A stretch of 64,000 nucleotides of DNA, from contig OZ316891.1 of assembly GCA_973895155.1 (NCBI GenBank), forward strand, positions 13,051,037-13,115,036. The letters are read 5' to 3'. Shown here piece by piece: positions 1 to 64,000 of the stretch. Below the pieces are notes generated by a model. The model searched no databases and had not been told where the DNA came from. It saw only the letters and a list, made by a program, of their open reading frames with translations. Positions within the stretch are counted from its first letter, which is position 1, and every line of letters begins with the position of its first letter. Origin of the DNA: Marsupella aquatica. Lineage: Eukaryota; Plantae; Marchantiophyta. Both the position numbers and the translations under genes were made by a program.

Positions 1-1008
1 AGATATTCTTATAGGGCTAACGCTGGATTGGGCTACTCGTGAAACTCAGGTACCAGTGGAAAAGGTGAAATAATTGCACTGGATAAGATGGTGGCACATC
101 CTTCCTTGGTAATAGAAGTGTAAAAGGGAATGGGGCTCAATAATAACGTTGAAGGACTTGCACCCTAAGGGCACTCTTCGATCAGCCCTCGAAGAGGTTG
201 GTCCTTTGGCCTCCAAGAATCTTGAGCAAGATCTGAGCCATTTGGTACTTCAGGGCAACCCTCAGGTTTTCAATCGGGAGTGGGGGGGCAGCAGAGCCTT
301 CCACTCTGCTGCTTGTGCCCTCAACTCCTTGACGGCTCATGAATTAGAGCTGTAAAGTTTCAAGGTCAAAGTGGAGAAACTGAGTGGACAACAAGGACTT
401 GGAGGTGAAGGCCCAGTAGCAGCACATCAGGCCATATATGCTTTCACCGAGAGAATTTTCAAAGAAATTGCTTCGGAAGCAAATGCCGAGCACAAACAAG
501 CTAGAATCTCCTCTCTTCGTGGATAGTTCTATAGATGACGTCGCAGTATCTCATTATCAGATTCAACAGTTCAAGTAGTTGGATTCTGTATATTCATGTC
601 AAATTTGCTAAATATACATTTTGCTCATTTCTTCTAATTAGAATGTGAACGAAGAAATTCCCGAGTTCCAGTTAATTTAGACCTGAAATACCCATGTCTT
701 AAAGTTGGTCGTGGTTCTTGTTACATCATCGGCTTACACTACTACATCCACCAACAAATTAATCAGATGTACTGGTCAATTTGAGAGATACACGTGGATA
801 GTTTCTTTCAAGGAATACGCTTTGGGTTCTCATTCTCTGGAATTGCGTCTTCAGTGGTCCAATTTGCTCCTACAATCATCAACTGGCGATCATTTTCATA
901 CTGTCCTGATGAAGGAGAAGATTATTTCACTTCTTATTTCTTTACCGTATTCAGTACTTAGATCAGGTGATATTGGAAACGTCTAGTATCTTATCGTTCA
1001 GCATATTT

Positions 1009-4000
1009 ATGGCGATGAATAAGAGTTTGGGGGAGATGTTGCGCTTTGTTTCTATGGATGAAAGCCAAGGTATGTCTAATCATCTGACTATACCTAATAA
1101 TCTGTTCAGAACTAATAATGCGCTGTAATCAAACTCCTACCCAAATTTCAACTCAACATTTGCAACATTGGCTTCCCTATATTCAAGCATAGATGTTCTC
1201 AATTGTGGGGAATGGTCTTGCATTGTCTCCTTAGTTCCCAACTGAACTCACCCATACAATGTACCTTCAAATGCAACCAGCCTTGCAGGAGATATGTGAA
1301 TACAATGATATCAGCGAGGATCAACTCATGGTTGCAGAAAATATCACAATCTTGGAAATGTTTCTGTTCAATTTTACAAGAATTTGCTGCATGACTTTCT
1401 TCCCAAATTTGACATCGCTTTCTTTAGTGCAACAAAATTTGAGGACTATAGAAGGTCTGCATTGCCTTCCCCACTTGGAAGTTCTTCGACTAAGCGAGAA
1501 TGAAATACAAAGGTACAATGTATTTGTTTACCATCTCATTGAACAATATGTACTAACTAAGAGTAAAGCAATGAGTTTGAGTCATCGAGAAAGTCATTAG
1601 AGGATTTGATCAATCATATATTGCGATTTCAAAATTGGAATGTCCATAGAAAGTTTTAAGTTATTTATTATCTGGAAAATTGGCCGAAAATGGGTAAAAC
1701 GTGGTCTACAACTTTCCATACTAATAGTAACTATGTGAACTATTGTTGTCGAGTTTCGCAGGATTGAAGGTCTGAGCAATTGTTTGAAGTTGAAACAAAT
1801 ATATTTGCATAATAACCGCATCACTCGTATCACCAACCTCAGCCATCTGAGTGGTCTACGAGTGTTATGGCTTGCAAATAACCTCATCAAATGGGTAGAA
1901 GGTCTTGAGAATCTGCCAATCAAAGAGTTAAACATTGCTAAGAATCCTTTGTGTCAACTGGGGAATATTTTGAAATTGAAGACCTTGAAGTATCTGAACG
2001 TTTCTGGTACCAGCATAGGTTCATTCAAGGTGAGAACTACAAATTAAAATCTGGATCCCTTGTGCAGTTACCATATTATGCCTTCGGTAGTTCTTAAATT
2101 GGAATGACCCTTCCAAGTAAAGAATCCTCCTTGAGTGTCAAGCTAACTAACTTTGAAACTGGTCTTGATTACTATATTATTTATCACACAGGGACAAGAC
2201 ATATGACCGGGCATATGACACTGTTTGACCCAACAGAAGACATGAAAAGCCTATCATTTCATTATTATATTTTAATAAAAGGAGGTGTCATTTTCATTTT
2301 GTTCCCTAAATTCATCTTGCAAAAGGATGGAAAACCACAAAGTTCCCTAAGCCCATCTTTAAAACCTTTGTTTTCTATATTGCTCCATATAAAACCTTTG
2401 CCATGGATATCAGGATGGTATACAAGAACAAACACTCAAGGGATGCCATTTGGGAAAGAACCCTAAAACTCAGTAGAAACTATTGAGGCCAGCTGTCATA
2501 CAGACAGAGCAGCAAAGCATGTTCATTGGACAAGAACCACATAGTAGCATTGAGAGTAGTTTTGGAAGTGTTGTAGTACTTAACTATATCTATGATAATA
2601 CTTCTGATAGTATATAATTATGAAGATTGTGAACTAAGAACAGCTACACAGTTTACCATAATTTTCTTAACACTATTTGCCTAGCAACAAGTTATAGGCC
2701 CACTTGTGGAACAATGTCACTCACTCTAGTTGTAATAAGTAACACTTGGGCAACACAGTTTCTAGGATTTTGGTAACAGTCACCGTGACAGTCACTTGGT
2801 ATATTTTTGCCCACAAAGCACAAATCCCAGCATTTCTAAGCAAAAATAAAACAATTATAATAAATATTTTGAAATATAAAAGCTACTAATTGATTAAAAT
2901 CTTGGCCTAAGTTTCTTGTTATTATGTCAAGCTTCTAGGAGATAAGCAATTTGACAAGGTTGAAGAAGCTGAAAGATTTGCGTTTTTCTGATCCTCATTG
3001 GGGTCCAAGTCCCCTAGCATTACTTCACAACTATCAGGTAACTCCTGTGTGAGTTTGTTACAGAATCTCATATGTAGTCCCGAAACTGTTGTGCAATCTG
3101 AGAGACATTTGTTTGGTTACAAAAGTGCCTTTACATTATTTACAATGCAAATGAATAGGATGTGGTTTTTTTATCTTGCAAGAGCTTCAGACATATATTC
3201 TATTTCGTCTTCAAGATCTTCACAAGCTAGATACAATGGAACTTACTGATGAAGCCAAGCAAACTGCAAAGGCCACGTATACAAGGAAGAGGGTGTACTA
3301 CAATTTGTGCATCAAATCCCTTCAGCAAAGCAAAAGGAACAGTAGTACTTTCAGTAATGAATCAAAGCAAATCAAGGGCTTGCAAAAGTAAGTTGTTGCA
3401 TTGTGTTTCATGATCTAACTGACTTGTAAAACTTTAGGACCTGGGCTAGATACATCAAAGCTGAATGTTAGTTGACTGGAGCACTAACCTTTTGTAGGAG
3501 GAAATGGGCTAGTAAGTCTGTATGAAAAGTGTTAAATAATTCTAGAGGACTATAGTGTTGTAAGTGGCAACATGAAACAATTTGGCATGGTTTTAGACCT
3601 GAGTTTGAACTTGGGATAGACAAACCTGTGTTTGGCAAAATCATTCCTCTACATTCACTTTCAGTTATACTTAATTTATTGTTTACTATACCTTGTATGT
3701 TGGCCTTGAGAATGCATATGGCAAACTGGTAGTTTAGTTATTAACCCCAAAGGGTCATGAGCTATCTAGCCCTCCTTGTCATCTCAACAGGAGAAACTCT
3801 TTTGTAATCCATTGAACAATAGAAGGAACATATTCAGATAGCTGTATTGTGCTTCTCATGTGTGGTGTATAGTGTATGTTGTCCTTCAAGTTTGCCAAGG
3901 TTGAAATCTTCTTTATTTGATTATATTACTTGCATGTGACACCCACATGTGAACACTCCTAGAGTATTGAATTGATGATCTGTGTTACTAACCCTCCAGG

Positions 4001-7000
4001 TAGCCATTCCACTGCAGGAATCTTGCACAACAGTTAAAAATATCAAGAGACCTTGACAAGAATTTCATGAGTGAGATAGTTGACATGGATACATCCAACC
4101 TAGAGTCAAAAGAACCATCTAAAATTTCACAGAACTGGTGGAGTGAGAGCAAGATGAATAATGCAAGTGCAAATCAACAAATCTGCACACTTCTCAAAAG
4201 GCTGGACCATTTAAACAAAGAGCTTCAAGTATCCAAGGCAAGGGAGCAGGCTGCAATTGACCTGAGTATACATTGGCTAATCGTTGAACTTGATTCAGGT
4301 TTTTTTAGTTCCAAAGCACCTCTTGTTCCCACAAGCTTGAATCACTAATCTTGACTTCTTTCCTTGAATGGTTTCTGCACTCTTTTCGATGTTAGTTGCC
4401 TTAGTTGGAACTGGAAAATAAATAGTAGTTGACAAGCTACTTTGTCAATATAGGTGGGAATATCCGCATGGAGAGTGGTGGTGCAAAAGATATATGGTAC
4501 AAAAGCTGCGTAGAACTTGTCACATCAAGATTTTTTGAGGATGATTATGCACCACTTGGAATTTTTGGAGTTCAAGTAAACAAAGTAACACGCATACATA
4601 ATCGATTCTTACAAGATCGTTTTGAAAAACTCCATGAACATCAAGTGAGTTTAGTTTATGGTTTCCTCAATGCAAATACATAGTGACATGGGATGAAAAA
4701 AACAATAACACTTCGTGCTTCAAATTTTAATTGAGCAATGAAGAAGATATTATTGCTAGTTCTGAATAAAACATTTTATGCTTGTCATGGTTTTGCATCT
4801 TCTATTTGTGAGTGTTCTATCCTCATGGTCTTCCACAGATCAATTTTGCTTGAAGTCAAGGAGGAGGATATTATTGCATATGAACGTGATGGTTGTTTGA
4901 TCCTTAGATGCTGAAACCTGGGAACAAGAGCGTGGAATATCTTTTATGTGGTGAAACACTTCAGGTGCACAACGAGCTTCAAAGTATTGTGGAAGGGGGG
5001 TTCTATTCATCGTCAGATCGAATGATGCATGGCCAAACATCCTGTCCTGTTCTTTTATCAAACTCAGTTGGTTTGGCGGACAGTTGTCGCTTGAAGGTAT
5101 TGTGTTACTTGACACATGGGTACATGGTAGATTTAATATTCTTTTTAACTATGAGGCAGCTCATAGTCGGGTGCTAAGTCCAAGTAAAATTGATATCTAA
5201 GTATTAGTGCATGAGAATTAAGTGTTGCTAACAGTAAATAGGCAAGCTTCCATATATTGCAATCATGTTTGTTATATAAATATGGTTGTTTTTACTATCG
5301 TTGCATCACATCACTGCTTGTACCAAATTTTGAGTATGGAATAAGTAGCTCCACAGTAGATTCCTACTGCATTTTGGGGGAGTACCCAGGTCCTTCCCAT
5401 TAAGCACGAGAGATGTTACTGTTAGTAGCAATATATAATTTGATAGTAATGCTAATTTTTACATAACATACACCAATTACGGTGAACAGTCTGTGTAGCT
5501 CAGCTGCCCTCCACTTTGATGTGCTAGGGACAGAGAAATTTGAGGGGGGGATTGGGAATATAGATAATCAGACCCAACTCAGGGGTGTCAATCTTTTTAT
5601 GACATTTAGGGACTGTGAGAAAGAATGTATCATACCTTTCTGAGCTTGGAAATGTATGCAACATCTGGTGCCTAGTTTAAACTTGAGAATATAACGTTTG
5701 TTTTCTTTCGTTGCTTTGGAACTTTTTGCCTCTAAATTGGGGTCGGTGCATCTATGCATAGGTGTTTGCAGAACACCCTGATATGGACATTCCAAGCAAG
5801 ACAACACCAGGATGGGTACTGGTGGTGAAGACGTGTTTGGGAGTATCGGTTAAAGATGTCCGTTGCAAGTATACGCAAGTACCATGCAAGGAATGCTGCA
5901 AGAGCTGTCCTGGTATGTGATCTTGCTCTGTCTGAACTCAGGATGTGCCCAGCACGTTCAATTCACTTATATCTAGTTTTTATGCAACGATTTGTTTGAG
6001 CTTTTCTGTCGGTTTCCACTCTTTTCTTCAAAGTTGTTTTTTTTTTTCAATATAGATGATATCCAAGAACATGATACTTGTTATAATCTAAATGAGCATT
6101 CCAGGAAACCTTTGGGCCAGACTCTGAATATTGACCACTATTCTTGCCACTATTTCTTGTTTTGTGGATGTTATAGCTTACATTTGATTAATTTGTGAGT
6201 GCTTGAAAATTGTTGTCTGCGCTTTACACAAACAAATTATTATCCATGTTTTAAAGTCTGTTATGTGTTGTCTGTGGCGCAGTGGATGGGGATGCTAACT
6301 GTGTAGTGAGGAAATCATCTTATCCTCATGCAGACTCGGTGTATAGATCTCATCCAACTGATTCCAAACAAAGGTCATGGTTTGTCTTTGATGCTGCTGT
6401 TGTTGTTCCAGAATACTTGGTTGAGTTTGAGTATAGCTTCACCAAGTCAACTGAAGCTTTGGGTGAACCAACACCACAACCACAGTCCACTAGAGTGGCT
6501 GATTTACTTGTAACTGACCTGGAAGACCTATTTCCCAACTCTTATTCAGAACCTACATCACTTCCAAATATGGATGTTCTATCTTTGCCACACATAGATT
6601 CGTCCCACTTTGACTTAAGAGTAGCACAACTGGTTGATCCATTATCATGTGAGTTCTCATCGGATCTGCCAAAGGTTGCAGTAACATTATCAACTGAATT
6701 CATCCTCAGGGTGAGGAAACGTGACATCTCAGACCTTCAATTTATGACACATCTCAATTTACATGACAGCAACATTACCGAGATTGTGGCACTAGGAGAC
6801 TTGCATTGCCTAAAAGTACTGATTATATGCTTTAACAAGATTTCTAAAATCAGTGGACTCGAAGATCTAATACTCTTGGAGAGGCTGGATCTCAGTTACA
6901 ACCTATTGACTAAGATAGAAGGCCTCAATGGGCTAGTGAGTTTGACAAGTTTAGATTTGGGAGGGAACCAAATTTCAAACCCAACTGATCTAGTGTTACT

Positions 7001-10000
7001 TAAGGTATGAGCTGTTTATCCTTTGAATGGAAGAAGCTTTTCCTCACTTTGCAATGAGTTTTGGTTAATTTCTGTCAAACTTGAAGTACTAGTCAGAGTG
7101 CAACTATTTATTTAGTTTTCTTGTCCAAATTGTTTGATTTCCATGCTACAAACTCAATGGCTGAGCTTTTTTTATTTGACCCTGAATTTAGGCAAAATTA
7201 CTCCTTTGCCACTGTTTTTATTTTATTTATCAAAGGCCATTGTTTTAACCCGAGACTAACTTGCACTAGTTTATTTTCATCAATGGACTACATTATCTCC
7301 ACCTCCTATAGTGTCTGGATAATACTGAAACCCGTATATACTTCCCCATCTTGTACAAACATCCCTTCTCCCCATACTTATTCCCTGATTCCTATGCATA
7401 TCCCACCTCCCTGTATGTACTACCGCCCCCACCCCCGACCCCCAATATTCTCCCTCTCCCTCACCACCATACGTACTAGTCTCTCTCCTGAAATGCATGC
7501 CCCTCCCCACTACAATGAGAGACAGATGGGGAGGGAGGGGAGATAGGGGAGAAGTATGTGTGTTGATTGGCTATGTAGTGTATGCAGGGAAGGAAGGGAG
7601 TGTGTAAGGTGAGAGGAGAGTACAGATGAGTTAAGTTACAGGAGCAATCCAGACTGCTTGTAAGGGTGAAAAGAGGCAAACTGGTCCATTGACACAAAAA
7701 CAACTTACTTGAGTTAGCCTTGTATGGGTTAAAACAATGGCAGTTTGATAAATAAAATTAAAACAGTAGCAAAGTAGTAATTGCACTAAGAAATTTGGGA
7801 ACAATGTCAGTAACAATAAGCAGACCACTGGTAAACATCATGACAAACTTATTTTGTGACAAAGTAAAACAGACGCTAATCAATAACCGTAGCTGTCCAT
7901 GCCAATGATGCTTAGGTACCCCAATTGTTGTCTCTAAACTTGAGGGCAAATCCCATTGTTGATGACCAAGACTACCCAATGGTCGTATTGAAAGCTATAA
8001 CTTCCTTGATTGACCTAGATGACAATTCAGTAACTTCTCGTAAGTCGTTCATGAACTCATCCTCAAATTGTTGCAGGTTAAGTGAAATTAAACTAAGAAG
8101 AATGATTCACATCACTAGCCCTATTACGTACCCTTTCCTTGCATGTAAATAGATATGAAGAAAACAAATTTTGCACAAAAAAGATGCTATGCTATTTCCA
8201 TTCATCTTTGCCCTATCCTTTTTTTTGTCCACCCTCATTCCCACCCTCATTTCAGTTTTGTCTTTATTGTGAGTCAATGTCACTTTTGTTATCTTTGCCC
8301 CCAGCCTCTCTTTTCTGTTGGACACCCTCATTTTAAGTTTTGTCCTTACTAAGGACTCAGTATCAGTTTTGTCTGTATTGGGAGGTGTGGTCTAGAGGCT
8401 TCACTCTAGACCATAGGCCTTAAAAGTAGCTTCCCTTCTCAAATTAGTAGTAAGATGTTTGGCAAAACATGTTAATTTATGTGAAACTCTTGCCTTGGCT
8501 TTTCTTGTGGCTCCTTGGTTGCTCACTTGGTTGATGGCTTGTTTCCCCCCTTCTTGTGTGGGTTGTATGCGGAATATATGTATATTAATCTGGTCACTTG
8601 TGAATGGCGCGGTCCTGATTTTCACTTGAAGTGGGCCATTGCCCTGCGATCCAAGCGGGAATGCAAGCTTGGGATTTGCGCTTCTTGGGAAATTACATTA
8701 TTCCTATTTAAGTTGATTTTGTGAACAGCTTTGAACTCAAAGTAGACATTCATATAGAAACAGGTCCCAAGCCAGGCAAAGTAGTAAATAACTGGGACAC
8801 ACGTTTGAAGAAAATTCATTAAAGTGGGAGATGATTAAAATGATTACTAAATAAAAATGCCAACCTACCTGAGTTATCTTCAATGATGCTGTTGCGTTAT
8901 TTAGGTATGTTCATTAATATGTTCTCCCCTTCTTTTATGTTTATCAACTAATCAATTATTAAGAAGATATTTTCAAACTCAATACTCACTGTCAAATTTA
9001 ATGAAGCTATTGCACTAGGTATGTTCATAATGTTCAGAGGAGCGAATGGAGGCAACTAGGAAGCCGGTCTCATCTCCAAGAGAATGTTTTTCAAGCCCTA
9101 CATTTGTGAGGAGAAATTTACTATCAACTATGGTACTAGTACCAAGTCATGATCATCTGAAGGACTCTATGCAAGAAAACTGTTTAAAGTTGAAGAATGA
9201 GAATGAGAAATCTAAGTTTCCAGGGGGGATGCAAAGTGGCACAGATGTTAAGGTTTTGGAAGAAAATTCAAGTGCAAATCAAGGCATCTCAAAGCAACTT
9301 GATGAAATATGCAATATGAAATTCTATCCTAGCCCTAAGTTTCTTACTTATGACATGCTTGAGAAAGGAAGGACGCTTGCTATAACAAACGATGAAGACT
9401 GGTTGGAGGATATTGAGGAAGTGCACCTTGAACGACATAAGCTCAAGACAATGGATGGCTTTGAAAACTTACATAATTTAAGGCGTTTGTTTCTTTCGGA
9501 CAATAATATCTCTACTATTGAGGGTTTGGATAATTGCAGCATGTTGGAGGAGCTTCTATTGAGTATCAATAATATTGAAGAGGTACTAACAATAGTATCA
9601 CAGCCACTTGAAATGATCAAAATTTACTATAAGAAACAACAACGGATCTACTGAGAGCACGCAAACAAATTAAGTGAAATGAATTCTAATTCAAGCTAAT
9701 GTGAAAGTTGCCAGCCATCAAACAATTGCTGTATTGATTTCGACACTTTCTTACCATCCTTAACAAGTTGCTATTCCAACTCTAAATAATATTAATAATT
9801 CAGGAAATCACTTAACTCATCACGCTGAAATGAATGATTGAGGGTTCGTATCTTACTTTAAACTTCAGGTCAAGAGAATAAAACACGTGGAAGCCTTATG
9901 GAGGCTTGATCTTAGCCACAACCGCCTATCATGTTGTGACAAAATTGGCTCTTTCCAATCACTTGAACAACTATCTATTGATTTCAACAAAATCCAATCA

Positions 10001-13000
10001 CTGAAGGTATGTGCAATATTATTGAAGTTCGTAATTCTAAATATAATCCTAATTTACTAATTTGTCGTTTTGTAATGAAGCTGCAACAAAGTGGGCTATA
10101 AACAACCTTATATATATTCTTGTTGTAATGTGTGCCATCTTGTGTCATCTTTGACTTCCATTATTTCAGTTGTTTAGTTTTTTGCTCAGACAAAATTGTT
10201 TCCACTCATTTTTGGGGTATGCTTGTATGGCACTGAATGCAGGGACTAGATGCTTTGATGTCATTAATGGAACTTTATGCTGCAAACAATATCTTGGCTG
10301 ACTTCAATGAACTAAACTATATCCGAAACCTCCCCAGACTCATAGTTGTGGACTTGTCAGGGAACACTTTCTGTGAAAGTAATGAGTACAGACAATATAC
10401 CATTTACACCCTACGAAAACTCAAAGTAAGCTCCTATACATTTCTATGATTATTTCGAATCTGTATTATTTTGCCTCTCTTTTTTTTGGGGGGGGGGGGG
10501 AACTGGACAAAGGCCCTCTTATGTGCATCTTATGTTGTTTTGCAGTCCATCCCACTTAAGTCTTTTCTAAGATAAGTTGAGGTCCTGTCACTAGTTCCAG
10601 AATTCTGGCGGTGAAGGTGAGGCTGTGAAATCTACTCAAAAGCTCAGGTTCCATCAACCCCTAAGCTAACTTGGGTAGATTTCTCCAAAACCTGTGCAAG
10701 CGTTGCTCGAGGCAGTCCAGCATCTAGTTATGACTGTTTCAAAATGAGTCAAAATGGAAGATTTTTGGTGAATCCAGACTGACCATAGTACCTCTCCTCA
10801 TTTGACTACTGGGTTTTCAATCTAGGCCTATCAAATAAAGTGGAAGGTAGTGTGGTGCTTTCCTTCAAAAACTGGTTCAGAAGGTTTTCCTAGCTTAAAG
10901 TTAAGAAAGGTGGTTTTTATAATGAAAATCAACCTTCCACATCCAACCTGATTATTTGACTATCTTCGTTGCATTTTGGGGCACCAAAACATCATAGATG
11001 TCATAAAATTAGTTGTGCAGTTGAACCTTATGGACCTTGCAACTACCCAAAGCGAGCTAAATCAACCTGCATAGTATGGAGATTGTCAGATTTCTTCAAT
11101 ACATTTTTCTGGTGACATTCCCCGAGAGTTTCGAATTTGCCTGAACTATATTTCATGGTCAACAATTTGAATGCTTATTAAACATTTTATGCTTAATACA
11201 ATTTATGGCGTTTAAAGGTTCTTGATGGGAAGAATGTGGAGACACATGAGCTCACACAAGCACGAAACAAGTATATGGGGCGGTTGAATGAAGATGTTCT
11301 GCGGGATTGCGTGGGTCATTGCCAATTTTCCATGCTTGAGGTACAATATATCTATGGTGTCAAATTTAAGTGAATTTTTCATGCATAGGCAGGCTTGAGG
11401 TGGGTGCCATTGCAAAAGAATGAAACCCCCTTATATACAGTAGATAAATTTTAAGTAATAGGAGGGCTTCTGTAAGTGCATGGCTCAGTTGAAGTTACAA
11501 AAAATTGACAAAAGCAATGTCAGTAGCTTTGGACCATCCTATAATTTAAATTTTGAGTGTTCCTACGACATATGTTAGAGGATCACACCATTGCTTTTTG
11601 CCCTTGTGCAAGCGTGCATCACAAGGTTAAAAATTTTCTATGTACTTACCCCGCCTAATTCAAGGTAATTCAAGGTGCCTTTATTCCTCCTCTTTCCGCA
11701 AAACTATAGTAACATTAAAAGATGAGCTTCTCACATTGCATTGAAGTCAGAGAAATAAACAGCCAGGAAGAGGTTCTTAATTGGAGTCCTGGCCCGGTTT
11801 GAGCAAGACCTGTGCAAAACATTAAATATTTTCATTTTAGGAAATGATGCCAAGGCTAGAATATTAGTCTCCTGTTTTCGGATATGAGAATGGAGCTACC
11901 AGACCATTGGTCTCCTGTTTTGATTTTCTTAGTTTTGAAAACAATGGACTGGAAAGTCAAGGTTTTCACCAGGATGCTTGGAATCTTCTTGAAATTTACA
12001 TTAAACATTTTTCTAGTTGCACAAGACCCCAATATTTTGCTGTTCAGACCAAAATGTTAATAGTTATTTATTTAAAACCGAGATGGCACTCCAGTAATCA
12101 AGCATGAACAGAGAAATTTGCAGGTGGACAAACACCTCCAATTTTGCTGAACTGTATTTTTTCTGTACAAAAATTAGCATTATCCTTCAACAGATTGTAA
12201 TCAAAGTTAACCTTATGTCATATGTAGGTTTTGGACCTCTCCGGGCAAAAGCTCAGAAGTTGTGGAAACGTGTTTGAAAATCCAGACATACACAGACTTA
12301 CAGAACTCAATCTTAATGACAACATGTTAACGTCCATATTTCCTCTCAGGTATATACCCCCGGTAACTCAGGACTCCACATAACAAGCCAATTTTTTCCT
12401 TATTGAAATAAAGATAAAGTTACTGCATAAATTGTCCTTGGCATTAACCTGTTAGTTCAAACGATTATTATTTGGAGTCAAATGCATAAGGTAGCAGAAA
12501 ATATCAATGGCCAAGCTTAGAATACCCAGGACCCCACAAACTAAGTACCTTTACATGCACATAATAGAAGCCTTGTTCTCTTTGTCTTGTGTAGGCTTTT
12601 GAAAAATTTGAGGGTACTACAACTAGAAAATAACAAGTTTGAAGACAGACCACTATTTGAGGCACCAATTGACAACAGTTCAGACTTATCATTCTCAAGA
12701 AATTCTCTTAATCTAAATATTACTGGTATTGAGGGCAACCAAGGACAAACCACTCTTATTTCAAAAAGCCTAACATATGATGATGGCATTTGTTTGCCAT
12801 CCCTTGAAACTTTAAAGCTTGGAGGAAACTCAATCACAAATATGTCTTCGTTGTGTTTGGAATTCAAGTTTCCAAAACTAAAGCTATTGGCTTTACATGA
12901 CAACAAAATTGTGAAGGTAGGTGTACCTTCTCTAACGGTGCAGTAACGGTGCAGCAACTTTGAGTCACGTAGGCACATTAGCAACAAAAATTGCACTCTT

Positions 13001-14703
13001 TTAGATTTAAAGTACTCTCCATTTTCTGTAACCATGGGTGAATACAATATTGGACGTATCAGGCTATATAATAACATATAGAGGCGAGGGTCTTTGGATA
13101 CAGCTGGCTCATCCTGAAACTCGTTTTTTGTTTCAATCTTGTCTTGAATGGGTTTTTCAGTTCTCCTCCTGCATTGCGGCTGCTTGTTAGTGCCGGGGAT
13201 TAGAGTTTGTCGCTGATGATTCTGTTTGCCTTTTCTGAACCCCCCCCCCCCCCCCCCCCGCGGCCCTCCTCTGTGGGCCTTGTTCAGAAAAACATTAAAC
13301 AATAGAAGGTGCCAGATCATTCAAATCATATTTGTCTTAAAATCCATGTGCAAGCTCCCTAACAAGTGTAATTAATAATGCCTTGTGTTTTGTAGGTTGA
13401 CGGCTTGGCAGGCTTGAGTTCTCTTGAGAAATTGTATTTGGACCACAATGACATTAAAGATATTGAGGAATTCTCTTTTGATGGTGTGCAAAATTTACGT
13501 GTATTAAGCCTCTCGTACAATGCTTTGAAGGCATTAACTCACATAGAAAAACTTGCTGCGTTGGAAACTTTGGAAGTATCTTCTAATCAAATTGCCCCAG
13601 GTCGCCTGGGTGGGCTTGCAAGCATTGAAAACATATCAGGACTGTCAAAGCTATTGAAACTATCTTTCATCAATAATCCTGTATGTGACAAACCAGTTCT
13701 TATCAATCTATTTTATCTGTGGGATGGGTAGGATTTTCCTGACGTGCTTAATTTTTCCAGTTTTATTTAGGCTCATATTCACATTCCAGATTTAAAGTGT
13801 TTTGTGGGTAAGGGTTGTTGAGGTCTTATTTATTTATAGGAGGGACAAAGACTGACATAGGCCAAAGAGAACATGTCAACACCTTTATTGCACTCTCTGT
13901 GGCTGCACATGATACCATTTTTATTGTGACTCCCTCTTAATGCATCGTGTACATTTGATCTGATAAAAGTTTGGTAACACCATGTTAATTAATCTAATAG
14001 AAAAGTCTTCAAACCTTGATACTGAAACAACGGTTAAGATTTGAATGCTTTGGTTTTCATATTTCACTCGTAGCAGGGCATATGAAGGGTTTTAGAAACA
14101 AGAATTCTTGTAAGTGAAAAAGAGAATTGAATTGAGTCAAAGGGACTAGCAAGGAAGACAAACACAACAACAACCAATAGTGGCCCAACTTTAAACCTCC
14201 AAATAAAACATATTAGTTATGTTTGTATTTGACTCTAGGGATCAGGGTCCATATTTCCATAGTTTTAGTGTGATCAATGGAGATGTTGTCTCAAATTTAA
14301 CTTGAAATCTCTATAAAGCATAGGAGAATAACAATAACATGAAATTAAGCTACCATGTATCATGTATGTCTTGATGAACAAGTGGCTAAAATTTTTCTGT
14401 CAGCACACAAGTAGATAGGTGTCAACATTGAAGACATGAATGTTGACATGGTGCATACATTTTCTTGACCGTTCTGACTTGAATTTCAGGTTTGTCGGCA
14501 AAACTTATATCGAGTATCAATTATAAGCCGATTATCACAACTCCATTATTTAGATGAAAGGGAGATTACGAAGGCATGTTTCCTCAACCACTTTCATTAA
14601 TGTATTTGAAATTTTGGTAAACAATGAAAGGTTATCAATGGAACCGAGCAGCACGTAATCCATTATTTGTTATATAGACTAGTGGGAGCTACATTTTGGG
14701 TCT

Positions 14704-14742
<39 letters not shown>

Positions 14743-15400
14743 TGTATATATAATATCTATATTAGCTCGAGCAGTCAGGGGAGTGTACTTTTTTTCTCTT
14801 GAGACAACAACTGCATGTTATGTCCTTGAATGTACACCTTGTTTGTTTCCTTCCTTCAACTTATTAAGAACACGTAACTCATATTAACAACCATTTGAAA
14901 TTATATTCATCTCATTGCAGGAAGAAAGACAAGAAGCGGAAGTCCAATTTTGGGGAAATAAGGACTCAAACTCTTTGCTGTCCGATTCAACTACTCTTCT
15001 TGATCATCATGCTAGTGGCTCATCTATCACTAATGGGTTTCAACTGAAGATTCCTCTCAAGGTGACTTCCCTAAATTTTGAGAGTGTGTGCTTACAGCAG
15101 TCTCCTCGAGGGACTTATCAATTTACAAATCCAAGTAAATCCCGAGTTACCATCTACAATCATCTATCAAATTTTTCAGGAGTTAAAGTTTGGGATGTTG
15201 ACGATCCCAAACAACAGTCCGGAGTTCTCCGTCGTTGTTTGGATAGGAATCAACCTCTGATGAGGGGGAAAGGTAAGGGTGAAAACAAGGTTATCATGAT
15301 ACCATACTCAACTTATGTAAAGAATCTAAGTCCTCCACCCGGTCCTCCAAAAGATTGGACTCAAAATGTCAGCTTTCAGAACAAAGGCTTTGCATTGTAG
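1009..15400 (+). CDS. LRRC9: Leucine-rich repeat-containing protein 9 homolog (SDS22-type LRRs plus central ADP-ribosyltransferase/PARP-like fold), 20 coding exons, ~1598 aa
   Basis: Hand-assembled, phase-consistent exons: 1009-1069, 1281-1512, 1762-2029, 2939-3037, 3191-3387, 4018-4298, 4454-4644, 4908-5096, 5762-5912, 6283-7004, 7916-8039, 9038-9582, 9869-10006, 10243-10425, 11218-11340, 12228-12349, 12595-12916, 13396-13680, 14490-14573, 14921-15400 (4797 nt, a multiple of 3). All introns are GT-AG except 14574-14920 (GC-AG). Recalled LRRC9-like segments: LEMFLFNFTRI..FPNLTSLSLVQQ, FSDPHWGPSPLALLHNYQTYILFRL, RKRVYYNLCIK, ELDSGGNIRMESG..DIWYKSCVELVTSRF, WFVFDAAVVVPEYLVEFEY, YRQYTIYTLRKLKVLDG. 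The first exon is the least certain. Confidence 0.9.
14705..14738. repeat. (CA)17 microsatellite in the last LRRC9 intron
   Basis: Perfect CA dinucleotide run. Confidence 0.95.
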
Positions 15401-16331
15401 CATATGATCTAAGTTACCCATCACTTACTAAAGCATAGAAGAAAATTAAAACTTCCTCAGACCTCATTTTGTTGGAAGTGTCTTTTGTCTTAGCAACTTT
15501 TTACTGCTAGCCTGTAACAATTATCTACAGTAGATGGTAAAACATCTCTAAATATGAATTTTCTTTACAAGCCCTCATTATAGTTTCTGAGCTCTGCAAT
15601 AAACTTGGCATTGTACAACAAATGCCATTATTTTGTAAAGTAAAGATTTGGTGCTTTTCTGGAAAGAAAAGAATTACTTGAAACTAGTTCATTTGAACAA
15701 ATCTTAGAATTTCAAAACAATTTTCCCAGAACATAGTTGTAAAATCAATGAACATCTTTAGATATTTCTGTTGTTCTTTCAATACTTGCCATAATTGACC
15801 CTAACATAATTTCTCTTCTTACTCTATCTATATAGCAAAATTTTAGTGGCTTTTTACATCACCATGGGTGAAGCAGGAGTAGTGCTACACTTCCAGCAAA
15901 ATATCAATCAGTGGACCCAAACCAAACTTATCAGATAGCTGACAACCTAGGTAGGGAATAAAACCTGTCACCTCATCCTCAAGTACACATTTGTGTTTGG
16001 CCCTCTACTAAACAGGAATTAGGGAGAGTAGGAGAAGATGATCAAGGAGATTTAAGTTCTTCCTTGTATAGTCATGGTCAGGCTTATGGGGGAGAGAATG
16101 AACATGATGGACGGGGTTGGGGTAGAGTTGGAAGGGAAGCAAAGCACCAGCAAGACCATTTCAAGTCACTGTAAAAATATGTTGACCAGACAAGTAAGGT
16201 CCAGTAAGCCCAGTAACCATTGGATATAATTGTAACAATAACTATTGGATACACATTGTAACAATATGTTGACTAAGCCCAGTAAGATCAAGCAAAACTC
16301 CAATGTGTTGTTGGATTCATGATATTCAGTT

Positions 16332-16407
16332 ACGGGTTCTTTGGGTTACTAGAAAGGTATTTGAGCTAGAACGGGTTCTTTGGTTACTAGAAAGGTATTT
16401 GAGCTAC
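16332..16407. repeat. Tandem duplication, ~39-bp unit x2
   Basis: ACGGGTTCTTT(G)GGTTACTAGAAAGGTATTTGAGCTA at 16332 and 16371. Confidence 0.9.
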
Positions 16408-17681
16408 CCTGCTGGTAATCACACATCAAAATGTGGCTGCATTCATTGATTGAAAGAAAAAAATTAGGATTATCACTGTATGCAGGGGTGCCGTACATAG
16501 TATGTCATACTTTGAGCTACTATATAGACTGAATGCTGTACTTTTCCATTGGATACCAATCATTACTAGGTGCCTTAGATGATGACACGTACTCAAATCA
16601 ATTAAATTCATATATTTGGTACACAAAACTATGTGGAGAACTTAAAGACACAAGGTGTGCACTTTGTTTAGAATTATTTTCCACTCATGAGAAGTAATGC
16701 TAGAAATTCCATGAGATATGTTGAAGGGTTGGATCACAATATTAGAATTTTGAACTAGTGAGAAAGAAGAGCTGATAGCAAGGAATAATATTTAGAGAGG
16801 TGCCAATACAGTTTCAAAATCTAAACTATACAAGGGATGCACCTTGTTAAGACACATTGTAATAAAAATAAATAACAAATTTTTTGAATAAGACAAAATA
16901 TTGAAAGGTGGATTCACCATTATATATAGCTCCATCAAAATGGAAATGTAACAATTTTAATAAGAGTGCAGAAGTCATTTATTTTACAGACTTTTTAAAC
17001 TGCCTAATATTAGTATAGTAATTAAGTACTACCCAAGTTCACCTAGATACCCACTTCAATCAGGGTCTGACTTAGTGAAGTCTACAAAAATGTAAGATGG
17101 AATGAGGTGTAAAACATGTGTAAATTGAAAATTACATGTAATATGTGAAAACCAAAATACACAACAGTGACCTGCTGAGATTTTACTCAAGGAGCTGACT
17201 AACTCTATGTGATTGATTTTCTCTTTATGACCACAATTACACCTGTTGTCCCACATCTAACCTGAGTTAACAAAACCTTCATCAACAGCCCACTATCAAT
17301 ATATGCACCACTTTGATATCCACAATGCACCAAAGATAAGGGACCCTTGTCGCTACTTTTGGAGTGTTTGTCCTCATTAGACCAGGCTGTTGGTTTTAGG
17401 GATGCAATTAAATGTAACTCAATTGGCAATAATGTTCTAGAACCAGGCAGAAGGACCACAGTGGTCAAAGGACTACAGTCTCATGGATTTCCTGCACCTT
17501 CAAAGAACATCACAGCGCTTTCCAAAATAAGGCCAGCTTCTGTACATTTGTGTGCCCTTAAATTCTATGAAGTTCTGGAATCAAAGTTCTGGAAATGTCT
17601 ACACACCCTTGAGCCAATCAACAACTCCTTTGACGCAGGTTCATGCTGAAGCTAGCCTTTGATTCTAATCATCATAAAGCT

Positions 17682-17709
17682 GATGACTGATGACTGATGA
17701 CTGATGACT
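17682..17709. repeat. (GATGACT)4 short tandem repeat
   Basis: Four direct 7-bp copies. Confidence 0.85.
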
Positions 17710-19441
17710 CATAAAGCTGATCATCTGCAACCCAACAAACTGATAAACTAGTCAAATAAAAGGTTTCCAACATCACAAAGAATCTATTCCCTCAACTAGT
17801 TACCATTCTTACAAAAATGATGTTCATGCATTCTGAAGTGATCTGTTTGTCCATTCAAATCCCTATATGGACCGATTAACCAGAATAATGACAAAACAGC
17901 CACTTAGGAACACTTCTTAGCCACGACTAAGTGATATAGTGTAGTTTTTCTCCATCATTGAATTCATTCCAAAATTGCTACTGGATTTCTAGGTTCATTG
18001 GAACAGTACTTTTAAGGAATGATCTTCTATGAGTTTGGCAAATTGATACATTCTATATAGACTGCTGACATTAGCAAATACAGTCCAAGTTATTTGGTTT
18101 TAGTTTGCCTTTCATTCATTTTGAATACTTTCCATAGTGAAGCTTATCTACCACCTTTGTTTTTGTCTACCTCTGTCATCAGGTTCACAGCCAAGAGGAA
18201 ATCCAGGGCATCTATCATTTTTGAATTGTGTTTATCCAATTTCCAATTGTTCTGGCAATCATCTAAAGTATTCCCACATTGCCTTCTTGTGAAAAACCAA
18301 ACAAGGCAATCAAGTCAAGCTACTTTCTCAACCTAAATATCTCAACCCATGGAAAATCCCAATTGGGCAAAATTTGTTTACTTGCTAAACTCCTCCACCA
18401 TTTTGTCATGCCGAGGGACAATGCCTCTTATGCACATCGACACTTCCCTCGCATGCCCGCTAGGTATGTAGTTAGGGCCACTGCTTGAGTTAGTGACATG
18501 TTCATATAGCAAATTCAAGGCGTTCTTGAAGCAAACGTGCTTGTTAATGTGACGTCAGGAATTTATTTACTTACGGCATGTCGTTCTTTGTTGGTTTTCA
18601 ATTCTGGTTTACACCTTCACTATGTACATACCACTTCATTTGCTTTTTCTTGACACTTGTAAATGTGATGAGACTTTTTCTATGCATGTTGGTTGCTAGC
18701 AGCTTGCACATGTGCATTGCCGATGCCTTGTATGTTTTCGATACACTATGGCTACGATACTATATGTCACGACAATTTTGCTTAATGCAAAATGTAGAAA
18801 TGTTGGCTTTGCTTCAACAAAATTGTTGTCTAGAGCGCTATGTCTTGCATCAACAGAAGTGCCACCATTGCTTGATGCCTGATGCCTATGCTTGATGCTG
18901 GTTCTGCAATGGCAATTGATATAGGGATGGTCCTACATTCCTTGTCCATTGGCAATACCTAACATAGGGAAGCAGACTCCACACCTATTGCCACCCTTTC
19001 TTCTTTGCAATTGGCTCCAATGTATATGTTTATGGTCCTGCTATGCTCCTTAATGAAGCATATGGGGCAACCTTATGCTGACCCGCAAGAGCAGGGAGGT
19101 GTACCTTGGATTAGCGGTTGAGATTGATCCATCTGGTGGAATCGCTTGTACAGATTGAGAGATGCTACTTCTGACACATGTGGTTGGAGAGGCACCCTTC
19201 TCTCAAGCAATCACAACCCTTTCATTCAATTGCCAACATCCCAGATGATCTTATGATTGTTTCATGATCATCCAACGGTGCAGATTGGTAGGGTTTACTA
19301 GCTGGACGTGACAACTACTTAGTCTAAAAGAGCCACGCATTGTAGCCATTTTGCACTTCCCTTTTGGATGCCATGAGGCTGCGGAGTTTGAGTTTGAGTA
19401 CCAGGGGCTTTTCTGTGGATGAGCTTTGTAATGTGCATTTA

Positions 19442-19458
19442 AGAGTTTTTCCAATTTT
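19442..19458. repeat. LINE target-site duplication (left copy)
   Basis: AGAGTTTTTCCAATTTT, identical to 26318-26334. Confidence 0.9.
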
Positions 19459-19693
19459 CCTTGCAACATTTTATAATTTTTAATAATTTTGGTCACGAAA
19501 ACCCCGTGACAGAGGAAACACAAAGAACCATCAAGTAGGGCATTTCAGCCCCAAGAGACACACAGAAAAGCCAACCGCATCCCTGCAACCAAAAGCATAC
19601 CAGAAGGGACCCAGAGCAGGCCACGACCCACCTCAGTCAGGCCGCAGCCCCCATCAGAAAATCCAATCCGCTGTGTCGCCACCCCCTTACTTC

Positions 19694-22600
19694 CTACCCC
19701 GATGTAATCCATACATCCCTATGTCGCAGCCATTCAATTCTTTCCCTATTAATCATTTCCTTAGCCCGCAAAAGTCGCGTTTTCCGGTTACAAGCAGGCA
19801 GTGTCAACAGTATTGCAGAGACATGGTCAGCCACCTCTGAAAGGATGAATCTGAAATCCAACCTTCTGCTCCCACTTGCCTGAAACATGTGCTCATTGCG
19901 CCCCAACCATAATGCCCAAAGCATCTGAAAGAGCACAATCATCATTACAGTCTTGCCATGGTGCCTTCCAATCGCAAGATCAACAAGTCTCATCAACCCC
20001 CCGGGATAACCTGCAAATAAGCCGCCAAATCCTAGTGAACAGAGAGCCCAACATTTCTGTGCATGGATACAGTCCATAAATAAATGCGGGATAGTCTCCA
20101 GTATCCCGGGCATAGCTTACACTCTCCATTACCTTTACCTATCTTTACAGCTCTCACACTAGTGAACAATCCTGATGCAATAACTCTCCACGTAAAGGTT
20201 CGGGCACGCATTGACATGCCTGAACCCCATATCCCAGCCTAACAATCATTCCATTCCCGCTCCATTTTACTACTCCCCCACGTCCTGTTCAGGCTTGGCT
20301 GATCCTCCATACAAGGTCGAAGTAATTGATATGCCCTCCTGTTGGGGATCTTAAAGCACTTCAATGAGGCAGGATTGTCAGCCCAAGACCAGCATCGAGG
20401 GCCCGGTTCAAACTCCCACTCACATCGTGGAATTGAGTACACTGCCTCCAAGAATCTGATTCTCAGGTGTGAATCCCCTCAGATGCTCCCACCGCCCTTC
20501 TAGTCTTTGCCATTCCCCTCGTGCTTCTTGCCACAGATCCTGTATACACCTGATGCCCAGTCTCCCACAGAGCACTGTAGTAGCAGCCATATCCTCATTA
20601 CTCCAAGATTAAAATCCTTTCAGGCATCTGATCACGTCCCCTACCGACCATCGGCCCGGTATCATATCAGTTGGACAAAAGATCAGATTAGCCCGCAGCA
20701 GTGCCCAAGCCTTCCAGAGCCCTCCCGTGTAAGTGAGACCATGGAGCGCCCCAGGACTACAAAGCAGCATCTTGTCCCTAAAGGAGTAGTTGTTCCTACG
20801 CACAACCTTGTAATTCGCCCAACCAAGCAATTTTAAATTCTCTGCGAACATACCGGCCCATTCCGTTCCAGGCAAATCAATCGCTCTTGTAAACCACTTC
20901 GCCAGTAGAGCGTTAGAGTGACTCTTGAAGTCTTTAATCCCTAGCCCCCCCCTCAGCTTGTGGCCGGGTCATCCTGCCCCAAGACACCAGTGGTATTCTC
21001 CGCCCCCCTCCGCGTTGTATCCCCACGGGAAGTCCCTACACAGCGCTGTCATTTTCCTGTCCAATCCATGAGATGCTTTAAGAAACATCGAGTGATATAT
21101 TGGGATTGCCTGTAGGATGTGCCTCACCAGCAGAGTTCTTCCAGTGAATGAGAGTAACCTATTTGCCCATGAGGATAATTGCTGCCCTATTTTGTCAAGT
21201 ACAAAGTTGTGCAGTTGTTCCACCTTCAAATCCACCCCCAATGGGGCCCCGAGGTATTTCTGTAGCTCTCCTCGTTTGCTGATCACACATCCCGTGTCCC
21301 GAAGCCAACTCCGGATGTTACCAAGAACCAGAGGGATCACGATCGACTTCTTCAAGTTGAGTCGGGCCCCAGTGGCAGCTTCATAGCACTCAATCACTAC
21401 AGTGACCTGATGAAAATTTCTCTCCATTGCAGGGGTAAACATCCCCCAATCATCCGCAAAAAAACGGTAGCAGATCGTAAGTATCTCTGAAACCTGTATC
21501 CCTGCAAGTCTACCAGCTGCTAGTTTGGCATCCATAAAGTCCATTAATGGTTGCGTGGAAATAACAAACAGGAGTGGCGATAGAGGGCATCCCTGCCTGA
21601 CTCCCCGTTTGAGTTCTATCTCCGTTGATAGCATTCCATTCAAGTAGACTCTTGACGTTGCATGTTTCAGCAGTGACTGTACTAGTTTAATAAAATTGCT
21701 GCTAATTCCTAGCAGCTGCATTGTCTCCCAGATGTAATCGTGATCTACTCTGTCAAATACCTTCTCAAAATCCAGCTTGAGAAAGAGTGCCTCATACTTC
21801 CTGCTTTTCAGCCAATCAAATGTTAACCATGCCAACAAAATATTTTCCAGTATGTTTCTCCCCGGGATAAATCCCGTCTGCTGCGGGCTTATTAGCTGTG
21901 GCAGAACTCTAATGAATCTGCGTGCCAATATCTTTGCAATCAGCTTATAAATGGTGTTCAGCATGGTTAGCTGTCTCCAGTCTTTCAGCATTCTCTTGTC
22001 AGCCTTCTTGGGGATGAATTTAATTGTCCCCTCTTTTACCCCACTTGCCAGCTTCCCCGTCAGCCAGAATTCTTGTACCATGGCTACTAAATCCTCTTTC
22101 ATGAACCCCTAGCACGCCTGGTAAACTTCCACTGAAAGTCCATCCGGTCCAGGTGCCTTATCCTTGGGGAGCAGCCACAATACTTCCTTGATTTCCTTGA
22201 TGGTTGGCAGCCCCTCAAGCATCCCAATCTCCCATGCTGATAAGGGCGCCCGAGTATGCTCAAGCAATCTGCTTTGTTCCTTTAGAATGTTCCTCCTCTC
22301 TTGATTCGTGGGATCTCCCGGGGCGTACAGTTCCAAGCACGTCCCTTCGACCTCTCTCAGTATCATCCCTGCTTCTCTAATTTCACTCCCCCCCTCTAGC
22401 AGCAAGCACTTCATTGCCTCGCGTTCCCTCTTGGCCCTCACTATTGCAAAGTAAAACCAAGAGGGTTCCTCCCCCTCCCCCAACCACTTAATCCTTGCCA
22501 GCCGTCTGCCTCTGTATGCCTCCTCTAATTCAGCCGCATGGAGTAAGTCTTCCACCTCTATATATTCCCTTAGTTCATTTCCGGAGCATTCTTCCATAAT

Positions 22601-23599
22601 TGCCACCTTTAGCACTCATAATTGGTTTTGTAGTAACAACATCGCTTCCCCACTCTTCTTTGGTGAATCCTGCCGCTCCTTGTATGCCCTTCTCAGATTT
22701 TGACTAGCCTTATCAAATGCCAAAATTGGATCAGCCTCTTCCACTTTTCCTTTGTTCCATGCTACTTTCAGTACCTCAACCGTGCCTTTCATCAACACTA
22801 GTGTCGGGTTAGCCTTAAAAAGTGTAATCCGTTTCAGAGGGCTTTCCTCCCCACCATTCCCGTTCATTCGCATGCAGACCACCACCAGATCATGGTCAGA
22901 AAGAGCTGACCCACCATCATGTTCCAATTTCATCAGTTGGTCAATCCACTCTCCATTGTCACTGAAATATAACCTGTCCAGCCGGGATTGCACCATTTTG
23001 CCATTTCTGTTCCTGCGCCAAGTGAAGCTCGCCCCGTCAACAGCTCCCTTAAAGATTACTGCATCTACTAGGTTAAATCTGACCTTGAAAAACCGTCAGA
23101 ACTCCGCCTCTCTACCCTTAATTAGAGAGGATTCCCCTGTAGAGTCTTCCCTCCGCTCTGTCATATTAAAATCCCCACAAACGATCCAGTTAGCCTGAGG
23201 CAATATCTGCGTGAGCTCGTTCCATAGTATTGCTCTTCGTTTAGGCGAATTAGGTGCATATACACTTAATATCCCGAAATTGCATTCTGCATATCTCACT
23301 AATGCCCATACTGCACGCCCAAGATCCACCATTCCCGACGCGATCAGTTGTACAGCCGGGTGTAAGAGTAAGGATGTTCCTCCGCATCCCTCTTTAGGGG
23401 CCGAGGTGACACACCGGTACAGGGGCAATATTGCTCTCATAGCTACGTCCAATCTAAACTGATCTGCTTTGATTTCCTGTAGTGCCAAAATATCCAACCT
23501 TTCCTTTCGCGATTCTATCCAATTCTTAACAACATTCTTCCTGTTGGGCTCACACAGCCCACACACATTCCAAGAGGCGATCTTCAACATTCCACCCAT
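19694..23599 (-). pseudogene. LINE ORF2: AP-endonuclease + reverse transcriptase + zf-RVT, with in-frame stops and frameshifts
   Basis: Endonuclease motifs ASWNVCGL, LALQEIK, VYAPN, GDFN, SRLDRLY, SDH. RT motifs KAPGPDG, WRQLTMLNTIYKLIAKILA, QTGFIPGR, KLDFEKVFDRV, GVRQGCPLSPLLF, FFADD, KYLGAP. C-terminal CKLC..ETIPHLFMDC. In-frame stops at ~23096, 22616 and 22109, with frameshifts after ~20990. Confidence 0.93.
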
Positions 23600-23632
23600 G
23601 CTCTGTCCACCTCCCCACGATTCCCCTAGCAC

Positions 23633-25633
23633 TTACAGCCGATTCCGGCCACCCAAAGAAGTACCCAACCCAACACTCCCGCTCCTGCGGCTCCTGGGCG
23701 TCTCCGTTAGAAAATCCCCAGTCTCCTCCATCAGGTGATCCCCAACAGGTGATGCGGTGCCCACCAAATTGCCCCCTCCACCAGCTCCCGGTGGGGTGGC
23801 AATATCCACTGTCATCCTTGCCCTCTCCTCCCCGTGTGAACACTGAAATGCCTTCTCTGCAACAGGTACAGACAAAAGTGAGAAGTTAAGGGAGCGTTGT
23901 TTTTTTGCCTCTTGAGGTGCACGGTCCTTCTTAGCCACTAGCGGTGTCCTCTTGTCCAGCTTCCTTGCTCTCTCTTTCCCTTTGTCGGAGACATACTCAT
24001 ACTCAGACATATCCACATCAGTGTCCCCATGAAACGAATATGCCTCCGCGTCCACCCCATCCTCATTGCTGTGCGTTTCAATCGAGTCTGCAATAGTCGA
24101 TGCAGCCTTCCCGCTAGGTGCAAAGCTCCATGCCCCGGCATCTAGAGTGCTAGGCAACAACACCTCGGTTGCCGGTAGTTCCGTCGTCAACACCCTGTTC
24201 AGGGCAGGTCGCAGCTCCTCTCCCCTATCCCTCTGAGAGGCAATAGTCAAATTTTCTGCATTCCCCCTCCCACCTTGTTGATTGTCAGTGGAATCTGAGC
24301 CTGCTTCTTCTCGCATCAAAGCTTCAACAGCCAGTAAGTCCGCAGTTACCGTGTTGTCCTCCCTAGGGGCAGTCCTTCCCACTCCCATTTTGACCCGTAG
24401 ATTCGAGGCTAATTGCCTCCTCAACACCTCTTCTGGGTCTCCCTCGGCTACCTCATCCAATTCGTCAAGAGTATCATCTGCCGCCTCCCCTTTGTTCTCT
24501 TGATCAGCTTCCGCCACTACGCCTCTTCCCTCTCGGCATTCCCAGGCAAGGTGCCCCTTCTTGTTACATTTGAAACAGTGAAAAAGAATGTTCTTGAATA
24601 GAATCGGTTGCCAAATTATTATATCCTCTCGAATTTTGATTCTAGCACTTTGTGGCACCTCCCGTTCCGTATCCCACAGAATGCAGGCCCTATCATGCGG
24701 ATAAGAGTTAATTTGTAGTCATCACCTTGAATGTAATGCAGCAGCTTCCCCAGCGATTCCGCAATCTTAATGCAACACCCCTCTAATACCAGCGCGCGGA
24801 ACGGTAGCTCTATCCACACTGGCAACTTAGTGAATTTTGCAGACCTGATATCAAAGGAAGGATCCCAAGGGAAAGTAAATACTAATTTCCATTCCAAAAA
24901 CCAGGGGGCGGCCTCTAGGGCCAAATCATGATGGTCCGCATTTTCAAACACCACCATATAGAAACTTTTCCCTACGAATTTCACTTGCAATACCGGCCAA
25001 TTGTGCTCCTCAATCATCCATTCTTCCACCCATGCCCGAAACGTTGGCAGCATTGGGGTCCAGTCGGTGAAGTAGCAGAGCATTGCACAATTGTACAGTT
25101 GCTTCACATTCCCCGCTGCCTCCTCAAGACTCCAGTCCACCGTTGTGTACAGTTTAGAGCTCCAGTCCCCCTTTGTGTTATCTGCAATCTCTTTTAATAT
25201 ATTGATGCATTTGTCCGACACTTCTTCCCTCTCAGGTCCTTCCCCCTGCTTCAATGTCACTCCTGCTATAGAAACTCCTGGCTCAGCCAATTTGTGATCC
25301 CTGGATAGGAGATTCTGCATCAGTGATACGAACTTCAGCTCCCAATTTTTGAGCTGATGCCGCAACACTCAGTTTGGTCGGCTCCACCCCCGGGCATAGT
25401 GATGCCCCAGCCTCACTTTTATCACCAGTCTCCTCCCGAGTTGCCCGGGGTTCTCCAGAATCCAATTGCCGCTTACGAGCATGCTCAGAGTTTGCATACA
25501 AATCAAAGGGCGGCTGAGCCACAAAGTAAGGCCGCCTGTTAGGCGCGTCCTGCGCTCCCCTGCCCCGGGGTAGAGGCAAGCTTCGTGCATCCTGCCTACT
25601 GTACCTCCCATTTATCTCATCGTGCAATGTCAT
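23633..25633 (-). pseudogene. LINE ORF1 (DUF4283-like RRM + CCHC zinc knuckle), frameshifted
   Basis: VKFVGKSFYMVVF..ALEAAPWF..FPWDPSF..LPVWIELP..IAESLGKLL and CFKCNKKGHLAWEC are typical of plant L1 ORF1. Frameshifts near 25370 and 24700. The start codon is tentative. Confidence 0.85.
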
Positions 25634-26317
25634 CTTACTGAAAATGCAGGAGCAATACCAAAGTAATAAGGGACAGTTGCCTCTCACCTCACGCCCCAAG
25701 CTTTCAGTGTGTTTTGTGGCCTGCGGTCCCTGCTTAATCTTCCTCTTACCGTCTCCTCAACTATCACATTCTTTGTTTACACCTTCCAGCCTCGTCCCTT
25801 GGCCTTGCACTGTTCACCGACCTCTTCCACTCTGTCCGATTCTCCCGATCCACCGCTGCAACCCTCTTGCTGATCTTCAGCCAGCCCTTACCCTATCTAT
25901 TCCTTGCCCACGCTCTCTTGTTTTCTCTTAATCTGCTCTTACTCGCCTCTATGCTTCCATCTCTTATCGTCTTAATCCCTAATCCCTCCTCCCCGTTGGC
26001 TCTCCTGTAGTTTTATCCGTCCGTTTCTCACTTTTCTGCTTTTCTTGTTACCCTGATACCAGAAACGACGGTTTCCTGTCTAATCCCACTTACTCCCAAT
26101 CCCTAATCCACCTTTGCGAACCGTATACTTTCGCTCCTTACTCAAACCCTTAGTTTACACTCTCGTTCAAAAGAGTTTCCCCAAGTCAATCTGCAGAATC
26201 TAATCGCCTTCTGCCCCCAACCCGATGACCCAGCAAGGCACATCCCCAAATTAATGTTCCGCTGTCCGCCTAGCTCCTCAGTTCTCCTCAGTTCCTATAC
26301 TTTCCTCGGTAACCCGT

Positions 26318-26334
26318 AGAGTTTTTCCAATTTT
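26318..26334. repeat. LINE target-site duplication (right copy)
   Basis: AGAGTTTTTCCAATTTT, identical to 19442-19458. Confidence 0.9.
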
Positions 26335-27419
26335 GACATGCACTACGCTTTTTACCTTTGGAGTTCTACTCGATGTTTTCCACAAGGTTTGCAGTTTGCC
26401 TTTTTCTCTTCAAGCTTCTGCATGCATGCTCTTGTCTATATGTTGTGCTCGATCTGGAAGAAGGTTTTTGTCTCTCCTACTTTATTGCGTGCATATTATA
26501 ATGTCAATGTGGCCTTAATTGACGTCTTTTGCTTTCCAACTTAGATGATGACAAAGATTGACAACCTCTCGTGAGACTACTTTAGAATTCTTGTACTAAA
26601 AATGTAATGTTGGAAAAAGTGGCTCTCCCTACTACATGGTTTGACATTATGCCTACTAGCTAACTTCCACTGACCACTGCTATGCTTTGTATTTTAAGAC
26701 TCTTGTCTAAGTAATACTTGTGTAATAATGCGCTCGGCTCCGATGTACTAACATCTGTTGCAATGCATTGTATTTTTACGGTGTTGTGCTCAAACTGTCT
26801 TATGCATGCATATTCCTGCACATTTTTGTTTTTGATGTACATTTTGCCATTGTGGATGTCAGGCAATCCTCATTTTTCAGTTAAATCTAAACGAAGAGGA
26901 CGCTTCAACAAGCCTCCAAAAGTATCCCAAGGTTTTTTTGACTGGTTTCTTGCATTTGCTTTGACTTTCTTGATGAAGTTGCAAGACATTTGTACGTGGT
27001 CCTTCAGCTTGACATTGCTTGGGGTAACTCAGCTTCATTCATTCTTCCCTTGAGTGTCTGGGTTTTATTTGATGGATTGAGAGCCGAAACGAGGCATTGT
27101 TCTAGCCAACTGATTGCCTACTTATGACCTGAATGATGAAGCAGATGTTGTTGGACAGATACCACCATCTTTCAACTTGGGAATGTCTTCAATGACTTCA
27201 AGTGACGCAACCTCGTTTGGAATAGTGCTTTGAGCCATTGATTGAGTGTTCATCCAGTGCTGAGTCCTATACCTGTTTAAAGTCAGATAGACAGAACCTG
27301 AATGGAGAATCAAGGTCATTGCCCTTGAATAGATGTCCTTGCAGCTGCTAACTATCAGTCTTTTGGACGGTTCTTCATGTGAGTCTTCTTGAAGATCAGA
27401 AGTTATAGCGCACCCTTGC

Positions 27420-28460
27420 CAAGGGTGGCAGTAATCCAAGTGTTGCGGTGGTAGCGAACTATCTTAACAAGACCATTAACATTGCCATTCCATTCGAGGA
27501 AATACCTGGCCGAGACAGTGTAATGCTGCTCACCAAGTTTTTCAAGCAAGTTTGCAAGAAAGACGGTGACCTCTATCCCTCTCAGACCCTGATGGAACTG
27601 TACCGTGCCTTCCACAACATTCTTAGGAATAAATGGGAGAGGCACATCATCAAAATAGGTAAGGAAGAGCCAGTGTTTGACATGAGATCTTCCCCTCTCT
27701 TCAAGCGGCCGGTGGCTATTGCATGTGTTTTGGCTATGGAGCAATCAAAGAAGGCCGGTGCAAACCTGCCACGAAATTAAGAAGGCCTTGGTAATCACCT
27801 TTGCTGACAAAAAGCTACTATTCTGGCTCATTTGAGCACTTCAGTCACACATTCCAGAAGCCTGTAGTGGAGGGCAGTCACCTTCTTACTAAATTGATTT
27901 TGTATCCATGGTGGGAAAGAACTATACAATCTAAAGAAACATGATTTTTATGATTGGATATGGCATGCATGGTTGTTTTGTTAAATACAACGAGAGGCTT
28001 AACAAGAACTATTGAATAAGGACAGATCGTTAACCAAGAAGAACACTTCAGGCACGCTGTGATTAACTGTGACTTTGATGTGCTTGAAACACTCAAGATA
28101 TGTGTTGATTCATCACCTTGTTCATCACCTTCCAGTAATGTCATATTTCTCTTTTACCAATGCATTGATCATCCAAGAAGGCATGATTGGTATTCAACTT
28201 CTAGACTTGGTGAGAAAATCTTGGGTTCTTGTCTTAAGGTTGTGCACCAAGAGGGTAGGTTGGCCAGCTGTCCATGGACTGGGCACAATTGGTGTATCCA
28301 ACAAGACAGGCGCACAACTTGTGTCTAGCGGATCGGTGCTCAGGGTGTCCCATTGATAGTTTATGAAGATTTCTGGTCACAAGAGCGAGGGTGCCCACAA
28401 ACAATATGATCATAGTTCTGAGGATCAAGTGCGAGCCGCATTGAGATGTGCCACTGATGG
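27420..28460 (+). pseudogene. Crypton/DUF3504-type tyrosine recombinase, degenerate (stops and frameshifts)
   Basis: Ordered motifs across frames: LLTKFFKQVCKKDGDLYPSQTLMELYRAFHNIL (cf. LxKFFxEVRKKDGxEYxPxTL), FCI[H<R]GGKELYNLKKHDF (cf. FGLRGxxEHxxL), YNERLNKN, WYSTSRLGEKILG (cf. WYxxxPLGxNTL), SNKTG/RTT, GVP..MKISGHKSEGAHKQYD with the catalytic Tyr codon at 28405-28407. Confidence 0.8.
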
Positions 28461-30809
28461 CAGTCCTTACTCGCCAGTGAGTTTGGAGACAACAGAGGGG
28501 AAACAGGTGCTCATTGATGGAGGTATAGGCCAGGAAGAGATTGTCCCTGCTGTTTCTGTTGATGGTGATACAGGCCAGGCCGAGACTGATCCTACTGTTC
28601 CTATGGATGAACCACAACTGAAGAAAGCAAATGATGGAGCATGGGTAGAAGGTAATAAGCTTTCTTTTTTGGTTGAAGTTCTTGGGTTAGTTTGTGGATC
28701 ATGAGGATAATAAGTTTATTTTTGTGTTTTGTGCACAGGGAATGTACTATATTGAGTTTGCAGACTGGGTTGGTCTCAGAAGTCCTTGTTGAGGCTGCTC
28801 AAAGTGAAGTAGCTATTACACTTGTGAGCTTTGAGCTCCAGCCTGACATGTGGTGCCTTCCCTGATTGCACCAAGCTCTGATGAGCCAATCCACTTCAGT
28901 CAACAACCACAGTGCTTGTTTCCTTGAGTCCATGGAGGGATGGGTTGAGTGCCGAGCCAAGGTGGAGAGAGATTGCTCCCCCTAACGTGAGTGTTATTAA
29001 CCCTATGGTGAATATTGTTGTTGATAAAATTTAAGCGCTAACCAATTGCACCATGAATGGTTCCACATTTAGCCTTAATTTTGGCCCACATGGACAAGGA
29101 CCTGGATTAATAGATAGTAGACTTTGCTCATATTATACAACACATTATAGCAGCTAGTGGAAATTTGTATGGGTGTCCAGAATTGCCTGGAGGCGTTCAT
29201 CTTAGCTCTTTGAGTCATTGAACTGTGATTTTTGTTTACACATCAATAAAGTTCTATCCCCCACCATGGGATTTCATTATCAAAGTTCTTGCGTTTTTGA
29301 AATTGCCAGCTATATCCCCGGCTGTATCCACAAATTAACTGGTGTACAAATATGGTTTTTGTGGTGTATGAGATATAAAGCTGCCTACACAGCAAGCCCT
29401 GAGAAGCGAAGAGCAATAAAAATCACTAAACTACCCTTAACGCCGGGGGCCGGGGGGGGGGGGGAGTTGGGCCGTATCCCCACCCAGCCCGCACTATGTG
29501 AACCAGGGGGGGGGGGCTAATAATAATTGCTAAAGTTCACATGACAGGCCCAAAAATGGCAAACTGATTGTCAAAATCTTATTGTTCAACCTATTATTGT
29601 GACAAAAAGTTTTTGTCATGGGTCCTCCTTACACTAACTTTACGGTTCTAGGGCTAGTCTTAGCTGGTGTTTGTTTATGGAAACAGTAACCGGGTTAGTG
29701 ATCATAGATGGGACAAAATATTTTAACTTGCTTCCAGACTGTGGCCGGGCCATTCTAATTTTCCTGAGCCAAAAGTTTTATGAGTTTACTTTTTAAGGTA
29801 TTTGGCTGACACCTATGGTAGCCAAATACCTTTTCTCAGGGTGTTTCAGGCTGTCAGGTTTAGAATTTGATTCCCTTGCCAATTCCTGCAAATCTCAGCA
29901 TATTTTCCCTGCACAACCATGTCTGAATGTCCCTTTATTGCACAAATTTTCAGGCTGTTGCGTCTACCCTTTAATTTTACTCTCAATTTCCCGAAAGCCC
30001 TACATGTTTTCCCACAACAGCCCATACTTTTGAAACCTAGCTTTATTGTGGAGATGCCAAATACCTTACTAATAATTTGCATCATAAGCTAGAGTTGGGG
30101 GCTAGGCTTTTAGAATGAAGCCTCTAGACCTTGACTCTAGGGCCCCACCAAAATTTAAGGAGGTATTTGCTTGATGGGACCCCTGACTGATCCAGACTGT
30201 TGATTGATGTTGATAGGCCTTGAATCAACTGACCCAACATTTCAGACACATTTCAATTTGGGGTCCCATTAAAAAACGACCTCAAAGTTTGTGTTATGGA
30301 AAGAAAACATATTATGCAAGTCAAAATAATATCATACACAATTATTTTTGTCAATCATTTTTATTAACTTTCGAAGAATGTTCGGGCTCGTGTGTCACTA
30401 ATCGTTTTTGCTTGAACCTAATTACTAACTGCGGTACACGTCTGACGGTGTCATCTCAGAACGGTGGCAGTAGTGTACTGTACACTGTAAAATCGGGACG
30501 AAGGGGTCCTCTTTCGTCCCCACAGGACACAGGTCACAGGACGACCGTCATACGGTAAGGTAACGCGGCATGCTAGGGAGTCGTGCGGACTGCACAGGCA
30601 AGGTCGTGTACTCGTGTGCTCCAGGCCCGCTCTATGGCCTGTGGGTCGTCGACCTGCAATTGCCGGTGGCGGGGATGATCGTTCCCGGTGAGGCGGGACG
30701 TTAGAGACGGAGGGGACGCGGAAAGGTGACTTGCGGGGGAGGTCTCGGCGGTGGAGTGGTGCAAGACAGGACTAGCGTAGCCGACGGCCTATCTCTGTGC
30801 CGCGAACTC

Positions 30810-30920
30810 GCTCTCAGCTCCTCTTCTTTTTCTGGTCTTCCGCTGCTCTTTTCGCTCAAGAGAGGGGAGGCTCGCTCTCTCGTTCGCTCTCTCGCTCTCT
30901 CTTTCTCTCTCTCTCGCTGG
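30810..30920 (+). promoter_or_regulatory. CT-rich (Y-patch/GAGA-like) tract in the CpG-rich ADF promoter/5'UTR
   Basis: (CT)n/CTCG-rich run ~450 bp upstream of the ADF ATG, in a CpG-retaining segment. Confidence 0.5.
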
Positions 30921-31363
30921 CTGTGCTCGTGGCTGGCGTCTTGCGAGCGAGCACCTTAGCAAGTAGCAACGTCGGCCGTCTGAGTTCGCTCGCTCGTCCC
31001 GCGTTCTTCGTCGCGAGAGGGAGGAGCCGAATATAGCATGCAAGCTTGATCAGCGCCTCCCTGCTTGTGGATCGCCTCGCTCGGCTCGTCTCGGCTCGGC
31101 TTCTTGTTATTGCGCGGATGCACACCGGGATCTTGGAACTAGTTGCGCAATTTTGGGAGTCGAGGAAATCCAGGAAGGGAGGGACGGAGGAGCGCAGGAG
31201 CAGAAGAGAGACGAGGAGGCGTTCGATCGACGAGTTGAGGCGAGGCAGGGCGGGGCGAGGCCAGCGGAAGTTAGCGTTGACTCGAGTGCGTGGAAGCGAA
31301 GTGCGGTGGTGGTAGTTCGTCTCTTGGCGGAAGCATTTGGTCGTGTACTCAGCGATTATTGCA

Positions 31364-32062
31364 ATGGTATGTAGTCTGCACTAGTGCGGATCTTGTCGAG
31401 AGGTTAGTGTGGATCCTTTGCTCAATGTCAGTGACGGTGTGAGGTAGCGATTGTGAGTAGCCTGATGTGGTCTGAGAAGAGCGATCGGTGGATGTAAGGT
31501 GACTTGAACGCTTCGCAAAGAATTTATTTACGTTCTTTCTTTATGCAGGCGAACGCTGCGTCGGGAATGCGTGTTAGCGACGATTGCAAACTGAAGTTTA
31601 TGGAGTTGAAGAAAAAGAAGACCTATAGGTACATCATTTTTAAAATTGACGAGAAGGTACAGGAGATCACAGTGGAGAAGGCTGGGGGCCCTAACGAGAG
31701 TTATGATGCTTTTTCGTCGTCTCTTCCCGAGAGTGACCCGAGATATGGCATCTTCGACTTCGATTTCGTCACCGAGGACAACTGCCAGAAAAGCAAGATT
31801 TTCTTCATCGCGTGGTAAGGTTGAAACCTACTGGTCTGTGGCTCTCCTGTTGACAAATTGCTCGTCGTCCCTTGGGTGTCTGTTGTATGACTCGAATGAC
31901 TGCTTTCTCAGGTCTCCAGATACTTCCCGAGTCAAGGCTAAGATGTTGTACGCTACCTCCAAGGACAGATTCAGGAGGGAACTGGACGGTATTCATTACG
32001 AGGTGCAGGCAACAGATCCGACCGAAATGGACATTGAGGTCATCAAGGAGCGGGCCAATTGA
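31364..32062 (+). CDS. ADF: Actin-depolymerizing factor (ADF/cofilin), 139 aa, 3 coding exons
   Basis: Exons 31364-31366 (ATG only), 31549-31814 and 31912-32062 (420 nt), with GT-AG introns. Protein [35 protein letters not shown]...[74 protein letters not shown]. The ATG-only first coding exon and Ser6 are canonical for plant ADFs. Confidence 0.97.
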
Positions 32063-34534
32063 GTCAGATGGCATTTCACATTCTGGATCTAGCAACCACG
32101 AGTTTGTGCACCGAGGTTGCACCATCGCAAAGTTTTTCTCATCGGAGGACAAGGCCGCAGTGAGAGAATCTCATTCTTCGATGCAGTGATTCAGCATTAC
32201 ATGTTATCCCGGAAGTTAGTGTGCAGATGCATCGTTTTCCAATTTCCGTAGTTTGAATGTATGGCCAGGAGACAATAGTTTGATCCATTTGAGCCGCATA
32301 TGCTTTGTGCCTGCCGCCCAGTGATAAATCTAAATGTCATCTGTTCGCGGCACAGAATGTTGCAAGAAAGTTTTACAAAGATTGTCTCATAGAGTGACAG
32401 AAGTTTTATGTGAGGGAGATTCCTTTGGCTTGCCCGATAATGCTAGATGCAAATCCTTTCAGGTTCTGAGAGCTCCTCACGAAGTATTCAATCAGTTAAT
32501 TTTTCCTTCCTCATCTTATTCTCGAGTACAAAGCTATCTAAATCGTTCGAAGTCTCTCGCGGACATGGTGATTGATGAGTTTGGCTCCGGTGAACGGTTA
32601 TCGGTCTATTTTCATGTATTCACCTCGTGAGGCTTTTTGACCGTTATCAAAATGTCAATGTCTTTGATGCGTTGTTATCGTGTTGTCTTCCGGCATCTAG
32701 CTCGCTATCTCGGAGTTATTGTGGCTAATCTGTTCTGGAATTCTAGATTATAACTGGCAGAATACCAGCATTGAGAGAGTTTTTCATCTTCTTCGTTTTA
32801 TCTCTTTGTATCTTTGTTTCTGGTCTGTGTCTATGTGATACTTTGTAGCTCGACTCTTTCTATTGTATTTGTGATTAGTGTCAGTATTCATTGAATTTTC
32901 ACACCAGATTAAACTCTGCAGCCGATCGCTTCAAATTTTGTATTTCTGTTCTGAAGTTTTAGGGAATACTTTAAAAGTACGACTCGGCGTACTAGCTCGA
33001 GCCCTAATTGAAGCTGTTTGCTGGTAACCTTTCCGCAGAGAAAGTTGTATGTCAGACGTTGCGTTCTGCATTGCTCCATAGTTGCAAGGTAAGACAGTGG
33101 GCGGGAGGAAATCACTTACCTGAGACGAGTTTATCCTATCAAGTTTTTAATTGGTAATGGGAGATTAAGATACCTATCGATTTGACTTTTGAGTTCTGTA
33201 GTCAGTTTCGCTCCATTGTTTTGGCGGAGGAACGACGTTATCGAATGTTCTAGGAGACGACAAGCTTGGGGAAGGATTCTATGGATAGAGGCATAGACTC
33301 CGTTGAGATCACAATTACATTTGTCCAGGGGTGTATCTCGTATGTCTTTGATACTTACTTTTGTAATGTGCGAGGATTGAGCTTACCATTAGGAATCTTA
33401 GGAATGATGTCTGTGGCTCCATTTGCTGTGTATGTTTGGATGGCTGTCGAGTTAAACCACGAATTCACGTAATTTTGTTGTGTAAACTGCCGTTAGTTCT
33501 TTGGGGAGCAAGAGCGTTAGTCGCAGTTGGCTTGCAATAATTGGTTTAATTTGATAAAAGAAGGGAATTTCCCGTTCCGGTGTGGAGGTGTCAGTGAAGG
33601 TACAGGCAGCTCCAGCTTGTATTTCTTGTGGTTTTGATACGTCAAGTGTTTGGCGTGGAAGTTCCCTGTCGTAGTGGATCTCTTTTTCTTTTCATGTTTG
33701 TTCCCCCGACAACGTCTTTACAATTCGAATGGAAATTTTTAGATTGTTCTTGTTTGCCTTGTCAACTTACTGGCTTCTACTTGATATTGGGTCCTTTGAC
33801 TGCGATGGCTGTATACTTTCAGGTGGTTCATACAAATCAGCTGACAGTGAACTACTCTTATTCGTCAGTAGTTCGTCTTGGCACATTTAGATATATGAGC
33901 GAATTTTAAAGTGTTATTGTTTCGTTACGTTGTTAACCTTAGATTATGTTGAAAATCGTTCCACCTTGAATAGGTTGGCTAGTCGATTCAAGACACCTCG
34001 GCAATCTCCTTGTCGTTTTGTGTCCTGGGCTCATTCAGTTTCTTGAGTCTTGACTTGTTCCCGGTGAGTACATTATTTTCAATTTGTTCAGTTCAATTGA
34101 CTGAATTCTTCCACTTTAGGGCGGTGAAAGTTTTCAAATTTTCAGTCAAAGAGATCTTAACTATTGTTTGTAATCAGTGAGCTTCCCTAGTTTTCTGGTT
34201 GTGGATACTCACAGTTTCGATCTTTTCCCCTTTAGATGTTACATGAAGCTACTTTCTGATGTAATTACTGGAAGTCAAGAGCCTCGTTTTCATGGATCGC
34301 TTGCAAATTTTTCGTCCTGGCTATATTGAAGCACCTCTTACTGCATGGTTTTTTTTTGGGTCCTGGTACTGGTCTGTGTGACACTTTTTAGGATGGTCTT
34401 GTGGGAGCTGTCCGGTAGCACTTCAGGCTGTTGAAGCTAAAGCTGTTTTGTTTTGGTTGTTTTTCCTCTTGAGTCTGGTTTGATCTGCTATCGGGTGGGT
34501 CTCTGTTTTTGGAAGCTTTACCTGTCAATTATTC

Positions 34535-34803
34535 TCTGTTCGACTTTGCATTGGATATTCTTCTCGGTGACATCCATTATTGTATGTCAGTGTTGAAGCT
34601 GTTATTGGTGTAGGTCTAACGCAATTTGGGAAGCCTGATGTCGGCCACAGACCAGTTTCTTTCTCGTATCTGTTCGACTTTGCATTGGATATTCTTCTCG
34701 GTGACATCCATTATTGCATGTCAGTCTGTTGAAGCTGTCATTGGTATCCGTCTAACGCAATGTGGGAAGCCTGATGTCGGCCACAGACCAGTTTATTTCT
34801 CGT
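34535..34803. repeat. Tandem duplication, ~134-bp unit x2
   Basis: TCTGTTCGACTTTGCATTGGATATTCTTCTCGGTGACATCC...GGCCACAGACCAGTTT starts at 34535 and 34669, with a few substitutions. Confidence 0.92.
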
Positions 34804-36689
34804 CGCGTGATATTTTGGTCCCTCTCTAAGTGCCGATATTTGGGGGATCCTGCATGTGATCTCATTGTAAGGAATGGTTCATTATAAGCAAAAGATTCTC
34901 AAGCTTGTGAGGCGCTAGAGGAACAATAATTCATTCGCTCTGTCCTGAGAGCTCTATCTATAAAGGACCGATTCCGACTTGGGTAAGTGGTATATCCATA
35001 GGAATCATTGTGAGGGACCGAGGGAACCAGGGCCAAATACAGGGTGACCCAAGGAAACAGAGGGTGCCTCAGACAAAGATAGCGTGACCCAAGGAAAGAG
35101 GGTGCGATGGGGATGGCATGCCGGAATGAGGCTCTCCGGGAAAAATAATTCACTCCCAAAGAGCCCTAAAGGAACTACTTATGTCTGTGGATCCAATATA
35201 TATGTGTGAGGGTGCCATGGTTACTGTGTCCAATGACTGGGTGTTTTTTTGCCTACTTCGTGTCTTGATTTATGTCCCATGACTGGGTGTTTTTTGCCTA
35301 CTTCTTCATGTCTTGACTGAGACAGGGATTTAGAAGGATGTTATCAAGCGACCTGTCTCTAGGCAAGAAACCAGCCCTCTTTGAAAGGCAGAATTCTTGG
35401 GGAAGGAATTTTCTGTATTTGTCAAAATTGTTACTAACCTAAGTTCGCACCCAGAAGTGCAATACACATTCAAAGCTTGGACATATATTTTGAACTCAAT
35501 GTTTCGGCTCACTCAACAGACTCAATAGGAATCAAATTGTGTATCCACGGCACTGTCACCACCATGGATCCCTCCAAAACATGTGCACGATGCATGCAAT
35601 GACGACGCATTGCAAACCCTGCATCTTACAGTAAACAAACAAGAAGGATCTTGATTTATCAAACTCTACATATACATCTGAAAGCCTTCTTGCTTTGACA
35701 TTGGTCAAAATTACTTCCTTGTTCTTTTGACCCAATTCAAGGTTTAAATATCAGAAGGGTTGGTTTAGATAGGATTGTTTTGGACAGGTATAAATATTTA
35801 TTGGCGAAAGGCTAGCTTGACCTAGCCATTGTAGCACCCAAAAATTTAGCAAGTTTTCTAACCTATGTGTGTACATGGAATTAATGGTTATTTATGTTTT
35901 ACTATTTTAATACCTTTGCCTTGCATTGCCCACAGGATCATTCTTATTGAAATGTTGTGGTTGTCGAGGTGTCTGCCAGGGGGAAGTGGCAGGCTGGAGG
36001 TGATTGACATTATGTTAGAAGATTTAAGGTGGTTTACGTAGAAGATTGCAAGCAAAATTCGGAAAAGAAAAGTACAAGCTAGGGTTAGCTTACTCTATTT
36101 TGCAATCATGACCTAATTAAAATATCACTATTTTACAAAGCAATATATTGTAAAATGGATTAAATTCTGACATTGTATTATAATAAAAATATTCAATAAG
36201 GAATATTCTTAATTTTATTTTTACACACCTTATTTTACTTCACAGACTTTATAAAACTTCTGGAGAAATTGGTACAAATATACATATTTTGGATAGCAAC
36301 TCGTGCCTATACTTTTTTTATAGTTTATCCCCAAGACCCAAGTTGGGCAAATGACAAACAAAAGAAGTAAACCGAGATGTGCATGCAGAAGATGCTTGAC
36401 ACAAAAGATTGCATGGGTAAGTGGGTGGGGGGAAAATTGGGGAAATGGTAACTAAAGTTGGAAGGGAAAGGAGGTGGATGTGAACATAATAGCATCAAAG
36501 TGCTATTGTCATGTATTGGCTAAAATAGAGATGTGCAAACAGATCATATTAAATTGAAGAGAATACAGATGCAGACAACAAACTTTATTCCTTTCAGTAG
36601 AGAACCTCCTTAGACAAGGTTTTTTTTGGCTCTTGAAAGTAAATGAGGAAGAACACTTAGTAGTCTCTCCCTACCCCAATAGTGACATA

Positions 36690-36985
36690 CATTTTTTCTA
36701 GGGACCCATTTCAGGGTGAGCTCCTGCAGAGCCTAAAGGGAGCCACACCAGAAGGGAGTATTAAATCAGGGTAGCAAAGTGGGAGCCACACCAGAAGGGA
36801 GTATTAAATCAGGGTAGCAAAGTGGGGAACCGGCGCTGAGGAGATATATCAGAACTCCCATCCACTACCCACAAAATCCATCCAACCCACACATATATAA
36901 CAGCCCTGTGTATGGAGAGGGATTGACCCATGGACCTTTCAGTTCCATGCTAATCCCATAGCCAACTGACCTAAGTAAGTTGGTT
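36690..36985 (-). mobile_element. tRNA-derived SINE with an internal 43-bp tandem duplication
   Basis: Minus strand: A-box-like TAGGTCAGTTGG (36973-36962) and B-box-like GGGTCAATCCC (36929-36919) at tRNA spacing. Short A tail (T run 36692-36697). Imperfect flanking GACA(T)ACATT direct repeat. A 43-bp unit is repeated at 36738 and 36781. Confidence 0.6.
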
Positions 36986-39900
36986 GTGGACAACATTCTT
37001 GGTCAGCTTTTAATGACCTTCTTTGGAATTCATAAGTAAATATTTTCCCCATCCGTGTTGGTACTTAACTCCAGTGCCTGGTTTGGTACACTGGAACATA
37101 GGTTAGCCACGGTTAAGGGTTTCTGAGGTTAGACTAGTGGAGAGGGCATATAAGGTGGAGAAACACTTCATGTGCTCTTACTTAGATATCAGTTTTAGAA
37201 GTAATTAATAGACTGAGAGGGAGAGGACAGGATTGTGAGTCATAGAACAGCTTGTGAGCTTGCCAAGCTATGGCAAATGAAATAAAATTTTGCATAAGTG
37301 ATTCTTTTAAACTTGGCATGGACATAGCCCAGATTAGTCCAAACACAACATTAACTACACGTGACAAAAATTGAAGTACTACATGTGGCACATTACTTGC
37401 TTCTGAGCTTGTAATAAACATCTGACTAATATATGCAAACGAAACTATTCAAACCATAGTTAATCTAAAATCTACCTTATACCTTAAACACTTACTGGGC
37501 TCTAATAATAAATATGGAAAGAAAATTTCAAAATAACCAAAACTATTACACACAAAATTGAATATAACTAGCTGTATGCTACTAACTCATGACGCTGATA
37601 ATAATAGAAGATTTAAAGAAAATCTTGTTCTTGTTTCCTTTTATATGTAAATATCTCTTTCTAAAAAGCTTGTTGGAGCTAGAGTCAAGCACATGGCTCC
37701 CCGCATGGCTCAAGTGCTAGCTTCTAGTAAACTTTTTATGATACCATATGCAATCCTAACCTAATTAAAGTACCCCTGTTTTGTAACAAAATTATTCTTA
37801 ATTTTGAATTGTTTGAGTTGTCATGGGCGGTCAAACGATGGAGAAATCTATCAAATTTGGCTTTCCTCTCAAGTGATTTGAATGCCGAACCGTGCTTAGA
37901 CTTGGACGAGGAAGATAGTAGCACACTTGCATTATACCCAAGCTGCCATCAAGACAAATTAACCCACTTTAGTGAATCATCCTCTAATCTAATATCTTTT
38001 ATTAGACTAGTATTGTCATGTTAATTTCTTGATACTAAATTATAATCAGCATACTTATGGGCTGATTTGGGCTAAGGAGAATATATACTGGGTTGTCAGT
38101 GGATATGGGCTCCCAGGGTTATAGGGGTTCTGAGGGTTTATTGTTACATCTACAATGTTTTTGGCCTGCTAGGTTTTTGTTGGTTGGTCCTTTAATTCCT
38201 TCTGGCCTCCTGGGGAGCATTGTGGGTTATACTGGTCTGGCGTTCTATGCTATTTATGACTTCTCCAACTTGGGGTTCTTGCGGTCCGAAAATATTATAA
38301 ACATGATTGATTCTCTAAACTCCAAAATATACAATGTTATTTAAAATAGATCTTTTCAAAACTAAGATAGGCCATTTACATTTATAGAGAAGTGTACATA
38401 GACACTCCCAAAAATATAATAACAAGGAAATTCTCCTAGCTTGGTTCTCAAGGGCCAGCTATGGAAATTTCTAGGAACTACATGTGATCAAATGTATATT
38501 TGAGTCAGTGATATTTGCAAAATTTTAAAAGCATAAGAAACCAATTAAAACCATGCAGTATACACTATGACATCAAGAATATTCTCCTAATATATATACT
38601 TTTGACAGACTAACTAATATAGGTCACTAAAGTGCAAATAATTTGTTGTTCTTATAATATTTTTATTAATATGGGTATTAAATAAAGCTAGGATTGCAAC
38701 CCAAAATATACACTAAGTGAACCCCCATGACTCACTTGGATAACTCTTTGGAACGGATGCTCTAGAATTGCACTCATCCCTTGCAAAGTCTTAAACCGGG
38801 GTCTTCAACACTCGCTTCAACAATGACATCAAGTCATGCATTTTGGAAGTTGTGACCCACTCCTGGACCCACTAAAAGAATGGCATGAGACACATACCAA
38901 CCATCTTAGTTGCTAAAATCAGAAAAAAAACACTACGAAGAAAGACATATGAGCAATGCCACAGGTTCCAAAGTTTCTTCGCCTTGTTCAAACTACTGTA
39001 CCATCAATAGTTTTCAAATTTGATGTTCTTTTGGTAAGAGTCCACACCCTACAAGTCATTGATCCAAATGTTGCATAATATCTCAATTGGTTTGTTTGTT
39101 GTAGTGCATTGTGTTGGTACAATGATTTGTGATATCAAGTCTCCAAAATGATCTGTCAAGCACCTCATTGTCATCAAAATAATTGTGGACACTTCAAAAC
39201 ATGCACTTGCTTGCAACACAAACAATGCAATAAGCAGGGCAATGAGAGATTAAACAACATTGAGTATGCAAGGTAGAAAGATAACAAGCTGATTATTTGG
39301 TGGTGCCACAAACATAGCTAGAGTTGGGGGGCAAACTTTGGGCATGCTCCATCAGTTGGCAAATTAAAAATATATTGCTGACTTGATCGTACTAAGCAGC
39401 CACAATATATACAAAAAGATTATGGAAAAGAGTAAACTCACTTATCTCAATCAACACTGAAAGGGCTTACATGAAAGCCACAATGTCCATGCATATATTC
39501 TAACAGTGGTGGGCCGTGGTTTGGTATAATAACTACCTCACATTTGATAATATTGCAAGTACTTATAATCTTTGATGTTACACGACGTTGGATAAAATGA
39601 CAAGGGTGAAGACCCCTCTTGGTTGTCCTGACCTACACTTTTTTCTAGCTCAATACTGCAAATTGTGACACAAATCATACGTAACTGCAAAAATATGACC
39701 CCTTGCTATCATACATTGGAGAAATGCAGACCACATTACGAGGATTACCTTAGATCCTCATTCATAAATCCATCAACACACAAACATTATAGAAGAATAT
39801 TAGGGTCTTTTGAATCAAATTGTGAGCTTTATTCAAATACATCGGATTTTTCAAACCATTTTTTTGTTGGAAATTCCAAATTAAAAGGAGTGTAAATACA

Positions 39901-40153
39901 TTTTTTTCTTAAGTCTTAGGGCTTTCAAGCCTATCAAACTTTGCAGATGATAGGGGGCTCCATATAATGAGACCCTCCAATTTGCAAAACCATCTCAATT
40001 TGCTCACTCTCCAATTCAAACATTTCATTTTTATAGGAATTACCTGCTCATACTTGGCAAGTATACATATCTTCCATATGTGGACTGTGATACCAGTATA
40101 AAAAAGCTCTTTCCAGAAAACATCTGCTTATACAAGTAACTTGAGTAGCCTGT

Positions 40154-40376
40154 GGGGGTCACTATATGGAGGGTTGTACATCACGTGCAACGGGTTGGGT
40201 TATTTATGTCCCCGTTTGTCACTTTAAATAAAGTTGTACAACACCAATCATATGATGACATGTATACATTTTTGAATTAAAAAACACTATATTTTCACTA
40301 ACAATTCAATAATTTTTTTTCAAAATGATTGTCACACGTGATGTGATGTGACACTTCTGTGGAAGAGACCCCCCCC
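40154..40376. mobile_element. Possible old MITE with degenerate TIRs
   Basis: Left end GGGGTCACTATATGGAGGGTTGTACATCAC versus reverse complement of the right end GGGGTCTCTTCCACAGAAGTGTCACATCAC. AT-rich interior and no clear TSD. Confidence 0.35.
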
Positions 40377-43300
40377 AAACCAGTAGCATTCTAGAGGTTG
40401 AATTAAAAATTCAGGGGGCGCTACATGCTGTGATAAAGGTCATTCTAGGTTTATTTAGCAACCTAACTGAAAACTTATAGGTAAATTAAGGATCTAAGGC
40501 TAGGGGCCAACTGGCTACAAGTACCCAAATTAGGAGGGGGAATATAAAATCTTGTCCAAGTATAATTGTTCGCAATTGCAAAAACTGATAACCAATAACT
40601 GCTAGAGAAAGTTGCAAAACTAACAATGGTTGCAACATAGTTAATGAAACTCTGAAGCTAGTCATGTTAGGACACATTTTGAATCTGTCAATGACCCAAA
40701 TTTAATACTAGTGTGAGCAGATGAACATAATGTCCACATAAAAAAGTTTTGGACAAAGACTATGCTACAGTCAGAATGTTTTAAGCTCGTACATTGTTGA
40801 GCTATTTTTCTAGTTTTATGATTATAAGGGCGATACATTTAGAGAGTTTTGTCCAATTTTGAGTGGCCAATTTGCTAAACAACAAATCAGTCTCGATGAA
40901 CAAAAGTCCTGTTTTTCCAATCTTATGCGAGTTTGTATATGATTTTGAAAACGGGTTTCATATTGGATTGAAGCAATGCATTTATAGGCAGTTCGTTCAT
41001 TGGACTGGCTGTTAATGGTTTGGGTGCAGACTTCATACATGCATGTATTGCTCTTTGTATTTGAGCCACAGTATTTGTAGATACGGTTGCAAGTTTATTG
41101 GTCACTGCCCCATCACTGCTGTGAGGTAAACTTTCAAGTGGTTGACAGTGTCAAACTGCAAAAGTAACTAGTAAGTTTAGCACGACCAGAGAGTGTTTTT
41201 TTAAAAAACTTTTCTACAAGTAACTTTCAAAACTGGCAGTTTCGATGGTTTCAGATTGAACAGATTTCCAATATTGAACTAGAAAATGCTTTGATCTTTT
41301 CAGATGAAAATGATAATTTTGCAATGCTTTCCTCTAGTTGCGGGAAGGAACTTGAGGATAGAAAACCATTGAAATGTTAAATTGGATATTTCCAAAAATT
41401 CCTTGCTGTCCCAATGCAAGAAAATGGAGCCCCAATCGACCGAGGGGTTTGTTTTGCCCATCCCCATGGAGTGCATAACACAATATATCTCACTTTACAC
41501 CCAATATTTCACATTGACCAGTGGCCTTTGGAAGGACAATTCACTCTTGAGAAGGATGCCTGAAGTTGTTCATCTAGGTGACCTGACCAACTGTAAATTG
41601 TTGGGTTTTGGTCTGCTTGGACAAATTTTGGATCTTGGCTTAAGCTCAAAATTTCCAGCATGTTCTTTGATGTCCAATCTATGACCTTGCAAAGCTCCAG
41701 ATTTTTTTTTGAGATCTTTTCTCCGTTGCTGATGAGTGCAAAAATGGTCAAATGATCATAAACCAATTGTCAAGGATTGCTCACTTTTGTGAAGGAGACC
41801 CTGAGTAGATTGAGCATGACTGGCAAATGACCTCTTAAATTGGGAAAGACACTTCACTTGGGATTTTACTATTGTAAAGGATGCCCTGAGTACTTTGGGC
41901 ATGAGTACCAAGCTACCACTTTGAAGAAGTCAGCTTCACATTTATGAAGGACGACGAGGTACTTTGTCAATGAGCAGTATCTTACCACTACTTACACTAC
42001 CTTAAAACCAGCTGCAAACTACCAGGACCCTATTCCAGGTCACATTTCAATAAAAACTTGAAAGAGTGCTCTCTGAGCATCTTTTCAAGTTCTCCATGAG
42101 TCCATCCCAGCTTTGGAATCCATGGGGGCGTCACAACAAACCCTTTGGTCCATCCAAGCTTAATATTACGAAATGATACAAGAATGGAAAATCTGGTAGA
42201 TCATCGATTTTTGCCAGAATGAGCCAAAACAGTATTTGTTGAGGCTGGGCATTCAACAACTGAATGCACAGTGTGGCTTGATTCAAAAGTATGAGTGTGC
42301 AATCAAACATTCAATGGAAGTGTGCTTGGCAGGAGTAACTGATATTGGAATGCCCTTATCAGCGCTGACAAAGGCTGTCAGTTGCCTGGATGTTGTCGTC
42401 TTCATGTGCAACATATTTAGTGTGCCCTCGAATGAATTTGTCCTTGTGAGTAGATCAAAACCTACTGTAGACCATTCATCAGCCAATTCTCATCACCATC
42501 AAACAATGGTGGTTCCGTTTTCCGCAGATGTCTGGAATGGACTTGGTCACATCTTGGGGGTTGCAAGGGCTGAGATCACCAATTCCAGATTCTTCTAAGA
42601 CACCATTTATATCCCAATTCACGTCACCCCTCAGGGACTGTCCATATATGGCCTTTCTTGGTCAATGTTTGGATCATACTTAAGGCCTGTGATGCCCACT
42701 CTCATCATATTATAGTCACATATGTTGTGACTGTTTGGTGGCTCACTCTTGGGTTCTTTCCCCACCTCATCTACAATAGTTGAGTAAGCCATCAAACTCG
42801 CCATAAAATCAAAAGGCATTTGTCCTTGGCAATGAAACAATCCAAGCATGCACGGCATATGCTTTGCTTGTAGACCCTTCTCCCAGTCACTGGTCATAAT
42901 CTTTAATAAGCCCCCCCAAGGTATTGTATGATTGGGGCAAACAGGAGTTTTTGACAGCAAGGAGAGTACTGTTAGTGAGTCACTAGTGGATCTTAATGTC
43001 TTTTGATTCTAGTGCATTTCTAACACTCCAGATGACAAGGGAGTTAGCAGGCCAAAATTGGAGTCCCCAAGTTGGGTATTGCTAACAAGGTTTTGGCTAG
43101 CTAGGGACTGTCTCGAGAGAAACTGGCACCGGAGAGAAGAATGCACTTATGTTGAAGTTAATTAGAAATTTTCAGAATGATGATGACTCAAAGTTATGTG
43201 ATGTACTCCATAAGGGAGTGGGCCAAAATGAAAAGCACTTTTGAATTTGTTTTGGACAACTTACTCTTGGCCTGGACTCCTGGAGGACTTTACCTTAGAC

Positions 43301-43840
43301 ATGTCAATAATGGTGATCACTCCTAATTTTGATTCTACGCATGCGTTCCAAGAAACTCATTTATTGCCACCTATTGTTCATGCTGCCCATCGTGCAGAGA
43401 AGGTGAAGATATGAAGGACTCTGACATTAGTCTTCCCACCAACTGTAAGAGTAGCAGTAGCCATCTTGATCATGGCAAGTGAGTTTCCACGTTCAAGCTT
43501 CGTAAGTCACCAACTTTTGCACAAGCCCCATGTCAACTGAGTTCACCAAAGTTCTTTGCACACAAAATACTTGATACTTGAAAAACTGGAGGTCAGTTTC
43601 TTCTCCCTAAAATGGAAATTGGTAGGGGGCACATCCCCATCTCAAAGTGGAATTCACCTAAGTTATTGCACACAAAATATCTGTCACTTTATGAATTGGA
43701 GATTATTCTCTTATCAGTAAACTTGAACCAGGTCGGCTGCAATGTCTACCAGTGGGGAGGGGAATGTCTTCAATTAGTTTTATTACCAAGGACCGTGACC
43801 TACCCAAGGGCCCATGGTAATAAATGTGGGACCCAAGACG

Positions 43841-44040
43841 TTATTATAAATGAGTTTTTAGAAGCTATGAACTGCCCAATGCGTTGTAAAGAATGAGTTC
43901 GCAGGGACGTATGAACTGCCCAATGCGCTGTAAAAAAAGAGTTCTCAGGGAAGTATGAACTGCCCAATGCGCTGTAAAAAAAGAGTATTTAGGGAAGTAT
44001 GAACTGCCCAATGCGTTGTAATAAATTAGTTTTTAGAAGA
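43841..44040. repeat. Minisatellite, 44-bp unit x ~4.5
   Basis: TATGAACTGCCCAATGCG(T/C)TGTAA core at 43866, 43910, 43954 and 43998. Confidence 0.92.
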
Positions 44041-45206
44041 ACCACGAACCTGAATTAATTTTGTGGTTTTTTTATTAAACCCATTCCAGCCTCTCTGACT
44101 ATGGAATCGAATCGTTGACCCGCAGCCTGCAAAACGACACAAAGGGGCACGAACGAGGCATCCTTCTTGAATGCGCATAAAGCGCGGCTGGATAATTATT
44201 CAGCTGTTTTGGAAAGCTGAACGTCCAAGCAGAAAGCGAAAGAGAAATAATTGTTGTTATGTGGGGAACGTCTGGACTAGGAATACTGAAAGGACAGGAA
44301 AAGGGAACACCGACAGTAGTGGACTGTACACAGGTTGCGTTCCCGTTTCCGTGTACCATTCTTCTTCGTCAATCTTTGAGTTATTAAAGTACTGTAAGTT
44401 CAATTTTCAAGGTTTTAAGGGAAGCTGTGCGTCCACGGACTCAACGGTGGGTTTAGATTACCCGTTCATTGTCTTTTCCGTCATTCTCGCGCTGTCCTCT
44501 TTCGGGGGTATCCCTATATCCCATCGAACCTCGTTCAATTGAGGTCGTTTAACTGCTCCAACTCGATTTGTGACGAGAAAAAGCTGACTCGCAGCAGCGT
44601 TTCCACTGTTTTCGGAAGGGAATTCCTGAAATTATCGGCTCTTCAACAGGTTTTCTTGTCCTTTACGTGTTTTATTCGCGTTCTGTCCAATGGATTTTTC
44701 ATGGGAGACGAGTTATACAGTGTAATGAATATTTCGGATCGATGTCCAACTTATTACTGACCCACTACCATAGATTTGCGGGTCTGCCTGCACTTTTTGC
44801 TTACCAATCGATGGTTGGGTAAATTGTTCAATCTTAGCTGGTTTGTGAAGACCGATTTGATGTCGAGCTGGCTGTGTTTTCCAACGCTAGCTAGGAAGTA
44901 AGAACCATCCAAGGCTTCATCTGCAAACCCAAACGGAACTGTAAATAAGATCCCGCTCGATTAGAGGTCTAATTGCAGCTCAACTCTTGACAGTCATGAA
45001 GTTCAGAGGCAGACCTACTACAGTCTCAGTAGGGAAGGGTCCTTTAGGAATGTGAAGCAGTCAGAGAGATGCAGAACTCGGGCTGCTATGAGGGACTCCG
45101 GGGCTGATCGAATTGGCCTAATCTTCAGACATGCATCATCAACCTGCGGCTGACGTGCAGGAATTAAGCTGGAAAGGTAACTTGACTTCCCCCAATCCTT
45201 TATCAA

Positions 45207-45262
45207 CTAGCTGGATTTCCAAACCTGATAAGCTCGCTAGCTGGATTTCCAAACCTGATAAG
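45207..45262. repeat. Tandem duplication, 30-bp unit x2
   Basis: CTAGCTGGATTTCCAAACCTGATAAG at 45207 and 45237. Confidence 0.9.
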
Positions 45263-48200
45263 ACAGGGAGAAGATGCTTCAGGTTTAGAGGACTACTTGA
45301 AAGTTCCAAATCTGGTAGGGACTTGAATTCGAGCGAGATGAACAAAGAGCTCAAAAAAGGGATGGGAAAATAGGAGATTCATCCATCCAGAGTCGGAGAC
45401 CCAAACTGAAGCGGAATTTTTACTTCAGCTCGAGAAACAAGTTATTTAGGGCTCTGGGATTTAACGACAGGTCTCGACTAATATGAATCCCAGTACTAGA
45501 GTACTGGGATATCAACTGTACGAGAGCGACTGCAGTCGTACTCAATCAACTTTGGCCACTCCCTTCCTAGTTACCTACCATTCTACTAAATGATTACACG
45601 TTGGCCACCTGGTGTGTCCGCCATATATGAGTGTAGCTTTCAATTTGGACATTTATAGCTAGGTATCAGGCTATGGCCGAGGACGGTGCTCGGAAATGAG
45701 AGAGATCTAGAATCATCATGCAACGCTCGGCGTCTTAGGGGTTTGGCAGTGTGCTGCGATAAGATCATTGTGCTCCCGGCTGGGTGGGTGCGTGACAGGC
45801 CGGGAGAGACCTCAGACAAGTCATTATTGAATCGCTAGCTAGTGATGAGATCCACTGCCGCAGAGGTTCACAGATAGACGTACCGAGATCGAGCTCCGAG
45901 GTTTTGTGCAATCGTTTTCAGCCAAGTATAACGCCACTACTTCTAGTCTTGGCTACTTTCCACAGACTGAGTGAGCTAGCACCTGCGATTTGCTGAACTG
46001 CACACCTGCGGCCAGTTTTAGAGATCCGGTACTCCTCATGCGCATGCGTCTGTCAGGGCCGGAGCGTTCTTCAAGCTTTCTGTTAATTCTAGGGATAAGC
46101 TCTTTAGAATGTTTGACTGTAATGTTTAGATAACAAGGTATGACTTGAAGTATGGTAGCTACTTGTAGTTCACTTGGTTTGAAGAGACAATTGTTCTTTA
46201 TCCTGCCAGGAGAGCGAATAGCGAATGATTGCAGTACGTATGGACAGAAACGTCCAAAGAACTCGAAGGCTGGGGAAGATAACTTAACGCTTCTAATTTA
46301 CCATAGAAAGAGATGGATAACAGTCCTGCCCTGTGGAAATGACCAAATAACTCGGAGCGAGGATATTAACGGTCTTAATTTGAGAGAGACTGACTGATGC
46401 TTGACACTGATACACTGATTTGGTTCAGATTGCTTCAACAACCCCAAGTGTAACTCGAGTGCAGCCATATTCAGTTGAATGAGGATGCATGCCCCTTGAA
46501 GCCCCTTGAAGTGTGATGTCTTGGGTTGAGAGTTTTACAGACTTAGATAGATGTTATTGAGAGCTGTGGTAGCATGTATATTCCATCCATTCTCGGCGCC
46601 AGAAGCCTGCTGTCCGTCGTCAAGCTTCAAAAGAACTATGGCTGGGTCTGAGAATGTCACCTTGGGCGAGCAACCGAAGGTTTAATGGGAGAAATTTTTG
46701 GGAGTCCGAGACTCTGAGACGGACGGTTCAAATGAAATTAAAGATGTGAGCCCCAGGCTAGGAACGAGCGAGACTTTCAAGGAATGGTTCAGCATCCTAA
46801 GTTCACAATTCATATGCAACAGTATGGAGTAGTTTTCTCATGCGGGGTCTGCAAAGAAGGGTACGTCCGTTCCCAATGAAGTGAGCTTCCATGTTTTCTC
46901 TCGTTGCCGAATGATCTCTGATTCCTGTACCTTGTGACAGTAGACCGACCTTCTCAGCGATGACCCAGTTGGGAAGACCAGTTCGAGGCGATCATGTGGA
47001 TGTATTTATCTCCCTTTTGCATCTTTCTGAGGTACGCAGACGAATTCTAGCAAAATTGGAAACAGTCGCCTTACATTCACGGTGATCGAGAAATCAGGAT
47101 GCTAAATGCACTCCATGGTACGATGACCAATAGAAGCATACAAAATGTCGACCATGATTAGGGGAAGATCGCTCGCATTCCAAGCGATATGGCTAAGGAA
47201 TTAAGTTGCTTCGCCACGAAAATGATTTCTACAAAACTCAAGGTTTTCGGAAAATGTTGAAGGTTAGGGGATCTCTGGCTACACTTTTCACTCACTTCTC
47301 TTGACTAGATAGTCCTTCTTGCCTCGGTTGCACACTTGTGGCAACGCCAATAGGAGTGAAATTCGCGTGGGTGTGTATGCTTACAGTGCAGCGTCAGAAC
47401 ATGTACGGCAGACAGCTAGCTTTAATTTCAAGTTTGAAATGTTTTTGTTGCCGATATGGATGGTCACATTTAAAAGATTTGGAAGTGGCGCACGTGGATC
47501 AGAAGATCGCCACTTCTATCCCCGCTTCTATCGTGATTGTCTTTCAGGTTCTCGACGTCGATGAGAGTTGCGAAGACGATATGATGCATGGGTGTACCAT
47601 TGGGTGGTCCAGTTCCGAATCTGCTCTACAAGAAGCAACTAGTGCACTAACTGTCTGCAATCATGCTGAGATTTTCACTTTATATGCTTTAAGATACGTA
47701 AATGATTCGAGCCTCGTATGTAGTCGAAGCGGAGTCCTTCGTACGTCATATGGAAGTCTTTCAGTTGCGGTGTTGGACTTAAAAGCATCAATATCCCGTC
47801 TTCGTGCCTATCATCGGCTTCAAGAACCTGTTGGCTAGCAGCGCCAGCACCTCTGGCGAAGAACGTTCCGGCCACTGAGCTAGCTTCCACCGCCAACTAT
47901 CAGTGGTGAGGTCGAAGTCATATATTTGAGTTGCATGCAGAGCGAGGGTTTGTCGGCAGAGCTAGCAATGATACATAGCAGGTACACTTTCCATGCTTGG
48001 GATGATCTTACTCAATGATTGTGGCGAAGACATCGATGGATCATAGATGAGCTGAAGTTGAGAAGTCTAGCTGGAGGACTCAACCCATTCTTCCGAGGTA
48101 GTTAGGCACATTTGACAGATTTGGTCATGAAACTCTCGATCAATCTTGATGAGGTTCAGCTTGCTCGATGCACTAAAGGTTGTAAATCTACCTTAGCTAG

Positions 48201-51021
48201 TTCACAGAAACAAATGTAGGTAAGTTCCCACCCATCAATCAGTATACTATGCATCTCTCGATCAATCTGTCTGATGTTTCTCAGTTCGTCAAGAGCCTAC
48301 AGAAATGAAAACGTGCAGGTTTATACGTAAGGGAAAATTTGAGCTAGTACTGCCATTTAGAATTTGAGTACTGTAATTCATTGTGTGGTACAGATCTAGA
48401 TATCTAGATCATATTTCAGATATATTTGGCGCAAGTAGACATAGTGGTGTTCCGCTATATGTATGTGATTGGTGTTAAAATGTGGGCATGTGCAGATGAG
48501 CAGATGTGCCCAAAGCAGCGCTCGGATTTACTTAAATTAGGTTATGACGAAAGCAGCTTCATGGTCTGAGTTGGTTTATGTGTCATCACAAAGAGGTCCA
48601 GAAGTAGCACCACAGGAAGTCGGTAGGAATGGGCATTTCGATCTCTTACTAGCTGGCTCGGAACAGCTGATCGAGCTACATACCTGAGTGTAAATCATGT
48701 ACTTCATTTGCAGGTGAGGTGATCAAAACGCGCTAGAGTGTGGCACCCAAGCACCCAGTTTGATACGATCTCTCATTATCGTTATACTGTGGCAGGGGCA
48801 TAACCGATACTATGCATAAACTCCACAAATACAATAGGTCCATAGATATTTTCTCTGCAATCTGGACGGCTGGCCTTGTTAATAGAGATTGTATGTTTTA
48901 ATCAGTGGATCAGAGCATAAAATGTTCATTCTCACTGACAACAAACAGCCAGTACATTGTGTACTGTAGTTGAGACAGTGAAAGGGACAGTTTGTTGACA
49001 TTTCCCCATGACCCCGTGGCTGCACTGCCAAGATAATTATATACAGTAGTAGCTCAGTAATTGGTTATCGTGCAGCTACAGTAAGTAGATTCATTCCTTT
49101 ACTAGCTTGACCCGGCGATGAATGCTGCTAAAGTGTGTCTGGGAACGTGATTTCTTTTCACTAAAGTAGGCTGAATTTCTTTGCTCGTGTATGATACCGT
49201 ACTGTACATATGGTGGAGTGTTATAAACCGCTTGTTTTCGTAACGTGGTTGGTTTGTTTGCATGCACTATAGTGGAATGAGTGAAACAGTACTGAAGTAC
49301 TACAGAAGACGGTCAATACACAATCATGACCAGGACCTAAAGACAGACTGTTTGGAGATACACACCCTTATGTTGTCCCCTGTATTGGGTCTATTTTTTG
49401 GGGATCCTATTTGACGCTTTTTGTTTTCGAAAATGCAGCCTCTGACCCCTGTTGTGCGTCGCTTGTCTTTGGTATCCTGTTTGACCAAGACCTCGGATGC
49501 ATTCTGGACACTGGATGTACAGTTTTGCATTGGACAGCTCACACTCACTATGGCAACGAGCCTGGTAGCCACAAAAGCTCTCCCAAGGGATTTTTGACGA
49601 GTGGTTCAGAACTCAACCAATGAATGTGTAGGACGAGGGTGACTGAGCAGAAATAAAATTAAAATGAAGGACAAACCTGGGAACAACCTGCGTTTCCACC
49701 AAGGAGATATGTATACTTGCACTGAACGGATGTGCTACAGTAAATATGAAGATCCAATGTTGTCTGCACAGCGTACATTGCCAATTCATTGTACTGTGGG
49801 TGTAGTGTATTTCTAGTATGGGGCAAAGTAGGGTAGAGCGGCGAGCCACTCCTGACACTGGAAATGTGCCAGAGAATGAAAGATGTCACACAGCTAACCT
49901 ACAATGTAGATCTTACAGGGAGTACTATTGGATCTGGTGATCTGAGTCTGAAAGGAATAAAGGAAAGAGGCAAATTTGATCCAAAATCTTACTTTTTTAT
50001 TTGCATAGGTCACCCGGCCAAATCTTGGATAAGATTTGGCAAAAAATTGCCTAACAAAACACACAGGGGGTAAGTCATTGTATCAGCTGCCAATAGTGTA
50101 CAGTGGCCTTAATGGAGATTTTTCATTATTGAGAGCCAAACTAACTAAGGGGTTTAGTTGGTGAGTGTGTGGAGGGTTGCCGCACGTGGAGTTGATTCTG
50201 GCCATTATTTAGACCGCGGTGAAGAAACCCCAAATTTTCTTTCGTAATTAAGTGGTAAGTAAAAACAGACTGATCGATGGACCATCAGATGGCACAACGC
50301 ATGCACAAATTCAATGGCTGAATGTGGCTCTCCACTGCCTGGCTAGGCGGCACAGATGACAACTTCCTAGAGGAATCAGGATGTGGGGATGACAAGGTCT
50401 ATGAACTTTGCAAGGATTTGGGCAAATCTATTTGCTGGTAAAAGATGTTGCATTATTTGTAGACTTGGGCACTTTTGATTTGACTTTCTATCCATTACTT
50501 GATGCCATAGTTTCGGTGAAGCAAATCAATGGCTTGGAGCCCAGGCTTCTTGTTTTTTGGTGGTGGGTAAGGGGGTTGTCGTCTGGAAAATTTCTTGTAG
50601 GAATCTTATTCTTTAATAATAAGGTAATTTTTTTGGTGGATGAGAAAGATCTTTAGAGGTTATCATTAAATGTGAGCCATTAGATCATCACACTATTGCA
50701 ATGATCGCTATTTGTTTCTTGTGTTTTGTTCTTTCTAGATTGTTAGAGTTTACATTTGCCCTTCTCTTTTGGGTTTAGTGTCTGTCCTTCTGGACCTCTT
50801 TTCCGTTTACTCCATTGTAATTTCTTTGCCCGTTTTTAGAAGATTGGTCACTTTCATCCTTTAGAGGTCATCTACAGTAGATCAAAACTTCTGTCATTGG
50901 ACCTTAGGGCACTAACAGGCTGAGCATCTCTAGCAGTAGGGCTGTCGGGACCCTACTCAGGCCAATAGTGACACCCGTAGTGACATATATTTGGCAGGGA
51001 CACACCCAACCAGTGCCTCCA

Positions 51022-51124
51022 TCCAGTAAAGTTTTGCGGCAATTGTGATATTCACTGCCTCCTGACCTTCATGTCCAGTAAAGTTTTGCGGCAATTGTGA
51101 TATTCTCTGCCTCCTGACCTTCAT
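51022..51124. repeat. Tandem duplication, 52-bp unit x2
   Basis: TCCAGTAAAGTTTTGCGGCAATTGTGATATTC(A/T)CTGCCTCCTGACCTTCAT at 51022 and 51074. Confidence 0.92.
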
Positions 51125-52124
51125 TTTCGGTCTGGAGAAAGGCAGTAGGGAGGGCAGTCAGGCAGTGCCCCAGTGCCAAGATGCATATGAATCTACGAAC
51201 ATCCAAACACCACGCAATAGCATCCGTTTGAAGGTCAGGGAACAATTAATAGATCTGGTACGCAACAAGCCCAACTCCTGCCTGTGATGGTTAATTGTGC
51301 ACAGGTAACTCGCGGGAGGGTTTGGGGATGGTGGTCAATTTTGTCAGTGACCGGTGGGCTCTGGCCAGTTTACAGACTCTGGTATATTTAGATCCCCAGC
51401 TGTGGCCGTGAACAGAGCTTTTCAGTGCAGTTGGCTGCTACGACGCCGGATAAGGCAGGAGAAGGAATCCCATGGGACTGTACATGGGTGTTGAGGGTTG
51501 TCCATGATTATAGGGGCTTGCTTGATGTACGCTGGACACTTGTATGGACTTCTAGTGAAGAGACTATATTTGCCATGCATAAGGTGATACTTTAGATCAT
51601 GGAATATCACTAAGACTGGAGAGTGAGTTAAACTTAATTAAAAGGAACGCTGGAGGCCCACTTTCTGGTGATAATGTTGTATGGGTACCATCTTGTTCTA
51701 CAAGTTATTTTATCTTATTTAAACTTTGTGGTATATATCCTCATTTAATGTCCCTCAATAAGGGTGTTTTCCCTTTGAAAATTTTAGGTTTGAGTTTCTA
51801 CTTGCATCCCCTTATACCATAGACAAGGGATAGATAAGGGGGTTCAATGACTCCCCAAGGAAATGATCTAACTCGTGGCTTTGTCTCGCGCTTGCTCCAT
51901 CCCTCCCTCCGTCCCTCCCTCCCTCCCTCCCACCCCTTTTCTAGAGAGTGTCCTGCTTGGGATTGGAACCTAATGTACCAATTGACAATGAGATTTAGTT
52001 AATAAATTGGGTGAAATATATATAAGTGGAATGTGAATAGAGATAGTAAGTTGTTACTTTGACACGACATGCCCACCGTACCACTTTCTTGCAAGGTTTC
52101 ACATTCTTTTCTAAGTTTGATTTC

Positions 52125-52153
52125 CAACAACAACAACAACAACAACAACAACA
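52125..52153. repeat. (CAA)n microsatellite
   Basis: About 9-10 perfect CAA units. Confidence 0.9.
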
Positions 52154-54533
52154 TTCTAAATCAAAAGACCTAATATGAAACCCTGTTCTTTCTTTCTAAT
52201 GATTGTTTATGAAATGTCACTATGACTGGAAGCTTCCCTGCAGTCATTTGATTCAGGAGTGGATTGGTGCAACTGTGCACATTTTCCATGCCCATCTTGT
52301 CACACTCCCCACAACTCACACTCTTTTGCCAGGCCAAACCAGAGACGCCTCAAATGTTAGACTGCCTGACCATCTCACTTGTGTACAACAACACATCCCC
52401 TCAACACCACATACTTACTATCAACAATACGAGCAATGCATAAGCATTGGGGGAGTTTCATTGATGTAATAGGCCCACCACTGTCCATCATATCTCCCGT
52501 CCCCTTTACCCCTCTAGTAATCTAACTAACATCTAGTAATGGTTTACATCTAACACTATAATAGGCAATCCCGCCCATTTGGCCACTTTCGTCCGTCATC
52601 CCGTTACGAATTTGAATATCAGCGGGAATGAAACTGAACCTTCAGATTAAAGCATCTCTTTTTTCGTATCCATCCGATTGTGAAACGAGACATGCATCAG
52701 ATTTTGCTCCCTTCCGTGCACCCCCGTGCACTCATTATGCCCCTCCATCCCCACCCGCAGCAAGGACCTCTGCATAGGGCTTCGCAACCCATGTAACTTA
52801 CATTCCATGCACTTTGTCCCTATGGGACCGGCCCTCCTTGCACAGTGCAAGGCACTGGCATAGGGCTCGTATTTATAGAATACACTTAAAATTCCGCTCC
52901 ACAATGCAAAACAATCCCCCTACAATATAAAGTTTTAGCTATATTATGCTATGAGTGAGAATGTTTATGAGCAGGGAACACTAGAGGACAAGTGAACTTT
53001 ATTGCTTGGAACCTAGACAAAATCAATTTTGTCATTTTACAACTTTCTTGCTTGAGACCTAGACAGCACTTTTTCTTGTTTTTCAACACAGGTACGTCAG
53101 TATAAAAATAAGGTTGTTTAAGCTGGGACTACCTTATAGTGATGTTTTCAATATTCATGTATATAGTAGCTCGCTGGTAAGAGAGAAGCTTTACGTAACA
53201 GGTCATAGCATCCCCAAAGTGAGGGGCTTGACCTTGAGTTTTGAGGGGCTATTATTGCTCATAATGCACTCATAACATGGAGTCATCAAGTTTAAGGCCT
53301 AAGATTTTCATTTTGGTGTTTTCAGTAAAAGTGCAGGGGAAGTTTCACAATTCACTAATCTGGACTGTGCATTCTTCTCCATAAAAACATCAAAAAATAC
53401 AAAGAGAAAACTCACAAAGGGAATTAAGTATATAATAGGGGGTTTCAAACCTCAAAATTTGATGGACCTTAACTTAGTAGTTAATGTTAAGGACATAAAA
53501 AGTTAAGGACTACCAAATTCATGATCCCTAATCCATGCCCTAACATTTTGCCACAGACTGGTCATATAATTATATGTCATGATCATTAGTCACTCTGGAG
53601 GCTAGTCAAACAAACAAACCTTTACATAACCTTTTGAAAAAGCTTTGGCCAATTTTTATGGCCAAACACCATCATCCATAACTATGAAGGTTTGAGATAG
53701 TGACAACCTATTTCTGAGCTCTAATGCCCCAAAGTTCCAAACATTGGGGGCTTAGCTCAAGTTTTAAGGGACGGTTCTTGAACTGTCCATGATGCCCTGG
53801 TAACCAGGAATAATACAATTTCAATTCTAAAAGATTTTCACTCCAAACTATTTGTGGTCTTTTTGCTTCCGTCTTTGCATTTGAATGCCAACCCCAAAAT
53901 TCCATGCGAATTAAAGTTTTACTTTTCTGGTTTGGGGTTCCTAGTCTCTCTACCTCTTTTGCTTTCCCTTCATTGTACTTATTTTTGTCCCCTCTTGTAT
54001 AAATTATGGTTCTTTTCCCAATTTTTAACCGAAAGACAAGTGGAAGCCCAATCTCATGATGCCGTTCAGCGCCTGGTGGGCATTCTCTTCCATAATGTAC
54101 AGAAAAATACTAAGAGACAAATTTTGAAATGATTCAAGAGTAAAAAGTGCTTCAAATGATAGAAAAAGTGGTCAGATTGAGGACAAGGGTGTGACCCAAT
54201 CTTTGACCAATCCACATGTTACAAGATAGTAGCTCAACATCATAGACACGATCCCAGTTTTGCAGATTGGCTAGAGTTATTATTGTGCACGCAATGATGG
54301 ACACCCTTGCCCCGCCCTAAAAAATGTAAGAACCCATTGTAGAAAGTGCTATATCTAGTTCATAATTGTTCATGACCTCTGGTCTAGAGTTGAAGCCTCT
54401 AGACTGTGACTAAGTGATCACAAGGTGTGGGATGAGGTAACAGGCAGGGACGGCAATCGTGTGCTTGATAAAAGCTCAGGCCATAAGCTAGTATGGCTGA
54501 AGAAAGTGGCAGGCAAGGTTCCTGCCTAAAAGT

Positions 54534-54633
54534 TCCACTCTCCCTATCTAGAAAAGCTGATTGAGAATTGGAGTGTGAACAAGCTCCACTCTCCCTCTCT
54601 AGAAAAGCTGATTGAGAATATGAAGTGTGAACA
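54534..54633. repeat. Tandem duplication, ~51-bp unit x2
   Basis: TCCACTCTCCCT(A/C)TCTAGAAAAGCTGATTGAGAAT..GTGTGAACA at 54534 and 54585. Confidence 0.88.
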
Positions 54634-55919
54634 CTTTAGCCTCCAAAGTGAGGGTCGGAGTTCTGAGTTTGACTGTGGGCTATCACTGTCTTGATCTTCC
54701 CCACCCCTGAATAGGCTGGCTGGTGCTCCTCTGCCCCTCTGATTGAAAACTGAAATCTGAGTTCTATGCCATAGTGGAAAGTAGGTTTGTGCAAAATGCA
54801 ATTAGATCAAACAAATTCGTTTGCAGTACAAAAATGTGAGGTTCCAAAGAGGGGTGGACTGGAACCATATGCAGGCAGAGCAGGAAATGGAGCGAAATTG
54901 AAAGTGCACACCACGAAGAACCTTATATGAGCCACTGCCCAGGAGATGGTGTAATTGGTTTGAAATTGGCTGCAAATACATGTTTTGGCAGGCCTAAGTG
55001 AATACCAAAAAGATAGGGCCACCCATGAAAGAACGGAAAAAGAAACAAGCAAAACTTATTTTCCTTGCGACTTAACAATGGCGAACCAAGTCAGGGTCTA
55101 GCTTTTGAATTTGACTCCGGGCTACCATCCTTAAATGTTGGACTAGAATCCCCAATCAATTCCGTGATGACGCAATCTGCTGGGCTGCAGGCAGGACAAA
55201 GCAACATATGCCCATGCAATGATGCAATGATGCAATCGAGTGGCTGCAATGATTGCATGAGCAGCCGAATTATGGTGTGGAAGGTGCAATTAATGGCAGG
55301 GACAGAACTCTCATTGGGAAAAAAACATGATGTACGATCTGACGATCATGTAGAGTAGCACAAACAAGTTAGGTTGCTGGCCTTATAATTATGCCCTCTA
55401 AAAAATTTTAAAAAAACATTTTAAAACTTTCGTCTCCCGCAACCATTCAAATATCAATCTACGCCAAAACTAACTTAATTATCAGGTTGTCGTTTCTTAA
55501 ATGTGATTTGACTTAACCATGCACATTAACCCAAAACACATGTTACGAGGTCAATTTTGCACAAAAGATGTCATTATGTAATTATGTCATTGTACTTAAA
55601 ATGTTATTAAATAAAATATATCATTAAATAAAATATATGGTTGTTCAAAAGATATAGTTAAATATATATTATTATAAAAAATATTTTTTACTAAAAAATA
55701 TTATTCGATAAAAGATGTTAATGTGTAATAAATGATATTATGTTAAAGATGTAGTTAAAAAAATATCATGATACAAAAGATATCTTTGTTAGAAGGATCT
55801 CATTGCATTAATTAATTGTCAAATGAAAGATGTTATGACACAAAGAGAGAAAACAACCACCACCCAAGTATAGCAAAATGAGAATGATTTATTTTGTTAT
55901 TTTCTTTTTAAACCTTAAT

Positions 55920-56430
55920 ACAAAGATGTTGATGAGAAAAAAAGATGTCAAGCTGAGAAAAAGAAGTAAAGCAAAACAATTGTCAAGGAGAGAAAAGATG
56001 GCTATGTGAGAAAAGTATGTGAAGATAAGGAAAAGATGTTGTGGTGAGATAAAATGTGAAGGTGAAAAAAAGGTCAAATCGATGTTAAGGTGAAAACATA
56101 TGTCAATGAGAAAAAAATATGTTGAGGTGAGACAAAGAAGTCAAGGTGAAAAAAGATGTCGAGGAGAGAAAACATGGCAAGATGAGTCCCGAGGTGAGTG
56201 AAAGATGTTGTGGTGAGATAAAGATGTCAAGGTGAGAAAGTTGTCAAGGTGAAAAAAAGATGTCAAGATGACAAAAAGATGTCGAGTCAGGTGAGAATAT
56301 ATAATTCTCGAGGAGAGAAACAAAAATCAAGGACCTAAAAGATGCCAAGGGGGAGAAAAAATTGTCGTTGTGAGATAAAGATGTCAATGTGAGAAAGAAA
56401 TGGCGAGATGAGAAAAATATGCCAAAGCAA
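55920..56430. repeat. Degenerate purine-rich minisatellite (~20-bp AAAAGATGTCAAGGTGAG-like units)
   Basis: Many diverged copies of AAAGATGT(C/T)(A/G)AG(G)TGAGA. This explains the Phe/Ser/Leu/His-rich spurious minus-strand ORFs. Confidence 0.75.
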
Positions 56431-57789
56431 GGTAGAGTTGTTGTGGTGGTATTCAACAACTCATGCATTGCACATAAAAATTGGAGACGCAAGATAATGG
56501 TCACTGCAGCATAGAGTTCAAGCACAACCGAGTGATAGAAAAAAATTTAGTTTCAATTTTTAGAGAGCTTAAAACTGAATATGTTTTATTTATATTCAAA
56601 ACTTTAAGGTTAATATCCAATTCTTTAAGTCTCAATTTTAATAATTAGTTTTTAATTAATATTCAATTAGTTTTTTATCTTGGTCGGGTTTGGGTAGGCT
56701 ATGGGTAGCTTGGGCAGAGGTAATTGAGAATAATAGAGGTATGGATGGATCCTATGGTTGTAAAAAAACAATTTTTTACTTAAGGGCTAGGATTTGTTCA
56801 CAGTTTTTCTTGAGTTTGTTAAATGTACAATTTCTAGAGGATATGGTATTATATTGACTTATGATACTCCTGCATATAATAGGGTTCCTTTTTGTCTTTT
56901 GTCCCCATCATTCCATTCATTTTGGTGTGAAAAGTGCATCAGGGTTAGTTGCATTTTTTGTTTCAACCATTTGATTCCATACTTTTGGTCCACGCTATAT
57001 TTAATTTGCTTTTGGTTTTATCCCTTCTGTTTAATGATTACTATTTTTCTTAGCATTGTATTTTTGAATGACAACCACTGCATAAAAAGGCGCAACCTTG
57101 TATTATAGGAGTTAATTGTTCAGACACAATAGGTTCACATCTTGTCCAAAGTAACTCCCTCTGACCATAATAGTGGGGGAATGAGAGGGCAGAAATGCAA
57201 AACAAACAAACAAAACTACTCCACACTTGTACTCTAGTGATTGTTGGATGGAGGGATCTGATCAAGGGTGAAGGTTTGCTTGGATAGATTAGCATGAGTG
57301 AATCATAAGCCTCAATGTCTATGCAAAGCAATTGTGCGTCACCTTGGGTTAGTCCAGTCGAGTTAAGTCAACCAACTTATGAAATTGGTGGCAAACTGAT
57401 AACTAAAATTTTCTGGGAGCAGGTCCATAAATTCAACCAATTTGGTAATGACCTCTATGCATTTCAATCTACCATTATGCCTGGGGTCCTCACTTCTTTT
57501 CTTTCTACCCATCGTGCACAAAGAAGTTAGGAGTTTTAAAATTCAATTGCGAGGAAGACTTAAAATTTTTGCTGAAGAAATATAGGGGTGCCAATTTTGA
57601 GAACTATAGTGTTTTTGAATACAAAATCTGGGAATAATCTAAAATATTCCATAAAGTTAAGGGTTAAAAATACTAAAAATAAACTTTATTTTCCTAAGTT
57701 TTAGGGTGTTTATTACTTGACAACTTTCTGCGTGATATGGGAGCTCCCTTGGAGTGAGGCCCCCGAGCCATTCCGGGGACCCATTATGT

Positions 57790-58065
57790 TCCTTTCCTCA
57801 TAAGTCTGCCTTCCTTCTACTTGTTGCATGCATTCAATGAACTTGTTCACATCTTTCTTGATGTCACCCCACTTCCCTTCAAGGGACTTCTTTCCCATAA
57901 CCTTGGTGTGCTTGGGCTTGTGTTTCTTGTGGTGGTCACTGACCCCATCCCCCCAAAATGGGGCTTGTTGCCCTATTCCCAACTCATGGATCTTGCAAGA
58001 TATAGTACAAGATGCTATAGCAGACCTACTTGAGCTCATCCTTAGAGTTGTTTTTCCCATGCATT
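57790..58065 (-). pseudogene. PIF/Harbinger accessory Myb/SANT-like (NAM-associated type) ORF relic
   Basis: Two frames join to give GKNNSKDELK*VCYSILYYILQDP*VGN / QQAPFWGDGVSDHHKKHKPKHTKVMGKKSLEGKWGDIKKDVNKFIECMQQVE. This matches the RGxNF..E...LC...ISQDP..GNxQ..FW...SL..KW..IK..V.KF pattern of Harbinger Myb-like proteins. A TIR-like TTGGAGATG lies at 58558-58566. Confidence 0.7.
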
Positions 58066-58279
58066 GTTCCCATGGAGGTCAGGTTTTGTGCAGAGGTGAT
58101 ACTCATTGTGGCACCAGAATTGCACGGTGGAGTGTGCAACTTTGGAATTAAGTACAGCTGGTACCAAGATTCAATTGTGCATTTTGTGTTGAAACGGCTC
58201 ACAAGAATTTTGTATGTGCACAGTACTTGGCGCCATGTCTAATTGTTAAGGCCAGGATCCCGCCCAGGATCTTCTGTGT

Positions 58280-58353
58280 GTGCATGGATTACTTAGAAAT
58301 GTCTATGCTTGCGTGCATGGATTACTTAGAAATGTCTATGCTTGCGTGCATGG
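58280..58353. repeat. Tandem duplication, 33-bp unit x2.2
   Basis: GTGCATGGATTACTTAGAAATGTCTATGCTTGC at 58280 and 58313. Confidence 0.92.
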
Positions 58354-60452
58354 GGAAGGAGGCAAGGATATGGGCATTGTCCTCTAGCTGCTTATCCCCC
58401 AAATGTGGCCCCAAACGTTGCAGCCAGGGTCAATCAGAAAGGGTCCCTAGTCGCCAATGAATGTGTTAGGGATAGGGGCCAGCAATGAGAATGCTCCCCA
58501 CCACTTTTGTCCACTATGTGAGGATTTTTGGGGTTAGGGGCCAATTTGCCCCTGTCATTGGAGATGATTTGAGGAAGGAGAGGAAGAAAAGGTTCCTATA
58601 GAAGACAATGTGAAACTCTAATACAGGGCAGAATATACAAAGGCTCATGTCCCCAACCATCCATTGAACATGGCCTGGTCCTCTAGCTAAGCAGACACGA
58701 GGGCAAACAAAGAGGGACTAAGGAAATCACTCTTGAGGCAAAGGCAAACCGTGGAAACCTCTTGACGCCGACAGAAAGGGAATGAACCTCAATGTAATGT
58801 GGATTAGAGATGTCTATGTTAGACATATATTTCCTCTATCCCTGGGTATGAGCAGGGGTATGAATAACCTCAAACCAAAACAAGAGATTGATAGATATGC
58901 TGAAGGATATGCTGAGGTCTCTAACATTCTCCATTGATACCAGAGTCCTACCAACAAGTTTTGGCATTGTTACTTTGCTAAGAGAAGGGAAGATTGTACA
59001 GTCATATTCAACTTAAGTCCTTATATAAACCTAGCCTGTTGCTGACCCACAAGTTTTGGGAAGGATGGGTCGGAGAGAATTTTTGTGAGATGTTTTCTAT
59101 ATGATGGTCGTGTATGGAGATCTGGAAGTGTTCAATTTTGAATTGCTCATTGCCTACGGTGGCAATCATCCTTTATAATGTCTGGAGTTGCTGAAGTTTT
59201 TGGACCAATATGACAGGTAGAAATTAAAGGAGGGGTTCTGAAGATTTCAAACAAATTGAATGCACTGAGCATAATTGTTTACACTTTTAAGAAGCCAGAG
59301 GATTTGAAGAGGATGTGGAACAATTGTTATCTGCCTATTAGCTGGTGTATAGGTCCATTTTTACGGCATCATTATGTCTTTTAGACAAGTGATTGAAATC
59401 ACGTCATATGAGTAAAGTTTCTGCAACAAATTTCCCAATGTTCACCATGCTACTGGCAGTAATGTGGACTTTCTCATAGTTTACCTTGAATCAAAGCTAT
59501 AAGGTTGGGTAAACAACATGTTAATCATATAGCATACTCATCCTGGAGCAAAAAAATGTTAATTTCTCCTATGCAGGATATAAAAAAGTGCAATGTGAAA
59601 GGGGTAAAAAGGGGCAAGGCGATGAGTATGCAAGGGTATGGGTATCCAAGGGTATACCGTAGGGTATCCAAGGGCTCACGAAGGGCTGGCTCGAATGTCC
59701 AGTCGAAGAGAACCTAAGGGCCGTCTTGCATGTCTTTGGTCCTTTGCACATCGGCCCTAAATGAACTCGTGTCATGAGTTGAGGCAGCGAGAGGGCGGCA
59801 GTCCTGATCGCTTCTTTTGTGGAGATACAAGGCAAGGGCCGGAAAATTTCCGGCCCTTGAGGTCCCGAACTTTTAAAATTTAATAAAACAAAACATTTGG
59901 TTTTAACTTTTCCCCGACATCTGTGGCTTGGTAAGGGCCGCAGTTTTCAGGACTCTTGCACATGCAAGATAGTCCTAAACCTAAAGCAAGGGTCGAAGCT
60001 TTGGGCTCAGGGCTGGCTCGCAAAGGGCTCGGCTCAGGGCTGGCTCGCGGAGGGCAAGGGCTGCGGCTGCTGGACTCAATGCTGCTGGACTCTGCTGTGC
60101 TCTCACTCACAGCTTGCTCTCGGCGTTGCCGATGCTCTTGTCTCACTCTTGCTGATGCTGCTGTGTTTGAATGGAGAGGAAATCGTTGCTCTACCTGCTG
60201 TGCTTGGATTTCGCTACGCTCTCTTCGGACCTCTGTGCTTGGTGCTCGGATTTCACTGTTTGGATTTTTGCTGCTCCATGCTGAGTTCCGTCTCATTGTG
60301 CTCTCTTTAGACTTGTTTTGAGCTCGGTTTTGAAAACAGAGCTGTCGTATTTTGCTACTTCATTCTGAAAACAAAGCTTTCATATTTTCAGCTCGACTGG
60401 CTGGCAAAGGAGAGAGAGCTTGCGATTGGGCTGAACATACTAGCTGGGTGCT

Positions 60453-60741
60453 CTCGGGGGGTTAACTTAGTGTATATTTTTGGGTACCAGGTGCGATCCT
60501 AGCCTAATATAAACACACCTATTTTATAATGGGAATATTCTAAAATATTCTCTATTTTCAATACTAATGACTTATTTTACTTTATAAAAGGTATATATAA
60601 TTAGAGAATATTTTACAAATATAAGTTTATAATACCTTCTTTTGCTTCCTACGCTTTTTAAAAATTTAGCTAATTTATATGAAAAATACCTACTTTGGAT
60701 CGCACGTGGTTCCTAAGATTGTTGATAGTCAACCCCCCGAG
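60453..60741. mobile_element. Foldback MITE (289 bp) with 8-bp TSD
   Basis: Termini CTCGGGGGGTTAACT / AGTCAACCCCCCGAG. Subterminal inverted match GGTACCAGGTGCGATCC / GGATCGCACGTGGTTCC. TSD TGGGTGCT at 60445-60452 and 60742-60749. Confidence 0.85.
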
Positions 60742-62079
60742 TGGGTGCTGCGATGGGCTGCCAGGTTGCTCTCATGGCTCTAACTAGTTCCTGAGTTTAG
60801 GGTCTCATTTTGGATCTGATTCATTCCAGCCAAAGGGTTTTCTGGAACTCATTTTGGTTTGTGCTCGATTTCTTAGGCATCAGTGCTCGGACTCGCTGCT
60901 CGATGTTTAGTTTGTTAGTCCATGCATGCTCCAGCTGTGCTCTCCCTGTCTCTTGTTTTGTCTGCCTTGATGCTGCTTGACCCTTGGCTACTAGAGAGTT
61001 TAGAGTTTGGTGTGTCATGGGTTTGCTGTCACTGCCCTTTAGTTGGATGCTTGAGCTCGATGCTAGTTGTTACAGCTTGCTGGATGCTGCTAGTCGTTGT
61101 TGCTTGTTGCATGATCAATACTAGCTGCTGCTGGATGTTCCATGTGTTGTGGTCTGGGCTATGCCATTTTCATGTGCTCTAGAATCTTTGTCAAATCCTA
61201 GGTGTTTTGCAAATCTCCTGCTCTGCACTCTTAGCTTGTTGATTTGATTTCCTAAGCTTTGCTAAGGTTGCGATCATCCCATTTTAGATTCCTATGTTCA
61301 CAAAATCAATCTGCCTCCTTGCCATCCATGGGTCCAGAGTCCAGACTCTGCTTGGAAGGTTGTCCAGTGCTCACTGGACAATTCAGGGTTCAATTCCCTG
61401 ACAGATGTTCAAGTGCATGGTGTATTTAAGAGTTTAAAAACAATGAAGAATTAATCCGTGGACCCCCATGTTCATCCAAGGAATGTGTGTGTGATTAAGT
61501 GAAATCAATTTCAGCAAGGCGGTAATCGACGATTTTGAGTCTCCCAATGGTGTTGGTGTGTGCTCGTACAAAAACAAATGCTCAAAAGATAGAGATTTAT
61601 CAAACGGAAGGTTGAATGTGGAGGAATTGAGTTTTTTTACAGGTTTTGCTCACACATTGGAGAAATCCTCTTTCAACCATTCTTGATTGATTGTTTGTGA
61701 TTTACATTGAGCATTACCGCCACAAGACAGACTAGAGCACAACACTCAGCTGTTGGCAAAAGAGCACTTGTCAATTCGGTGGGAAGAACACACAAAACGA
61801 ACGAGCCATCACTTCACACAAAGGATTTGTAGTTATTTTTATCTAAGAAAGCTATGGTGTGAGGGAAAGACCAACAATTGTTTCTTTGACATAGAGGTTG
61901 CATTTGGCGTCAACCTGTGTTCAGAGTGAGCTTTAGTTGAAGACTATCTAAGAGATGCGAACAATTCAAGCCGGGAAGCAAGCATTGTGGACAAGCGATG
62001 ACGACGTTATCAAAGAAATCAATTTGTAGCGGCTAAGTTTTTGATGATGACGAGATTGTGATATCTCTTAATCGAGAAA

Positions 62080-62510
62080 AGGTTTCCAATGAGCCTCACA
62101 TTGACAAATTTTGTCAAGTTCCATATGAGTATAAGAAATTTTGATCATGGGTTCATGAATTCTTTTAGCTTTCCAACATTGAATCCAACATTGACAAATT
62201 TCATGTTAGATTTTGTCACGGTACTAAAGAGATCAGGAGGTTTTCAGCCTCTTCAGCCTTCTAATGTGTGACATTGAGATTATTTGTCAAAGAAATAGAG
62301 AGATCATGTAGCTTGCCAATGAAACTAACATTGATAGATTTTGTCAAGTACTAAGGAGATGATGAGTTTTTAATTTTACTCTCTAGCTTTCCAATGAGTG
62401 TGACATTGAGAGATTTTATCAAGACATTACTAAAGAGGTCACGAGTTTTTAAATCTTTATCTTGAGTTTTCCAATGAATCAAACATTGGTAGATTTTATC
62501 AAGTACTAAC
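62080..62510. repeat. Degenerate repeat array (~6 copies, irregular 50-95 bp spacing)
   Basis: TTTCCAATGA..ACATTGA(C/G/T)A(A/G)ATTTT(G/A)TCAAG cores near 62083, 62170, 62260, 62313, 62388 and 62468. Confidence 0.7.
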
Positions 62511-64000
62511 AAGATTTATTATTTACTTTTACAATGTGAAGCCAAAGGGGTTTTAACTATGTACATTTCTATCCATTGGTTTTTTCAAACTTGCAAACAA
62601 TTAAAAAATACAAGCATTTTGATATAAAACACTGATATATCTTTGACAAACATCAAAATAGTAACTTTGTTTTACTAAATGACATCTCTTCCTTTGTATT
62701 TTGGTTTTTCTTACGTTTAATATTTACGGCATGGCGCCCAGAAAATGACGTTGCTTCTGCCACAAACAGGAATGTGCATGTTTGTTTTTGTTAAAAGTAG
62801 GATCATTCCTGTTTGTGACTGGTTCTGGTGATGTGGTGCAACCTCATGGCAGAGAATTTGCAAGAGACCCCTAATGGGGGTCCGTAAAAACCGAACTGCT
62901 GCCAAATGGCTGTAGAAAAATAGCAATTGCGACTCTGTCTCAGAAAAAATTTCCGCCATTGCACAGATCTGGTTTGTTTGAAATTTGGTCTTGGTAAAAA
63001 ATTCCCGACATTGTTTGGGATATGGGTAAAATGTAACCTTAATTTATGCTAAACTAAATCAGGGAAAAAAGTTGAAAAATGTAACGTCGCTTAATTCCGT
63101 ATAGCAATGTTCATCATAATAGAGCTCCCTTTGCTTGACTACAAACAATGGTTCAATTTCCTTCCATTTGCTTTTCATCATGAGCATGCATACAAGGGAG
63201 GAGATCCATAACACCCGAGATGACACCATTAGTGGCACCATTGAGTCAATCACCAGAAGTTATTGACTTAGTTACTTAGCATCTTTACACTAAGACATGA
63301 GGTTTATACCAAATAGTCCTTAAGTTGACACAAGAATCCTGTTTGGAAGCATGCAACACAGAAACTTTCCAAAGTCAAACTTATAAAAATAAATCAGAAG
63401 CCTAATTTGGTAGGCCCATCAATTTTGCAGCTAATGTGCAGGCCTTCAATTGCATTTTCCCATTTGGACAGATTCTGTCGCTGACTTCTCTCGTGAATAA
63501 TCTCTAGCCAAGGAAAGCTAAGGCATGGAACTACCACGTACCTTGGGAAGTTGGTTGAAGGTCAGACCCCATAACCTAGGATAAGCACCAAGTCGGCTCA
63601 ATTGTAGCACCCTAAGATATACGTCCGAATGGATGTAGGGACCTCATGTTGTGGCTAAGTGAAGTTTGAAGGGACTTAGTCTAAGGCCCAGAAACCGCCA
63701 CATGCAAACTCTTGCCACAGCCAATCTGCACCTGGCCATCAAAGAGCTTGTGACCAAGTTGACGATCCCCTTCAAGTAGTTACTCTGGCTAGTGAGCCAG
63801 CTACTTGGCAGGAAAGTCTTAAGCTGACAACTTTAGTAAGTACGTGGAAGCGTGATTGGGAAGGTTGGTTGGCTTCCGGAGCTCAAGTCACCCAAAGGGG
63901 CAGTGATCTTGAGCCCGGGTGGGGTGCTAGTTCCGCTATGGGCCAAAGAGACATAGGATATAAGGCAAAAGGGATCCTTGTGAAGGGGACGGTGTGCAAC

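Follow-up and report, generated by a model that had tools for sequence, protein, structure and literature searches.

A decayed tyrosine-recombinase (YR) gene lies within a 64,000-nucleotide stretch of contig OZ316891.1 of the liverwort Marsupella aquatica (the window, for short), and is probably the remnant of a dead CryptonA-like DNA transposon, a repeated unit of about 3 kb that encodes a DUF3504-related YR and belongs to seed-free land plants. The decay of the gene, the presence of further copies and the kinship of its product are documented below, as is the prediction that an intact relative folds like Cre. Movement by the YR would follow from the enzyme family and from the Crypton model given in PMC13465315.

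Extent, motifs and decay of the recombinase gene

Frameshift-aware alignment of the window with its nearest relative, the protein P0001, showed identity at 280 of 434 aligned residues (65%) and a total of 18 lesions, comprising 12 frameshifts and 6 stops. The gene begins at 27165, about 255 bases 5' of the start in the original prediction (Table 1). Alignment by the same approach to P0003 of Calypogeia fissa extended over 27385-28488, with 181 of 354 residues identical and a score of 711, as compared to 33-38 for five shuffles, a match well outside what chance would give. Four relatives searched against the window by tblastn gave E values of 1e-85 to 5e-45 at the YR locus, and for the same four no match better than E 0.3 was found elsewhere in the 64 kb. 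When the 3344 six-frame peptides were searched with a plant profile from which the window sequence had been kept out, 6 matched at E<1, all of them collinear and at the YR locus. By both tblastn and profile search, the window carries a single YR copy.

Six motif blocks in a given order had originally been read from this locus, and all of them were found in that order on the forward strand between 27526 and 28407. The Arg to His change proposed within the block FCI(R>H)GGKE was borne out by other copies, which read CGT at 27907-27909. The block given as SNKTGRTT stood in part, since SNKTG and RTT are both there but span a one-base frameshift and are read in two frames. Five of the six catalytic codons are retained in the window copy, with His in place of the first Arg.

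Table 1. Positions of the recombinase gene, its motifs and the neighbouring features in the window
Feature	Position	Strand	Remark
Host gene, long multi-exon leucine-rich-repeat (LRR) gene	1235-15400		
Exact 17-bp target-site duplication of LINE	19442-19458 and 26318-26334		
L1-type LINE (DUF4283, zinc knuckle, endonuclease, RT = RVT_1)	19459-26317	-	near full-length, a few stops in ORF2
Repeated unit, about 3 kb	~26550-29500	+	depth in run X2; another copy aligns from ~26550; ends good to ~200 bases
Decayed YR coding region, N-terminal helical DNA-binding part and catalytic part	27165-28506	+	alignment to P0001
Longest open piece, 123 aa, N-terminal helical domain	27409-27780	+	E 7e-41 to 7e-30 to three proteins
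Motif LLTKFFKQVCKKDGDLYPSQTL	27526-27591	+	first of six blocks
Motif FCIHGGKE	27898-27921	+	second block
Position of first catalytic Arg; His (CAT) in window copy	27907-27909	+	other copies in same runs, Arg (CGT)
Motif YNERLNKN	27986-28009	+	third block
Conserved Lys of SKNY motif; likely catalytic beta-hairpin Lys, by inferred equivalence	28004-28006	+	
Motif WYSTSRLGEKILG	28188-28226	+	fourth block
Motif SNKTG	28297-28311	+	fifth block; RTT at 28311-28319, read in a second frame
K-x-x-R motif, with Lys at the place of the His of most YRs; broken by one-base frameshift	28303-28313	+	alignment with XerA PHVLRH
Motif MKISGHKSEGAHKQY	28363-28407	+	sixth block
Retained catalytic residues: second His at 28378-28380, nucleophile Tyr at 28405-28407	28378-28407	+	
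Possible GT-AG intron, variable C-terminal tail	28652-28738	+	sequence reading only
Host gene, plant-type actin-depolymerising factor (ADF)	31498-32062		

Lesions between 27713 and 28028 were identical in contigs of three runs from two studies (one run is possibly the source). Since they are unchanged in several runs they are not assembly errors, and an assembly artefact was ruled out. No RNA run was present among those listed as containing the window locus. Seven pieces of the window gave no Pfam match to YR or DUF3504, and the YR assignment therefore rests on the intact relatives. CpG depletion of the element (0.34) was no stronger than that of the neighbouring LRR gene region (0.31), and hence says nothing on silencing. 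A near-duplication of 45 bases in the tail (28514-28599) and, within the YR gene, a duplicated stretch of 12 bases (28109-28131) were also seen, adjoining two of the frameshifts.

Family, predicted fold and active site

A protein search against 1.84 billion representatives returned 642 matches at E<=0.001. Below the plant-like matches were proteins 24-30% identical to P0003, and every one of the 13 distant matches scanned scores above the DUF3504 cut-off as well as matching QRICH1 and Phage_integrase; Branchiostoma was the one host named for the ten of them that were looked up. Comparison of the plant profile with a DUF3504-type profile gave a probability of 100 and an E value of 1.6e-48 over 344 columns. 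P0098 and P0088, both of the plant clade, pass the Pfam DUF3504 cut-off of 29.7, while P0004 (24 bits) and P0003 (12.7 bits) fall below it. P0004 nevertheless matches DUF3504 with E 4e-5 over residues 3-160 of 162, and automatic UniRef labels on two plant members read DUF3504 or Tyr-recombinase. The YR/DUF3504 kinship that had originally been proposed was thus upheld by the profile-profile match, by the Cre-like predicted fold described below and by the DUF3504/QRICH1 domains of the nearest non-plant relatives. The profile matches expected along with it were found for intact relatives, whereas the window motifs had no Pfam match to DUF3504 and most plant members remained under the cut-off.

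A family profile of 66 sequences compared with the PDB found QRICH1 (9HJT) as the best match (E 3e-20), followed by XerA and IntI4; no PDB match was obtained with an 8-sequence profile of liverwort type. The best matches in the Atlas were DUF3504/integrase clusters at 0.98. For P0003 (642 aa) a structure was predicted from an alignment of 66 rows, non-plant DUF3504 rows among them, with a pLDDT of at least 90 for 304 residues, and a 6-row alignment gave a mean pLDDT of 42.5. Cre was the best solved match of the model (Foldseek E 5e-8), and VIA-align placed 294 residues of model region 96-441 on Cre (Z 18.7, rmsd 5.6). P0003 is predicted, on the strength of this model, to have the lambda-integrase/Cre fold. 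Pfam detected neither GCR1_C nor any further conserved domain at the C-terminus of the plant members, whose C-terminal tails are unalignable. The two-domain predicted fold and the spacing of R, H and Y, which aligns to XerA, are shared with Cre, XerA and other tyrosine recombinases; the plant family differs from these in sequence (identity 11-13%) and in having Lys at the first His.

In the alignment, K388, R391, H414 and Y423 of P0003 fall on the H-x-x-R, H and Y of XerA, and R268 and K300 were assigned by alignment with DUF3504 rows. Tyrosine recombinases as a group are marked by the catalytic set R-(K)-H-x-x-R-H/W-Y. Of 27 plant-clade proteins, 11 have R-K-K-R-H-Y complete. None of the 23 plant-clade proteins that can be aligned has the first catalytic His (20 have Lys and 3 have Arg), which 18 of 19 non-plant rows retain. 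Lys is also found at this position in type IB topoisomerases and protelomerases, and by analogy the change from His to Lys need not abolish activity.

We placed the window copy in a tree of 53 rows, from which fragments were excluded and in which 23 non-plant DUF3504 rows, as the search returned them, served as outgroup. The plant members and the window copy formed one clade of 30 rows (support 100/100), and within it the window copy fell in a 7-row group with P0001 and P0003 (support 100/100).

The repeated unit and its surroundings

Contigs from four runs of two studies with the locus were aligned to 25500-31500 at 80% likeness. The further copies are known as short contigs only, and the summed contig depth, which in run X2 was 29-94 across 26706-29519 as against 14.6-17.5 in the single-copy flanks, is not a copy number. 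A different letter was carried by 2-7 contigs per run at 28186 and by 2-8 at 29063. Several diverged copies of the unit are present in the runs containing the window locus. Some of the other copies are without the frameshifts near 27384, 27778 and 27812, have no stop at 27865 and show Arg (CGT) at 27907, where the letters of one codon may stem from different contigs. Since other copies are free of these lesions, the lesions arose in the window copy from a coding ancestor. That the gene belongs to a repeated family, as the original prediction held, agrees with the multiple diverged copies in the same runs, and the window copy is unlike a single intact conserved locus. Near the approximate ends, which are not base-exact, no convincing terminal repeat was found (longest direct 10 bases, longest inverted 9 bases), and no empty site was found among the contig joints listed. 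Cryptons are characterised by the lack of terminal inverted repeats, their ends being bare or carrying direct repeats of 4-6 bp.

The LINE to the left was correctly taken to be a separate insertion, as its domains were found and it is bounded by an exact 17-bp target-site duplication. The nearby RT was considered as part of the YR element and rejected, since it lies inside this duplication. Fungal or animal contamination was rejected as well: the YR locus is continuous with the plant-type ADF gene and the LINE, and the nearest named relatives are plants. The type of LINE and the ADF gene suit a land-plant host, and those relatives point to a liverwort. To the right of the unit, 30086-30157 is a short, very high-copy repeat with a summed depth of about 100 times the flank and many unrelated loose ends; a relative of 74% identity lies on the other strand at 8389-8464. 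A degenerate array with a unit of about 19 bases occupies 55916-56426.

The YR could instead be carried as a passenger by a larger element, or be one gene among several in it, with movement due to a DDE transposase, a Helitron or a similar enzyme; the 3-kb unit would then be an internal fragment. The unit ends are placed only to about 200 bases, repetition was measured over 25500-31500, and a precedent exists in the composite MarCry-1_FO, which moves by its Mariner transposase (PMC3212892). We nevertheless consider such an arrangement improbable, because on either side of about 26.5-29.5 kb the depth in run X2 returns to that of single-copy DNA, the flanking frames contain no other Pfam domain and no terminal inverted repeat was found.

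Slightly less probable still is that the YR comes from a DIRS/Ngaro-like retrotransposon whose RT part was deleted from, or went undetected in, the window copy. Two Adiantum nelumboides gene models would favour this, as the YR is joined to RT in P0069 and to gag in P0197, and an ALOG/integrase cluster appeared at Atlas rank 8; ALOG-YR proteins belong to DIRS1-like elements, according to PMC3537659. The best solved relatives of the P0069 RT, however, include Ty3. Several Adiantum models are also chimeric with PPR or O-FucT domains, which points to elements being annotated as host genes. The Ty3-like RT and these other joins suggest nesting or chimeric models, and nesting would be the likely origin of the A. 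nelumboides joins. Against a retrotransposon, the unit leaves about 0.6 kb 5' and less than 1 kb 3' of the gene, which is too little for gag-RT-RNase H, and the nearby RT is that of a LINE. The nearest relatives are moreover DUF3504/QRICH1 proteins, and DUF3504 derives from the Crypton YR (PMC3212892). A Pfam search for RT, RNase H and gag found none in 12 reading frames of 26335-31000 and 15500-19458, a weak result as it missed the YR there too. The claim that the element has no RT or RNase H of its own finds support for the window copy alone, in which no gag, RT or RNase H was found and the 3-kb unit has no room for them. Two metagenome scans for DNA around relatives gave 111 and 67 pattern matches and no relative.

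If the unit is a Crypton-like DNA transposon, as we favour, the intact enzyme would bind both element ends by its helical N-terminal domain and nick each of them on one strand by way of a Tyr-phosphate link, using the active site R-K-K-R-H-Y. Two strand swaps through a Holliday junction would release the element as a circle, which would then recombine with a short target of matching sequence; neither an RNA step nor terminal inverted repeats would be involved. In the window copy, loss of the first Arg and of the reading frame would have followed insertion.

Distribution, likely domestication and significance

The family is old in plants. Of 20 plant-like representatives looked up, the 15 with a species name come from Calypogeia, Riccia and Marchantia among liverworts, the moss Ceratodon, the lycophytes Diphasiastrum and Selaginella, and Adiantum among ferns. 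No seed plant was found among 30 of about 150 listed matches that were looked up, and one further word search of proteins gave 16 matches, all from Adiantum. As few of the listed matches were looked up and the last word search returned Adiantum only, absence from seed plants is a lead only. Calypogeia fissa has 5 gene models on 4 contigs, in two subclades. In Adiantum capillus-veneris, 11 gene models lie on 8 different chromosome-scale contigs, pairs of them are 96.0-98.7% identical, and four carry the full catalytic set. Dispersal, near-identity and full catalytic sets together form the pattern expected of recent transposition, and the family is likely, on sequence evidence, to be still or recently mobile in Adiantum. 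The Adiantum models P0012, P0158, P0159, P0196, P0016, P0017, P0022, P0195, P0046, P0056 and P0200 make up two young subfamilies.

Two sets of genes in the clade appear to have been taken over by their hosts. Mp5g04240 of Marchantia polymorpha (P0020, P0160) is 94.5% identical to P0161 of M. paleacea, has lost the second catalytic His and is labelled in UniRef as DUF3504 domain-containing; it is named in no paper found by our literature search, and is likely a domesticated YR. The second is a lycophyte fusion gene, represented by P0047 and P0050 (two loci of Selaginella moellendorffii), P0048 (Diphasiastrum complanatum) and P0078/P0189, whose members are 41-46% identical to one another. Its first 190 residues match PDB 8P26 (E 2.5e-12), which we take to be Arabidopsis PAXX. 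A PAXX length of 236 residues is given in bioRxiv 10.1101/2023.05.26.542399, and the 238 residues of 8P26 agree with it. The head matches the XRCC4/XLF/PAXX fold, with TM 0.84 to a streptophyte cluster and 0.68 to XRCC4, where feature scores under 0.9 are leads. The rest is a plant-family YR without the first Arg that stops before R-H-Y. The fusion is best described as a likely old domestication, in which a PAXX-like head would be joined to a catalytically dead YR. In the tree, Mp5g04240 and the lycophyte fusion have long branches and come together with support 95/89, which may reflect one domestication or long-branch attraction.

These genes bear on another reading of the window copy, in which it would be the decayed form of a domesticated host gene whose copies arose through segmental or tandem duplication instead of transposition of their own. 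Likely domesticated members do occur in the clade, but the window copy has its place (100/100) among proteins with the full catalytic set, apart from those likely domesticated genes. The flanking ADF region is not repeated by contig depth, the window holds one copy only, and the Adiantum copies are spread over 8 contigs, which together make a host pseudogene as unlikely as a retrotransposon. Of the original contrast between a mobile and a domesticated family, mobility fits the decayed and repeated window copy, whereas the plant family also includes likely domesticated genes.

Returning to the transposon reading, we would tentatively extend it to a scenario that is possible, though somewhat short of probable: a land-plant Crypton lineage predating the bryophyte-vascular split, with a topoisomerase-like R-K-K-R-H-Y site, would be mobile in ferns and lost in seed plants. 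It would have been domesticated once or twice (Mp5g04240 and the lycophyte PAXX-like fusion with a dead recombinase clamp), in parallel to animal QRICH1/ZMYM.

Crypton entries probably exist from algae, as do 'DNA/Crypton' labels in automatic plant repeat tables. Our search, which covered papers and not Repbase or Dfam, found no account of Cryptons or of DUF3504 from any bryophyte, lycophyte or fern, in keeping with the view that this Crypton-like plant family is undescribed or poorly described. Table 1 of PMC3212892 (Kojima and Jurka 2011) gives only fungi, animals and stramenopiles as Crypton hosts, and the accessible part of PMC11630846 mentions Crypton as a general class only. The plant family resembles animal CryptonA in having a single DUF3504/QRICH1-type YR over the whole core, with no GCR1_C found by Pfam in plant members. 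Terminal repeats are likewise not evident near the approximate ends of the window copy, in agreement with the account of animal Cryptons in PMC3212892. The plant family differs in its plant hosts, its separate clade, the 24-30% identity of such proteins to P0003 and its K-x-x-R motif, H-x-x-R being present in 18 of 19 non-plant rows and in 0 of 23 plant rows. Glomhoppers, a CryptonA subfamily of Glomeromycota, likewise have a DUF3504-type YR with catalytic residues, many truncated copies, ends that are hard to define and nesting among other elements, as described in the accessible part of PMC13465315, which names no plant members. They are fungal, and are set beside the plant clade by that description, the tree containing no known Glomhopper sequence. 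The domesticated DUF3504 genes (QRICH1, ZMYM2-4, KCTD1 and KIAA1958) are similar in that QRICH1 is the top PDB match and that the lycophyte fusion, like QRICH1, ends before His-Tyr; the window copy and its nearest relatives differ from them in having a complete catalytic segment and in being repeated.

The window copy itself is a fossil only, and weight is carried by the family, by the young fern copies and by the two likely domestications. If our reading is true, a class of DNA transposon now left by annotation as 'hypothetical protein' would be added to land plants. Crypton-type YRs would then be known from one more eukaryotic supergroup, with consequences for the choice between an ancient origin and transfer, for example from mycorrhizal fungi. 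For Glomhoppers, direct evidence of movement is lacking according to PMC13465315, and the near-identical fern copies are candidates for testing how DUF3504-type Cryptons move. Mp5g04240 sits in a model plant amenable to knock-out, and the lycophyte fusion would tie a transposon enzyme to an end-joining repair family.
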